Source of the DNA: Entomortierella parvispora E1425
Taxonomy: Eukaryota; Fungi; Mortierellomycota
DNA length: 64,000 nucleotides
Direction: 5' to 3'
Assembly: GCA_020891255.1 (NCBI GenBank)
Contig: BQFW01000005.1
Coordinates: 992,001-1,056,000 of the forward strand
Part shown: positions 1-64,000 of the stretch, piece after piece
Position numbering within the stretch: the first letter of the stretch is position 1
How the letters are laid out: every line of letters begins with the position of its first letter
Notes under the pieces: generated by a model
Seen by the model: only the letters and a program-made list of their open reading frames with translations
What the model was told of the DNA's origin: nothing
Databases searched by the model: none
Translations under genes and position numbers: made by a program

Positions 1-38
1 ACCAAACCAAACCAAACACCAGCTCCTCTTCTGCAACC

Positions 39-1199
39 ATGAAGTACACCATCCTCATCGCCGCTGTCATTGCCTTGGTCCAGGCCGCTCCCCTCGTTAA
101 CAACGGAGGCAAGCCCATCACCGACTCTTACATTGTCATCCTCAAGGACGGTCAGACTGCCGATACTTTCCAGCCCCGCTTTGATGACATTGCCCGCCGC
201 CAGAACGGCCGTGGTCGCAAGCCCACCATCCACCGAAAGTATGGAAAGATCCCCGGTTTCGCCGCTTCCCTTAGCCCCGCTGCCTTGAAGGAGGTCTTGG
301 CCTCGCCCGAGGTCGCCTATGTTGAGCAGGATGCCATTGTCACCATCCAGGGATCCCAGTCTTCTCCTCCTTCCTGGGGTCTGACCCGTGTCTCCCAGGG
401 CAACTTGGACTTGACCAAGCCCTACCTCTACAACGATGCCGCCGGTGAGGGTGTCACTGCCTACGTTGTCGACACTGGTGTCTACGCCGCCCACTCTGAT
501 TTCGGTGGTCGCGCTACCTTCGGTGCCAACTTCATCACCGGCTCGGCCAACACGGACGAGAACGGTCACGGTACCCACGTTTCCGGCACCATCGGTGGCA
601 CCAAGTACGGTGTGGCCAAGAAAGTCAACATTGTCGGTGTCAAGGTCTTGGACGCTTCCGGTTCTGGATCCACCTCGGGCGTCGTTGCCGGTATGGACTG
701 GGTTGCCCAGCGCGCTGTTGCCGGAAAGTCGGTCGTGAACATGTCTCTTGGCGGTGGCAAGTCCCAGGCCATCGATGATGCCGCTGGCCGTCTCTTCAGG
801 GCTAACATTCCCTTGATCGTCGCCGCCGGTAACACTGCTACTCAGGATGCCTGCACTGGATCTCCCTCGGGTGCCCCTAACACCTTGACGGTCGCTGCCT
901 CGGACAAGACTGACAAGCCTGCCTCGTTCACCTCCTGGGGATCGTGCGTTGAGATTTTCGGACCCGGTGTTGGCATCACCTCTGCCTGGATCGGATCCAC
1001 CTCTGCGACCAACACCATCTCTGGCACCTCCATGGCCACCCCCCACGTGGTCGGTGTCGCTGCCCTTTACCTCTCCTACAACAGCTTGCCCACTGCCCAG
1101 TCCGTCTTTGACAAGTTGACCTCGACCGCCACCGTTGGCAAGATCACCGGTAACCTCAAGGGATCCCCCAACAAGTTGGTCTTCAACGGTGCCGTCTAA
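39..1199 (+). CDS. Secreted subtilisin-like serine protease (S8A, proteinase K type) with I9 propeptide, intronless, 386 aa
   Basis: Signal peptide MKYTILIAAVIALVQA; propeptide ending YVEQDAIVTI; catalytic motifs VVDTG, NGHGTHVSG, GTSMATPHV; oxyanion Asn in VAAGN. Confidence 0.97.
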   Translation: MKYTILIAAVIALVQAAPLVNNGGKPITDSYIVILKDGQTADTFQPRFDDIARRQNGRGRKPTIHRKYGKIPGFAASLSPAALKEVLASPEVAYVEQDAIVTIQGSQSSPPSWGLTRVSQGNLDLTKPYLYNDAAGEGVTAYVVDTGVYAAHSDFGGRATFGANFITGSANTDENGHGTHVSGTIGGTKYGVAKKVNIVGVKVLDASGSGSTSGVVAGMDWVAQRAVAGKSVVNMSLGGGKSQAIDDAAGRLFRANIPLIVAAGNTATQDACTGSPSGAPNTLTVAASDKTDKPASFTSWGSCVEIFGPGVGITSAWIGSTSATNTISGTSMATPHVVGVAALYLSYNSLPTAQSVFDKLTSTATVGKITGNLKGSPNKLVFNGAV

Positions 1200-1610
1200 A
1201 TCTGGCCCCTTTTGGCAGATTCCCCTGAACCATTCTGTTCATTTTGAACCAACGGTTCCCCTCTTTTGTATCTAGTGCGTGTATTTAGTTGTATGTAGTC
1301 AGTCAGTCAAGTTATGACAGAAAGAAGGGGTGGGGGACAGCGTTGATCGTCTCCCCTCCCCCCCACCATTCCCTCTTTTCTTTCTCTTTTTTTTGTGTCC
1401 CTTTCCAATGACTCTTTGTTTCGCTGGTTGAAAAAAAAACATACCTTCAAAAACCTATTCTTTGACAGAATAAAAAAAATTATAAAAAAGCAAAAAAATG
1501 AAAGGATTTGGGGAGAGGAAGAGGACCCATGGGCTCTTTGATCGTTTGTTTCTTTGGTTCTCTTGTTCTCTCAATCTCCACAGGATACCATGGGTCCAAA
1601 AAAAAAAAAA

Positions 1611-1619
1611 AAAAAAATC
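1611..1619 (+). repeat. Left target-site duplication AAAAAAATC
   Basis: Identical to 17630-17638; abuts the left TIR. Confidence 0.85.
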
Positions 1620-1703
1620 GGATCCAGGACAATCCACGCCCTAATTCTCTCATTGGTTGGGATTGAGAGCTACAGTTGGCGCATCTAAGCGCCCATACGC
1701 GCT
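1620..1703 (+). repeat. Left terminal inverted repeat (84 bp)
   Basis: GGATCCAGGACAATCCACGCCCTAATTCTCTCATTGGTTGGGATTGAGAGCTACAGTTGGCGCATCTAAGCGCCCATACGCGCT matches the reverse complement of 17546-17629 at 77/84 positions. Confidence 0.93.
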
Positions 1704-2041
1704 TAGAAGCATCCAAAATGGCGAGGGAGCTTTAGTAGACTGGGCCTCCATAGTTTATTTGTGTGTTTGGACCCACACACCACATTGCTGATTGGGGCAC
1801 AGTTTATGCCATAATTTCGTCCAGTGACGTCATTATGGCGTGAATTGTCCTCCTTTCACAACGTTTTGCACGCGCGCGGCGCGTCTCGACTTTGGTTCTT
1901 GTCTCATTTGACGCTCTTCATCAACTCTATCTCGTCCCACATTCTTTCACCAACCCTCTCCTTCTCTCGCATTTTCTCGCTCCCTCGCTACTTGCAAGTT
2001 AAGTTGAGTTTAAAGAAAAGTTCCTTATGATGTTGTTGTAA

Positions 2042-2345
2042 CAGCCACCCTGGATGAGACCATGTGGCTCACAGCCATTGACATTGGAATCTGGGTGTTG
2101 GTCCATGAGATCCAGAAGGATACCTCCTCTCAACCTTTAATGAAGGATGTACTCGATTTGGAAATGGAGTTACGACAACGTCGTCTTAATGTCAGCCACC
2201 CTGGATGAGACCATGCGGTTTACTCGAGCCTTGTTTAGGGCAGTATTAACCTTTGACATGGAATCTGGGTGTTGGTGCATGAGATCCAGGCGGACACTTA
2301 ACAATTTGCTGATTGCAAGAGTTTGTTCGACCTGGAAATGTAGAC
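2042..2345 (+). repeat. Diverged tandem duplication, period about 151 bp
   Basis: CAGCCACCCTGGATGAGACCATG at 2042 and 2193; both copies followed by GGAATCTGGGTGTTGGT.CATGAGATCCAG and TGGAAATG. Confidence 0.8.
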
Positions 2346-2416
2346 ATTGGACCCATGCAGCGTAGTTGCGGAAACAATACAACTATTCGTCCACACACTG
2401 ACATTTTGTTCTTTTC

Positions 2417-3609
2417 TTGTCCTTTGAATCCCCATTCGATTTTTTGTTTTTCACAACACAAGCACGATCCACTCTTTCCGAGATGGTCCATCACAAGTTC
2501 AATGCTTTCCTTGAGCATCATACGGATCTTTCCGCTATCTCTCATTTCGACTTCTTTAATAGTTATTTGGATTTGGCGGGGGCAGATGCCTGCAATATTT
2601 GGGTGTACGGCTTGGCGGATTTGGCAAAGGATGCGGATCCAGCCACCAAGGCATCAATGGCGTTGTTGAAAGAGAAATATCTCAAGGACAAGAAAAGTGG
2701 GACTTTGAGGCAGTATTGGAACCAATGTAAACTTGAGCAAGAGGCGGAGGCGTTGTGCCGGATCAGGCCTCTGACCCTTAATGTTTTTAGTTGACGAAGA
2801 TATATCAGCGCTTCCTGCGCTCTCTCATTAAAACAGATCTCTTCTTCCGTCTCGTCATTACTCGTACCCATACTTACTCACGTTGACGGGACCCCCTGCC
2901 CCGCACAGGCGTCAAAGAACGAGGCGACAATGCAGACTGTTATGACTGTAAACCGCACAACAACAAGAGTCATGCGGTCTGTGGAGAAGCATGCCAATGA
3001 CGGTCTTGAGAAGTTTGACGGTTCCATCCCTTCAGGTAACTGGTGCTTTGATTTGATAGGTGAACACTGTTGACTTTCTCTTCAATCACCCTGCGTTCAT
3101 CACGAATTTGTAGATTTCTTTTTGCTAACATCCTTTTATTTGCATAGGTGGATGTGTTCTTGACGATTGGTCGCAACTACTAATCGGATGGAAGGGAATG
3201 TAGGGGAATGGAGATGAGTGGAAGGAGAGTTCGACCAGGTAAGGAGGTGGGCTACTGTGTGTTTGAAGCGAGTATCAAGATTCGCCCTCCATTCCTCTAT
3301 TTTCCTCTTCTATTCGCCTCCAGTCCCCCCCCTCTACTCACCCTCACAGTCTGTCGTTTTTTATATCCTCCCCCACCAACCTTCTCCCACACTTCTAGTG
3401 CTTAGAGAGACATGGCTGCCGGCACGATTGTTCACCTCAAACGAGTAGGGGTACTTGAATTGATCGCTGAGATATGGGTTCATAGCAGTAGAATTGTCTT
3501 TCAAAGAAAATATCACGGCCAGGGAACAAACAGTTCTTACGGAGGACACCAAGTTAACCGCTCATTTTTTAATAGGCTGCTAAAACCACCATGGGTGACA
3601 GAGTCCTGA
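2417..3609 (+). pseudogene. Decayed spliced gene of unknown family, reading inward from the left TIR
   Basis: Protein-like ORF 2417-2794 (..LLKEKYLKDKKSGTLRQYWNQCKLEQEAE..) continues in frame past a TGA; plausible GT..AG introns near 3036-3148 and after 3239; no family recognised. Confidence 0.35.
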
Positions 3610-4245
3610 GGTCATAAGGCACAGGAGGACCATCAGAAGTGGCTCTGAGAGTTGGGAAGATCGAACTCCTGCTTTACTGAGTCTCACCCGGCTCTGGAGG
3701 AGTGCCAACACCTCCGTTGCCTTGGGGGTCGCGCGCCATAACAGTGGCAATGACGGCGAGGATAAGGATGATTGCCTTGATATTCATGGCTAGGAGTGAT
3801 CAAGAATGCAATGAAGGTTTTAATCACTGATATGGTTTGGTGCTGAAGGACGAAAAGGAGTATATTCTTCGTAATTCTAATATTAATTCTAAAGCCGATG
3901 TTTTTGCGTACTTAATTCTCTTATTGACATCACAAAATTGATGAGATCTCTAAATGACGAAGAAGTTGTACGTAAAATATTCTACGTATCACGTGATTAT
4001 CTCTGCGTACTTTTCGTGGAGCGTGTTTTGTGTGGAGCGTGCTTTTTCATTCTCCAACCTTCTCGACCAAAGCCCATTCTTCATCCTGTCCACAGCAAGT
4101 TTGTAGACTCATATGACTCACTTGACGCAACAAACCACCAACTGTAGACTCACTTGACGTAACAATACCACCAACACTCCAATGCGAATGCCCCAATCCC
4201 CTCTGTCGGATTCATCCCGTGCCATGTTGTCTTCACCCCTTTTTA

Positions 4246-4335
4246 CAAGGCATTCATGACCAAGGCATTCATGTCCAAGGCATTCATGTCCAAGGCATTC
4301 ATGTCCAAGGCATTCATGTCCAAGGCACTCATGAC
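4246..4335 (+). repeat. 15-bp minisatellite (CAAGGCATTCATGWC) x6
   Basis: Six head-to-tail copies read directly. Confidence 0.95.
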
Positions 4336-4565
4336 CATGGCAACGTACTGCATGTGTGAGCAACACGAGGTAACAACATAAACAGTACTGAAAAAAGTGA
4401 AGCATGTTTTGAGAGACGACCTTCTTTCCTTCCCTACCTTTGACCTCTTGACCCCGCTGCCGTAAGCAAGCAATCTGGAAATGCGGTCCAATATGAACCA
4501 TGTGAATTTTGAAGAAGCGCAGAGTGAACAGGGGGCAGGACAAGAGGTCATCAAGAAACGCCACA

Positions 4566-4657
4566 CATGGTGAACAGCAGGACAACAGGAAGCGCGGCTC
4601 ATGGTGAACAGCAGGATAACAGGAAACGCGGCACATGGTAAACAGCAGGACAACAGG
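4566..4657 (+). repeat. 34-bp tandem repeat x about 2.7
   Basis: CATGGTGAACAGCAGGACAACAGGAAGCGCGGCT-like units at 4566, 4600 and 4634. Confidence 0.9.
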
Positions 4658-4947
4658 TCAAAAGGAAAACGCAAGCAAATTTCGATGGAATAATGCGACA
4701 TCATTCGACAGCAGCCCCACATAGGCGGCGCACCGACATGTCTTGGACCGACCGCACGACAGTGCAACTGAGCGATAGCACCGAAAGTAACAAATAGTGG
4801 ATACGGCTATAAAGTGAAGCGCCGACAAGGCTTCCTCGCACCTTCTCCTCTATCTTTATTCATCACAATTCATATTGACACGCCCCGCATTGCCTTCGTT
4901 CTATCAACAAAATAACAGGTAACGGAATCTCCAAGAGGCATTCTCCG

Positions 4948-5875
4948 ATGACAAAAGCTCAGAAAAATAGCCGACGAGTGATAACACGTTCGCACGCGGC
5001 GCCTCGTCCATGTACCCTCAATACATGTGGCACTGGCAGCGCCAATCAAGACAAGAGAAAGAGACAGCGAGAGGAGGACGATGACGGTCACGAGGATATG
5101 GTTCAGGTCAAACTCGAGAGTATCCGTCCGCAAAAGGGCCTAAAAGCCGTCGCCACGCCTGCCAGCACTAGCAGCACCTACACAAACAGAACCATCGACT
5201 TCAAGAAAGCCAAGCTTGGGTCTCCACGAAAGTCTGCAGACAAAAAGGAGGCCTCAGTTTCAGACACACAGGATGTATGCGGATTGTGTAATGATGCCGG
5301 GCACAAATCTGCCGAATGCGAGTAAGTTTTGCAGACTGTTATATTATTTGTATGTTTGTATCAAGCAAGACCGAAGGTGTCGTGCCTACTAACGACGTCT
5401 TCCCTCCGATGCCCATGCGTTAGATTATAGATCTGTTTGAGACTGGCAACCAACAAGGGCTCGTTACAGAATCACTCTCAAAGTCAACACCATTAAACTC
5501 TCTGGAAGCCAACGCCAACAACGAAGAGAACCGAATGCCCCTGACGTTGAGAATGGCCTACACTATGGTTTGAATTTAGCAAAAAAGGGAGAGCCACTTC
5601 CTCGTGATTTCGCAGCTTTCGAGGGGCTCGGGATCCAAGCATACGAAGCTTTAAAGAACAATAGAGCTCAGGACGTCTCCATTGATGGTGAAGTCATCAG
5701 CAAAAGTTATCAGCTATTATCAACTCTTGCTCAACTTGCGGATGACGGACTTATGGATATTGACACAAGCACCCAGTCATTCTCACCGTTCGAAATACTC
5801 AAGCTGAATGTCTCATCAACTTCGCAACGGAAATGTTTTGTCCTGACCAAGAAGCTGCGGCTTATACAGCAATAG
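4948..5875 (+). pseudogene. Fragmentary gene with a CCHC zinc knuckle, possibly Helitron-captured
   Basis: ORF 4948-5325 ends CGLCNDAGHKSAEC (CX2CX4HX4C) followed by a GTAAGT donor; a second protein-like ORF ends at 5875 directly before the helicase fragment. Confidence 0.4.
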
Positions 5876-6422
5876 ACACCGTTGCCAACGATGATGATGG
5901 AGAAGCCAGTCGCGTTATTAGCACGATCTCAAGGATTTTGTTCCCCCGGATTTCCCCCCATACGAACTACGACTGAAGCCGGGAATGCCAATCATGTGCA
6001 TCCGCAACATTGACACCATGAATGGCTTCTGTAATGGAACGAGGCGAATTGTCAAGGAAACATATAATCATATCATCATCGCCACTTTCGCAACGGGAGA
6101 GAAAGCTGGTCAGCAGGTCACCCTCTGCCCGATCTATCACCCAACGTTCGAGGACGGCTCTACGCCTGTTCCAATAACACGATTGCAGTTTCCTATTAAG
6201 CCTGCTTTCGCCATGACCATCAACAAGAGTCAAGGGCAGACTCTCAACCATGTGGCTGTCTTCCTTTCTCAGAGGGTCTTTTCTCACGGTCAGCTGTATG
6301 TCGCGCTTTCTCGTTGCACCAATCCTGATAACTTGAAGGTTTTTGTAGCAGACGGCGCTGTCAAGGGACAAGAAGGCACATACACACGTAACGTAGTATA
6401 TCGTCAGGTTTTAGAATGGTGA
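5873..6422 (+). pseudogene. C-terminal fragment of a Helitron PIF1-family helicase
   Basis: FPPYELRLKPGMPIMCIRNID..GFCNGTR, RLQFPIKPAFAMTINKSQGQTL, VFSHGQLYVALSR, TRNVVY; 5' part missing and frameshifted near 5920. Confidence 0.92.
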
Positions 6423-6464
6423 ATCAATGGTTGTTCTTGAATAAAGAAACGAGAAAAGAAAAAA

Positions 6465-6497
6465 GCTCGTGGCGATAGCCACGAGCAAATCTGCTAG
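6465..6497 (+). mobile_element. Helitron 3' terminus (hairpin plus CTAG)
   Basis: GCTCGTGGC-GATA-GCCACGAGC (9-bp stem, 6465-6486), then 7 nt, CTAG at 6494-6497, followed by T; about 40 nt after the helicase stop. Confidence 0.88.
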
Positions 6498-6779
6498 TTT
6501 TTTAGTAAACTTACTTGATGTTGTTGAGTGGGAGGAAGAGGATGAGCTCTGATTTGGAACGCGAATGTCCTTCCCTTTTATACCAATCTTTCTATAATCT
6601 GGTCTGCATTCAGTTTTCGCAAAAACGTTAGGAGTGTTGATGCATGATTCTGGGACTTTCCGTTTGGCCGGTTTCACCAAATCATGAAGCATGCGGATTT
6701 AAGACAGAACCCAAGATTTGCCGGAAGTGTGTACCGGCAGTTGTCCTGCGCCCGACAGCCCTACCTTATCAAAACCAAG

Positions 6780-7960
6780 GCAAGGTACATGACCAGCAGG
6801 GTGCATGACCAGCAGGGCAAGGAAGCATCTATTTGTCGTCCGGTCCGACAGGTCTTACTTGTCGCCCGGTTCTTATTTGTCGTCCGATGTAAGGCAAATG
6901 GCAAAACAAAAAGTTCGTTGCTGTTATTTGCCATTCTGCTGTGCTCCAGCTCTCGCAAATAAAGTTCAGGGGCAAACTGAAGCGCGAGGATGTTCGCATT
7001 TCCTTTCCTAGAGTTCAAACTTCGAAAAAAAAAATCGCGTATGTACAGTACAGCATTACCTGTATCTGATGTCGTTCACCTACCCTCTCTCTACCTCCTT
7101 GCCTGAGCGAACCTCTGAATTCTGCCCACCCCTCACGGTTCTCATATATCAAAGCGGTGATCTCATGCAGAGCCTCAATCTGTAAAGGCGCACAAAACGA
7201 TCAAGCTCAGGAAGTTCGACATCAGAAATGCAAATGCGTCGGTGGACAAAACGATATTGACCGACGGTCACATGGAACTTCTGAGAGAGATGAAAGGCGT
7301 TCCCAGGAGTGGTCTTATGACCAAACTCAGTCGATAATCGATCCATGATCATATACATACTTCCCATATCGAGGCATTTTGCAGTGGATGGCCAGGGCGC
7401 GGTACATGACCAGGGCGCGGTGCAGAAATCCAGACGAAAAATAAGAGAAGACAAATAAGAGCATTGGACGACAAGGAAGGAACTTTCAGATAGGACCACA
7501 AATAGACACTTTCAAATACAGTACACTTCCCCAAACGAGGTACTTTGCGATGTACAGTACATGTACAGAAATCCACACGACAAATAAAAGAGCATTGGAC
7601 GACAAATAAGAGAATCGAACGACATGGAAGGGGCCGTCAGACCGGACGACAAATAGACACTTCCAGCAGGGCAAGGTCAAATTTAACTGTAGGGGTTTCT
7701 TGTGTACAGCTCTCGTTGGTCTTGTTGGTCCAACTGGACAGTTTAACTCTAGGGGGTATCTTGTGTCCAACCTTCCTTTTGAGCGCTCAGTTTTTGTCGT
7801 TGGTCTTGTTGGTCTTGTTGGTCTTGTTGGTAGTCCACAGCTGGACAGAAAGCAGTTTCGTGAGAAAAACGGAAATGCGCTCTTTGCCGTCAAATTTATC
7901 TCTGGGAGATTTCTTGTGTCCAGCTCTCATATTTTTTCCGTTGGTCTTGTTGTACGGCAG
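6780..7960. repeat. Non-coding mosaic of short motifs in both orientations
   Basis: GACGACAAATA-like motifs on the minus strand (6830, 6874) and plus strand (about 7455-7660); perfect 18-bp inverted pair 6828-6845 and 7640-7657; (GTTGGTCTT)n blocks at about 7716, 7798 and 7940. Confidence 0.65.
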
Positions 7961-8051
7961 AAACCACATCGAATGTGAGATTTGACTCAATGTGGATCCG
8001 ATTGAGAGATAGAGGTAGTCTATCGGTAGTCTAATTGGAAAAATGTTGGAA

Positions 8052-8095
8052 TAGAGTCCTCCTCAGAGGTTTTGGAAACCTCTGGGGGACTCTAG
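8052..8095 (+). other. Long imperfect hairpin ending in CTAG
   Basis: TAGAGTCCTCCTCAGAGGTTT-TGG-AAACCTCTGGGGGACTCTA: 19-bp stem with two bulged T. Confidence 0.7.
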
Positions 8096-8228
8096 TCTAT
8101 CCATGTCGTTGACGTCCTACTTTCGTTTGCATGGGGCAACAAAAAACTCCAATTCGCCCATAAATCTTCGTTTTTTCATCTTCCTTGTTCTTCATTTCCT
8201 TCACTCCCTATCCTCGCATCGCACATTC

Positions 8229-10793
8229 ATGGTCACCGCCGAAGCATCCTTCACTACCTCCTTGGATGGCAAGATTGTCTATCCTCAGGTCCACCGCACT
8301 GATGTCACCTACTCTCAACACGGCGTGACGATCGCCGATCCTTATAGCGGGCTAGAAAATCGCCACTCTGAGGAGACCAAGGCTTTTATTGACGCCCAGA
8401 ACAGGATCTCGGCCGAGTTCATGAGCAAGTTTAAGGACAAGCAAAAGTTCCGTGAACGGTAGGGACAGCTCCTCATGCCTCAATTATTATTATATTATTA
8501 TTATTGTTATTATTATTATTTTTACCAGCTGAACACTTCTTTCTCGATTCGTTTTTTCTTCCTGTTTGGATCAGTTTGACAGATCTCTTTAATTATGAGC
8601 GGTGCGGTTCCCCCGACAAGTATGGCGACTATTACTACTACCTCCACAACTCTGGTCTCCAACTTCAGAGCATTTTCTATCAGCAGGATACTCCCGAGTC
8701 TGAGCCTCGCGTTTTTTTAGACCCCAACACCTTGGAGGATGATGGAACAGCATCATTGAGATTTCACAGCTTCTCTCACTCTGGAAATTTGTACGGCTAC
8801 GCCATCTCCAAGTCGGGATCCGACTGGTGCACTATTCACGTCAAGGACTGTCTTGGCAACGAGTTGAGCGATGTTGTTGAGTGGGCCAAATTTACCCAAA
8901 TTGCCTTCACCCATGACGATGAAGGTTTCTACTATTCCGTAAGTGCTACTTTTTTTTCGAATTAGTGTTTCCTTGATGGTTGACTGCGACATCTTGATAT
9001 TGCGTGGCCCATCAACTGTCCATTCATTTTGTATTATTCAAACATTTTAAAAGAGATATGAAAACTCCAATGTGAACGCCGCCCAGGCAGCAACAGACAC
9101 AGCCTCTGACATCCATCACCGATTGTGCTACCACAGGATTGGTACTCCTCAGTCAGAAGATGTTCTTGTTCACCTCAATACCGATAACCCCGTGTACAAA
9201 CACAATGCCGGAATCTCTGATGACGGAAAGTATCTCCTCATGAGCATCACAAGGTCCTGTGACCCTGCAAAGATGTTGTATATTGGTGATCTCGAGATCG
9301 CCGGAAATGTCATTACTCAGGGCTACGAATGGATCAAACTTGTTGACAGCTTCGAGGCCGATTACAGCTAGTAAGCGACAATTCTGTTTTTTTTGTAAGC
9401 TTGAAAGGGATGGAATATGACTGGAATCTGACTTTCAGTATTTAGTTTGACCAACGACGACACTGTCTTCTATTTCCAGACCAACAAGGACGCTCCTCGG
9501 GACAAGATAGTCAAGTATGATTTGGCCAAGCCCGAAGAGGTAAAAAGCACTGTACTCCCCCATGAGATATAATTGCACTCAAATGATGTGCTTCCATGGC
9601 ACTGACAGATGTTTCAATACCCCCTATTGACTCCACCACTGCAGGGTTTCGTCGACATCGTTCTTCAGGCTGATGATGTTTTGGTTGATAGCGCTGTTGT
9701 TGACGGCAACAAGTTGGTTCTCATATACATGCGCGACGTCAAAAACATTGTTGTTGTCCACGATTTGAACTCTGGACAGTTCCTCTATCAAATCCCCCTT
9801 CCCGTCGGTACCCTTGGTGGTATTGTCGGGCATCGCACAGGCAGGGAGTTCTATATCATATTTTCTTCCTACCTTACCCCTGGCACCAGTTATCGCTACG
9901 ACTTTAGCATCAAGAACCAGGAGGAACGTTTATCGATCTTCCGCGAACCAAGCCTCAAGAACTTTGATAACACGTTGTTCACGACCAAACAGGTCTTCTA
10001 CGAGAGCAAGGACGGTTCCAAGATCCCCATGTTCATCAGTCATAGGAAGGATCTGGTATTTGATGGTAACAACTCTACGCTTTTGCATGGATATGGTGGC
10101 TTCTCCAGCCTCCAGAAGGCCGCCTTCTCGCCTTCATACATTGTCTTCATGCAGCACCTTGGTGGTGTTGTAGCCGTCGCCAATCTTCGCGGTGGTGGAG
10201 AGTATGGACAGGACTGGCATCACGCCGGAACCCGGTTGAACAAGCAGAACGTTTTCGATGACTTCCAATCTGCCGCCAAATATCTCGTCAACGAAAAGTA
10301 TACCCAGCCCTCCAAGTTGGCCATTACTGGAGCATCAAACGGCGGCCTTCTTGTTGCCGCCTGTGTGAACCAGGCCCCGGAACTTTTTGGTGCTGCCGTC
10401 GTTGAGGTCGGTGTCTTGGATATGTTGCGATTTCACAAATTCACCGTTGGTCACTCTTGGCAGTTCGAGTACGGCTACCCCGACGACAGTGCTGAGGACT
10501 TTCATAACCTTCACAAGTATTCTCCCCTGCACAATGTTCACAAGAACCAGTCCTATCCCGCCGTCGCCCTGCTCACCGCTGACCACGATGATCGGGTTGT
10601 TCCCTTGCACTCGTTCAAGCACATTGCCGAGCTTCAGCACACTGCTGGTCCGTTGACCAATAACCCCCTCGTTATTCGTATCGAGGCCAAGGCCGGGCAT
10701 GGGTCAGGAAAACCTATCACGAAGCGTATTGAAGCGATTACTGACAAGTTTGCCTTTATTGCCACCTCCATTGGCGCCACCTGGAGGGATTAG
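8229..10793 (+). CDS. Prolyl oligopeptidase (S9A), 5 exons, about 717 aa, apparently intact
   Basis: Exons 8229-8458, 8575-8938, 9054-9370, 9446-9539, 9645-10793 join in frame (2154 nt). Motifs DPY.GLE, HGYGGF, ANLRGGGEYG, GASNGGLL (Ser), DHDDRVVP (Asp), AGHG (His). Confidence 0.95.
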
Positions 10794-10998
10794 ATCTAAA
10801 GGAGCTACCCGCTCTGCTCGGCCACTCTTTTCAAGGGAGGGAGAGTTTGTCGCCTGCCTTGTAGACTCGGTAGTTCCTTATGGGTAATGTCTTTCGCTGG
10901 CTATAGAAATAAAACGCCCATCGCACAAAGTTGAATCTGGACAAAAAAAAAAGAATAGCTAGAGGTGCCAGAAAGGTTACTACATTCTCTCTTGAAGA

Positions 10999-11088
10999 GA
11001 TGGAGGGAAGGAGGTGTGGAGGAAGGATGGAGGGAAGGAGGTGTGGAGGAAGGATGGAGGGAAGGAGGTGTGGAGGAAGGATGGAGGG
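10999..11088 (+). repeat. 27-bp purine-rich tandem repeat x3.3
   Basis: GATGGAGGGAAGGAGGTGTGGAGGAAG at 10999, 11026, 11053 and a partial copy at 11080. Confidence 0.95.
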
Positions 11089-11147
11089 GAGAGCCTGCGC
11101 CATCTGCAGTTCTGCGCCCTCCGCTGTTATTAACAGCCTCGATGGTC

Positions 11148-11272
11148 TGCAATAGGATTACTGGGGACTTAGTGGAGACAAGAAGTAATGTTGTAATGTT
11201 TATTATAACAATAGAAGTGAGGTTCTATAGGAATGTCAGGACCACGTGAGGTCACCGTATTACTCTGTTGCA
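11148..11272 (-). repeat. Probable 125-bp 3' LTR
   Basis: Starts TGCAAC directly after the PPT, ends ATTGCA (TGCAA...TTGCA inverted termini), contains AATAAA; no second copy in the window. Confidence 0.65.
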
Positions 11273-12420
11273 CCTTCCCCTTTTAAAAATTGAGGTCATG
11301 ATATTCTTTAAAAGCTGCGACCATCTCAGGGCTGTTGTCCAAGTTGCTTAGTGGGATCCATTCGTCGGCTTCTCTGCCGTAGCCTTTCCATGCTACTAAG
11401 AACTGGTGTTGTCGGCGGTAAAACCTATGCTTCAAAATTTCTTCCACCTCGTACTCCACCTCGCCGTCGACAAGGGTGGGGTCTGGGGGTGCTGCGACTC
11501 GAGATCCAAGAGTTTCCGGCGATGGCAAGTAGTGTCGAAAGGTGTCGACGTGAAAGACGTCGTGTATCTTGTAGAACGGGGGCAGTTCAACGCGGAAGGT
11601 GACTGGTGAGTGTTGCTCCAAAAGTGTGAAAGGGCCAAGGTACTGGGGGCGCAATTTGTCCGCTGGTCTGATGCTGTCTGCGAGGATGGTGGCATTGGTG
11701 GCACGCAATAGCACCTGGTCTCCAACTTTGAACTTGTGGTCTCGTCGTCGCTTGTTTGCCTGCTCCTCTTGGTGATCCTATGCTCGTTGTAGTGCGTCCT
11801 GGGCAAGGATGAGAGTCGTTGCCTGCTCCGAGAGAAAAGCGTCGACCGTTGGAACTGAACTGTTGGGGGGAATGAGAAGCGCCGACGGAAGACGAGGATG
11901 CTGGCCAGTGTTGAGGAAGAACGGTGAATAGCCAGTAGAAGCGTTAACAGCGTTGTTGTAAGCGAACTCCAGCGACGGCAGAAGTTGGTCCCAGTTAGAC
12001 TGCTTGTTGTCAACGAATGCCCTCAACATGGTCTTCAGTGTCTTTTTCATGACTTCCGTCTGTCCATCCGTCTGTGGGTGATAAGCCGTGGATAGCGCCA
12101 GCTTCACATCTAGCAGCTTGTGTAGTTCCTGCCAGAACCTGCTGGTGAACCAAGTGTCACGGTCCGAGATGATGGACGAAGGAAGGCCGTGGAGCTTGAA
12201 GATCAAAGAACTGGTGGGCGACGTCGACAGCAGTGGCGGAGGTGGTCCCGGGAACAAAGTGGGCTTGTTTGGTGAGCTTGTCGACTTTGACAGTGATGGC
12301 GTTGAAATTGCGGCTGGTGGGGGGTCGTTTTGCAATGTACGCTGCTGGAGGTCCTTCTGGTGTTAGATCTTCCATGGTTGGGAGAAAACGTCGCCAGTTT
12401 CCCACATAGTGGACTCGGTG
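11148..12420 (-). mobile_element. 5'-truncated, frameshifted Ty3/gypsy chromovirus remnant (integrase, chromodomain, PPT, 3' LTR)
   Basis: VDKLTKQAHFVP; LHGLPSSIISDRD..FTSRFW; STAYHPQTDGQTE; GPY/F module YLGPF..HDVFHV; chromodomain EYEVEEIL..FLVAWKGYG..DEWIP; PPT AAAAGGGGAAGG after the stop. Confidence 0.93.
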
Positions 12421-13178
12421 ATTGTGGACGACATGACGTTCAAAAGCTGATGGTCGTCAATATGGAATGACAGTGAGTAAAAGCCGCGGGAACGTCTTTT
12501 TGGTGCCTGTGGGAACGATTCTCGAAAATATACACTGGCTGGCAGAGTGACTGACTGGAGACAGGGGACAAGGGCAGGAGAATGGTGGGCAAGAGCAGGA
12601 GAATGGCGGACAAAGGCAGGAGAATAGTGGACAAGGGCCGCGTGGGTGGAGGGTGGTCAAAGAGATGAGGAAGTAACGAATTCCATCTTCAGTGGGAACG
12701 TCATTTGACCAGGATGGTGTGGCAGTGTTTATTACAGTGGGAGCGCCATTTGACTGCTTCATGGTCTGTGCTCCCATGTCTAACTTTAACCACTATCAGA
12801 TCGGAGCACCATTCTTCTTTTTTTAGGTCTAGGTCCTTGTGGCTGGTCACTTGCTGGAATTTCTGGAGGCTCGGTTACAGTTCTCTTTGTACTGTACAGT
12901 ATCAGTACAGCACATGGCTCAACCCTCCCTCCTGCCAGTGCAACCAACAGCCACATAGAGCTATTCATCTGAAGAAGCAAGAGAAGAAGCAGAAGCGCAC
13001 TCGCACTGTGGACTATATATCTATACTTCTGACCTACCCCCCAACCTGCATCCACCCACTCACCCACTCTCACCCACTCTCACCCCACTTTAATTTGCAC
13101 GTGTTTTAATGTCAACTAACAGTACCCCTTAAGCGACCGACTTTCAGAAAGATAAGAAGAGAGATGTTGTTCGTAAGA

Positions 13179-13481
13179 ACAAATCTGTAGAACAATGGGC
13201 TTAATTTCAGCAGCTCGTATCAACAAGGATACTCGTCTGCTTACAATACCCCGTTCAATTAAAGTCGTCTGCAATGGATTTATCTCTTCCAATATTTGAA
13301 ATTAACATTAGCAGGAGCCTCATAAAGCCTTTCCGCTCTACAAGACCACCCCACGTAATATGATTCAGGGACTTGCGTCCTATTCGTATTCAACTAAAAA
13401 TCGGAAAAGGCGGTAATCGTCGCGTTCTAGCACGGATTCTGACTTAGAGGCGTTCAGCCATAATCCAACGGATGATAGCTT
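13179..13481 (-). rRNA. Isolated 3'-terminal fragment (about 303 nt) of 28S/25S rRNA (rDNA pseudogene)
   Basis: Minus strand reads AAGCTATCATCCGTTGGATTATGGCTGAACGCCTCTAAGTCAGAATCCGTGCTAGAACGCG ... GATAAATCCATTGCAGACGACTT ... AACGGGGTATTGTAAGCAG ... GCTGCTGAAATTAAGCCCATTGTTCTACAGATTTGT, matching the conserved fungal LSU 3' end as I recall it. Confidence 0.93.
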
Positions 13482-16400
13482 GGTGGTGAAAATGCTTGCA
13501 ATGCGTGCAATAGAGCTGCCGGATGGTTACTCGAGCAATGAAGTTGCGACAATTGGGGCACTTTTGCGAAGTATAATACTCGTTGATGCCTACCACCAAG
13601 TAACCAAGGGAGCGTGCCTAATTGAAAAAAAAACAGAGTAAGTTATCACTTGTCAAGACTGTGCTACTTGCTCCAGAGAAGGCTGGTCATGGTGAATTGT
13701 TTTTGACTTACCAGAGGGATGAAATAATCAAGAAATGACGAGCGCAGAGATGACAGTCGACTGGAGCTCTTGAATTGCCCCAAGCCGACTCCGATTATAA
13801 CACGGTTGTTTGGGTCGCGATGTCGTCCGGTAGTCCCTCCCACTATTCGTAGCAACCTCTCGGCGATTGCCTGATACTCGGCATGTTTGGCTCGTTTCAT
13901 GTCCCAGGTATGCCTTTTAAACCGCCTATTTCGGCCATTATAAAAGGTGCTCAGGCGTTCTTCGACCTCCTCTATTTTTTTGACATACTCTTCCACGCTT
14001 GATTGTGAGCCTCGAAGAGGAGGGAGGTTCGATTCGATGTCCGATATAGATGACGGTTCAGCCTCCGTGACAACGCCTTTCTCTGTGTTTAGCCATCTTC
14101 GGTATCGAAATACAGATTGCATTACCGCCTTTTGGTTAACAGCAAGATTGAGGTGAACGGGGCCGTCTTGCTCTGCATCTGTTGGTCTTGTCAGATCCAC
14201 CGATATGTCCATTGTTGTAGAGAGAGCTCCGTTCCTGCCAGGTAGATATGCGTACGCCCCAACTACGAACGCTTGGCCGGCATCTAGAGTCAAGATTTTG
14301 ATATCCGTAGGACGCGCACCGGGCCACAGCTTCTCGAAATCCATGTCGTCCTTGACAACATTTCTGATCTCTTGCAAATAGGAGTCGGTTCCCCCAACTG
14401 TGGATGATATTCTCGGTGGAAGACGATCGGGGGGGAAGCCGCCGGCATCGGACGCACTGAAGCTCTCGAAGCTTATAGGCAAGCAAGTATACTCTGAACC
14501 CATCTGTAAGGATGGAGCCCCTAGATACATAGCCCTTGACGGTATAGTCCTTTGGGTCGAGTGTTGGATCATCTAGCATGCGAAGGTGCCTCCTGAGAGC
14601 TTTGAGTGACATGAGCTTGATTGCTGCACGATGTCCTGCCTTGCCTTTCTTGCGACTTGTGAGATCTGAGGGGTCGATATCGGCAAGGTAACGTTTCGAG
14701 AGATAACCGGGCTCCTTGGTCCCGACCCATTCTTGCACATCCTGAATAGTCGGAGCCACCCCTTCATTAGATGCTAGCTCCGTCAACGATGTTTTGAGAT
14801 CGCCTCCTCTTTTCATGAAAAATCCCGCCAGCTCTCGCTCAGTAAACCAAATGGCTGCTCTACTGATGTCATGGGAGCGATTCTCCGGGGCCGTTGGATC
14901 AACTTGTTGAGCGAAACGTAGTTTTCAACTGCGGAGACGTCATCTCGAATGAGTATCTGTGTGTTGTATCCAAAATCCCGAGATCCTTAGCCTTCTTGAG
15001 CTAGAATAAATAGATCGGAAACGTGGCTGTGGTTAGCATTATGGATATCAAGGTATTCTCAGATATTCTTCACGTCTTACCTTATTGTGAATTATGCATG
15101 TCCCATGCTTATACATCTTTTCAAGCTCAGCCTTCAGCTGCGTGGCCACTGAGCGTACAAGATCCGTGGGAGTAAAGGGCATGTTTGATTCGTTGATATC
15201 AACGGACGGCGAGACGTAGATTCCAAGTTCCGTGAGCCGATCGATAAATGCATTGACCTTGTCCCCCATGGAAGAGGGTCTCGGTCGTTTTCCAGAGTAC
15301 ACTACTCGTAGAAAGCTCCAGATAAATGGTGCCTGGACCTTGTCATCCTTCTTTTTTTTTGTTGTGCTCGTGCTTGGTGGTTGCAGGTCACTATCGTCGC
15401 GCTCTACTTCAGGCTCTCCATCGTCGGGATCAAGTTCAGCGTCCACAAGACCGTTGATCTGATTGTCGTCTTCCTCATCCGCAGCAATGTCGTCAGTATC
15501 CTTCACGTCCTCCACAGTAACAGGTTGACAGAGGTGGCGCAGGATTTCCTTGTCTACAGAGCTGATGTGGTCGATTCCAATCTTGTCCAGTTTTTCGATA
15601 TAGCAGCCAATCAGCCTCTGAGCTTCACGCTTCACTCGAGCTGCCTCGCTTGTCGCTCCCTGAATGACCTCCATAACTTCCTGCTGCAGGTCCAGCTGGT
15701 TAGGAAGCGCAAGTCTGATATTTGCCTTCAGAGTACCAATGCTCAATGAACTTGTTGGGTGGTGATAGGCCAAATGTCGAGTTATCGCCAGCTTGTCTGT
15801 TGCAGCCGTAGATTTTGACAAGGTCTTCAAAGTGGGTGGGTCCTTTGGAGCGGATGTCTCCTTTTTACGCTTAGTCTCAGGATCCTTGTATGGTTTGTAT
15901 GCAAGCTGCTTCATTATTGGGGGTCGTGGATGCTCCTGAGTCCCCTTCCTTGACTTGAACGAGTATCTTGGCTGATGGCGAGGGATTCGTGTTCTTTGAA
16001 GTGCTGGGTGTAGTGCCTCTCCTGTCTGGTTGCCGTGTGACGATGGGCGTCGTAAAGGCGAGGCAACATTAGAGCCGGGAGAGATGGACGAGTCTTGAGG
16101 CTGCTCAACCGGAGGCGGTATGGTGATACGTGCTCGTGTCAGGCGAGAGTGCTGTATTGCAGGTGACTCTACCGTCTTGTAGCGGTTGCTGGTTGACGAT
16201 GATCGCAACCGAATGATATCCATGGAGTTGCTATAGTTATCAAAACAGTATGATGAATACAAAAATTGGCTCATTTCCTTTCATATCTTGAATCCTGAGC
16301 TGTTAAATAGGCTTTACCTGCTGTTGAAAAGTCATTTGGAGACTTCTGTTTTGTTGATATCGTTTACAGAGGTCCATAAATCTTTGGCGAAGAGCGTTAA

Positions 16401-17400
16401 ACGAAGAGTAGGCAGAATCTGATATCTGACGAGTGCTTGGCGTTTGCAGCTGGTCCGCAAGGACTCGAAGAGCGAGTTCAAATGTCTTGTCGCAGGTGTT
16501 TTTGGATTGGACACGCTCGTGCTCCAGATATTCCGACACAATCGACCTAGGATCTAAAGACGACAGTTATTGTTTAACGTGTGAACGGGATGGCAAATCA
16601 AGACATTACAGTCGTCTCATTTGTTTCATACCTTCGCCCTTGCTGTTCATGATGACAGAAAGGCTGGTGACTGGACCAAGCGAAAGGATGTTCCTGCCGT
16701 AGTCATTTGACACCACACAAGCAAGAGCCGTGAGCTGAGCTGATGACAATCCAAGAGTCTGGCAAACATCTGCGCGACTGTAGGCCAGATGAAGTCCGCG
16801 AGAGATGGGTCGCCAGAGCGTGTAGATAGTGCCATATGCAAGCATGTCACTGTCAGCCGATATGACAATGTCCTCTGGCCGGCAGTCCGCCGCGATGGCA
16901 ACATCAGCCTCTGTTTCACATATCCGAACAGTCCATCCAGCTTTGTGCAGGTAGTCGATGAATTCTTGGCGAACTGAGGATGGCCAATAGAAAAGTGATG
17001 CAAGGCTCTTCTTCACATCGACGAAATGTCGCTTCCTAGCCTTTTGGTTGTTGGTGACTCGTTGTTCGAGTGCGTCAAGGTTCTTGTAGCATTTTTCAGC
17101 GGCTTTGTCACGGTTGGCCTTTCGTTTTTTTGCTGTCTCTTCTTTCTCCACCGCTGCGCCACCATCAATATAAAGAATGAGTCTATCCTTCCCGCCATAA
17201 CGCAAAAAGTTTGCTTCAAGGACCTGGTGCGCTTCTTCGGGTGCCTTAAAAGAATATGCGTTGCGAATGATAGAGTAAAACGACAGTACATCAAGACGTT
17301 TTGTACGATCGGTCATAGTTGACTTCACGTTGGAGGGATAAATGACAGAAGGTTCATAGCCCTTTTTGCGCAAAAAGGGGAACCAATCTTGTAATCCCAT
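13444..17400 (-). pseudogene. PIN (XPG/FEN1-like) nuclease fused to Fanzor/TnpB-like RuvC and Zn-finger; 5 exons, about 1,190 codons, frameshifted, 3'-truncated
   Basis: Exons about 17400-16632, 16553-16318, 16230-15081, 15000-13712, 13617-13482. N-terminal MGLQDWFPFL..RLDVLS..LYIDG..ETEAD..SADSD..SNDY; C-terminal SILTDG, ILTLDAGQ (RuvC-I), VVGINEYYTSQKCPNC (RuvC-II plus CxxC), LYCTHC, then HH and a break where RD is expected. Confidence 0.85.
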
Positions 17401-17545
17401 TAGAGGCACGATTTGGAGGATGAGTAAAGAGCAGATGATGAAAAAGTGGAAAACGATGTAGATGTGTAATGGTGCGAAGGGTTGTCGCTGGTAGCGTGTA
17501 ATGAGGAGCGTGGGGGAGCGAGGAAGAAGGTATATAGAAAGAAGG

Positions 17546-17629
17546 AGCGCGTATGCGTGCTTGGATGGGCCAACCGTAGCTCTCAATCCCAGCCAATGAG
17601 AGAATTAGGGCGTGGATTGTCCTGGAGCC
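17546..17629 (-). repeat. Right terminal inverted repeat (84 bp)
   Basis: Reverse complement matches 1620-1703 at 77/84 positions. Confidence 0.93.
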
Positions 17630-17638
17630 AAAAAAATC
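17630..17638 (+). repeat. Right target-site duplication AAAAAAATC
   Basis: Identical to 1611-1619; abuts the right TIR. Confidence 0.85.
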
Positions 17639-18746
17639 GCGTTACGTCACCGAAGCTGAAAGTGTGAGCAAATGTTACATAATCACGTGCTTGCGACGGC
17701 ATCTCTTTGGAGCGCGTGCAACCAATCAAAGGGCCGAAGGGATAAAATTAGCCCATGGGCGGACCAGAAGGGCCAAAGGGAAAGGGACGGGTCAAACGGG
17801 CGAACGGACGGACGGACGGATGCTGTGGAGACACGAAGAACACGGAGGCGGTCCTCATTATTATTTTTCTGTCAGTGTGTTGTTTTGTCTCTGTCTGTCT
17901 GTTCTGTCCTGTTCAGTGTCTGTCCTGCGATCAGCAATGTCCATTCCCTTCATTGGGACCAGGGCGATGAAGAAGCAAGACGAGACGTGAGTGGTCGAGA
18001 GAGGAGTGGTCGAGTGAGTAAGAGAGTGAGTAAGAGAGTGAGTAAAAAGAGAGAGAGAAAGAACGGGCACACCAGACCGACTGACTGACAGAGAGAGAGA
18101 GAGAGAGAACAGCCAACAGACAGACAGACAGACAGACAGCCCTTTGTCACTATGGCACACACACACACACACACACACTAACTCACACTCTTTTTACACG
18201 CACTTTCTTCGTCTTTTCTCACTCTCTCTCTTTCTCTCTCTCTCCCTCTCCTTTCGCTGTTGATTCCATCCCCCTCTTTCTTTCCTCTTCTCATTCCCTC
18301 ATTCTCTTTCCTTTCCTTTCCTTTCCTTCCTTCCTTCTTTCCTTCGACGTGTTCAGTGTTCATTCCTCCCCTTCCTTCCTTCCTTCCTTCCTGCCTCATC
18401 CGACTCTTTCTTCTTTCTCTACTCCTTGCTTACTTCTCGCCATCCTCATCACACCGCATACGCACTGCACCCACACCCACACACCCACACCCGGCTCGCT
18501 CAGTCTTTCCTTTCTTCCTTCTCTTTCCCTTCCCTTTCCCTTCCCTTTCCCTTCTGTCCGCTCACCATTGCACAAAAAGGGCACAGCCGCAACTCTGTTC
18601 TCATTCCTCTTTTGTTGTTGTTGTTGATTGACCTTGCACCACCTTCACTTTTGTTTGCGTCCCTGTCCGTATCCGTGTGTGTCCCTTTGCTCCGCTTTTT
18701 GTCTCATCTCCTTCCCTTTCCTTCATCCATCTCGAGAACATATACC

Positions 18747-20883
18747 ATGGACTGGTCCGCGTCCTCTTCCTCGTCCTACTACCCACAGCACCCTCCCTAC
18801 CCCTACTCGACAGAGCGCATTGCCGACCTCTGTCTGCTCAAGCTGCAACATGCCTCCTCGGGCAGGACACAGTCGCTGCTGCGTCAAGTGCAACTGACAT
18901 GGTATGTCCCACATCTCGTTCTTGTCAAGAACAGGAAGCACAGCTAACCCAAGAGCATCGCAAACTAACAGACTTACCTTGTCCTACACACACAACAGCA
19001 TGCTCCATCGGATCAGGATGCAGGCCTTCCTGCGCCCTGTCATGGCTGGATATCATCCTCATTATCAACAACAACAACAACAACAACAACAGCAGCAGCA
19101 ACGGTATGACCAGCGCTATGAGCAGGGCCATCTGGACCTAGAGGACGACTCGTCGTCCGACTCGGACCTTGCCTCGGATGCCTCATCTTCAGTCGTCGTC
19201 TCTGCCCCCGCCCTTTCTTCGCAGTCGACCTACGACTGGGACTTGGACATGCTCCTGTCCATGAGTACCGCTTCGCCACCACCTTCAATACCCTCCTCCC
19301 CCTCCTCCCCCGTCTCTTCAGACTCAATAGCATCTGCTTCGCCCGCAGACGCAGATCCAGACCAGACCATGTTTGCACTCAGTCAACATCTTCACCAGCA
19401 GCACCACTTATCTTCCATCCCCATGGTCCCCTCCTATACCTCCGACTATGCTTCAGAAGAGTCATCTTCCCCTTCGATCGAGGCTCTGCAGCAATCATTA
19501 AACCACTCTCCACACACGACCTCGATCGCTTTGTCCTCCATCCCCTCCGACTTAGCTCAGCAGCAGCAGCAGCAACATCCACAGCCAAGCTACTACGAGT
19601 TGCTTATGGCCGCCAACCCGAATGAACCACTCTCACAGCTCATGTCCACCACAGCTGCAACGATCGCCTCTTCATCCTTTACGGCGCCCACGTCTATTTC
19701 CGCACCCCCTGCACCTCCGTCCTCGCTGGAACATTCCTCGTCCTATTCCCTCCTCGATGGCTCCGTCCCTCGTGCCCCAACGGCCAACACAACTGCCATG
19801 CCTCGCGCAGAGGATGTTCTGACCTCCGTCGCCACGACCTTTGTCCTGAGCAACTACGCTACTGCCACACCTGCAGCCACCTCAGATGCGCTGGGTTCTA
19901 TTCCTCTGACGACTCGGGAGATCATGGATGCACTTTCGGGTCAGTTCCCCATTCAACAACCACAGTCCTTGCCTTCCGTGTATTCGCCGCAACATGCAAC
20001 TGAGGCCTCCTCCGCCATAGATACTGTCACTGATGCTGCCGACAACGTGGAGCAGACGTCAGATGCAGACGAGTGGCAAGGAGACAGCGACATGATGAGC
20101 CCACCGGCCCAAGCCTACCATCATGGTCAACAGGACGACTCTACGGAAACGACTGTAGATGCCGTGGATTCCAGGGGTGAGGAACAAGAGAAAAGTAGCC
20201 CCATGGAAGGTCAGGAACTGGACCAGGACCAAGAAATGGAGGATACGGGATGCATCTCCCCTCCGCTCTCTCCCACCACCCCCAAGCGAGCCTCGAGAAG
20301 AGCCTCCATGTCGCCTCGGAGCAAGCGCCTTTCTCGGACTACACGTCGACAAAGCGATCCATCCGGATCCATTGATCAGCTGCTCAATGCATCGTGTGCT
20401 GCTCTCGACTCTGTGCCCTCCACCGAGGATCCTGCTGCAAGCCACAAACGCCGCCGCTTGAATCTCGAGGAGGGCTCGACGTCTCCTTGCTCCAGTCCGG
20501 AATCATCCCCCCCTTCCCCAAAGACACCACCACCACAATCGGACATTCCTGCTCCTGTTCAAGGACAGTCTCTTCCTGAAGGTGTTGACCACCCTCCGCG
20601 GGAGGAAGATCTCGATCATGAAAGGCAGTTAAAGTCCGAGATGAGCAACGTTGCACAGTTGGTGGAGGATGTGGTAGACAGCTTGAAGAGCATGGCTCCC
20701 ACCGCGGCAGGTCTGATGGAGACTGAGGATGCTGGCGTTCTCTCTCCATCTCTCCTTGCTCGTTACCCCAAACGGCAATCGACACGACTTCTTCGCCGGT
20801 CGCACGGTCTGCCTTCTAGCAACTGCAGCCCACAGGACAATGAGACGCATTTGTTGTCGACGGGCAAAGTATCTGCGGCATAG
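18747..20883 (+). CDS. Low-complexity (Q/S/P-rich) protein with an N-terminal SERTA-like motif, 2 exons
   Basis: Exon 18747-18901 splices in frame to 18999-20883 (TG|GTATGT...ACAG|C), giving ERIADLCLLKLQHASSGRTQSLLRQVQLTCMLHRIR. The SERTA label is by-eye similarity. Confidence 0.75.
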
Positions 20884-21701
20884 GAGACATGTTTGTTGGA
20901 GTCGCGCTGTGTTGCTCCTCCTATTTTGTTGTTGTGGATGGGATGGACGATGGTGAACGGTTGTACCACGGTCGTCCCTTCCATGGCATTTTGCTCTGTG
21001 TTTATTTTTATTGTGTTTATTTGTTCTTTTTTTCGCCCCCCACCGCTCATTCTACCGACCTTGTCATGCATTATTCTCTTTTCATGATGGCGGGAATACA
21101 TCCCTGTTCCCGCCAAAAAATAATTCCACCACTCTTTTTCCTTGCATCCTTGGCCCTGCCGTCAGTTGGCTGTGTGCAGTGCAGCAGTGCAGTGCAGCGC
21201 AGCACAGCGAAATGCAGTACCCAAAACATTCGCGGGCATGGAGTTCATAGTTGGTCCTATACCATTGTCACCATTACTTATTTATTTTTCTCTCTTTTTT
21301 TTTTTTTGTTCCTTATGCCTACTTGTACACCAGCTCTGTTTTAATATTTTTACCACTCTTTAGATAGATTCTCAATCGCTTCCGCCCTTCCCCTCCTCCT
21401 CCCTATTCTTCTCGATCTCGCAGTTATAGCTTATTACCAATAAAAAATGGCTGCCCCTCCATGAACACCCTTGCCTTTCAGCCATTGAGTGTGCATTCTA
21501 TAGCAAAGGCGGAGAAAGGATAGATAAAGATGTCAGGTCCGCGTGTTTGTTTCAAATTGACCCGTCAGGGCCATGTTGTCCACGCGAGCCCTGGACGCAG
21601 TAGCGAGGCATGTTTGAGGATGACTAAAGTGAGGAAGGGGCGTGATAAAGAGAGAAGGAGAATGAGAGAGGGAGAGCGAGAGAATGAGAGAACGAGAGAA
21701 T

Positions 21702-21803
<102 letters not shown>

Positions 21804-22180
21804 GAAGGAAAGGAAGCAAGCAAGCAAGCAAGGCAAGCAAGGCAAGCAAGAACAAAGATGGGCGCACACCCAATTTCCCGTGTCCCTCAATGTTATTTCA
21901 TACGCTGCTCTCACCTCACTCTGTGCGCGCTTTTCATACTTTTCATACGACCCGACCCTTTTTTTCCCTTTCTTTTGTTCTCCTCTATTTTCTGCTCATC
22001 ATCCATCCATCCAACCAACCATCCATCCATCCTTCCCTTCCTTTCCCCATCTTTTGGTCATTCATCCTTGTCGCTCACTCGCATCTCATTCATCCTTGTC
22101 CCTGGCTTCTCATTCTTCTCTCTCTTTTCCTTCCTTCCTCTACTCACCTTTGTCCATCTCCACCTTCCTTCCCCGAGAGA

Positions 22181-25161
22181 ATGACCAGCCTCGGGGACTT
22201 TGACGACTTTCTTGCCCTCGCTGTTCCTGCCACACCTCCTCCTCCCCCACCTCTCTCAGCCTCGTCCTTGCCCGTTGCTCCAGGCACCCATCCGGACCAG
22301 CATGATCCGCAATCACAGCTGCAGCACCATGACTCCTACCTAGACCATAACTCTGCAGCAACCACAGCTGAAAAGGAGCCGGCCCTTTCCCCGATACATC
22401 TTGTCGCGCTATCCAACGTAAAACTCAACAACGACCTCTACTCTAACCGCTCGCTGTCAATCCACAAACGGATCCTGGTCAAGAATCTCTTGACCCTCAT
22501 ATACCAACTGAACCCACCTCTGGACTGGGCCCTGTATGCACAGGAGCAGTTTGATGCAAAGACCGCCTTTCAGGAACAGGATGAGCAACATCAGCATGGA
22601 CAACAAGAAGACAAGAATGGCGGTCATGCAGGGAGCGAAAAGACAATGCCTGTAGTGTCCATCCCTTCACGATCGTCATCTGCACCACCGTCGTATTTGC
22701 CAAAGGTACGGGCCGTTTTGCTTATTTTCGCTGCATGTTTTTCCTGCTCTTTGGCTGACCCTGTCCTCTCCCCTATTTCGTCTCGTTTGTAATATTCTTG
22801 CACCTGCAGCAGGCCCCTGTCACTCAAAATAACGACAGCATCAGCAGCAACAGCAACAACAACAACAACACCGACCCCATCAACACCAGCGCCTCGGCCA
22901 AAGAGGCATCTCCATCTAACGCTGCTCTGGCAGCAGCGGCGGCAGTTCCTCTGCCTCGTCCAAAGTCTGCCGAGTTGCCTCAGTCGCTTCATTCATACTT
23001 GTCCACGGTCTTTGATGTTGACTGGTCCGTCGAGCTGCCCAATACTGAGGACTCGCTCTTCACTCATGGGGCTCCTTCCATCGGCCTCTCCTCTTTGAAT
23101 GGCAACGGACCCTCCTCTTCCATGGCCTCCAAGCGCAAGTCGCTTACGTCTGGACTTTCTTCTGTGACCTCAGCATCGACAGTGGCATCAACCCATGCAC
23201 CGGCACTCCCGGCAAGACCGTCAGCTTCTTCAACACTGTCTGCATTCTCCTGTCTGTCAGCAGCCCCATCTACGTCCTCTGTGAGCAGTGGAGGGAGCAC
23301 GACGGTCGGCACTAGTCTACTTTCGACAGGGCGAGCGGGCCTAGCTGGACTTGGTTTGGGTTTTATGAAGCAACAGGACCAACCGGATAGACCTGTACCG
23401 CCGCCCAAGGACACCATTGGTGGCAACGGCACTATCAGCAACGGTGCTCGTTCAACCCCGACTGCTGTCACTTTGGTCCGAAAGTCATCCCTGCCATCCA
23501 ATTACGCCAAGGATCGTAATAACAACAGTCTGGCCAATGCTGTATCCACAAATTCGAATGCTGGCGACAATCTAACGCCTGTTGCTACTGCCCCTACCTC
23601 TCCCAACATGTCGTCAGACGGCAGGATCGTCCCAACACGTAAAGCGAGTATCAGCAGCGCAACAAGACCAAGACTTGTTCCTGGCAGACGATCGTCCCTT
23701 CTTCCGCCAGGTCAATTACAGGCCCCAATCTCCCCTCCTTTGTCAGCTTACAACACCAACAACGCCTTCTCGGACAGGGGTGCACAGGATGGATCCCAGA
23801 ACAGGAACCAAGGCAACGCGAATTTCCAGGACTCTGGCAACTCTTCATTTCTGGCGCCTCCTTCGTTATCCTTTGCGCCGTCATACTCGCCTTCAACCTC
23901 ACCCACAACCTCACCCACAACCTCGCCTACACATGCTACATTCTCAAAGCGAACATCTTCCCTTACAGCAGAGAGACCCAAGCCTGCGCCAAGGACGCCA
24001 AGTAGTGAAAATACCCACGCCGGATCTTCATACTTTCCAGCAACGAGCACTACCTCCGCCCTTAACTCTAGCATGCATAGCAGTGGAAGCGCTGTCACAA
24101 CTTCGGTGGCCATTGAGAGCATCATTGGGCTTCCTCGACCTCTCTTGAGCGGAGGGCCACTGTCAGGATCATCGCTGTTGTCCAGCTCACCACCTCCTTC
24201 GCCTCCAGAAACTTCAGCTTCAGGAACCTATTCATCCTCTCCATATCTCCAGCATCAGCCGCAACAGCTTCAATCGGTATCACCTCCGCCGTCGTATGCT
24301 CGTTCATTTTCAGATGACCCGTACGCAATCGGGTGGAGGTCGCCCTCACCAGCACCTTCTTCATCGAGTACGTTGCCAACACCTCCCTCATCCCCAGGAT
24401 ATCATTCGAATCTTCCTCGCCCACAGCCCACCTATATGCTGAAAGCATCCAAATCAAGCCCGTGTCTGGTCAGCTCAAATGGAATCGAGAGCGAGGATGA
24501 GGATCACGAGGTGCCGGCGATGCCATTCCATCATGCTATCCCGTACACACCCTCGACTCGATACAATCCCCAGCCCAAGCCGCCTTCTCCCCAGATGCAA
24601 CAAAGGCAGCAGCAGCAACAGCAGCAGCATTCCCATCAGGCATACCCATACAGCGAATCCTCTGGATATCAAGCGCAGCAATCTTCACAGCAGCATCAGC
24701 AGTACGAACAGCAGCAACAAGATCCTTTGGCCCCTAGACAAACGAGCACAGGGTTCAAATTGTTGGCGAGATCAAGCTCAAGGAGAACGGGATCATCACC
24801 GACGCTTCCCGCTGTCAACTCGACTTCAACTTCAGGATCTTTGAACATCAGTGCTCCGCTTCCGCTGATCCCGACCCACCAGAATTATAACAACTATGAC
24901 CCATATATTCAGCATGGACAGGGTCACGGAAATGGACATGGAAGAGATCTCGGTGGCTATGGACATGGGCACAGCCAAAGCATGGTGAACCTCGGAAGTA
25001 TCTCCTTGGCCTCCTCTCATCAATACCAACAACAGCTGCAGCATCAACAAGTGGCCAAAACGCCTTCACCGTCTTCTACTCTTGGGCGGTGGAATTCAAT
25101 GAAGATGATCTTGGGTCTGCGGGTTGGACAAGGGTCGTCCTCGTCTTCGTCCACTCGCTAA
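22181..25161 (+). CDS. Large S/P/Q-rich disordered protein with an N-terminal SERTA-like motif, 2 exons
   Basis: Exons 22181-22705 and 22810-25161 join in frame (AAG|GTACGG...GCAG|CAG). Motif LVALSNVKLNNDLYSNRSLSIHKRILVKNLLTLIY. Confidence 0.8.
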
Positions 25162-25206
25162 AGAGAAAGCTCTGTTTTGTGCCTCTTTTGTTTGTTTCTT
25201 TTGTTT

Positions 25207-25237
<31 letters not shown>

Positions 25238-26379
25238 CCTCCTCTCCACCCGTCGTCCGAGGTTTGGGACTCGTTCGAAAGTTTTTATCGTAGACTCTGT
25301 ACATATTTTCATTCATATTAAAGCATTTTCTTTCTTGGTTCCGTATCCACTTTTTTTTTTCCTTTGAATTTTCAAACGGGGCCATGCCAGATGAGATGGG
25401 TACGCAGATGTGATTTCACAGCTGAATAGCGTATGGGGGAGGCGCTCTTAACCACAGACATCTGGATCTACAGAGTGGTCAAAAGCAAAGTTTTTGAGTA
25501 TGCAAGGCTGAAGGTACCGGGCGAGGCCCATCCTGCTGAGGAAAGTGACGGGTTGTGTAGCGAGTCGCAGTGTAGTGTTGTGCGATATATTGGTAAAAAG
25601 TACCTTCCCTCAAAGTGGGAGGAATTGGTGCACTCATTCTCCTTTGGAGTCTTCGCCTCGCGCCAGAAAAGTGCGCCCAATGTCCAGGAACGAACCGACG
25701 CGACCAAAAACGATTTCTCGAAAAATTGGTGGCAAATAATTTTGGTGGCGTGCTGTGACTTCTCTCTCTGCTTAACTCGCCCAGCATTGAGCTTGGTTCA
25801 AGGCTGGTGCATTGGTCGCATTCATGCATAACCCAACTCCTCCATAGACCCTCTCATTCTCTCATTCGAACATGAGTTACCGACAGAATGTACACACCTT
25901 CGCATCTGCGAAGGTGGAACACGCGCGCTGAAAAGACGCCTGAATGTAACGTATCTTTTCCTCACCCTCTTTGTATGTTGTGCTGTGCGTGTATAAATGC
26001 TGACTTGGTCTTTCTTTTCCGTTCTCCATGTAAAGCGCCTCTGTGGAGTGAACAAGCATTGCTTAGAAAACCACACAGTAGTCAGGCGAGCGGCTTCGGA
26101 TCCTCATGACCGACCACATTTGGCATCTTCACGCGATTTTGTTACAATCATGGACTTTTTTTTTCCATATCGGCTTGGTTCGTACTCAAGTCTCCCCGAA
26201 GATGGATGTTTGACAACCAAGGGTGGGGCGTGGTCTCCACCACGCCTTTGAACTAAAGAGATGAGGTGAATGGTCATAATCAGTTGATGATACCCTTGGT
26301 AAGAGCAGAAAACTGGTGCAAAGTGGTTCAGCAAGTGTCTAAAGCTACTCGTTTACTCATGTCATTGTTACAAAATCTG

Positions 26380-28640
26380 TTTCTATTACTGACTCTTTCC
26401 AGGGTCATGGCACACGGGTCCAAACTGTATAATCAACTCGCTATCCCCTGCAACCTCAAACATCGTCAAACTCGCAGGATCTGTGGTGAAGATGGACCAA
26501 AGCTGGATGAAGGATGCATCCTCCTTGCCGATCATCCCGCAAGGTATCGAGGAGAACCGGGGCGCATACATCGCCATCTTATTCCTCAACAGATATCATA
26601 GGGCTGAACTGTTGACCTCGTTCAGATACATGCGAATTCGGAAAGCTACCAGTGCAGGCGGATGCTCGCAAATATCAGTTGCGAAGGCAAGGCCTGAGTC
26701 TGATTGATGAGAACTTGTTGTGGCACAGGGAACCCCCCTGACACAACTCATAGGATCCTTTCAACCAGTCTGTCTCGGGGCACCTTAAGAAGCTTGGAGT
26801 GATGGGAGGGATCATAGTCGTATGATGGCGCTTACAGTTGGGAAAAGATGGTGCTGCCTATCGGCGGTCCATTCGATTCCTCGTTGTGTCTCAATGGCAT
26901 TCTTCACTGTGAGTATTATGGAGTCCCTTATTAGTTTGGATTAGAGTATGTTTCGTAAATGGGGTACTGACCTTTCGTTGTCGTCGCTAGCCTCACTGCT
27001 AACATCAACCATGGCCGAAGCTTGGACCTAAGCCAGCAAGAATTACGGCGACAAAAAACTGTCTCGGAGGAACGAGGAATCAGCCGTCCCTCATGTCCTT
27101 CTATTGCGCTTGAACTGTTCTGCTCTATCAAGAGCTGAGCAAGACATACCCAGGGACCAAGGTCATTAACTCTTGTTGAACCGAGCAATCAAATCCTACG
27201 CCCCGAGGGTAGGATTTGCCGGATTTTAAGGGAGGAACGCTAGACAACAACGCCTATCTCTTTGGAACCCCAATAAGGGATGGAGCCAGCCTCAGCACCA
27301 GTGCAGCCATCCATCTCAGGATCGCTGCATGTACAAACAAATCTTTTGATCCACTGAGCTGAAGCCCACGCGCAACATTCGACTTTGAACCGCTGTTGGT
27401 CGGCGAGAGCCTGTTGAAAACAGCGTCGAGATTGACGAAGTCGATTCCAGCTAAAGGAAATAGGCATGTAAAGCGCCGCATGACTTGTAAAGTATGCACA
27501 TTGTATCAGACAAACCCCAAACTCTTGACTGGATTCTGGAATATGATTCCAAGGAAGGCATCAATGCGATGAACCGCATCCATAGCCACCAGCGGTGCCA
27601 ATGCCGCCTCCCATTTGCCGTCGCCATCTCCCACTATCGCTGCTTCGAGTGCTGCTGTCTCTAGCCCCCTTTCTTGCCAGTCTTGACCTCGACACTTTTG
27701 GTGAATCTCCAAGCCGGTCAGAGACCCAAACCCGAAGAGGCGGTTGTAATTGTTCCTTGTCCCGGTCAAGCAGACGTCGCGAGTGTAATGTACGATCCTT
27801 AGAGCCCCCAGACTCAAGACTGCATACAGTATATCGATGTGAGTAGGCTTCCATTCCAATCGATCATCCATCCACATTTCTGAATCTCCAGTGCTGACAG
27901 TCTCCTTCTAGTCTTCTCCCCCCCACAATAGGTAGCAACTATGAACAAATTCGATCTGATAAGTGTCCTTGTTCATGGCTCTAAGCTTATGCGTGGCTGC
28001 GAAGAAGAGCTCATTCTTCGATGACTCCGACAACAAGGACAGTGGGCAAGGTTTGGCCGTTCGTGATGCACCGAGATGGACAACTGCCCATCCATCCTGG
28101 TCATAGTTCTGATCTTGAGCTGATGCGGGAGAGGTAACCGGTCCGACGCACTCGCGACCAGCATCAGTTAATGGATCCAGTAGAGCCTGGAGAGGGCATG
28201 GGTCTCCCCTCAACGAGGCTGATGGTCAACAAATACTGGGAATGTTTTACACCCTGGATTCAACTTCAACGAGTGAATACCCGTCATCGAGCAGGATTTA
28301 CCAGATCCATCGAGCTGGCTAGAGTGGAGTGACATGCCATACATCTGAAGGGTTATGATGGGCCACTCAATTATGCTCCAAAAAAGGGTTAGGCGTTGGC
28401 TGGCTTTGCCCACATAGATGGTAACGTGAGCATCTACAGGTCCCATCGTGGCCTGTCAACAGCCGCAGGAATGAACGGTTTTGTTCAAGACTCAACCTTG
28501 CATCCAGCGGATTTCTGAGGCATGGGAATGGCTCGGAGGGAATAATCGTTTATACGAAAACTGTGACCCACGATGGAGCTGATTTCATGGAGTTCCTTCC
28601 TCAAGGATGGTTTATGGCGCCCTTCAAGTCCATTACACAT
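26380..28640 (-). pseudogene. Heavily decayed relic resembling the 5' and middle part of the PIN-Fanzor gene
   Basis: Collinear fragments GLEGRHKPSLRK (about 28630), HVTIYVG (about 28420), WKP and VCLTGTRNNYNRLFGFGSLT (H3TH-like, about 27700-27860), SAL*YLLRNKM..PRF (about 26580); by-eye similarity only. Confidence 0.4.
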
Positions 28641-29479
28641 CGACCCATATGGCTGGAGTGGATAGATCTCACCTATCCCCCGCCCCAGGGATGGCCTTAC
28701 AGCCGAGCACATCCTGGAAACGATTGATCGGCTCGATCCACTCGTGCACTCCTCTGGCTGGTCCAATGCGAGGACTTCAGATCCGAATGGAATGTGCACT
28801 GCTCTGACCGATCGGAAACCCTAATTTTTTGGTTGTCGGGCATGACCTACGACCAGACGCCTACTAAGGCGCCATCCCGACCGTAGCCCATTTCCCAGAT
28901 CGCGTCTGTATCAGGAACAGTGTTAAGCGACATGCTTACAGTGGCGCAAGGATCCAGTGACCGTGGACATCAATTTGGATCAATAGCGGTCACCATGTGC
29001 CGACTTGTCTATGCCAGGATGCTTGAATCAACGCATGCCCGATAGGAATCACGCTGGGGATGGAGGATTTTTTCTGAATCCGAACAAAGCAATGGCTTCA
29101 ACGCGTCGGGCAAAAAATCACGAGCTGAAATTGCATCTCCTGTGTTGAAGTTTGCGCAATCCAATATGGATATCCAATTCAACTCTGGTCCGCGCGCCAT
29201 CATTTACAACTCCAGACACATCAGCAAGTCCACTACTATCCTCAACGATCAAGTCACCGCTGATGCAGAAGCTGATGACGCAGGAGCTGCCGATGAAGGA
29301 TTCGATGCAGAAGGGCAACCACTGCCGCAGCGACAGCGTAACAATACCTTTCGCTATCAAAGAACTCGCTGAACCAAGTCTAGATGGAGCTGTTGAGCTA
29401 CAACATGTCAAGGAAGGGCCACATGCGCCGACATGTCTATACCAGGCTGCTTGCATCACACTCGTCATGATGCTTCTCG

Positions 29480-29810
29480 AACAGCGGATGAAATTATGGG
29501 GAAAATCCTGGAGACCTTCAGGTGGCACTTAAAGCCCCTGCTTCAAACAAGCCTGAATCCTTAATGCGTCTGGTATGACATCGGGATGCCTGAGCTTGCG
29601 TGGAGGAGCACCAGCTGGCTCCTTGATATCGGGATGGGGCGATTATCTGTCCCCCATCAAATGCTATCGACAACCGTGCATGAATACGAAACAATGGTCA
29701 AAGCCCATATTATGAGCCAAACCAAAGAGTTCTCAGACCTCCGCAAGTTCTATGGCACTAAGAAGTTCAAGAGGGACTAGTACGATTACCGAGAGGCTAT
29801 TCGTCATGAT
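29480..29810 (+). pseudogene. Possible Fanzor-like RuvC-I and bridge-helix relic
   Basis: LRKFYGTKKFKRD*YDYREA resembles LSTFYNGRNRRFKRHTWDMKRA of the 13.4-17.4 kb gene; a frameshifted LWG.(D/N)PG lies near 29500. Confidence 0.3.
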
Positions 29811-30360
29811 CTTGATTGCGCTCTCTGTTTTCCTTTTTTTTTTTCTTTTTTTCTTGCCGATTTTTAAATATTGTCTATAAATTTAATTCAAACCGGAGAC
29901 GTTGCTTGGGTTATTTAGGAGGGAGTTCGGATATGAAAGTGGCATGTTCATGCGGTTTTGGTATGCTGAGCAGTGCGGAATAGTACCCCTGTTGGTTGAT
30001 ATCGTGGGACAAGGTTTCTAAATCCCGTCAAAAGTCGTCCAAGAGATAGCCCTCTGAAGTTCGTTGTTTGTACGCTATACCGCTACCCATGCGGGCTTCC
30101 AGGGAGCGGATGGTTATCACAATTCCGTGGTATCAGAGGCCCAGGACTTCGAGGTCGGATAGATCCGTGGTTGTAGGTACCAGGGCCGGGTAGTGGCGGG
30201 GAGGGAGGGCCGTGATGTCGGCGAGGACTTTCAATTTCGCGCGACGCCCGATCCGATCTGTACAAGGGCACAAATTTTGCCACCAATTTTGAACCTTTTT
30301 TTTTTTGTTTTATTTGTTTGCTCACGCTGAGCTGACACTGCGGAACCACACAAGCATGCG

Positions 30361-31782
30361 CTAGTGTCCGTTCTCCACCAACCATGCCTCCAGGGCTGGT
30401 CCATCGCGTGAGACCCACTTGCAGCGGATACGAAGAGCCTCCTTGGCTTGCTCCAGATCACGGTCAAACTCCTTGACATCCTTATCCGCAAAGAAGTCCG
30501 TCAAGTCCTTGAGGATGGCTTTATCGGCCATGCCATTGACTGGGGCCTTGACCAAAAGGCCAAGCATACCCATGTTACCCGTGAACCGCTCGTGCAGTGT
30601 TGCCCAGTGGCTCTTGATCCAGTTCCAGGCTGAATGGCGGGCCTTAATGTTCGTGGACAAACCAGAAAGGACGTGGGGCATGTCCTGGGATCGCACCTCG
30701 CTCGACAACGCAAACTCAAAGACGCGCTGAATCATCTCTTGGCCGTGGGCAGAGGCTCCAAGGGCCACCAAGGCCATTGATTGTTGGTCCTGCTTGGGCG
30801 TGGTTCTGTAGTAGTTTAGGACCTGGTCAAATTCTTTGACCCCACCATGGGTCAAGGCGATTTCGAAAGCAGTTCGGCGAATTGAGGGGTGCAGGGCAGC
30901 AACCTGGTCAGCACCCTCCTGCATAAACAGTTCAAATCGTCTCAAGCCCTCTTTCACGGTTGCCTCATGGCCGGCCTTTCCGGCAGCTGAGAGGATGGAG
31001 CCACGGAGACGGGTGGTGAGGTAATCTTCATTTTCAGGGAACTCCCATCCTAGCTGATGTACCAACTTGTCAACCAGCTCGCGTTGGAAGTGCTTGACAC
31101 CTTCGTATGTACGATCATTGACACTAAACAGTTGCATGATGTTGTCCAACTTTGCGAGCAAGAGGCTCCAAACACTACAAACAAAGAAAATAGAAAGGGT
31201 CAATACACTCTACTAAACGCGCCGCTTCAACGGATATACTGTCCTATGGGTATGAAAATATACTTACACAAAGGTCGTCTCGTTCTTGTAGTACTGAACC
31301 AAATCCAACAAGCGATTGACACTACTATATCCAGAGACTGCCAAACTGGACTGATCAGCCAAGAGACCAGCACGATCCGAGACTGCCAGATCGGGATGAC
31401 CGGCCAGGATGGCCTGACCAATCTTGCGGATGGATTCACCTGAGCAGTTGGTGCGGAAAACGCCTGTAAAGCTCTTGTTGACCAAGAAGAAAGAGGGCTC
31501 GCCATCCTTTGTCTGTGGGGCCTCGAACGTCAAACTGCGAGTGGTCAAAGTCTGATTGGCATCTTTGATTGAAACTGGCTTGGGGTGGGAACACTAAATT
31601 GTTAAAACAAGGACCGTTGAGAAAATCATTCGGTTCCTGAGGACCTTAATAATAAGTTTGCAATTCATTTACGTGATGGCGGCCTCGCCTTTCAAGACAA
31701 AGGTCTCCAGGTTTGGAGTCAGCTTGAGATCATAATGCACAGGGCTGACATTCGTTGGGAGAACTACGCGTTCGGGAGACAT
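30361..31782 (-). pseudogene. M1 (puromycin-sensitive, APE2-like) aminopeptidase with the catalytic domain deleted
   Basis: Exon 1 MSPERVVLPTNVSPVHYDLKLTPNLETF is followed after about 75 nt by ERAP1_C-type exons (DRAGLLAD..YYKNETTFVVW..VRSQD..AWNWIK..W). No GAMEN or HEXXH; exon 1 and the next exon are out of phase. Confidence 0.85.
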
Positions 31783-32153
31783 GGTGGCGGTGAGGGAGAG
31801 GAAGAGGTTGTGGAAAGGAAAGGGAGTGGAAATCTGGAAAAGAGATGTTTCGTTTTGCTTCTTAAACGTGTGATATCTCAGCCCCAAGTCGCCCGGCACT
31901 GGGCAAACGCGGCGTGCCCTCGCGGCATTTCTTGCTGTTGGGCGAGGGGCGTGTGAATTTTGATAACTCGTGTCGTTTCGCGCTGTGTTCAAACTTTCCG
32001 GGTCTCTCTGGACTGATTTCGGGGGCCAGAACCCAAGGCGAAGGTCGAGTGGACATGATTACAAAAGCTCTCAAGAAAAGAGAGCGTTTTATTGGTATAG
32101 CATGTGAGTATGTCGCCACTATGTACATGGATTGGAGTTGCCTGTCTAGGCAT

Positions 32154-32390
32154 CTACGCGTAGTGTGCGTCGTAGATCCTCTCTGCATTCTGCTTGGCCT
32201 GCATTTGAGCCTTCTCACAATCGACAAAGTTAAGGCCCTTGGTCTCCATCAACTTGTTGGCTTCGGCACCTGGAAAGGCAGCGAAAACCTCCTTGCTGAA
32301 CTGGTGGCTGTTATCGGTGCCAGCCTCTTGTTGCTTCATAGCTTGTAGGCGGCAGCACCAGAGATGAGCTCGTGAGACCAAGACCTTACG
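32154..32390 (-). pseudogene. CipC-like (DUF3759) pseudogene
   Basis: SHELISGAAAY, then a 1-nt loss, then AMK..SHQFSKEVFAAFPGAEANKLMETKGLNFVD.EKA..QA. Confidence 0.8.
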
Positions 32391-33095
32391 ATCAAAACTG
32401 AGTACAAGGAACAACTTTGGGATTATATTTTTCGCGTCCTTCCTCAGCTGCGACGTTTGACAGTACTTAACATGAAGAACACCATGACCATATTACAGTT
32501 TTCGAGGAATAGTCAAGGAGCCACCCTATACACAGTGGAGATCCATGCTACTCAAGGCGGTATACCTACCATGGACTCTGGCATGTATCCTCATCTTACG
32601 GTCCTCCGGATCAGAAATCAAAAGTTGAACCAAGACCTCCGCGACAAAATGGCTACCCTCATCCAAGCTTACCCTGAATTAGGGACTATTGACATACAAG
32701 TGTCTTTACAACACATTGGGGCACTTGCCGACCTTTTCCAGGGGGAGTTTGAAAAGCAGGCAACATCAATGGGATGACTAGCAAAGTACGACACCTACGT
32801 CTCCCATCTCTTGACACTGAGCACCAGGTGGTAATCTGGGATCCAACAGCCTCTCACACTGTCGATGACTTGATGGAGGCGTTCTCGCCAACAGGTTTAG
32901 TCATCTCGGGGCTATGACCGCCTGTCTCCACCCACAGGGCGAAGATACGATTTTTTTCACTCACCAATTTGCCACCAAATCAAGCACTGCACGTGACTCG
33001 TCCCCGTGCGATTCACGCGGCAGACATACATGCAAGGTCATGCGCGGCATGGCAGGCAGGTCATCTTTCATCATCACCACCTTCGACAAAGTAGG

Positions 33096-34985
33096 ATGCT
33101 CGCTATCGACGCGCCGCCGGGCCAGGGCAAGACCCACCAGCCATTTGTTCACTACCGGTGCCTGTGCTCCTCCCCTGGATCGTCTGCCACCGCCTCGACC
33201 AAGAGTTCCTCATCATCCATCCATGACCATGAAGCGGACTCGACTGCAGCAGGCACCTCCTCTGCTGCAGACATGAACATTGACAACACAGCAGCGTCCT
33301 CATCCTCACCAGCACCATCTTCAGCAGGCGCTCTCATCGTTCGGGCATCCCCTACAAGCCATGAGTCATTGTTTTCAGAGCATCATAATCCCCGGTCCAC
33401 AGAAGAGATCTTTGCCTCGGGGAACAGCTCGGACGAACATGGGTCCATGTCATTGTCAAGGCTGTACTTTTGCGACTCATGTGGCGAAATCCGATGCCCA
33501 AAGTGCACTCAGGACGAAATTGTCTGCTACTATTGCCCAAACTGCCTTTTTGACGTACCCACGGCCAGTGTCAAGTCTGAGAAGCACAAGTATGATCGCT
33601 TGTTCATCATGGTCTTGAAGTACAGAGCGATGCTGTGGTGAGTAACTAACATATCCTTGCGTCTTTTCCATGGGGTGTGTGTTTCCGTAGGTGCTCCCGC
33701 AATTGCTTTGAATGTCCCATCTGCCAAAATACCCTGTCTGTCGTCTCGGATGACCCAGACGTTAGTCTTTATACACCAGGAATGACAACAGCCGCTGGAC
33801 AATATCATCTCTCCTGCAACATGTGTCAATGGAACTCGAATGAGATTGGCATGACCTTTGACAAGCCAACAGGACTTGCTGGTACGACAAGCCGATAATG
33901 CTATCGAAATAGACGTTAATCAGTCAGGATTTATCCATGGTTGACTCACCAAAGGATTGCGCTTTATTATTATTCGCTTTATTTTAGTTCAACTCCAGAA
34001 AGCAGAGGATGGATTGCCAGACGTGAAGGAGTTCGGTCGTCTAAAGGATCATTTGGAAAAATATTTCCGCGTGCATGGACTCAAACAAGGTCTTCCTTCT
34101 TCGCTACTATCCTCGATTCAATCAGGAACTCTTCAATCTCTGCGCTATGTTTCCTCGACGAACCACAAGGCACAACAGAGCGACGATATTGCTCATTATA
34201 CACCCGCAGTCCAGGTCGTGGAGGATACCGAGAATCTGGAAAAACTCATGTCGATCACCTCCCTGGATGAGACCACGTCTATGAAACAACGACTTTTACA
34301 GCTTCAGAACCAGACTTATTCCACCCAGCGATTGCAACCACAGAGGATTCATTTGCGGATCAAGAAATCACGCCGGTGTCGCTCTTGCCGTCATATCCTG
34401 GTTAATCCTGAACAAAAGGCTCAAGCGACTCGATTCAAAATCAATTTGGTGGCCTTGAATCAATTACCGAATATTACGATTGCGCATATACAACCAATGA
34501 TTGTGCAGACGGTGTCGACGGTTATCTTGCGATTCACGAATCCAAGGCAGGAGGAAGCCCATGTATCCCTGGAGGCTGGTGATGGCGCTAATCCAAACCA
34601 TGGAGTCAGGATTCTCTCGGAAAATTTCACCATTGCGCCCTTTAATGAGGTCTGGGAATATGAAGTTGGAACTTTGACGGCACCCCCTGGACAGGCACAG
34701 GAGGATGTTTATGACAAGACTGCCAATTCCACTAGCATCATGCTTTACATCACGCCGGTGGCGCCAGGAGAGGTCAAGATCCCGCTGTTTGTGACGTTCA
34801 GCTTTAAGGCTCGCAAACTGCAAACGGAAACAGGGTCGCCCAAGCTTCCCTCGCAATTGGTTCTGAGTGGCGCGGCCGGACGGGATTCGATGCCACCAGC
34901 ACCTGAAGTTGAATATGTGGACAAAAAGGTCTCTTTCTGGACCGTGATCGGCTTTGGTGACGCCGTGCCTACTTTGTCATCATAG
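33096..34985 (+). CDS. DCTN4: Dynactin subunit 4 (p62), 3 exons
   Basis: Exons 33096-33589, 33691-33881, 33988-34985. LYFCDSCGEIRCPKC, YCPNCLF, CSRNCFECPIC, LSCNMCQWNS, KKSRRCRSCRHILVNPE. Confidence 0.92.
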
Positions 34986-35094
34986 ATATCATTTCGTTCA
35001 AAAAAAAAAAAAGAAATATACAGGCTGAAGAGACGTCCATGTAGTAGATGTTTTGTTTTGATAATTTATTTTCTCTGCGACAATAAGGGGGTTA

Positions 35095-36296
35095 TTATTC
35101 CCTCCAAGCAACAAAGACTTCATCCGTCCGGAACCTTTGTGTGCACCAAGTCTTTTCCAACGGCGTTGTGTATCCAGTCTGATAGGCCAGAATGCCGGCC
35201 TGGGCAATCATGATTCCATTGTCGATACAGAAGCGCTCATCCGTGGCAAAGACCTTACCGCCTCGTTGACTGGCCATCTGATCCATCATCTGCTGCAGTC
35301 TCATATTACAACCTACGCCGCCGACAATCAAGACCTCCTTGGATCCAATGTGGGCCATGGCACGCTCCGTCGTCTCGACCAGCATGGCAAAGACGGTTTC
35401 CTGTAATGAGAAGCAGAGATCGGCCTCGGTATATTCACCCGAGGCAAGGAGCGCGGGGGCATTGGTTTCGATATAGGAGAGCACGCCACTGAACGAGACA
35501 TCCATGCCCTTGACCGTGTATGGAAGATCAACAAGTTTCGTGCCTTTCTTGGCAAGTTGCTCAATGTTGTAGCCAGGCGCGGGATCATTGGGAAGGTTGA
35601 GGACGCGGGCGAATCGGTCCAAGCAGTTGCCGACGGCGATGTCGAGAGCCTCGCCAAAGATCCTGTAGCGTTTTTCAGCATAGGCAATCACCTGGGTGTT
35701 GCCTCCCGAGACGTAAAGGACGACGGGGTTCTCGGCGCCTGTGATTTGACGGCCCATCTCGATATCTAGGTACAGGAACAAATTGGATCAGATTACACGG
35801 TATATATTTTTTGTCTTTCCGCAGTCGACGCAATAGGCATTGGATCAATATGGAAAGAGCTATCCTGAACATTCATTCAAAGAGCCATAGCTACAATAGT
35901 AGCATCTTGGTAGTCCGTCGCTTCAAAATGGCACTTACGTCCAACACAGTGGTTTACGCCGACGAGCTCCTTCTTCCACATCAAGGCGAGAGTTCTGGCC
36001 ACGGTGGCCACAGAAGTCAATGGCCCGCCCATGCCAGGACCCTTGGTGAAACAAATGACATCAATCTCCTTGGGGGTGATCTTTGCATCCGCAAGGGCGT
36101 TGCGAATCAGTTCCAGAATATGGGATCGGTGATGGAGTGCTGTGTCCTTGGGGAGGAATCCCTCGCCAGGAGGAGGGTGGTAGGTATGACGGACATTGGC
36201 GAGGATGGTGACGGTGGGTGGCGAGGTGGTCATGTCATGCTGGATCAATCCAATGCCGAGCTTATTGGCGCTGCCTTCGAGTCCGAGAGCGATCAT
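35095..36296 (-). CDS. KAE1: tRNA N6-adenosine threonylcarbamoyltransferase (KEOPS subunit), 2 exons
   Basis: Exons 36296-35939 and 35765-35095. [68 protein letters not shown]. Confidence 0.97.
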
Positions 36297-36506
36297 GGTC
36301 GATAGATTGAGTGGTTGTAGTGGAAATGAAAGAAAGAGAGGGAAAGAGATTCGCAGCGTGAATGGTCATGACATGCATCAACAAAATGTCGAAGTCGTGA
36401 CTGTCTGACAGTGCTTGCTCTTCTTTTCAGACTCCACTCCCTTTCGCTTTTGCATTCATCTCTTTGTTTCCTTTCGTCCCTCTTCAACACATCAATTCAG
36501 CGCACC

Positions 36507-37499
36507 ATGGCCACCCAAGCAGCATCCGACGACGAGTACATCACCCTCGAGAGCTCAGACAAGTTTATCTTTGTCATCCACCGCGATGTCGCAACTCTGT
36601 CTGGCACCATCAAGAACATGCTAAGCAGTGGTAATGAAACCTTCCTCCCCTGTGTTTTTGGTGGCGCAAAGAGCCAACTGGGGGGGGGGGGGGGGATTTC
36701 TTCCTTCTAGAGGACCCAACCAATCATGTAGAAAGGTCCATGGGTACTAAACAGCAACACTTGCATTGTAATTCACCCCAATAGGTCATTTCGAAGAGTC
36801 AAGAAGTAACTTCATTACCCTCAGGGACATCAAGTAAGCTCAATGGAACCAGGAACAGTAGAAATCAAGGGAATTAGGAGTCATGGGAGCCAAGAGTCAT
36901 GGGAGCCAGAGACATTGGAACCATGAGGAAGTCTTCTCATGCGTTTGCTGGACATGCTTCTCCATGGAATCATGAAGGTTGAAAGCAAGGAGTTGCTAGA
37001 ATTCAAGGAGTCATAGACTGACGGTCGAAACAGCGGCGGGAATGTATCATTCCGATCCACTGTCTATTTCTGTATCGTGGATTCCGTTTGCTGGATCGCT
37101 GGATCGGCTCGATCTCGTCTGTCCTCAAAGCTCTGGACTACATGGAAGTTGATCTAAATCTTTGATATACTTGCTCCTCATCTCGATTAGGGCTGTAATT
37201 CTGGAAAAGGTCTGCCGGTACTGGTACTACAAGGTAAGAATGGCGGCGTAACAACGCTGGAGATCAAATGATTCGATTGTTGCATCTCGATGTCTGACAG
37301 TTGAACTTGTTGCTCTAGGCCAAACATTTGAATTCAGTGACCGAGATTCCTCATTTCGAAATCGAGCCTGAGTATGCTCTAGAGACCCTCATGGCTGCTG
37401 ACTTCTTGGATAGTAAGTCTATCGACAAGGATGGTTGCAATGCCCAATGCTCTGATGAACTCACCTCTCATATCCTGTTTTCACTTCACTCCAGCGTGA
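36507..37499 (+). CDS. ELC1: Elongin C, 5 exons
   Basis: Exons 36507-36630, 36785-36833, 37191-37233, 37319-37412, 37495-37499 give ..LESSDKFIF..SGTIKNML..F.E..ILEKVC.Y.YYK..IPHFEIEPEYALETLMAADFLDT*. Confidence 0.93.
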
Positions 37500-37719
37500 A
37501 AAATCAACCCGAGTCCTATAGGCATGGAGTGAGCATCAGCTTGACGTCGTCCAGGAAAGAATCTGGACGATAGTAAATGTAAATAAAGATTCAAGCTTCA
37601 TAGAAGCTATGGAGGCACAATAATTTCACCACCATCCCTTAAGAGTAAGAGTCAGGGTGAGCAAAAAAAAAAACGTCATCTGTGGTCAACGCAGTGGACA
37701 ACGTCAGGGTTGTAATATC

Positions 37720-38640
37720 TTTATGCAGCGCTGTTGTAGACCAAGCGTTAAAGAGCCATTCAAGTTGCCGCTGATGATGTTGTTGGTGACAGACTGGATC
37801 AACTTGTTGTACACAGACTGGACCGAGGTCTTTCTGGAGTCAGAGCTCAGCTGCAAGGCAGCGATACCCACGACGCGGAGATTGGTCATGGAGGAGCCCA
37901 AGATGGTGTTTGTGGCAGTGGAGGAGCCCTTCCAGGCAGAAACAATGTTCACGCCAGGAGCAAAGGCATCAACGCATTGACCCCAGAAAGAGAAGTAGGC
38001 AATCGGATCGTTGATGTCTGCCCCAACTGTGAACATTCCCAGAGCGCCTGAAGGGGATACATTGCAGGCATCAGCATTGGCGTCATTACCGGCTGCGACG
38101 ATCAAGGGGTTCCGGTACAGTACAGACGCGTGGCAGCAGAGCCGACAGCTTGCGACTTGCCACCTCCCAAGGACATGTTGACGGCCGCCTTGGTACTGCG
38201 AGCGCGCCGTGAGACCCAGTCCATGCCGGCAATGATGCTCGAAAACGCACCCTGACCCTGGGCGACCCTCATTTCCTTCGTGATCGACAGGAGAGGGAGG
38301 GATGAAGTTTCCCAAATAGCAGAAGGACGTGTGTTCATGTTGGTCGCCCGTGATGGTTGCACGAATTTACATCCCTGGGGAAGAGAACGCGCTTTTTTCC
38401 CTCTTGTTTTACTGAACGAGTACGCGCACCGAATGATCACGAGCTGGAAGGGGAGATCGAGGCAAAGAAGATCCTGGATTGGGAGCCAGTGTGGTTGATG
38501 GGGACGTGGACATGTTTGTGGCGACCCTCACAGCCTTGGACCATGATGCCATGCCAAGAACTGGTCAAGGGGTATGGCGAAACGAGCAATCGTCGATGGA
38601 AACAGGATTCAGAATGAAGGCGACTACGAAAGGTCATACC
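37720..38640 (-). pseudogene. Decayed subtilisin paralogue of 39-1199
   Basis: IIAGMDWV..VNMSLGGGKSQA, LIVAAGN..DACNVSPSGA, WGQCVDAFAPGVNIVSAW; GTSMATPHV eroded to GSSMTNLRV; frameshifts, and the Asp/His region is unrecognisable. Outer boundaries are approximate. Confidence 0.88.
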
Positions 38641-41222
38641 GATTCAACCAAGGAACACACAGTCCAAGCGCGACTTTTATTGTGTCAAGCAGGCAAGAAG
38701 GAATGGAGTACCGGGTTTTTAGGCGTGTGGGTCCATCGTGGTCATATTGTGGAGTATGGATCAGCTGGACAAACAGCAGCGGTTCAAGTTTCGATTTGTC
38801 TTCAAAATAAAACAACTTTATTGAGAAAAGATTTGCATGGAGACGAGGAGAAATGAGAGCCCCTGCATGGACCAATCCTGTCGACTTGCAAATCTAACTT
38901 CCCAGCCTGCTGTTCTGTAGTCGCGTCTCCGTACGGACTTGTCGCACCTCTATCAAAGAGCTAGAGAGGCTGAAAGAAAAAAATGTAACGGTCAGTGTAT
39001 GATGTTGACAAAATCCGCACTAGCTCCTTAGATCCGCTATTAACCCTCTCCGATACACCTTACTGATCGCCATGAGCAGTCGGCCCCTCCCACACAAAAG
39101 GTGGGAACAGCTGCGGGCCTTCAGCCGCTTTATATCTTGCCCACGAGATAACCAGGGGAGACCGAGAGAGGTGGCTACTACAGCCGCGCTCAGAACTGCC
39201 TCGAGTCCTGATAAGGAGTTGGACAAGGAGGGATGTGGGACATATGGATATGAACCCACGAGCAAGATGGTAGTCCGCAGATACTGACACCGAAGTGGAA
39301 GGGGAGGACCTTTCCGAGAATGCACAAAAGGGAGAAAAACTTCAAAGGGAGTGCCTGCCGACGATTCGCAAGAGTCTGGGCGGTCCGGAAAACTTGGAAA
39401 AGGGGACCTCTGGCGGGAAGGGTCAACACGGCCAGGGGCAAGTCCACACAATGCCGGGGTAGAGGGGGGAGAGAAAGCACTTCAAGGAAAGCAATAATAA
39501 CAAACAAAAACAATAATAAAAAAAAAGAGAGAGGAAGGTACTGAAAACGCACCGCAGTCCATGCCATGGACAGACTAGGGGTGGTAAAGGTGGAAGGGGC
39601 CAAACAGCACTCGGACATCAACCAAAACTCATCCGCTACCAGTTGGAGAGCCCCGCTCACGTCGCCTCCAAGCCGTGCCTCTCGATTCAATCACACAAAC
39701 ACACACTGCCGTACCTTGGCTGACTCTAGACATGAGAGCGGTCGAGACTTCAAAGGACCCTGGCCTCATAGCGAGGCATCGGTTGTTCTGTTGGAACCTG
39801 TTGACAACCGAGAAAGCAGAGAGGCTGGGTCAATAACGCGTCAAAAAAGCAAAAGTAAACAAACCAGAAACGAGCCTTTTTCAGACTTGCCTTGATGTTT
39901 TGAGTGCGGAAAGTGTAATGGACGCAGCCAAGAGCGTTGTCAGACGAGCCTACACGTTTGTGTTTGAGGTACTTGCGGTTGGAAGTTGCCACTGAAGGAC
40001 TGAACTGTGGAAGGGTATATGACTGGACTATGACTGGACTGTGAAGGAGTGTATGAGAATCAAGGAAGGTGCATCCAAAAAGCACAGAAAACGGGAGCGG
40101 TGTTGGGTGGATGTGGAGGGTGGAAGCAGAAGAGAGAGAGGAGGGCAGGAAGAGAAGACTTACCTTGCTGTGCCGGCCAGACTGCAGTGGAGAGGAGGAG
40201 GGGTGCTTGAAGGGAGAAGGAGAGGGGTGAAGAAAAGAAGAAAGAAGAAAAGCGAAAAAGCAAAAAAAGGCGAGCTTAAATAGGAAAAAAAAATGGCTTG
40301 CACCCTGCCATCACCCATGAAGTCCTGGCCACTGATTCATGGATGGCATGGGGCTATGAAGCAGAAGGATGAAGCAATGAATGGGTCAGTATTTAGTACA
40401 TGAAAGCGACAAGGATGAACTCTTCTGTCCTTGCTTCACCAGGGACAACGTTGACCATGTACCCGCAAGTTCCCTTGCATCTGTGGACCCCAGTCTTGCT
40501 GGGCTCGCCTTCTTTTCATCCAAAACCATCAACCCAACGGCCAGGACTGCCTCCTCCTCCTGATCTCTTTTCTCGGCAAGCAGACATAGTCAAATAGTGC
40601 ACCCTGGATGATCGACAGATGAAATAAAAACTGGAAAGGCAAAGAGGGAAAGAGCTTGCAAGCAGACCAACTCTCTGTGAAATGAACGAGTGGATGTGGG
40701 GCGACATGTGCCAAGGATCTTTACAACGTATATTCTTCTCACATAAACCCGCAGTGTTGTAATTACACATATGAGCCAGATCAACACTCTTGCTACCTTC
40801 AGAAGGATGGCGCTGGTTTGACCAAGGTATTTCCACTAAAGCAGAGGGTATGAGGGTCACTACCACGCAACACTTACCCTGTCCATGGACAACAGGCATC
40901 ATCGGAATAATAGCTTGGTCTGTGAGTCCCACAGCATGGATCCCAAGTCTGCTCGACCAAGAGATGCACACATGTTTTTGCACACATAGCAAGTCTTTTG
41001 ATCAGTTTGGTCCGCAGCTGTCTTTCCCCTCCCACACCCCGCATCCAGTCTCAAGAAACCAGAATAAAATAGTCAGAAAAGCTGCTCGATTATTCCATAT
41101 AATTTATAATTTATTCTAGTTTCCAGCCCGCAGTTAAAAGTTGTGAAACCAATGAATGCACGGACGAATGCATCTCCATTCTTCCTTCTCCCTTGTTTCC
41201 TCATTCCATTCCCTGTCATCTC

Positions 41223-43066
41223 ATGTCCTCCCCAACTGATTCAACTGACGGAGCGCAGCCAACGGTCCTGATTGTCGGCGCCGGTATCGCTGGCTTGACC
41301 CTTGGTCTACTTTTGGAACGCGCCGGGATCCCGTACAAAATCCTGGAGCGCGCCCCTATCGTCAAGCACCTGGGCAAGTAGTTTTGCGACTGGCTTTCAA
41401 CTTTTCCTGCCATTGTCTCTGGTTTCTTTGCTAACTTGACGATCTCACCTGTAAAAACAGGCTCGGCAATGTCTTTTGGCGATAGCGTCGCCCCTCTCTT
41501 CCGTCAACTTGGCATCTATGAGGACTTCGCCAGAGCCTCTCTCAGAAACAATCAGGTCATCATGCGGGACGAGAAAGCCGATCTGGACTTTATTGTTGAC
41601 TTTTCACCAAAGACAGAATTGTAAGAACAGCAGGACAGAAATGGACCGTGCTCTCCTCAAGTTCATGATAAGAAGCTAAACGCGCCCTCGATCTTATTTT
41701 CCCTCAACCCCGAACAGTGGTGGAGCTCCTACACGGATTATCACCCGACCCGCAATGTACGATATCCTATATCGCCGGATTCCTCGAGAAAAAATCTTTT
41801 TAAACAAACGGGTTTCGATCTTCAAGAATACAGAGGCTGGCGTCCATCTCACATGCTCGGACGACTCGGAGTACGAAGGCCATATTGTTGTTGGCGCGGA
41901 TGGTGCAAACTCGTCTGTCCGTCAGTCCATCTTCACGCAGCTCAAGGAGGCGGGTCGTTTGTCAGCATCAGATGCTATCCCATTGCCGTACAACTGTATC
42001 TGTCTTGTGGGCCAAACCAGAGAGGTTGACGACGAAGAGTTCCCAGAGCTCAAAAATGAGCTGTGCCAGACAAACAACATGGTTGCTATCGGCAGCCCAT
42101 ACACGGTACTGGACAAAAGAACAATGCGCTAATCGTTTGATCAATGTTACGCCTATCTAATCTTGCTCTCCCTCTTGTTATCCCTCTTGTCATCGTAGTG
42201 GATCACCTTCACGACTCCAGAAAAGAGGATCTGTTACATGGCTATTCAACATCTTGACCAAGAAACCTCAAAGGAGCAGGACACACTCTCTGAATGGGGT
42301 CCCGAAGCCGCTGCTGCCATGTGCAACCAGGTCCGCCATCTCCCTGTACCTAATGGTCCAGTTGGATCCACTTTGGGGACTTTGATTGATCTTACTCCAA
42401 AGGAACTCATCTCCAAGGTCACCCTTGAGGAGAAAGTCTTCGATACTTGGTACTCTGGAAGAGCAGTTTTGATAGGCGACGGTAAGCTGATACGAGAGAC
42501 AATGACTTTTTATGTTACCCTGCTATATCTGACGCGACATTGGTTCGATAGCTTGCCACAAACTCAGTCCCCTGGGCGCTGTTGGAGGCTCGACAGCCAT
42601 GCACGACGCGATCTGTTTGGCCAACTGGATCAATGTCCTCCCCTCTTTGGACATTGCAGCACTGGAAACTATCTTTGAAGAGTATCAGCGCGAGAGACAG
42701 CCTGTCGCAGTGGAAAACTTTAAAAAGAGTCAGGTTTACGCGACGGGGAGTGCGAAGGTGAGTTGATAGCTTCACCTGTCATTATTTTGTAAGATCAATC
42801 ATGAAGGTGTTTCCATGTTGGGCAACTAACATGATATTTTTTAGACCATATTGGGAGCGGTGATGCGTTTCATCCAGCGAAGGATGCCTCATTGGCTGTG
42901 GATGAGGATTTTGAAGAGTGAGCCGACCGATCGACCTCAGGTTTCATTCTTGCCCTTGGTCGAGGATAAAGGCACCATCCCACCTGCACCTCAGCCAAGT
43001 TTGACAAAGACCCTAGAGATTCTTGCAGCCACAGGACGTTCCATTTCCAAGATTGGCTGCAACTAG
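41223..43066 (+). CDS. FAD-dependent monooxygenase (FAD_binding_3, class A), multi-exon
   Basis: VLIVGAGIAG, VVGADGANSSVR, GRAVLIGD|ACHK, AMHDAICLANW; GT-AG introns; C-terminal RPQVSFLP. Confidence 0.92.
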
Positions 43067-43174
43067 GAAAAGGCAAGAAATAAACATCCCTCCATGTTTG
43101 ATTATTTCAATTTTATTTTATTTTTGCAGAGGAAAGGATTCGCGGTCTGAGCGTCAACAGTCAACAGTCAACAA

Positions 43175-44887
43175 CTAGCTTGACCCGTAGTGGATCTGAT
43201 GTTGACCAAAGAACACCCGAACAACGTCATGGTCACTCGTTCCCATGGTCATCAGTTGTCGAACTACCACCGATTCAAGTCTGGGCCAATTTTCGACCAT
43301 CCATTTTGCCTCTGACATGGTCATTTTCTGGCCAGTGTATTCCATCCGGACTTGAACGAGGTGCCTCAATGTTTTCAGTTGCTCTAATCCTCCAGCGCTG
43401 TGTAGTTTCTGGAGCTCAAATCGTTGGGCCTGTTCTTCTGATGAAGACAAATAGAATTCTCCCTCAGTCTTGTCCTGTCCAGATCGAGTACTCGTGATGT
43501 GAAAAGACTCTAGCCGGGTCAAGGCGGAGAGACGCTCCATGAATGGGGAAATGCGAGGATGGGGAATCTTGCTGTCATCTTTGCTGATCTCGCTCTGGTC
43601 CTCCTCGATGTTTCGTACGGCCAAAGCAATGCCCACGTGAAAGACCCTCAGATCTTGGCAGACCCAAGGCCGCGTATCATTCTCTAGGTCTCGATCCGTG
43701 AGTACCTTGGCATGGATCTCCTTCAGATGTGGGAGTTCGCATAGGAACCGCTGGACCATGGCACCGGTCAAGTTGTTGCATCCACCGAGCAATAGCTTTT
43801 CCAGTCGTGCAGCGTGCTTCTTCTGAACCTTGCCATCCTGCCCGAGGTTCTCTGTCTCCAACAATCCTGTTGTGCTCAGGGGTCCAAACTCTGTGCCGGA
43901 CAGGTTCAGCTTCCTCAAAGGTCCAATCGCTCTCAGAACCGCAGCGAGGTCCTTATCCTGAAGTCCTGGGATGCGCAACTCTAAAGAATCCAAGAACGGC
44001 CACATCCCTTCTTCTAGATGCTTGGCCATTGGGGGGATAACGTTTGCATGGATGGTCGACAGCCATTTGAGAGATCTCAGCTCCGCATGGCACTCCTTGA
44101 TCAAATGGTACTCTTCTGAAAGGCTGTTACAATACTCCAGGGACAGTTGACGGATCCTGACGGCTCTCTGTCGAATACATGGATCTGTTGAGCAAAGTGT
44201 CCATCGAGGACCTTGGGATGATGAGGGTGTTGAGCTGTCATCTTGTTCGCCCTCTGTCAACTGGATCTTTTCCCTGCCTACGTTCCCAAGAGAGAGTGTC
44301 TCCAGTTCAGAGACAATCTTAAGAACTTGCTGGTCCACCAGATCGAACCAGAACGGGGAGCTCTCCACCTTCAGTGATCGAAGTCCGTGGCAGCCATGCA
44401 GGAGCTCCCAAGACTTTGCAATGTACAGCGCTTCTTGGGTCATGAGGTCGTGACGACTCCGAGTCTGAGGGCCTGTCACTTCGGACATGGGTCCCAAAGG
44501 TTTCAGCAAGGACAAAGCCCTGAGTTGTCCTTGATGTCTCTGTAGGAACTCAAATGCAGCGGCGCGGAGAGCTCTGTCGGTCCTGTAAGCAGCAAAGGAG
44601 AGACTCAGGGTCTGGAGATATGGAAAAGAGAGGTTGAAAAAGGTAGAGTCGGAAGCGACGCTGAGATCCTTGAAGCAGATGTCTCGGACGCAAGGGGCAT
44701 GTGTATCGAGTGAAGACAAAGTGAAAAGAGATCTTGTGCTGGGAACAGTGACACGGAAGGTGCTCCAGAGATGAGGGACGAATGCATCATGCCATTGTTG
44801 GCTGACTCGTATGCAGTTGATGAGGGATTTCTGTGAGAGGTATGGTGCAAGGTAAGCAACGAGTTCTGGAAGATCTAGGGCATGCAT
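43175..44887 (-). CDS. F-box-like plus RNI-type leucine-rich repeat protein, intronless
   Basis: MHALDLPELVAYLAPYL..CIRVSQQWHDAFVPHLW (F-box-like); LRR units such as LRKLNLSGTEFG and LEKLLLGGCNNLTG; C-terminal PWVCQDLRVF. Confidence 0.85.
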   Translation of the reverse strand: MHALDLPELVAYLAPYLSQKSLINCIRVSQQWHDAFVPHLWSTFRVTVPSTRSLFTLSSLDTHAPCVRDICFKDLSVASDSTFFNLSFPYLQTLSLSFAAYRTDRALRAAAFEFLQRHQGQLRALSLLKPLGPMSEVTGPQTRSRHDLMTQEALYIAKSWELLHGCHGLRSLKVESSPFWFDLVDQQVLKIVSELETLSLGNVGREKIQLTEGEQDDSSTPSSSQGPRWTLCSTDPCIRQRAVRIRQLSLEYCNSLSEEYHLIKECHAELRSLKWLSTIHANVIPPMAKHLEEGMWPFLDSLELRIPGLQDKDLAAVLRAIGPLRKLNLSGTEFGPLSTTGLLETENLGQDGKVQKKHAARLEKLLLGGCNNLTGAMVQRFLCELPHLKEIHAKVLTDRDLENDTRPWVCQDLRVFHVGIALAVRNIEEDQSEISKDDSKIPHPRISPFMERLSALTRLESFHITSTRSGQDKTEGEFYLSSSEEQAQRFELQKLHSAGGLEQLKTLRHLVQVRMEYTGQKMTMSEAKWMVENWPRLESVVVRQLMTMGTSDHDVVRVFFGQHQIHYGSS

Positions 44888-44989
44888 TATGTTTCGAGCG
44901 AAAGTGGGAGGGAGGATGATTGGCAGCGGCAAGGCAGAGGGGTACCCACCCTTTTATACTTTGGCCCTCATCTGTGCCTGGATCGTTGT

Positions 44990-46370
44990 CCTCCCATGAA
45001 TGCACGTGTGACGCGTTAATTGCTCCTTTTTGATATGACCGATCGGGACTCTTTTATTAGGCACCTTGGGCTTGAACAGACACACTCCGACCACGGACCT
45101 CGAGAATCTCAAGGGTCTTTGTCCAGCTTGGTTGATGGGAGGGAGGTTGTTGTCCGTTATCTTCAACCAATGGAAGGAACGAAGCTTGGGGTCGATGCGC
45201 AGAGCTCTCCCTGAGAACCTTGAGCCACAGGAAATTCGGCATTCTGCGGCGAATGAATCGCGCCACACGGCCCACCAAGGTCTATCTCCGCCCAAAAAAA
45301 TTGGTTATCTTTCCTGTGTGACATCATTTTCCAGGGGCAGCACAGGTGAAAATGCTTTTTTTTACCCTTTGGTTTATCGTGGCGAAGAGTTGGCTCTTTT
45401 TGAATGCTCCGACCGCAATCGGGTACTGCTCTTCTTGATATCCGCGCAAGATATCTTTCGTATCTTTGATGGGCGTGGACTCCAGAACGTTGATCCAGTT
45501 GGCCAAGCAAAGAGCATCGTGCATTGCCGACGTTGCGCCTACTCAGCCTGAGGGACTCAGCTTGTGGCAGGCTGAGTCATGAGAAGAGCATTGGGAAGGA
45601 GACAATGAGAGATTAGCACGGCCAATCCAGCTAACATGCTCTTATTGTACCAACGCTCATCACATCTTGAATCCTACCGTCGCCTAATAGCCCGAGTGCC
45701 ACGTCTGGAAAACCTTCTCTTCGAGCATGAGCTTAGAGATCAAATCCGTGTCCAACTTGTCAATTAACGTGCCCAGGGTGCAAACAAATAGATCTCTTGC
45801 AACGGTCAAATCAGACTGACCGTGTGCATCGCCTTCACTCACAGCAAAGCCACAAATGAATGGTCAACTACAACCATTGCCACCACCACAAACAACACTT
45901 CACAACCTTTGGTATAAATAACCCACACTTCATATCAATAAACATCATTCAATCTTCGTGCTCTTCCTTTGGCCTTTACCGTTACACAGGGTCAGTATCT
46001 CTGTTGGACCATTGGGAATAATAAAGTCGCGGACTTCACTGCACATAGCCTCAGCTGCCTCTGGTCCCCATTCTGCATTGTTGTATCCTTCGCTCTGTTT
46101 GCTTGGAAATCCGTCCAGGTACTTTGTCACTATTTAGCAGAGAGTGTTGTGAGTAGTGCTGAAAGTCGCCCACTACATGAGTGGAATGAAGGCAATCATG
46201 TTAACTCTAAGAGAAAGACACAATTGCAAAACGCGCAAAAGATATACACTGCATCGAAACTCACTGAATACGGGCTTCCAGTGGCATATATACTATTGAA
46301 TGAACAAAATTCATTCTTGAGATCGGTGAACTTCATCCACATCAAGGGATCAGTCTCGTCTCACCGCATC
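44990..46370 (-). pseudogene. FAD-monooxygenase pseudogene (3' two-thirds)
   Basis: EWGPEAAEAMCSEVRDF, MHDALCLANW, RPQASFLPLVEDNG..QPSWTKTL match the 41223 gene; stops and frameshifts; 5' end absent. Confidence 0.85.
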
Positions 46371-47443
46371 TGCCTTCAATTTTTTTCGCAGTTCCCTTGA
46401 AATTTTCTTGGTGCAACCGTACGCAAGTCATCGTTGACAATCGTGGCTTCGTTCAAATCTTCGAAATCAGACTTCATGGTCGGTTGACTTTTCTCAGCCA
46501 GAAAGACAACTTGAAGTCGACTGCTGTCTTTTTTTGACGTGTTTTGTTACACACGAAAGGCTCAAAGATAGTCCTTAAAAAAGAAAAATCAACCCCCGAC
46601 CCAGAGCGAAGCTGATGCATCCCGCGCTCTCAAAGTGGTGGCAAAAAAGAACATGGCGTTGTGCTAGAGCCCACAAGCTTCCTTCTGGAGGCGCGGCCTG
46701 CAACACGAACACAAGCTCGCACCTCGCCCTCCAAGACCACCTCCCCTGCGCCCCCTTCCCTTTACGGCCTGGCAGCGCGTACATGTACTGTACTGTATCA
46801 GTCGAGTTCGTTTTTTCCGCTCACTTTTACTAATGAAAACTGACGGACATTTTTTCAATTGAGATTTGCATTTCAAAACTGATGTGCACTGTCCCATGGA
46901 TTCACTTTGACAGGGCGAGCTGCAGAGCGCTCTCTAAAAGAAACTGGCACAAACAATGGCACAGACAGCAATCCTTATATCTTTGGGATTTTAGAATACT
47001 CAATTTTAGTAAAGTTATGGAAAAAACGAGCTCGACTTTACGTTTCATCGATGGCTCTCACTGGCGTTGAAAAAATCCTGAAGTTCTGGCCAATGGCAAG
47101 CCTTATTTCTTTCGCAGTGGTTTTCGCCGTCATGTCCGCTGCAGAAGTAAAACAAGATTCGCCAGTCCTTGAATGTCCGCGGCAATTGCAGGCACATGCA
47201 GCTCGACGAGAATGGATTTTTCCATCCAGCAGGACAATAGATATCCATCCGGGATAGATGTCCATCCGGGATTAGCGGATTAGCTCTTCATGGCGCACCC
47301 CTCGGCCCATAAATAAGGACGTCCGTTGTGCAACAGTTTCTTCCATTCTGCTCTTTTTCGTCTCTTCGCTCTCTTCTTCTCTTCTATCCTCTCTTCTCCC
47401 CTCCCTTTAACCGCCTTGGCACTCGTTTCTCTGCTTCTCAGTC

Positions 47444-48781
47444 ATGATCAACCTTCACAGTGCCATTGCGCTGGCCGCCGTCTTCCTCTCGATGGCCAAT
47501 GCCGCTGCTACTCCCACCAGCAGCTACCTCCCTCAATCCTCCCCCACTTACCTCCCCAAATTCCCTGCCCAAGCCGGTGTCATCACTCAATGGCCCCCAG
47601 CCGACCCTAGCGCCCCCCTTCCCTCCGGCGCCCTCCCATCCTCGGTCCCAGGCTCGATCGTCTCCCAGACTGAATATCCTCCCGCCAACCTCCCTGTCGC
47701 CAACGCTGAAACGGATCCCAACATTATCCCCATCATGAAATTGATTGATTGGAACTACGTCCCCAACGCCACCGTCACCTACCCGACTCCAGTGTCTTCT
47801 GGGTTAAGCCCCTCCATGGACCCGTCATACCCGGCCGACGATCCTTACTGTTGGTGGACCTATAATCAATGTGACACCCCCAAGATCAGCTACATCCCTC
47901 CCGACATCACTATCTGCCCTGAGCCCGACACCTGGGGTCTGACCTACGATGACGGTCCTCTGTATTTCACCACCCCCACGCCCGAGAACGCAGTCTATGC
48001 CGAGCCCAACTTTTACGATTTTTTGCTCAACCACAACAATCAAAAGGCCAACTTGTTCTACATCGCCTCCAAAATTCTCTATGCCCCCGTGGCCGCTCAA
48101 CGAGGATTGAACGATGGACACACCATCTGTGTCCACACCTGGTCCCATTTCTCCATGACCACTCTCACGAATGCTCAAGTCGTGGCTGAATTCTACTATT
48201 CTCTGAGAATGATCAAGCAGGTCCTCGGTATCACGCCAAAGTGCTGGAGACCTCCATATGGTGATGTGGACGATCGTGTCCGTGCCATCGCTTGGCAAAT
48301 GGGTTTGCGTACCATTGTCTGGGATCAAGATACGGATGACTGGCAAATAATTGGTGACCAAGTCGCCCCCACCGCCAGCTCCATCACCTATGCAACCGCC
48401 AACAAGACCATGGCTGGCTATGTTGCCAACGGACAGGGTGGTCCTCATGGTCATATTACTTTGGAGCACGAGCTCTCCAACGCGACCATCATTCTGGCCG
48501 AATCCTGGTTGCCTACCATCCAAAAGCTCTACAAGACCATGCCTGCCACTGCTTGCAACAACATTGCCCAGCCTTACTGGGAGGAGAGCTTTGTTTACGA
48601 CATTCAAGGAACCGTGGCCGTGAGCACGAATGGTTCGACTGTTGGTGGTGGTTCTTCGACTACTGGTTCTCCTGCTGGTTCGACTCCCAGTATCAGTGGC
48701 AAGAATTCCGGAGCCAACCTTCAGGCCATGGGATCTATCATGACCCTCGTCGCCGCTGCTGTCCTTGCCGCTCTTCTCTAA
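47444..48781 (+). CDS. Chitin deacetylase (CE4/NodB), secreted, probably GPI-anchored, 445 aa
   Basis: Signal peptide; TYDDGP, HTWSH, RPPYG, DTDDW, LEHE; S/T/G linker and hydrophobic C-terminus. Confidence 0.96.
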   Translation: MINLHSAIALAAVFLSMANAAATPTSSYLPQSSPTYLPKFPAQAGVITQWPPADPSAPLPSGALPSSVPGSIVSQTEYPPANLPVANAETDPNIIPIMKLIDWNYVPNATVTYPTPVSSGLSPSMDPSYPADDPYCWWTYNQCDTPKISYIPPDITICPEPDTWGLTYDDGPLYFTTPTPENAVYAEPNFYDFLLNHNNQKANLFYIASKILYAPVAAQRGLNDGHTICVHTWSHFSMTTLTNAQVVAEFYYSLRMIKQVLGITPKCWRPPYGDVDDRVRAIAWQMGLRTIVWDQDTDDWQIIGDQVAPTASSITYATANKTMAGYVANGQGGPHGHITLEHELSNATIILAESWLPTIQKLYKTMPATACNNIAQPYWEESFVYDIQGTVAVSTNGSTVGGGSSTTGSPAGSTPSISGKNSGANLQAMGSIMTLVAAAVLAALL

Positions 48782-51619
48782 AAAAAATATGGCACCCAAG
48801 CACTGTGGTGTTCATTCCATTCCATTCCATTATCTTTCAACCATTTATGATTTATTCTACAACATCACCTAAGACCATCCTTTATATACCGGATTCTATT
48901 TATTAATAAACATAACACTTTTGACCCTCTCTGACTGGTAATCGTCTACACAACGAGGATTGACATACCTTTATTATCATATAACATGTCCGTGAGTGCG
49001 TCGACAATGACCTAATCAACCTCCTTTTGTCGGCTCCGAACTGCTTCGTCCCCGTGAGAGTGCACCAAGGAGATCGATACCGTCTTGCCGTGCCTCTTGA
49101 TTCCACTGAGTATCAGCTGCAAACTGCGCCAGCAACTGGCAAACTCCACATTGAAACATGAGTTGGTGTCGGCATGGTGCCGTGGTAACCAGATCCTAGA
49201 ACTGCGCAAGTGTGCCATGCTGAATATTCGGGTCTGCTATGCGAAAGGCGCGGTAGCAGGCTCTCTTGAGCCTGAGACCCTCCTCCACCGTGAATGTGAG
49301 GCGTTCATTGCATTTGGTCGTCTCCAAGGTATCCCTGGGCATCCTAGCGCCTCCTTTCCCAGCCTCATAAACTCTCCAGGCCCTCGAGCGCGTCTCCTAT
49401 CTCTGTCAGATCAGGCATTTTGGTGAGTCCTCCACCTTCGTTTAATATGATCCATGCTCGTCGGGATCGTGCGTGCCAGTTGCTCTCATCATCGGAAACC
49501 TTCGACAATGCCCAGGTGGCATACGCAGCCTGAAGGTCGAATAACGGTTGTCGCTAGAGTCTGACTCCCGAAGAAGATCCGCCAATGGCTGATGGATGGT
49601 TATGCAGTCCGCATTTCTGATATGGGCATCCGCCATCGCATCCAAAGCCGTGAAACAGTAGTCAGCAGGTAGTGGCTGCGGTGGCTTGCCGAATGTGTGG
49701 ATACGGGTTTCCAGTAAAGAGATCGAAGAGTAACCACAAGGTCGTCCGAGTCGATGGATCCTGCTGTTACTCCATGAACTGCCTTGGCCGGCATTTCCAA
49801 AGAATGCAATTCAGAATCTCAGGCTGATTGACAGCGTCGATGAACGTCTGAGGAAGAGACCGGAAATGCTCGGATGTGAGCACAGGTGCTAGAGCCCTTC
49901 ATTGTGTCCTTGGCAAATACCTCGATGATTTGAATAGAGATAGTCTCCAAACGTCCCTCCTGAACTGAATCATTCAAGGTGCTGCGTCGCCATTCGAGAG
50001 TCTGAGGAGAGGTGGCCGGTTTGAACTGAATCCTGAAATAGTACAGTAGGCGAGTTGGCGGGTAGTGTGTCTGGATCAGGTATCGGGTGCAGAAAGAGCG
50101 CAGGACTCTCGTCCCTCGAGAGGATCCAGGATGCACTAGTCCCAGATATGGAGACGTTGATGCGTGGGAATTGGCGGATCAAAGAGAAGGAAGTAATTTT
50201 GACAGCAACTGCGAGGGATGTGTTGAAGAGAGCTGCAGTGGAAGTGGTACTGGTTGACAAATGCTAAAGTGCTCCAGTGGGCGACTCCAGCTTGTGCGGC
50301 TGCCGGAGAGGAGCATGGTCCAACTAAAGACGGGGAGATTACCCCTGCGTGAAACCTCCGATCTTCAAGTTTTCGACTAATATTACAGCATGCAATATCG
50401 TTGGACTATTAGAGACTCCCACCAGATCGGCCCCACGCCATGCTGACGAGAAACAATAAAGGAAACACAAAAGAAACCTACCTTAGCATATCTGCCTTCT
50501 GGTCGCACTTGACAGCTTTTCCTCGCATCTGTTCTTCCGAGGATCCCGTTCCATGACCAGGTCCTCGAATGCACTGATCATCTCTCTCAAAGCGACAGTT
50601 TCCGTTTTGGTAACGTCAGCTCCAGCATGGGCGCCCTTGGCCGTCCGTTAGTACTCTATGACTGCACGCTCAGAGTCTCGAGATTCTCGAACGGCTTTGA
50701 TGTTGGTCCTCCCAGGACCAAGGCATTCTTTGCAGAAAGGGGTACGTTGAACCTGCTCCAAAACATACACAGCTGAAGGATCAGACGGCTGTTTGAGTTT
50801 TAGCCACACGACGACTGGTTGAAATGTCAGCACTGTGCTTGGAGGCTGTTGGTACTCTGGATACCGATGAACACACGACCGAAAGACAGTGAGGGGGTGA
50901 GGACAAAAGTTCGGTGAGGTTGGAGATGAAGGAGAGTGATGCGGTGGGAAAGAATGGGAGAAGCATTCCTTCCATGCATTTACGACGAAGACGGTCCTGA
51001 TGAATCCTTGTGAAGACGGAGATGGGATAGTCGAAGCATGGAGTGAACGGAGGGAATGGAATGGAATGATCGCATTAAGAAGGTCACTGGGCACAGATGC
51101 TCTCAGCTTGATGGCGTGTGTCGTTTGGTGGTTTGTGTGTATGTGTGTGTATGCATCCTGGTTCGTGGTCAGTTGAAAAGTTGAAAGGGCAGAGGGGAAG
51201 CAGAGAGACTGAAGGGAAACAAAGAGACGGCAAAAGAAACAAAAAAAAGGAGACCCAACCCCACGCGCGAAACTGGCGCGTCCGTCCCGCTCGCGCTGCC
51301 CGTCCCGTCCATCCCTTTCGCCCTGCTCGGTGTTGCTCGGTGTCGCCCAAGGTCTGGCCTTGCTCCCAGAAGCAGCAAGACCAGGCAGGACAGCATGTGC
51401 ATGCACATGCACATGCTCATGTACTTGTACATGTACCCTTGCCATGTCCTTCTGTCCCTCTCCTTTCTTCCCTCTCGCCCATCCTACTCCATCCCGCCCC
51501 CATTATTGAAATAGCAAAACGGATCAACCAGGGCTGGTCCTACTACGATGAGCAGATCGGCGCCCCCGCTATGATCCGGTGTACAAAGGACGTTAAGTTT
51601 CGAGGCTAACCGAGGACAC

Positions 51620-52030
51620 GCCTAAACTTCAAAGATCGGAACGATCCAGCAGACACCGGACGAGGAGAAAAGTCCATGGTGTAGTCCAGTTCTGCCTGGT
51701 CGTTTCGCATCACAACGACTTTGTTGACGTTGGCAACTTTTTTAAACTCTTCATAGATTCCAAGCTGACGGGAAAAAAGCGGGGCTATGTTTTCTCCAAG
51801 GGACAAAGCAGATCCTATCGATGGTGTCTTTTTAGAAACCAATGTAAATAAGAACGAGATCGGTCATAGCGCACGTTGATTGGATAAGAGATCCATGTTT
51901 CTTGTTTTTACCTAGAGACTTGACACTCGAGAATCTAGAGTGAGACCCCGGCCTTCTGGAGAAGAAGGACAAGGGCCAGACCGCCAATACCGCCGCCTGT
52001 GATGATGACTTTTGGCGATGAGGACGGGAC
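51620..52030 (-). pseudogene. FAD-monooxygenase pseudogene (exons 1-2 only)
   Basis: PKVIITGGGIGGLALVLLLQKAG with in-frame TAG; next exon GSALSLGENIAPLF..QLGIYEEF..DYTMDFSP. Confidence 0.8.
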
Positions 52031-53256
52031 AGGAGGGGACAGGAGCTGATGAATTCAGTTGATGGAGAAGAAATGAGACAAACCGGAAACTGATCCAGGA
52101 TGCATCGATCGCCTGTGTCACCAGCGTGGTCGGAAGAATGATCTTCTGCAGCAGCACCATGCAAATCCAAAAAGGCTGCCATTACTTTTTTCAACGGTGG
52201 CGATGGCATGGCGACTTTGCTAAAATGCTGATGCTGTCCCTGATGCCAAAGCACTTGACGATGTCGCCGATCACGCCTCGTTCGAATGCATGAGCCACCA
52301 GAGGGACCTGAAGGTATTCCTTCGAAGCAATAGGGGATATGGGCAGCCATTCTTGAACACTGTAAAGCATATCAGAGATCCACAGGTACAACGAAGAGGG
52401 AACCGCATCCACACAATCAGAGATCGCTGCGTCGACACGGGGCGATTATCTGGTCGCCTGGTCTCAAGAGTCCGGACTCGGATCCCCAAGCCAATAGCGT
52501 TGTTAAGGGCCCGCAAGACCGAGCGCAGAAGACACCACGTGCGCTCGCCCCTTTTTGTCTCCGCCCATCCTCCCCCACGTTCGCGCTCTGCTCTGCGCGA
52601 TTTGTTGGAGGGTCGTCTGCGTCCAGAATGCGCTTTTATTGTTGTGCGTCCTTGTTCTTGTTTGTTGCGACCTTGGCTCTTGCCTGTTGGGCCTGTCTGT
52701 CTGCCTGGACAGCCATCGCCGTATCGATCACCAACCATCCCACCCACACGCTCACTTGCACCCTTGCTTTCTTTTGCCCCTCTCTCCCCCAAAAGAAGCA
52801 GCTCCCCTGCACACACCACCTCCAGCAAATCAAAACCACCACTCGCAAAGGCACGCCCTCACACGCTCTCCGGTTCTCCCCCTCTCACCTGCTGCCGGCA
52901 CCCTCACGTTTCCCTCTCATCCGTTCTTACTGTTGCAAACAAAAAAAAAAAAAAAAAAAGAGCACGGACGGACCACTATCACTTTCTGTCTCTGTCTTCG
53001 TCTCGTTTGTCCCTGTCCTTCTCGAGCTCTTCCTCCTTCTCCCTCCCCCTTCTCTTTCTCTCTTTTTCTTTCCCTTTTTTTATTTCATTTTTCCGCAACT
53101 GTCCTCCACCTTTCACACACTCTCCACTCCTTGCTACTTTGCCATCAAGCCCGATCTCACCTTGCTTCACTTTCACACACGCACGCACATCACTTTTTGT
53201 ATTGCTCCTTGAAAGCTTCTCCTCCTTTGCCCATCACTACCTTCCCCCAGCTTACA

Positions 53257-55644
53257 ATGCAGTGCGCCGATAACGACTCTCCTGCAACGCAAAAGAAAAA
53301 TCCCTCGCCCATAAGACCCATTGCTAGTGCTTCTATTCCAGCTCCAGTCCGCACTCGCACATCGAACAAGCGGCCCAACTCTGACTCGCGTGCCAGCTCG
53401 CTCTCTCCCTTGACCCCTGACCCTTCTCCAACCATGAGCCCTGAAGATCCAAAGTATCCCTCGGCCAACAACAATAACAACATCAGCAGCAGTAGAAACA
53501 ACTCGTCCACCTCTCGTCGACCTTCGGCCAGCAACTCTGGGCAGCCTCAACAACATAACCTCCCCGCCTTTGGCGACCTGAGCAAGCCCGATATTTCTTC
53601 CGCTGCCTCCAGTCCTCGGCACCTCCCTTCTCTTTACCCTAATTCAACACCTGCCATGTCCCCAAGCGGTCACCCTCTCCTTTCCCCGGCCTCCAGACCT
53701 CATTATGGCATCACCGATCCTAGTCAGTACTCTTCCTCCTCCGGGTTTTACCAGTTGCCACCACCTCTGCAGCCTTTTGGAGCGCCTCGCCAGAGCCCAC
53801 ATCATTCACCAGCAATTCACCCTTTGTCAGGACACCCGCAAGGACAACACCCTCTCCCGCCTTTGCCTGCCTTGCCATCAGCCTCTCTTTCAAACAACAA
53901 TGGCTACTCGCCTCGATCAAACCCGCAAATGTCTCCTCACATGAACCACTACCTGGTCTCGCCTGCGCTGGGTCCACTGTCACCATATCCAACCCCGCAG
54001 CACCAACCTCAACAGCACCACCTTTCTAGCCCACACCATCACGCGAGTCCACACCACCAGTACGCGCACGACCACCAAAGACATTCTATCCCGACCATGA
54101 TTTTGCCGGCCTCGGCACTCTCTTCCACTTCCTTATCTTCGCCTTCTGGATCGGCCCCACATCAACACGTTCATCACTTGCAGGAATCACCCAGTAGTAG
54201 CGGGCGACCCTATCCAATCATTCTGCCTCATGGTGCCAGCTCGTCCTCCTCTTCGTCCTCTGCAGCGTCGTCGTCCAAAAAGACGACTCCACCACGTGCA
54301 GGAGGTCCAAGCAACAGCAGCAGCAGCAATAACAATGGCGGGGGGCATGCACCCTCTCAGAGTGGCGGTGCTTCGTCCGCTTCTGGCCCTCCTACGCCTA
54401 GGAGGTATTTAATGATGCCCCCGCAGACGGTCCCTGGCGGAGCCTCGAATCCTCGTGGGTCACGTGGATCGATCTCTTCCAGAAAATCAAGCGGATCTGC
54501 GACCAGCAGTCCTTTGACAGGTCCCAGCGGTGCTCCTCATCCTCTTCTGTCTCCTCCTTCAGGACCTTCCTCGGCGGCTACGGTTTCTGGCTCCGGAACT
54601 TCATCCAAGCGTAGGGCTAGTTCTCATGCCAAGGTGGTGGATCAAGAGACCCGGGATCTGATGCGAAAGGTCTCCCATTCGGCGATCGAGCGTCGGCGTC
54701 GTGAACGGATCAATGACAAGATTCTTCAACTCAAGCATCTAGTGCCTTCTTGTGTGGACGAGGATCATCTGCACAAGCTCTCAATCCTTCAGTCGACCAT
54801 TGAATACATCCAATACCTCAAGTCTGTCCTGCCCGCCTCGGTCGCAAATGCAAAGTTGTCAAAGGCGACGAATAATAACCCCAACAACAAGACCACAGAT
54901 ATGTTGGAAGCCCTGGGCGGATCCATTTCTGCAAAAGTACCGTTAACACCACTGATGACGACTGGACTGAATCATATCTATGCCAAGCGGATGTCATTGC
55001 AACAACAGCAGGAACAGCAGCAGCAGCAACAGTACCGTCGTCGTCGGGGACAGGATGAGGATGACGATGAGGACGATGATGAAGAGGATGAGGAGTATGA
55101 ACGCCGACAGAGATACCAAGAGGAAGAGGATGAGGACTATGAAGACTCATCCTCACGTCAGCGAAGAAGCCGTCACAGAAGAGACAACAACGCCGATGCG
55201 CGGGAAGACGAAGACGAAGACGGTATGGATCGTCGCGAACGCAAAAAGCCCAGATCCATGTCGGACATCGATCGTTCCTCATCGACAATCATCAAGATGA
55301 TGTCGGGAATCTTGGATCCACAACAGCAACAACACCTTCGACAGACTTTGGCACAGACCATGTCGATGGAGAACAAAGAAAGCGGTAGCGGGCGCCATCC
55401 ATCGTCTGGGTCTCTCAAGTCCATGAACTCGTCCTCTTCTCCTCCCTCTTCTTCTGACGATGACGCTAAGGATGGACTGCTGTTGTTGGCTGGTCAGTCT
55501 TCGGCACATGCAGTCGCTGAATCAGATCCGATTGAGGATGCAGAGATGTCTAACGGCCAGAACAAGGCATCCAAAAGGGAGTCAAGACGTCGTCAACTCA
55601 ATGAGGACAATGTTCAGGATGTTGGATCACCCATGGAAGACTAG
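53257..55644 (+). CDS. bHLH transcription factor, intronless CDS of about 795 aa
   Basis: RKVSHSAIERRRRERINDKILQLKHLVP..KLSILQSTIEYIQYL. ATG 53257 chosen because the upstream ORF portion is CT-rich and contains poly-A sequence. Confidence 0.9.
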   Translation: MQCADNDSPATQKKNPSPIRPIASASIPAPVRTRTSNKRPNSDSRASSLSPLTPDPSPTMSPEDPKYPSANNNNNISSSRNNSSTSRRPSASNSGQPQQHNLPAFGDLSKPDISSAASSPRHLPSLYPNSTPAMSPSGHPLLSPASRPHYGITDPSQYSSSSGFYQLPPPLQPFGAPRQSPHHSPAIHPLSGHPQGQHPLPPLPALPSASLSNNNGYSPRSNPQMSPHMNHYLVSPALGPLSPYPTPQHQPQQHHLSSPHHHASPHHQYAHDHQRHSIPTMILPASALSSTSLSSPSGSAPHQHVHHLQESPSSSGRPYPIILPHGASSSSSSSSAASSSKKTTPPRAGGPSNSSSSNNNGGGHAPSQSGGASSASGPPTPRRYLMMPPQTVPGGASNPRGSRGSISSRKSSGSATSSPLTGPSGAPHPLLSPPSGPSSAATVSGSGTSSKRRASSHAKVVDQETRDLMRKVSHSAIERRRRERINDKILQLKHLVPSCVDEDHLHKLSILQSTIEYIQYLKSVLPASVANAKLSKATNNNPNNKTTDMLEALGGSISAKVPLTPLMTTGLNHIYAKRMSLQQQQEQQQQQQYRRRRGQDEDDDEDDDEEDEEYERRQRYQEEEDEDYEDSSSRQRRSRHRRDNNADAREDEDEDGMDRRERKKPRSMSDIDRSSSTIIKMMSGILDPQQQQHLRQTLAQTMSMENKESGSGRHPSSGSLKSMNSSSSPPSSSDDDAKDGLLLLAGQSSAHAVAESDPIEDAEMSNGQNKASKRESRRRQLNEDNVQDVGSPMED

Positions 55645-56198
55645 AGTGTATTGTACTTCAAACCTCCCCGAGGAAACATGAAAAATAAAATGCACATTCC
55701 CTCCCATTTTAAGCTATGTTTTGTACTTTTACCTTTGGTCCGCGTGGGACCTCGAAGTTTTTTGTTTGCTCGTTTCCTGTTTTCATTGTTGTGTTGTGCA
55801 AGAAAAAAAAACGTTGAGGCGTGTGTGTGCAGACAACTGCAACGGGTCGTGTTGATGTCGTACAGACGCAAAAGTGCAAACAAAGAGACAGGACAGAGAG
55901 AGCATCTTCAGCCCACGATGGCAAATCGCAATTGGACAAGGCGATCCATTGTTTGTACTTACAATCCCACACACCGTCTTTCTCACTCTCTTTCTCTTTT
56001 TCTCTCTTTCATCCTTCCCTCTCTACTCTGTCTTTTCCCCTCTTCCCCGCCTTCCTTCATTTCCTTTCTATTCCTCTTTCTGTCTGTCAGCATACCACAC
56101 ATACTTACACAACCCGAACAAGCTTACACGTACACACACACACTTTCTCCCCTTTCTCCCACACTCTCGCTTTTTTCCCTGGCCATCGCCACTAATCC

Positions 56199-58181
56199 AT
56201 GACCATTCAACACGAGATAGACTCGGTGCCAGATAAGCCAACCGTGCTGATTGTCGGAGCTGGTATCTCTGGGCTCGTTTTGGCGATTGTCTTGGAGAAA
56301 GCCGATATCCCTTACCTGGTCATCGAAAGAGCCACCACCATCCGGCCATTAGGTTAATATTGACTTTCGTCTTTTTTTTTTTTTTTTGCTCGAGGGCAAA
56401 ATGAAAATTCGGCAGACAGACATGCATGCATCCACGTCAGGGCAAAACCTAATTTTTGCTCATGTCCCTCTCTTCTCATTGAACACCCACAGGAGCCGCT
56501 GTCGCCCTTGGACCGAACGTCAACGCCCTCTTCAAGCAGCTCGGAATCTACAATGACTATGTGGAACTTGCTAACGTCTGCCATTCGATCGATAACTATA
56601 ACGAAGATCGGGAAATGACTTTCTCCATGGACTTTAGGCCGTCGCATGTCATGTACGAAGCGAACTGTTGGGGGGCCAGTCTACCTCGAAGAGTCTGTCC
56701 CTTACATTGTAGATCGTCTAAAACTAAACCGCCCTCACATTCCGATGGCTATTCATTAGGGGAGGCGGTGATGGCCATGTACTGCCTCGGTCACAACTTC
56801 ACCGACTCCTAATGCAACAGATTCCAGCAAAAAATATCCTTCTCTCCAAACGAGTTCTGTCCATGGAGCAGGGCCGGCACAGTGTCCGCATCACCTGCGC
56901 AGACAAATCGACATATGTAGGGGACGTCCTCGTCGGCGCTGACGGTGCCTACAGTGCTGTCCGAAAAAACTTGTTTGCACAAATGATACGGTCAGGAAAG
57001 TTGCCAGCTTCACAGAGCGAGGATCTTACGTACGACTGTGTATGTCTCGTTGGCCAAACTCGACCACTGGACCCGACATTGTATCCGGAACTGAAGGGAC
57101 CGATTGCAAAATTCAAGTCGGTCAAGTCCAAGACGCTGCCGTACTCCTGGAATGTGATCACGACCAAGGACAATCGATTCTGCTGGAGCGTAATACAATA
57201 TCTTGACAAGGAATCGTACAAGGAGAATGATACATTTCGAAATTCAGATTGGGGGTCCTGTGGGGTCACAAGTGCAATGTGCAGAGAAGTACGGGATTTT
57301 CCTATCCCTGCTATGGGATCGTCCAACAGGCAACTGACCTTGGGGGATCTAATTGACAAAACACCGACGGGGTTGATCTCCAAAATGATGTTGGAAGAAA
57401 AGGTCTTCAGAACTTGGTACCATGGCCGGACAGTTTTGGTCGGCGACGGTAAGAGAGTAAACGCCACCGCGAGCTTTTTGCCCAATAGAACTTGACTTCG
57501 AACATGGCGTGTCAAGCCAACAACAAACTTATCGCACATCATCATCTTTTTTTTTTTTTTTTTTTTTACAGCCGCCCACAAGGTAACAAGAGAGCAGAGA
57601 CAGAGAGAGCCGTGGGTGAAGAGAAAACGTCCACCAGAGCAATTAGTGGAGTGACACAAAGCTCAAATGCTTACATTTTCCTGCATCATGAAATGAACAG
57701 GTTCATCCAGCCAGTGGCGCAGGCACTCTCAATGCCATCATGGACGCCGTTGTACTCGGTAACTGGATAGCTTCTATTGCGGACTGCTCAATAAGATCCA
57801 CAGAAAACGTGTTCAAAGCGTTCAAAGCTGAGCGCTTCCCTGTCGTCATGGCAGCGTACAAGCAGGGTCACCTGTTGTCCAAAGTCAATGCCAAAGTAAA
57901 GTTGACAGGCCCACGGCAGAGGGCGGTTTTCTTGTCCGATTCAACTTTCGATCTAATACTTCAACCCCCCCTGCTTCTAGGCAACATGGAAATCAAGGGT
58001 AATACGTTACATGACCAAGAACAGCCCGGACTGGGTGTGGAGGATGGTGTTGCGAAGAATGGCTGAAGACCGGCCGCAGCTATGGTTCTTGCCATTGGTA
58101 TCTGACCGTGGGACAGTTCCGCCAAAGTATCAGCCCAGTCTGCAGAAGAATCTGCACCTTGCGCGGTCACTGAACCAATAA
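56199..58181 (+). CDS. FAD-dependent monooxygenase with an 11-nt microexon
   Basis: VLIVGAGISG, LVGADGAYSAVR, GRTVLVGD|AAHK|VHPASGAG, RPQLWFLP; microexon 57572-57582. Confidence 0.9.
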
Positions 58182-58673
58182 AGATTTTTTGGAAGCAGAG
58201 AGCCCTTTATTCTTCCAGATCCATGAAATCTTGCCCTTGCCCCGCCTTCAAAGACTTTCGCTGTCCCAGTGGATCAGGCATCCTTGTCGAGGGGGGGGGG
58301 GGGGAAGAGTAGATTGTCAGTCCTCTGTTTTTTCTTGTTTTTCCTGTGTGGTGACGCTGCTTGGGTCCTTGTTGGGAGAGTGGAGAAAGCATGGAATTAT
58401 GTTGATGGCTTGGTTGCACAAGAGTCATGTGTGAGCACCTAAAATTCAAATGCGGTGTCCGCCTTGGACCCACCCACTCGCTGTTTAAACCATCCTTCGG
58501 ATGAGCATTTCCAGCTCAACCCCATCCCCAGTTTTTTCTTCTCTCTCTTTGCCCTCTTCTTCCCTTCCTCCCCGCTTCGAACGGACAAACTCTCAACTTC
58601 AAGGACGCACCATTCACACGGATTCATACTACAATCTTCCCCCCCATCTCTCTCTCTCTTTTCTCCCGCAATC

Positions 58674-60606
58674 ATGTCTTCTGAATACGCCGATGGGCCC
58701 AATGTGATGATCGTGGGTGCAGGACTAGGTGGCTTGGTGCTCGCCATTGTTTTAGAAAAGGCAAGGATCCCCTACATGCTGTTTGAACGGACGGCTGAGA
58801 TTCGTCCTCTGGGTGAGTGCTTCTCTCGATCCAACTTCTCTGTTCCTCATCGGCCAAAGAGAGGTCAGGGAGTTTTTAAACGTCCAAGCTTTCTCACCGC
58901 TTTCCCATCCTTTCATCTAGGTGCCGCTATTATTCTCGGTGTGAACGTCATGCCATTCTTTCGACAGATTGGGATATATGACGAGTTTGTGTCTCTGGCC
59001 AAGGAGGTGCACTGCATTGAAAACTACAATGAGGAGCGGGAGCTGATCTTCACCATGGACTTTAGACCTACCCACGTCATGTAAGACCTTGTGCACTGGT
59101 GGATGTCCAAGAAACTACTCAGCAGACGAGAGATGTGTTTGGGAACTGCACCCCAAAAGGATCCAACTGACATGTGGCATTGTGTTTTTTTTTTTGTTTT
59201 TTTTTTTTGGGCAACAGGGGAGGCGAACTCGGCTTTATTTTGCCACGATCAGTCTTGTACGACTTGCTTCTCCGACAGATCCCTGCTGATCGCATCCATC
59301 TCAAGAAAAGAGTCTTGTCCGTGAAGCAGGGCGATATCAGCGTCAGCATTGTCTGTCAGGACAACACGACTTATCAAGGAGACATTCTTGTGGGCGCCGA
59401 TGGTGCTTACAGTGCTGTGCGGCAGTGCCTCTTTGAACAGATGAAGAAGGAAAAACTGCTGCCAAAAGTGGACCAAGGAGTTTTACCTTATAGTTGTGTT
59501 TGTCTGGTCGGGCAGACCAATCCTTTGGACCCGGAGATGTTCCCAGAGTTGAAGGAGCCCATTGCCAAGTTCAGTGCGATCAAGTCGGAGACTCAGCCTT
59601 ACTCGGTAAGCATTATCATGGAAAGGATCCAGACCGGATAGGATCCACGGGAGGTTTAAAACTCACTCATCTGAGCTTTTTGTTTATTCACGATAGTGGA
59701 ACTCGATTGCAGTCGGGGGCAACCGCTACTGCTGGAGTGTGATTCAGTACCTGGATGAAGAATCCAGCAGGGAGAACGACACTTTCAGAAGCTCAGAGTG
59801 GGGCGCAGAGTCGGCTGTGTCTATGTGTAAAGAGGTGCGGAGCTTCCCGATCGCTGGAGGATCCAAGACGGCGGCGGAAGGCATCCGGACTATAGGAACT
59901 TTGATCGACAACACGCCCAAGGACCTCATTTCCAAAGTCATGCTTGAAGAAAAAGTGTTTAAGACCTGGTATCATGAGAGAACGGTGCTTCTGGGAGATG
60001 GTACGAGGAACATGTTGTGCTGCTTTGGGGGAAAAAAGTGATTGCCTCCCTACTTCTCCTCTGTAAACTGACCAATTTTTTTTTTTGTTCTAGCTTGTCA
60101 TAAAGTACACCCAGCAAGTGGCGCCGGAGCCCTCAATGCAATTCAGGACTCTATTACTCTTGGAAACTGGATCGCAGCGTTGCCTGATCCTTCAATTGAA
60201 TCTCTGTCCAAGGCCTTCGAGGAGTATCGGTCAGAGCGGTATGACACTATCATGGCATCATTTAACAACGGACGTCTTCTCTCGAAGGTCAACGCAAAGG
60301 TAAGAATATGAACAGGACGACGGGCAAATATGAATTCCCACATCCACCGCTGACGCTTCACTTTTTTTTTTCTTTCAAATATGCAAGGCAACCTGGAAAT
60401 CTAGGTTGATTAGATATATGACCCAGAACACGCCTGGTTGGCTATGGATGATCATGATGAAGCGAATGGCCGAAAGTCGTCCCCAACTCTGGTTCCTGCC
60501 TCAAGCCCCAGTCAAGGGCACGGTCCCCCCAAAATATCAACCCAGTCTGGTGAAAAATCTTCCTCTCGTCGAAAAGCGAAAAGCTGCAGTGGCCCAGCCT
60601 GTGTGA
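58674..60606 (+). CDS. FAD-dependent monooxygenase, multi-exon
   Basis: VMIVGAGLGG, LVGADGAYSAVR, ERTVLLGD|ACHKVHPASGAG, RPQLWFLP. Confidence 0.92.
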
Positions 60607-62149
60607 GCTCCTTGCCACTATGACCGCACCGATGCATCTTACTACCACTCAATTAATACCCATTCGTCATCATTAATAAACATTATCCAGTCATCTAACT
60701 CCTCTCGAGCACTACTTCATAACTTCTTGAAAGGATACAATATCATCATTCCTCTGTGAACATTCCTCCCTCCATAGGATACATCGTGCAATTTTGTTGC
60801 ACAACCACTATGGATTCACTAGTCATTTTGGACACCGTTGGCGTCTTTGAGAGACAATCGCCCCTACATGGCTCCATCGCATTTCCTAGCCAGATAAGAA
60901 GTGTACCATCATCGAAATTCTCCGTGCCAACTTTTCGCAGTCGATAACAACGATCTTCCAGTCGCGTCCCGCTAGCCCTCCCAAACCATAGCAACAACAC
61001 AGCTTCCTGTTCCATTCAAAACTAATAGCGAAAATGTTTTATCGGAGGCTGACCACTTCTTTGGCTGCAAGGTATCTAGAGAGACTCCAAGGGACCCTTG
61101 TCCCATTCCTTAAAATGGCTAGCTCCTTGAAAAGAATACCGTTGTGACAGTGCCACTTTGGAACGCCCAAATGCGCGCTGGACGCCGCTTTTTCTGAGTT
61201 TGGGCGACGACGCATCACCATGGACACCATTTTAGGCAGAATATTTCCCGATCAGTATGTGCAGCCCGACCAACGACAACCCTGATCTCCATCTCCCATC
61301 TACTTTGCACTGTGCTGCCACAGCCAACGGTCGACCGCAGAGCGCCGCTTTCCCTTAATCGGGGATTCTCAAAAACTCATTGGTCTCCCCATCTCTTTGT
61401 GTAACCTGATTCCGCCGTTTCTCCAGCAGGGAATCAGATTTCATTTTTTTGCGCACACTTTTCATTGAGACATAGACGCACTCCCCACTTTTGGGCAGTG
61501 CACTTGCTCTGTGCTCAAACATCAGCCGCTAACGGCCTGGCGCGTTCAGTGCCGCCGCACTTTTTCATGCGCATTTGGTAGGTTGGTCCTGTGCCGATTC
61601 AAAATTCAAAGAACCTGGAAAAATTGTGGGTACGAGGACAAACCGAATCCCCTCCCATTCAGGGAAACGAAACTAAGCATACCTTGCGCCCACGCGTCAT
61701 TTCACAGGGAAACACCGAAAACAAAATAAACAGGAGAGCTGGGGAAGACAATCCCGAGACAAGATAGACTGATCGTGGGTAATGAATGATAAGAACGGGA
61801 CTAGGCACAGCGCATGAAAATCGAGAAAGGCTTGAGATCACAGAATCGTAGGTTGTCTACATTCGCCCACAGTGGAGCCAGGGGCAAAAGCGTAGACTAG
61901 TCGCCTCTGGCTCTCCTCTAGGTACCTCGCCCGCTCAGTGCGGCGTCCTCACTTTGCAGCGCGGCGTCTTGGCGGATCTGCGGTGCCTCTAGGATCAAGT
62001 ATACGTAATGCAAAGAGTCGAAGGCAGAAACAGCCGAAGTGGATAGGCCTTCAAGGTATAAAAAGGAGGAGGTTTCGGCTTGTTCAAGCTCACTATCAAA
62101 CCATCTTCACCACTCTTCTCCACCTCTCCAAACAAAAAAAACCAACACC

Positions 62150-62503
62150 ATGAACTTCAAGTTTTTCCTCGGTATGCTCGCTCTTGTTGGCGCCGCCTCC
62201 GCTTCTTGCACCCAGCAGGCCGCGCAGAGCATGCCCTATGACGTCCAAGTCTTTGAGAACGACGACTGCTCTGGCAGAACGCTCCACATCCAGTGCGACT
62301 ATGACCACGAGGCCATTGGCACCACCAAGGACTACGGATTCAGCTACAATTCAGTCCTCGTCGGTAGCAAGTACGCGGTCACCCTTTACGATAACCAGTA
62401 CAAGGTGTCCAGGGCCTGGGGCAAGTCCGACAACTACTACTTCCAGTGGGGCAAGGTTCCCGCCGGCATGCAGTTTGTCATCTGGTGCCACGGCTCCGAG
62501 TAA
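62150..62503 (+). CDS. Small secreted protein (117 aa, 4 Cys), possibly beta/gamma-crystallin-like fold
   Basis: TATAAAAA at about 62057; signal peptide MNFKFFLGMLALVGAASA; strong C-ending codon bias; VQVFENDDCSG and NSVLVGSKYAVTLYD resemble Greek-key motifs. Confidence 0.85.
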   Translation: MNFKFFLGMLALVGAASASCTQQAAQSMPYDVQVFENDDCSGRTLHIQCDYDHEAIGTTKDYGFSYNSVLVGSKYAVTLYDNQYKVSRAWGKSDNYYFQWGKVPAGMQFVIWCHGSE

Positions 62504-62963
62504 GCTCGCTGGATCCGAAGCTTCACTGTCTATCTACACCGTTTCACTTGGGATTTCTAGTTAAGACTTCATTTGCCACTTCGCCGGCCTTCGATCAAAC
62601 GTATGATACAAATAACTTTTCAATAAACTTGATGTTTGTATGAATCGGCGCTTAACATTCAATGGCAACTGTGTACACTGAAGAGTGGATTAGAGATGTG
62701 GGGGCTTGTGGTTGTTCGTCTTTGGGTACCACTGTGCTCTGCAAGGAGCAGCAGCGATATACCAATGTGCGATCTGTCGTCAAGCGTCAAACACGTCTTG
62801 CTTTCGAATCATCTTGCGACATGTGTTGCTTGCAGTGCATTGGGTGAAAAGAAGATGGGAGGGGCCATTGGCACTTATGAAGAGGGTAGTTGAAGTGTTG
62901 TCATCCAGGGACGGGGACCATGTTGTCCAGATTTTTATTTCACGTGATGTCAAAAAAAGTTTA

Positions 62964-63040
62964 CGCCGTCCTAGTCTCTGGCTCCTGCGTACGGCCCCAA
63001 TCAAGGGCACAGTCCCCCCCCAGAATGCCAACCTACGCTG
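62964..63040 (+). pseudogene. Remnant of a FAD-monooxygenase last exon
   Basis: RRPSLWLLRTAPIKGTVPP versus SRPQLWFLPQAPVKGTVPP of the 58674 gene. Confidence 0.6.
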
Positions 63041-63390
63041 GGGCAGGGGATATCCTTCTGGTCGATCAACGAGAGCTACCGCCAGCAGCGTTGTGTAAGC
63101 CTGAGAATAGAAAAGGTATGGGCATGCTATTTATTGGGCAAGAGAAAGGGCTCTTGCAGAGAAAGTTGAGGGCTGTTTGTGGGTCTTTCGAAGGCATGCC
63201 ACACCAACGTACCCTGTCGGACAAACATGCAACAACGAGAGCGGCTAAAAAAATAATTATCTTGTGCATCGATTCGCCCTGTTAGCTTCTCTTTGTTCTT
63301 GGCTTCCTTTCTTTCTCTCTCTTTACTTCTTCCTCTTTCCATTCAACGCTGCCACTTCCTCCTCGCAACCATCCTCTCTTACCCATCGAC

Positions 63391-64000
63391 ATGACTAACA
63401 CTGAACTAGGGCCAAAGGTTCTCATTGTGGGTGCAGGCCTTGGCGGCTTGGTACTCGCCCTCATCCTTGAAAAAGCTAATATCGATTATGAAATATTTGA
63501 GCGAGCGACGGAGATCCGACCTTTGGGTGAGTGAGTAACTTTTTTTTTTTGCCCAAGGTACCTGTGGATCACATTACTTAAGAGGGGTCTCTTTCCTACC
63601 TCTATTCCTTATGATATGGTCGCTGTTTAATGCTATCCACAACTTTTAGGTGCTGCCATTGCCCTTGGTGTCAACGCCACCCCTTTTCTCAAGCAGCTGG
63701 GGCTTTTTGACGAGTTTGTATCCCTGTCCAAGGTTATCAAGACGATGGACAACTACAATGACCAGCGCGAGTTGGTTTTCACAATGGACTTTGGCCCAAC
63801 ACATGAGATGTAAAAAGGCACTGAAAAGAAGCTCTTGTAAAAAACGGTGGTCCCTTGACGGAAAAACTGATTATTGATTTGTTGTGTAAACAGGGGAGGA
63901 AGCGCCGGTTATGTGCTCGCCCGCTCGGTCCTGTATGATCTCTTGCTCCGACAGATCCCTGAGAACAAGATCCATTTAAAGAAACGAGTCTTGTCAGTTA
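63391..64000 (+). CDS. FAD-dependent monooxygenase, 5' part (runs off the window)
   Basis: MTNTELGPKVLIVGAGLGG..IFERATEIRPL|GAAIALGVNA..QLGLFDEF. Confidence 0.9.

Follow-up and report, generated by a model that had tools for sequence, protein, structure and literature searches.

A 16-kb block in Entomortierella parvispora that is probably a composite (macro)transposon bracketed by two members of a Fanzor-bearing Mutator-like family

Two arms of an inverted repeat lie 15,842 nt apart in the window (the whole 64,000-nt stretch of Entomortierella parvispora contig C5 that was analyzed), and this locus raises the question of whether everything between them arrived together and, if so, what supplied the ends. 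The first-pass annotation had read the arms as the TIRs of one giant non-autonomous element, a Pack-MULE-like vehicle flanked by a 9-bp TSD. A repeat search of the window recovered the arms at 1620-1703 and 17546-17629 (84 nt, 92% complementary), which is a match far too long to be due to chance, and direct reading confirmed the identical 9-mer outside them. The outer features are as follows.

1611-1619, unstranded: left TSD copy, AAAAAAATC, read directly; it is the end of a 20-A run (1598-1617) and abuts GGATCC...
17630-17638, unstranded: right TSD copy, AAAAAAATC, read directly; it abuts ...GGAGCC
17546-17629, minus strand: right arm (84 bp) of the inverted repeat, forming the 5′ end of a truncated Fanzor-MULE element

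The outer flanks are identical at nine of nine bases, the non-A bases TC included. Note that the 9-mer alone is weaker evidence than (1/4)^9 would suggest, because the TSD is A-rich and members of this TIR superfamily often lie beside A-runs.

The arms proved not to be the TIRs of one giant element but a 5′ region shared by two members of one family. This family is Mutator-like and non-autonomous, its elements measure ~4.75 kb and carry an XPG/PIN-Fanzor gene, and the 84 bp form their 5′ end. About 8 copies are present in the genome, at least six of them near full length at 95-97% identity, with true TIRs of ~20-35 bp. The last exon of a full-length copy matches PF07282 (Cas12f1-like_TNB; E 7e-12, 45.7 bits against a cut-off of 26.3), placing the C-terminal RuvC with zinc ribbon (TNB) of Fanzor1/TnpB-like proteins in that copy; D...E...CxxC...CxxC...RD motifs are visible by eye in the Fanzor translations. 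The tested ORFs of the interval and of full-length family copies have no transposase domain, and PF10551 had no match in C5:993.6-1009.6 kb. The family is therefore non-autonomous, with no autonomous member among these copies, and the earlier statement that the interval encodes no transposase was borne out by the lack of any MULE or DDE match inside it.

Simple insertions of the Fanzor family have perfect 8-bp TSDs (AATTGTGG at L017 and AGTTGGAG at L020), and MITE relatives have a perfect 9-bp TSD (AATATAGGC, L050) or one matching at 8/9 (AAAAAAAT, L049). These four sites and the 16-kb block fit the ~9-bp TSD (range 8-11) of MULE/MuDR elements, in support of the Mutator-superfamily affinity first proposed. 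Both perfect TSDs of simple Fanzor-family insertions are 8 bp, versus 9 bp around the block, and this was counted against a macrotransposon. Searching the genome with the TIR thus returned the other copies and TSDs of 8-9 bp, but it did not join the family to an autonomous partner: genome-wide, no pair of Fanzor and MULE matches lies within 10 kb. The TIR core of the family, AGGACAATCCACGC-AATAATTACGTCACCGG, does occur ~1.3 kb upstream of FAR1 and MULE transposase ORFs (C6:195.9-201 kb; FAR1 at E 2e-5, below the Pfam cut-off, and MULE at E 5e-8, above it), as one TIR at one locus. This occurrence was counted in favour of a macrotransposon. A second TIR of the element at C6:195.9 kb was looked for and not found, and the restriction of the transposase link to one TIR was counted on the other side.

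Two separate family members place their outer ends at the borders of the block.

1620-1858, plus strand: 239-bp internal-deletion derivative (MITE-like) of the Fanzor-MULE family, both TIRs intact
13482-17629, minus strand: 3′-truncated copy of the 4.75-kb Fanzor-MULE element, last ~630 bp missing

In the left element the 5′ 84 bp (1620-1703) run into the 3′ 153 bp (1706-1858), parts that are ~4.5 kb apart in full-length copies, and the 239-bp form is single-copy in the genome. It has no TSD of its own; its flanks, AAAAAAATC and ACAACGTTT, match at 4/9. The right element corresponds to family positions 59-4177 at 94.8% identity. Its XPG/PIN-Fanzor gene is truncated before the RD motif and has lost the C-terminal RuvC-III part, and this loss, together with shifted-frame matches to the intact protein, makes the window Fanzor gene a pseudogene. 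The duplication that matches (9/9) is thus outside, while the inner end is unmatched on the left (4/9) and deleted on the right. Because the two ends belong to two separate family members, we consider 1620-17629 a composite rather than a Pack-MULE, and probably a (macro)transposon formed by two 5′ ends. The Pack-MULE-like vehicle was accordingly set aside: the ends derive from two members with internal structure of their own, and the left one keeps its 3′ TIR at 1858.

The insertion adjoins a sequence that recurs beside the family.

17642-17655, plus strand: TTACGTCACCGAAG, a variant form of the A(n)-TGACGTCACCGAA motif that adjoins most insertions of the family

Six of the eight family 5′ ends examined (five with the exact motif, and the window with the variant TGACGTAACGC) are 8-10 nt from TGACGTCACCG(A), a motif with only 26 occurrences in 39 Mb. 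The canonical TIR of the family contains ACGTCACCG. Conceivably, the family is a site-directed system in which the motif is read by the DNA-binding domain of the transposase, or by a Fanzor-RNA complex as a TAM or homing signal, but we regard this as doubtful.

The DNA between the two elements contains the following.

1859-3597, unstranded: single-copy cargo, lacking both a Pfam match and a paralogue in the rest of the genome
3598-13481, unstranded: cargo paralogous to subtelomeric C11:37084-47612 (97-99.4%)
3866-6497, plus strand: Helitron-like insertion, starting TC and ending CTAG, with a Pif1-helicase C-terminal remnant at 5985-6422
6821-7664, unstranded: non-autonomous TIR element (MITE) of ~842-844 bp, with 29-bp TIRs and a ~10-bp TSD (AGCAGGGCAA)
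8103-10793, plus strand: prolyl oligopeptidase (S9) gene, POP, in four exon-like ORFs
11100-12320, minus strand: Ty3/chromovirus remnant, with integrase SH3 and chromodomain at 11283-11714
12914-13481, minus strand: rDNA fragment, 28S 3′ end and downstream spacer, abutting the truncation point of the Fanzor element

Pfam and Rfam matches show that the interior inventory of the first-pass annotation (an intact host enzyme, a Helitron end, an LTR remnant, rDNA and a PIN-Fanzor gene) is real throughout. The POP gene appears intact, covering Peptidase_S9_N positions 2-405 and Peptidase_S9 positions 3-211, and its family has at least 8 paralogue loci, several of which lie close to contig ends. The Ty3/chromovirus remnant has ~40 genomic copies at 77-79% identity and is common to the window and C11. 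LSU_rRNA_eukarya matches at 13181-13553 (127.8 bits), and the rDNA is 93% identical to the ends of contigs C16 and C18. Short-read depth is very high at ~2754-2907, within the single-copy cargo. A Starship-type or other giant element was also considered and rejected, as no recombinase or transposase domain occurs in any tested ORF.

Window positions 3598-17629 are 97-99.4% identical to subtelomeric C11:37084-52860. The two loci cease to be homologous exactly at the TIR tip, next to which each has its own, different copy of the preferred target motif; the 5′ end of the element and more than 10 kb of its 3′-flanking DNA have therefore moved together to a new site at least once. Absence from the C11 paralogue indicates that the Helitron-like element was inserted after the two copies diverged, and that the ~844-bp TIR element is likewise a later nested insertion. 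Whether the nested pieces came before or after landing had been left open in the first reading; the Helitron and the 842-bp MITE postdate the divergence of the paralogues, while the LTR remnant, POP and the Fanzor element, which are shared with C11, predate it. The rDNA piece shared by the two loci is 56 nt long at 91%, with 512 bp of window rDNA absent from C11, and the rDNA pieces may not be of one origin. Judged from its sequence relationships, the cargo is a chunk of subtelomeric, rDNA-proximal sequence and not random host DNA.

The C11 copy of the Fanzor element is missing the last ~9 bp of its 3′ TIR and the TSD, and such a defect would favour use of a distant substitute end. No TSD partner and no second TIR were found for the C11 copy. 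A donor locus that has the left element together with 1859-3597 was not found in the genome, and C11 is without both, which was counted against a macrotransposon. Nor is there a second copy of the whole unit elsewhere; what C11 shares is limited to the right end plus 10 kb of cargo.

A double-strand break in the spacer could have been repaired by copying or ectopic recombination from a subtelomeric template, with no transposase involved and with the TIR-tip ends and the 9-mer arising by coincidence, helped by the A-run. The paralogy of the cargo to a subtelomeric locus, the multi-copy state of subtelomeric families such as POP, the low complexity of the TSD and the lack of a TIR at the left C11 boundary (37084) all suit such a repair. 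Both ends of the block, however, match TIR tips to the base, the flanking repeat has the non-A bases TC and a length typical of the superfamily, and the insertion adjoins the preferred motif of the family, so that we rate this origin as unlikely. A second route would begin with a simple insertion of one family member, which made the TSD, followed by replacement or expansion of the interior by gene conversion or break-induced replication from a C11-like locus, primed inside the Fanzor element. Gap repair from ectopic copies is established for cut-and-paste elements (Ac/Ds, P elements), and the right element is indeed closer to the C11 copy (98.0%) than to the other copies (~95%). The copied tract would nevertheless have to stop exactly where an inverted 239-bp derivative, found nowhere else in the genome, has its 5′ tip, and that tip would also have to join the old TSD precisely; we consider this course of events quite improbable.

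That the 16 kb is one inserted block, as first proposed, is well supported by related fungi. On a metagenome contig from a relative (L070), the parts that align to window 774-1498 and to 17682-21471 are ~155 nt apart, and a single ...AAAAATC... is present at the aligned insertion site. Note that L070 is from a different species (77-83% nt identity) and that ~100 nt around the site align poorly, both of which were counted against a macrotransposon; the evidence for an empty site comes from other species and not from conspecific isolates. The true neighbours of the site were found by searching with the right-flank gene; the best matches of the subtilase (L068 and L069, from E. lignicola and M. 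claussenii) were rejected as orthologues because they share nothing else with the window, and are hence paralogues. The subtilase and the right-flank gene sit side by side in L070 and in two fetched relatives, E. beljakovae and M. claussenii, where the spacers measure 1.9 and 2.7 kb and have no gene called in them; consecutive locus tags suggest the same adjacency for M. alpina, M. sp. AM989 and M. sp. AD011. POP is absent from the spacer in L070 and in the two fetched relatives, and the interior was not seen at the same syntenic position without the TIRs. Within the same genome no paralogous empty site exists, both flanks being single-copy.

These data bear on whether two short elements inserted independently on either side of DNA that was always at this position. 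The arms do belong to two different elements, and A-run targets recur. Yet the flanking genes are adjacent in relatives without POP or other cargo, the left element is without a TSD of its own, and the subtelomeric paralogue of the cargo ends at a TIR tip; contradicted by the L070 empty site and by gene order in L072 and L073, this explanation is extremely improbable.

The outer junctions lie in repeats beside a homopolymer. Among contigs on window 1-6000, no short-read contig crosses 1619/1620, those of X1 (probably the run of the assembly's own sample) stopping at 1587 and restarting at 1829. No spanning read or contig was found for either outer junction, the X1 contigs breaking at the A-run and the repeat, and this was counted against a macrotransposon; metagenome scans gave no match to the exact right junction and right flank. 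The consensus of a loose end at 1814 (30 letters) mixes two contigs and has no match in the genome. In strain X3, a 5,330-nt contig covers 20-1565 and continues with 518 nt unlike anything in 1-6000; its departure at 1565, not 1619, was also counted against a macrotransposon. The uncrossed junctions would suit a misjoin of a C11-like subtelomeric region into C5 at repeats in the Nanopore assembly. Such an artefact is very unlikely, given that the block differs from C11 by 1-3% and several kb-sized indels, has 1.7 kb of unique DNA and is flanked by a perfect TSD not expected from a misjoin. Moreover, X1 contigs support two internal boundaries (1829-2783 links the MITE 3′ end to unique DNA, and 2881-3627 spans the boundary at 3598), and the published assembly has x409 long-read coverage (PMC8759367).

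The ends, the TSD, the family structure, the C11 paralogy and the empty site in relatives are directly shown; for the composite (macro)transposon we infer, beyond these, one joint move of both ends, a transposase of MULE type and a subtelomeric source. Two family members, one a 239-bp deletion derivative and the other a 4.75-kb XPG/PIN-Fanzor carrier, would have lain in inverted orientation ~12-14 kb apart in a subtelomeric region close to rDNA. A MULE transposase provided in trans would have paired the two outward-facing 5′ TIRs (GGCTCC/GGATCC-AGGACAATCCACGCC...), and everything between them would have been cut out or copied. Integration of the block would have followed on contig C5, between the subtilase gene and the next gene, through a staggered cut of 9 bp in the A-run that lies immediately upstream of a TGACGTCA-type promoter motif. 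Later, the Helitron and the 844-bp MITE would have inserted into the block, and a 1.1-kb deletion would have removed the 3′ end of the Fanzor element. A second candidate, on C13 (2478095, plus; 2512513, minus; 34 kb apart, 5′ ends outward), was rejected because its outer flanks do not match.

If this account is true, whole genes and many kb can be moved in early-diverging fungi when the ends of two separate non-autonomous Mutator-type elements pair, even where one of the elements measures only 239 bp. It would provide a route by which members of subtelomeric gene families (here prolyl oligopeptidase) are relocated and duplicated into chromosome-internal promoters, a natural case in which two 5′ ends apparently suffice for a MULE transposase, and an instance of Fanzor-carrying elements taking part in large rearrangements. 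Should the family also be site-directed, element pairs would be programmable vehicles carrying subtelomeric genes into core-gene promoters.

Plant Pack-MULEs resemble the block in their Mutator-type ends, 9-bp TSD, host-derived interior and lack of a transposase. Each of them is one element, usually <5 kb, with captured gene fragments between its own two TIRs, whereas the window block is two distinct elements around ~12 kb with a whole gene and other transposons. The 4.75-kb family fits the Fanzor1 TIR elements of early-diverging fungi, which reportedly have a Fanzor1-type TnpB homologue, no transposase, MuDR-like TIRs and 9-bp TSDs. The published elements are simple single ones, and composite mobilization of flanking genes is not described for them. 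An N-terminal XPG/PIN-like domain and a strong TGACGTCACCGA motif preference were seen in the family studied here.

The macrotransposon principle is known in maize and bacteria; no account of it involving Fanzor-bearing MULEs from early-diverging fungi was found. In maize, Ac/Ds macrotransposition reportedly involves a macrotransposon made from two closely linked cut-and-paste elements, and a Tam3L macrotransposon is said to occur at the White Cap locus. As in the window, two elements give the outer ends, host DNA with genes between them moves as a unit, a family-typical TSD surrounds the whole and the inner ends keep orphan flanks. Unlike those of the Ac/Ds type, the window block is Mutator-like and not hAT, both used ends are 5′, a 239-bp derivative supplying one of them, the family encodes a Fanzor nuclease, the host belongs to Mortierellomycota, and the event is read from sequence rather than observed genetically. 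The bacterial composite transposons Tn5 and Tn10 likewise use two inverted IS copies to mobilize the DNA between them via their outer ends; the window system, in contrast, is a eukaryotic MULE whose bracketing elements are without a transposase and unlike each other (239 bp versus 4.1 kb).

Two 84-nt arms in inverted orientation (1620-1703 and 17546-17629) were recovered by repeat search with 92% complementarity. Direct reading placed a run of 20 A residues ending in TC upstream of the left arm and A7-TC downstream of the right arm, so that AAAAAAATC is present at both 1611-1619 and 17630-17638, in each case abutting the tip of the repeat (GGATCC... on the left, ...GGAGCC on the right). The inverted repeat and flanking 9-mer described in the first-pass annotation were thus confirmed. 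The whole genome was then searched using 1611-1760 as the query. This search, which that annotation had asked for, matched 14 places, and comparison of fetched loci identified the arms as parts of two separate copies of one family rather than of one element:

1620-1858, + strand: 239-bp internal-deletion derivative (5' 84 bp fused to 3' 153 bp), holding the left arm
13482-17629, - strand: 3'-truncated family copy lacking the last ~630 bp, holding the right arm

Four further loci carry the 84 bp separated by ~4.5 kb, in the same strand, from the 55-153 bp that follow it in the window. The comparison gave a family length of ~4.75 kb; near-full copies number at least six (C8, C13 twice, C11, C12 and C4) and are 95-97% identical. 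The proposal that the 84-bp arms are the terminal inverted repeats (TIRs) of a single element was consequently rejected: the 84 bp are the 5' region common to both copies, and the true family termini are short and imperfect (5' GGCTCC-AGGACAATCCACGCC..., 3' ...GGCGTGAATTGTCCTCCTTTC).

The left element retains intact 5' and 3' TIRs, yet its own flanks differ (AAAAAAATC versus ACAACGTTT). The outer flanks of the element pair are identical at 9 of 9 positions, including the informative TC. We consider composite transposition of the block (1620-17629) the probable explanation. A MULE transposase acting in trans would pair the outward-facing 5' TIRs of both elements, and the whole block would then be integrated with a 9-bp stagger. 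Stepwise insertion followed by conversion is judged quite improbable. Misassembly is considered very unlikely. A weak point of the main reading is that no read or contig was found crossing either outer junction of the block.

Each full-length copy carries one multi-exon gene and no transposase. The gene is organized as follows:

N-terminus: XPG/PIN-like domain, weak, under the Pfam cut-off
Middle: two exons, no Pfam match
Last exon: Cas12f1-like TNB domain (PF07282, E 7e-12)

The gene of full-length copies encodes a Fanzor1-type TnpB homologue. The window's copy stops short of the last catalytic motif, its matches to the intact protein shift between frames, and it is classed from its sequence as a pseudogene. 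Many Fanzor paralogue families are present in the genome (60 matches). A 5'-truncated gene of a second family (C11:34916-36076, 43-55% amino acid identity) lies ~1 kb left of the boundary of the C11 paralogy.

The TIR core of the family, extended by TAATTACGTCACC, also terminates ~160-bp MITEs and other short derivatives. ACGTCACCG lies ~27 nt from the tip in the canonical TIR of this superfamily, a stretch lost from the 5' end of the Fanzor family. Target-site duplications (TSDs) were compared across fetched loci:

Target-site duplications of family members and MITEs
L017, family copy: AATTGTGG, perfect
L020, family copy: AGTTGGAG, perfect
C4, family copy: 6/8
L050, MITE: AATATAGGC, 9 bp, perfect
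L049, MITE: 8/9

Note that both perfect TSDs of simple Fanzor-family insertions are 8 bp, versus 9 bp around the block. At C6:195.9 kb, the TIR precedes, by ~1.3 kb, ORFs in which FAR1 and MULE transposase domains were detected; a second TIR was searched for at this locus and was not found, which leaves the link to a transposase one-sided. Bao & Jurka described Fanzor1 within non-autonomous MuDR-superfamily elements with 9-bp TSDs in Mucoromycota (PMC3627910). These are exactly the same kind of element, and the bracketing family therefore belongs to a kind already known.

In six of eight 5' flanks examined, TGACGTCACCG lies beyond the tip at a distance of 8-10 nt: five have it exactly, and the window's right copy has a variant, TGACGTAACGC. 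Genome-wide, the 12-mer TGACGTCACCGA was counted 26 times versus 4 for the reversed control, often with an A-run before it and AATTATTT after it. The form A(n)-TGACGTCACCGA-ATTATTT is enriched and is concentrated in subtelomeric and small contigs (motif loci: window 17642-17655; L015, L017, L018, L020 and L029-L048). Unoccupied copies, judged by eye, seem to sit a little way 5' of start codons. The inferred empty site of the window, A20-TC-GCG-TTACGTCACCGAAG, is one of these motif sites; ~45 nt downstream of it comes a CACGTG/CCAAT block, also kept in L070, a metagenome contig of a related fungus. The target preference of the family is strong. Because of it, A-rich flanks recur in the superfamily, and the 9-mer alone carries less weight. 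Segmental insertion without a transposase is considered unlikely.

Homologues of the right-flank gene (18904-20883) have locus tags consecutive with those of subtilase homologues in five Mortierellaceae species by homology search. The contigs retrieved for E. beljakovae and M. claussenii show both genes in one orientation, separated by 1.9 and 2.7 kb, and no call between them. L070 (4,575 nt), from a closer relative, aligned to 774-1498 and then to 17682-21471 with ~155 nt between, and has a single ...AAAAATC... at the aligned insertion site. The first-pass annotation had regarded the block as a single insertion, to be refuted by relatives holding the interior in place without the TIRs; the flanking genes adjoin instead, in favor of that claim. 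Two independent insertions around resident DNA are extremely unlikely given the adjoining genes and the empty site in L070. Note that the empty site is known from other species, not from conspecific isolates; strain X3 seems to depart from the window from position 1565 onward. A second subtilase paralogue (37752-38374, - strand) has ~50% amino acid identity to the left-flank subtilase (39-1199).

The segment 3598-17629 matches C11:37084-52860 at 97-99.4% identity, and this C11 copy, with a full-length Fanzor element, is 37-53 kb from a contig end. Matches to the rDNA fragment (12914-13481) lie at contig ends (C16 and C18), and the prolyl oligopeptidase (POP) family has at least eight loci, several near contig ends. 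Sequence comparison thus indicates cargo foreign to its present position. Homology of both paralogues ends at the 5' tip of the element; past the tip, each locus carries its own, differing copy of one short motif, followed by unrelated DNA. That stop in both loci implies at least one event that placed the 5' end and >10 kb of 3'-side DNA jointly at a new site. The C11 element lacks the terminal ~9 bp of its 3' TIR and the TSD, and such a crippled 3' end would favor use of a distant substitute end. The donor arrangement of the block is no longer present in this genome. Within otherwise single-copy DNA, a ~150-nt stretch (~2754-2907) has short-read contig depth 12-35x local in three runs; no repeat of it was found within the window.

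Two pieces of the block are missing from C11:

3866-6497: Helitron-like piece (TC...CTAG, Pif1 remnant)
6821-7664: non-autonomous TIR element, ~844 bp; TIRs of 29 bp (GGAAGCATCTATTTGTCGTCCGG...), TSD of ~10 bp

Their absence from C11 marks them as later arrivals, the 844-bp insertion being recent, while the chromovirus remnant, POP and the Fanzor element, common to both loci, arrived earlier. A 28S rRNA 3' fragment with spacer (13181-13553, - strand) abuts the Fanzor truncation point (junction 13481/13482). In the window, a deletion of 1,086 bp took away the Fanzor 3' end. Both paralogues hold a 56-nt rDNA piece (91% identical), which seems to be the common endpoint of two deletions; 512 bp of the window's rDNA are missing from C11, and the rDNA pieces of the two loci may be of separate origin. 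The C11 POP paralogue has a 4.7-kb insertion in an (ATT)n intron (C11:38524-43225) that is missing from the window and showed no DNA-level relation to the Fanzor family.

A second pair of family copies with outward-facing 5' ends lies 34 kb apart at C13:2478095(+) and C13:2512513(-). Its outer flanks differ, and there is thus no sign of that pair moving as a unit.

Macrotransposition is established for Ac/Ds, and Tam3L is reportedly another case; the principle is therefore already known. New in the probable composite transposition of the present block would be the Fanzor-bearing MULE ends, the Mortierellomycota host, the use of two 5' ends and the transfer of an intact subtelomeric gene to a core promoter. 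In its arrangement, the block is analogous to bacterial composite transposons.
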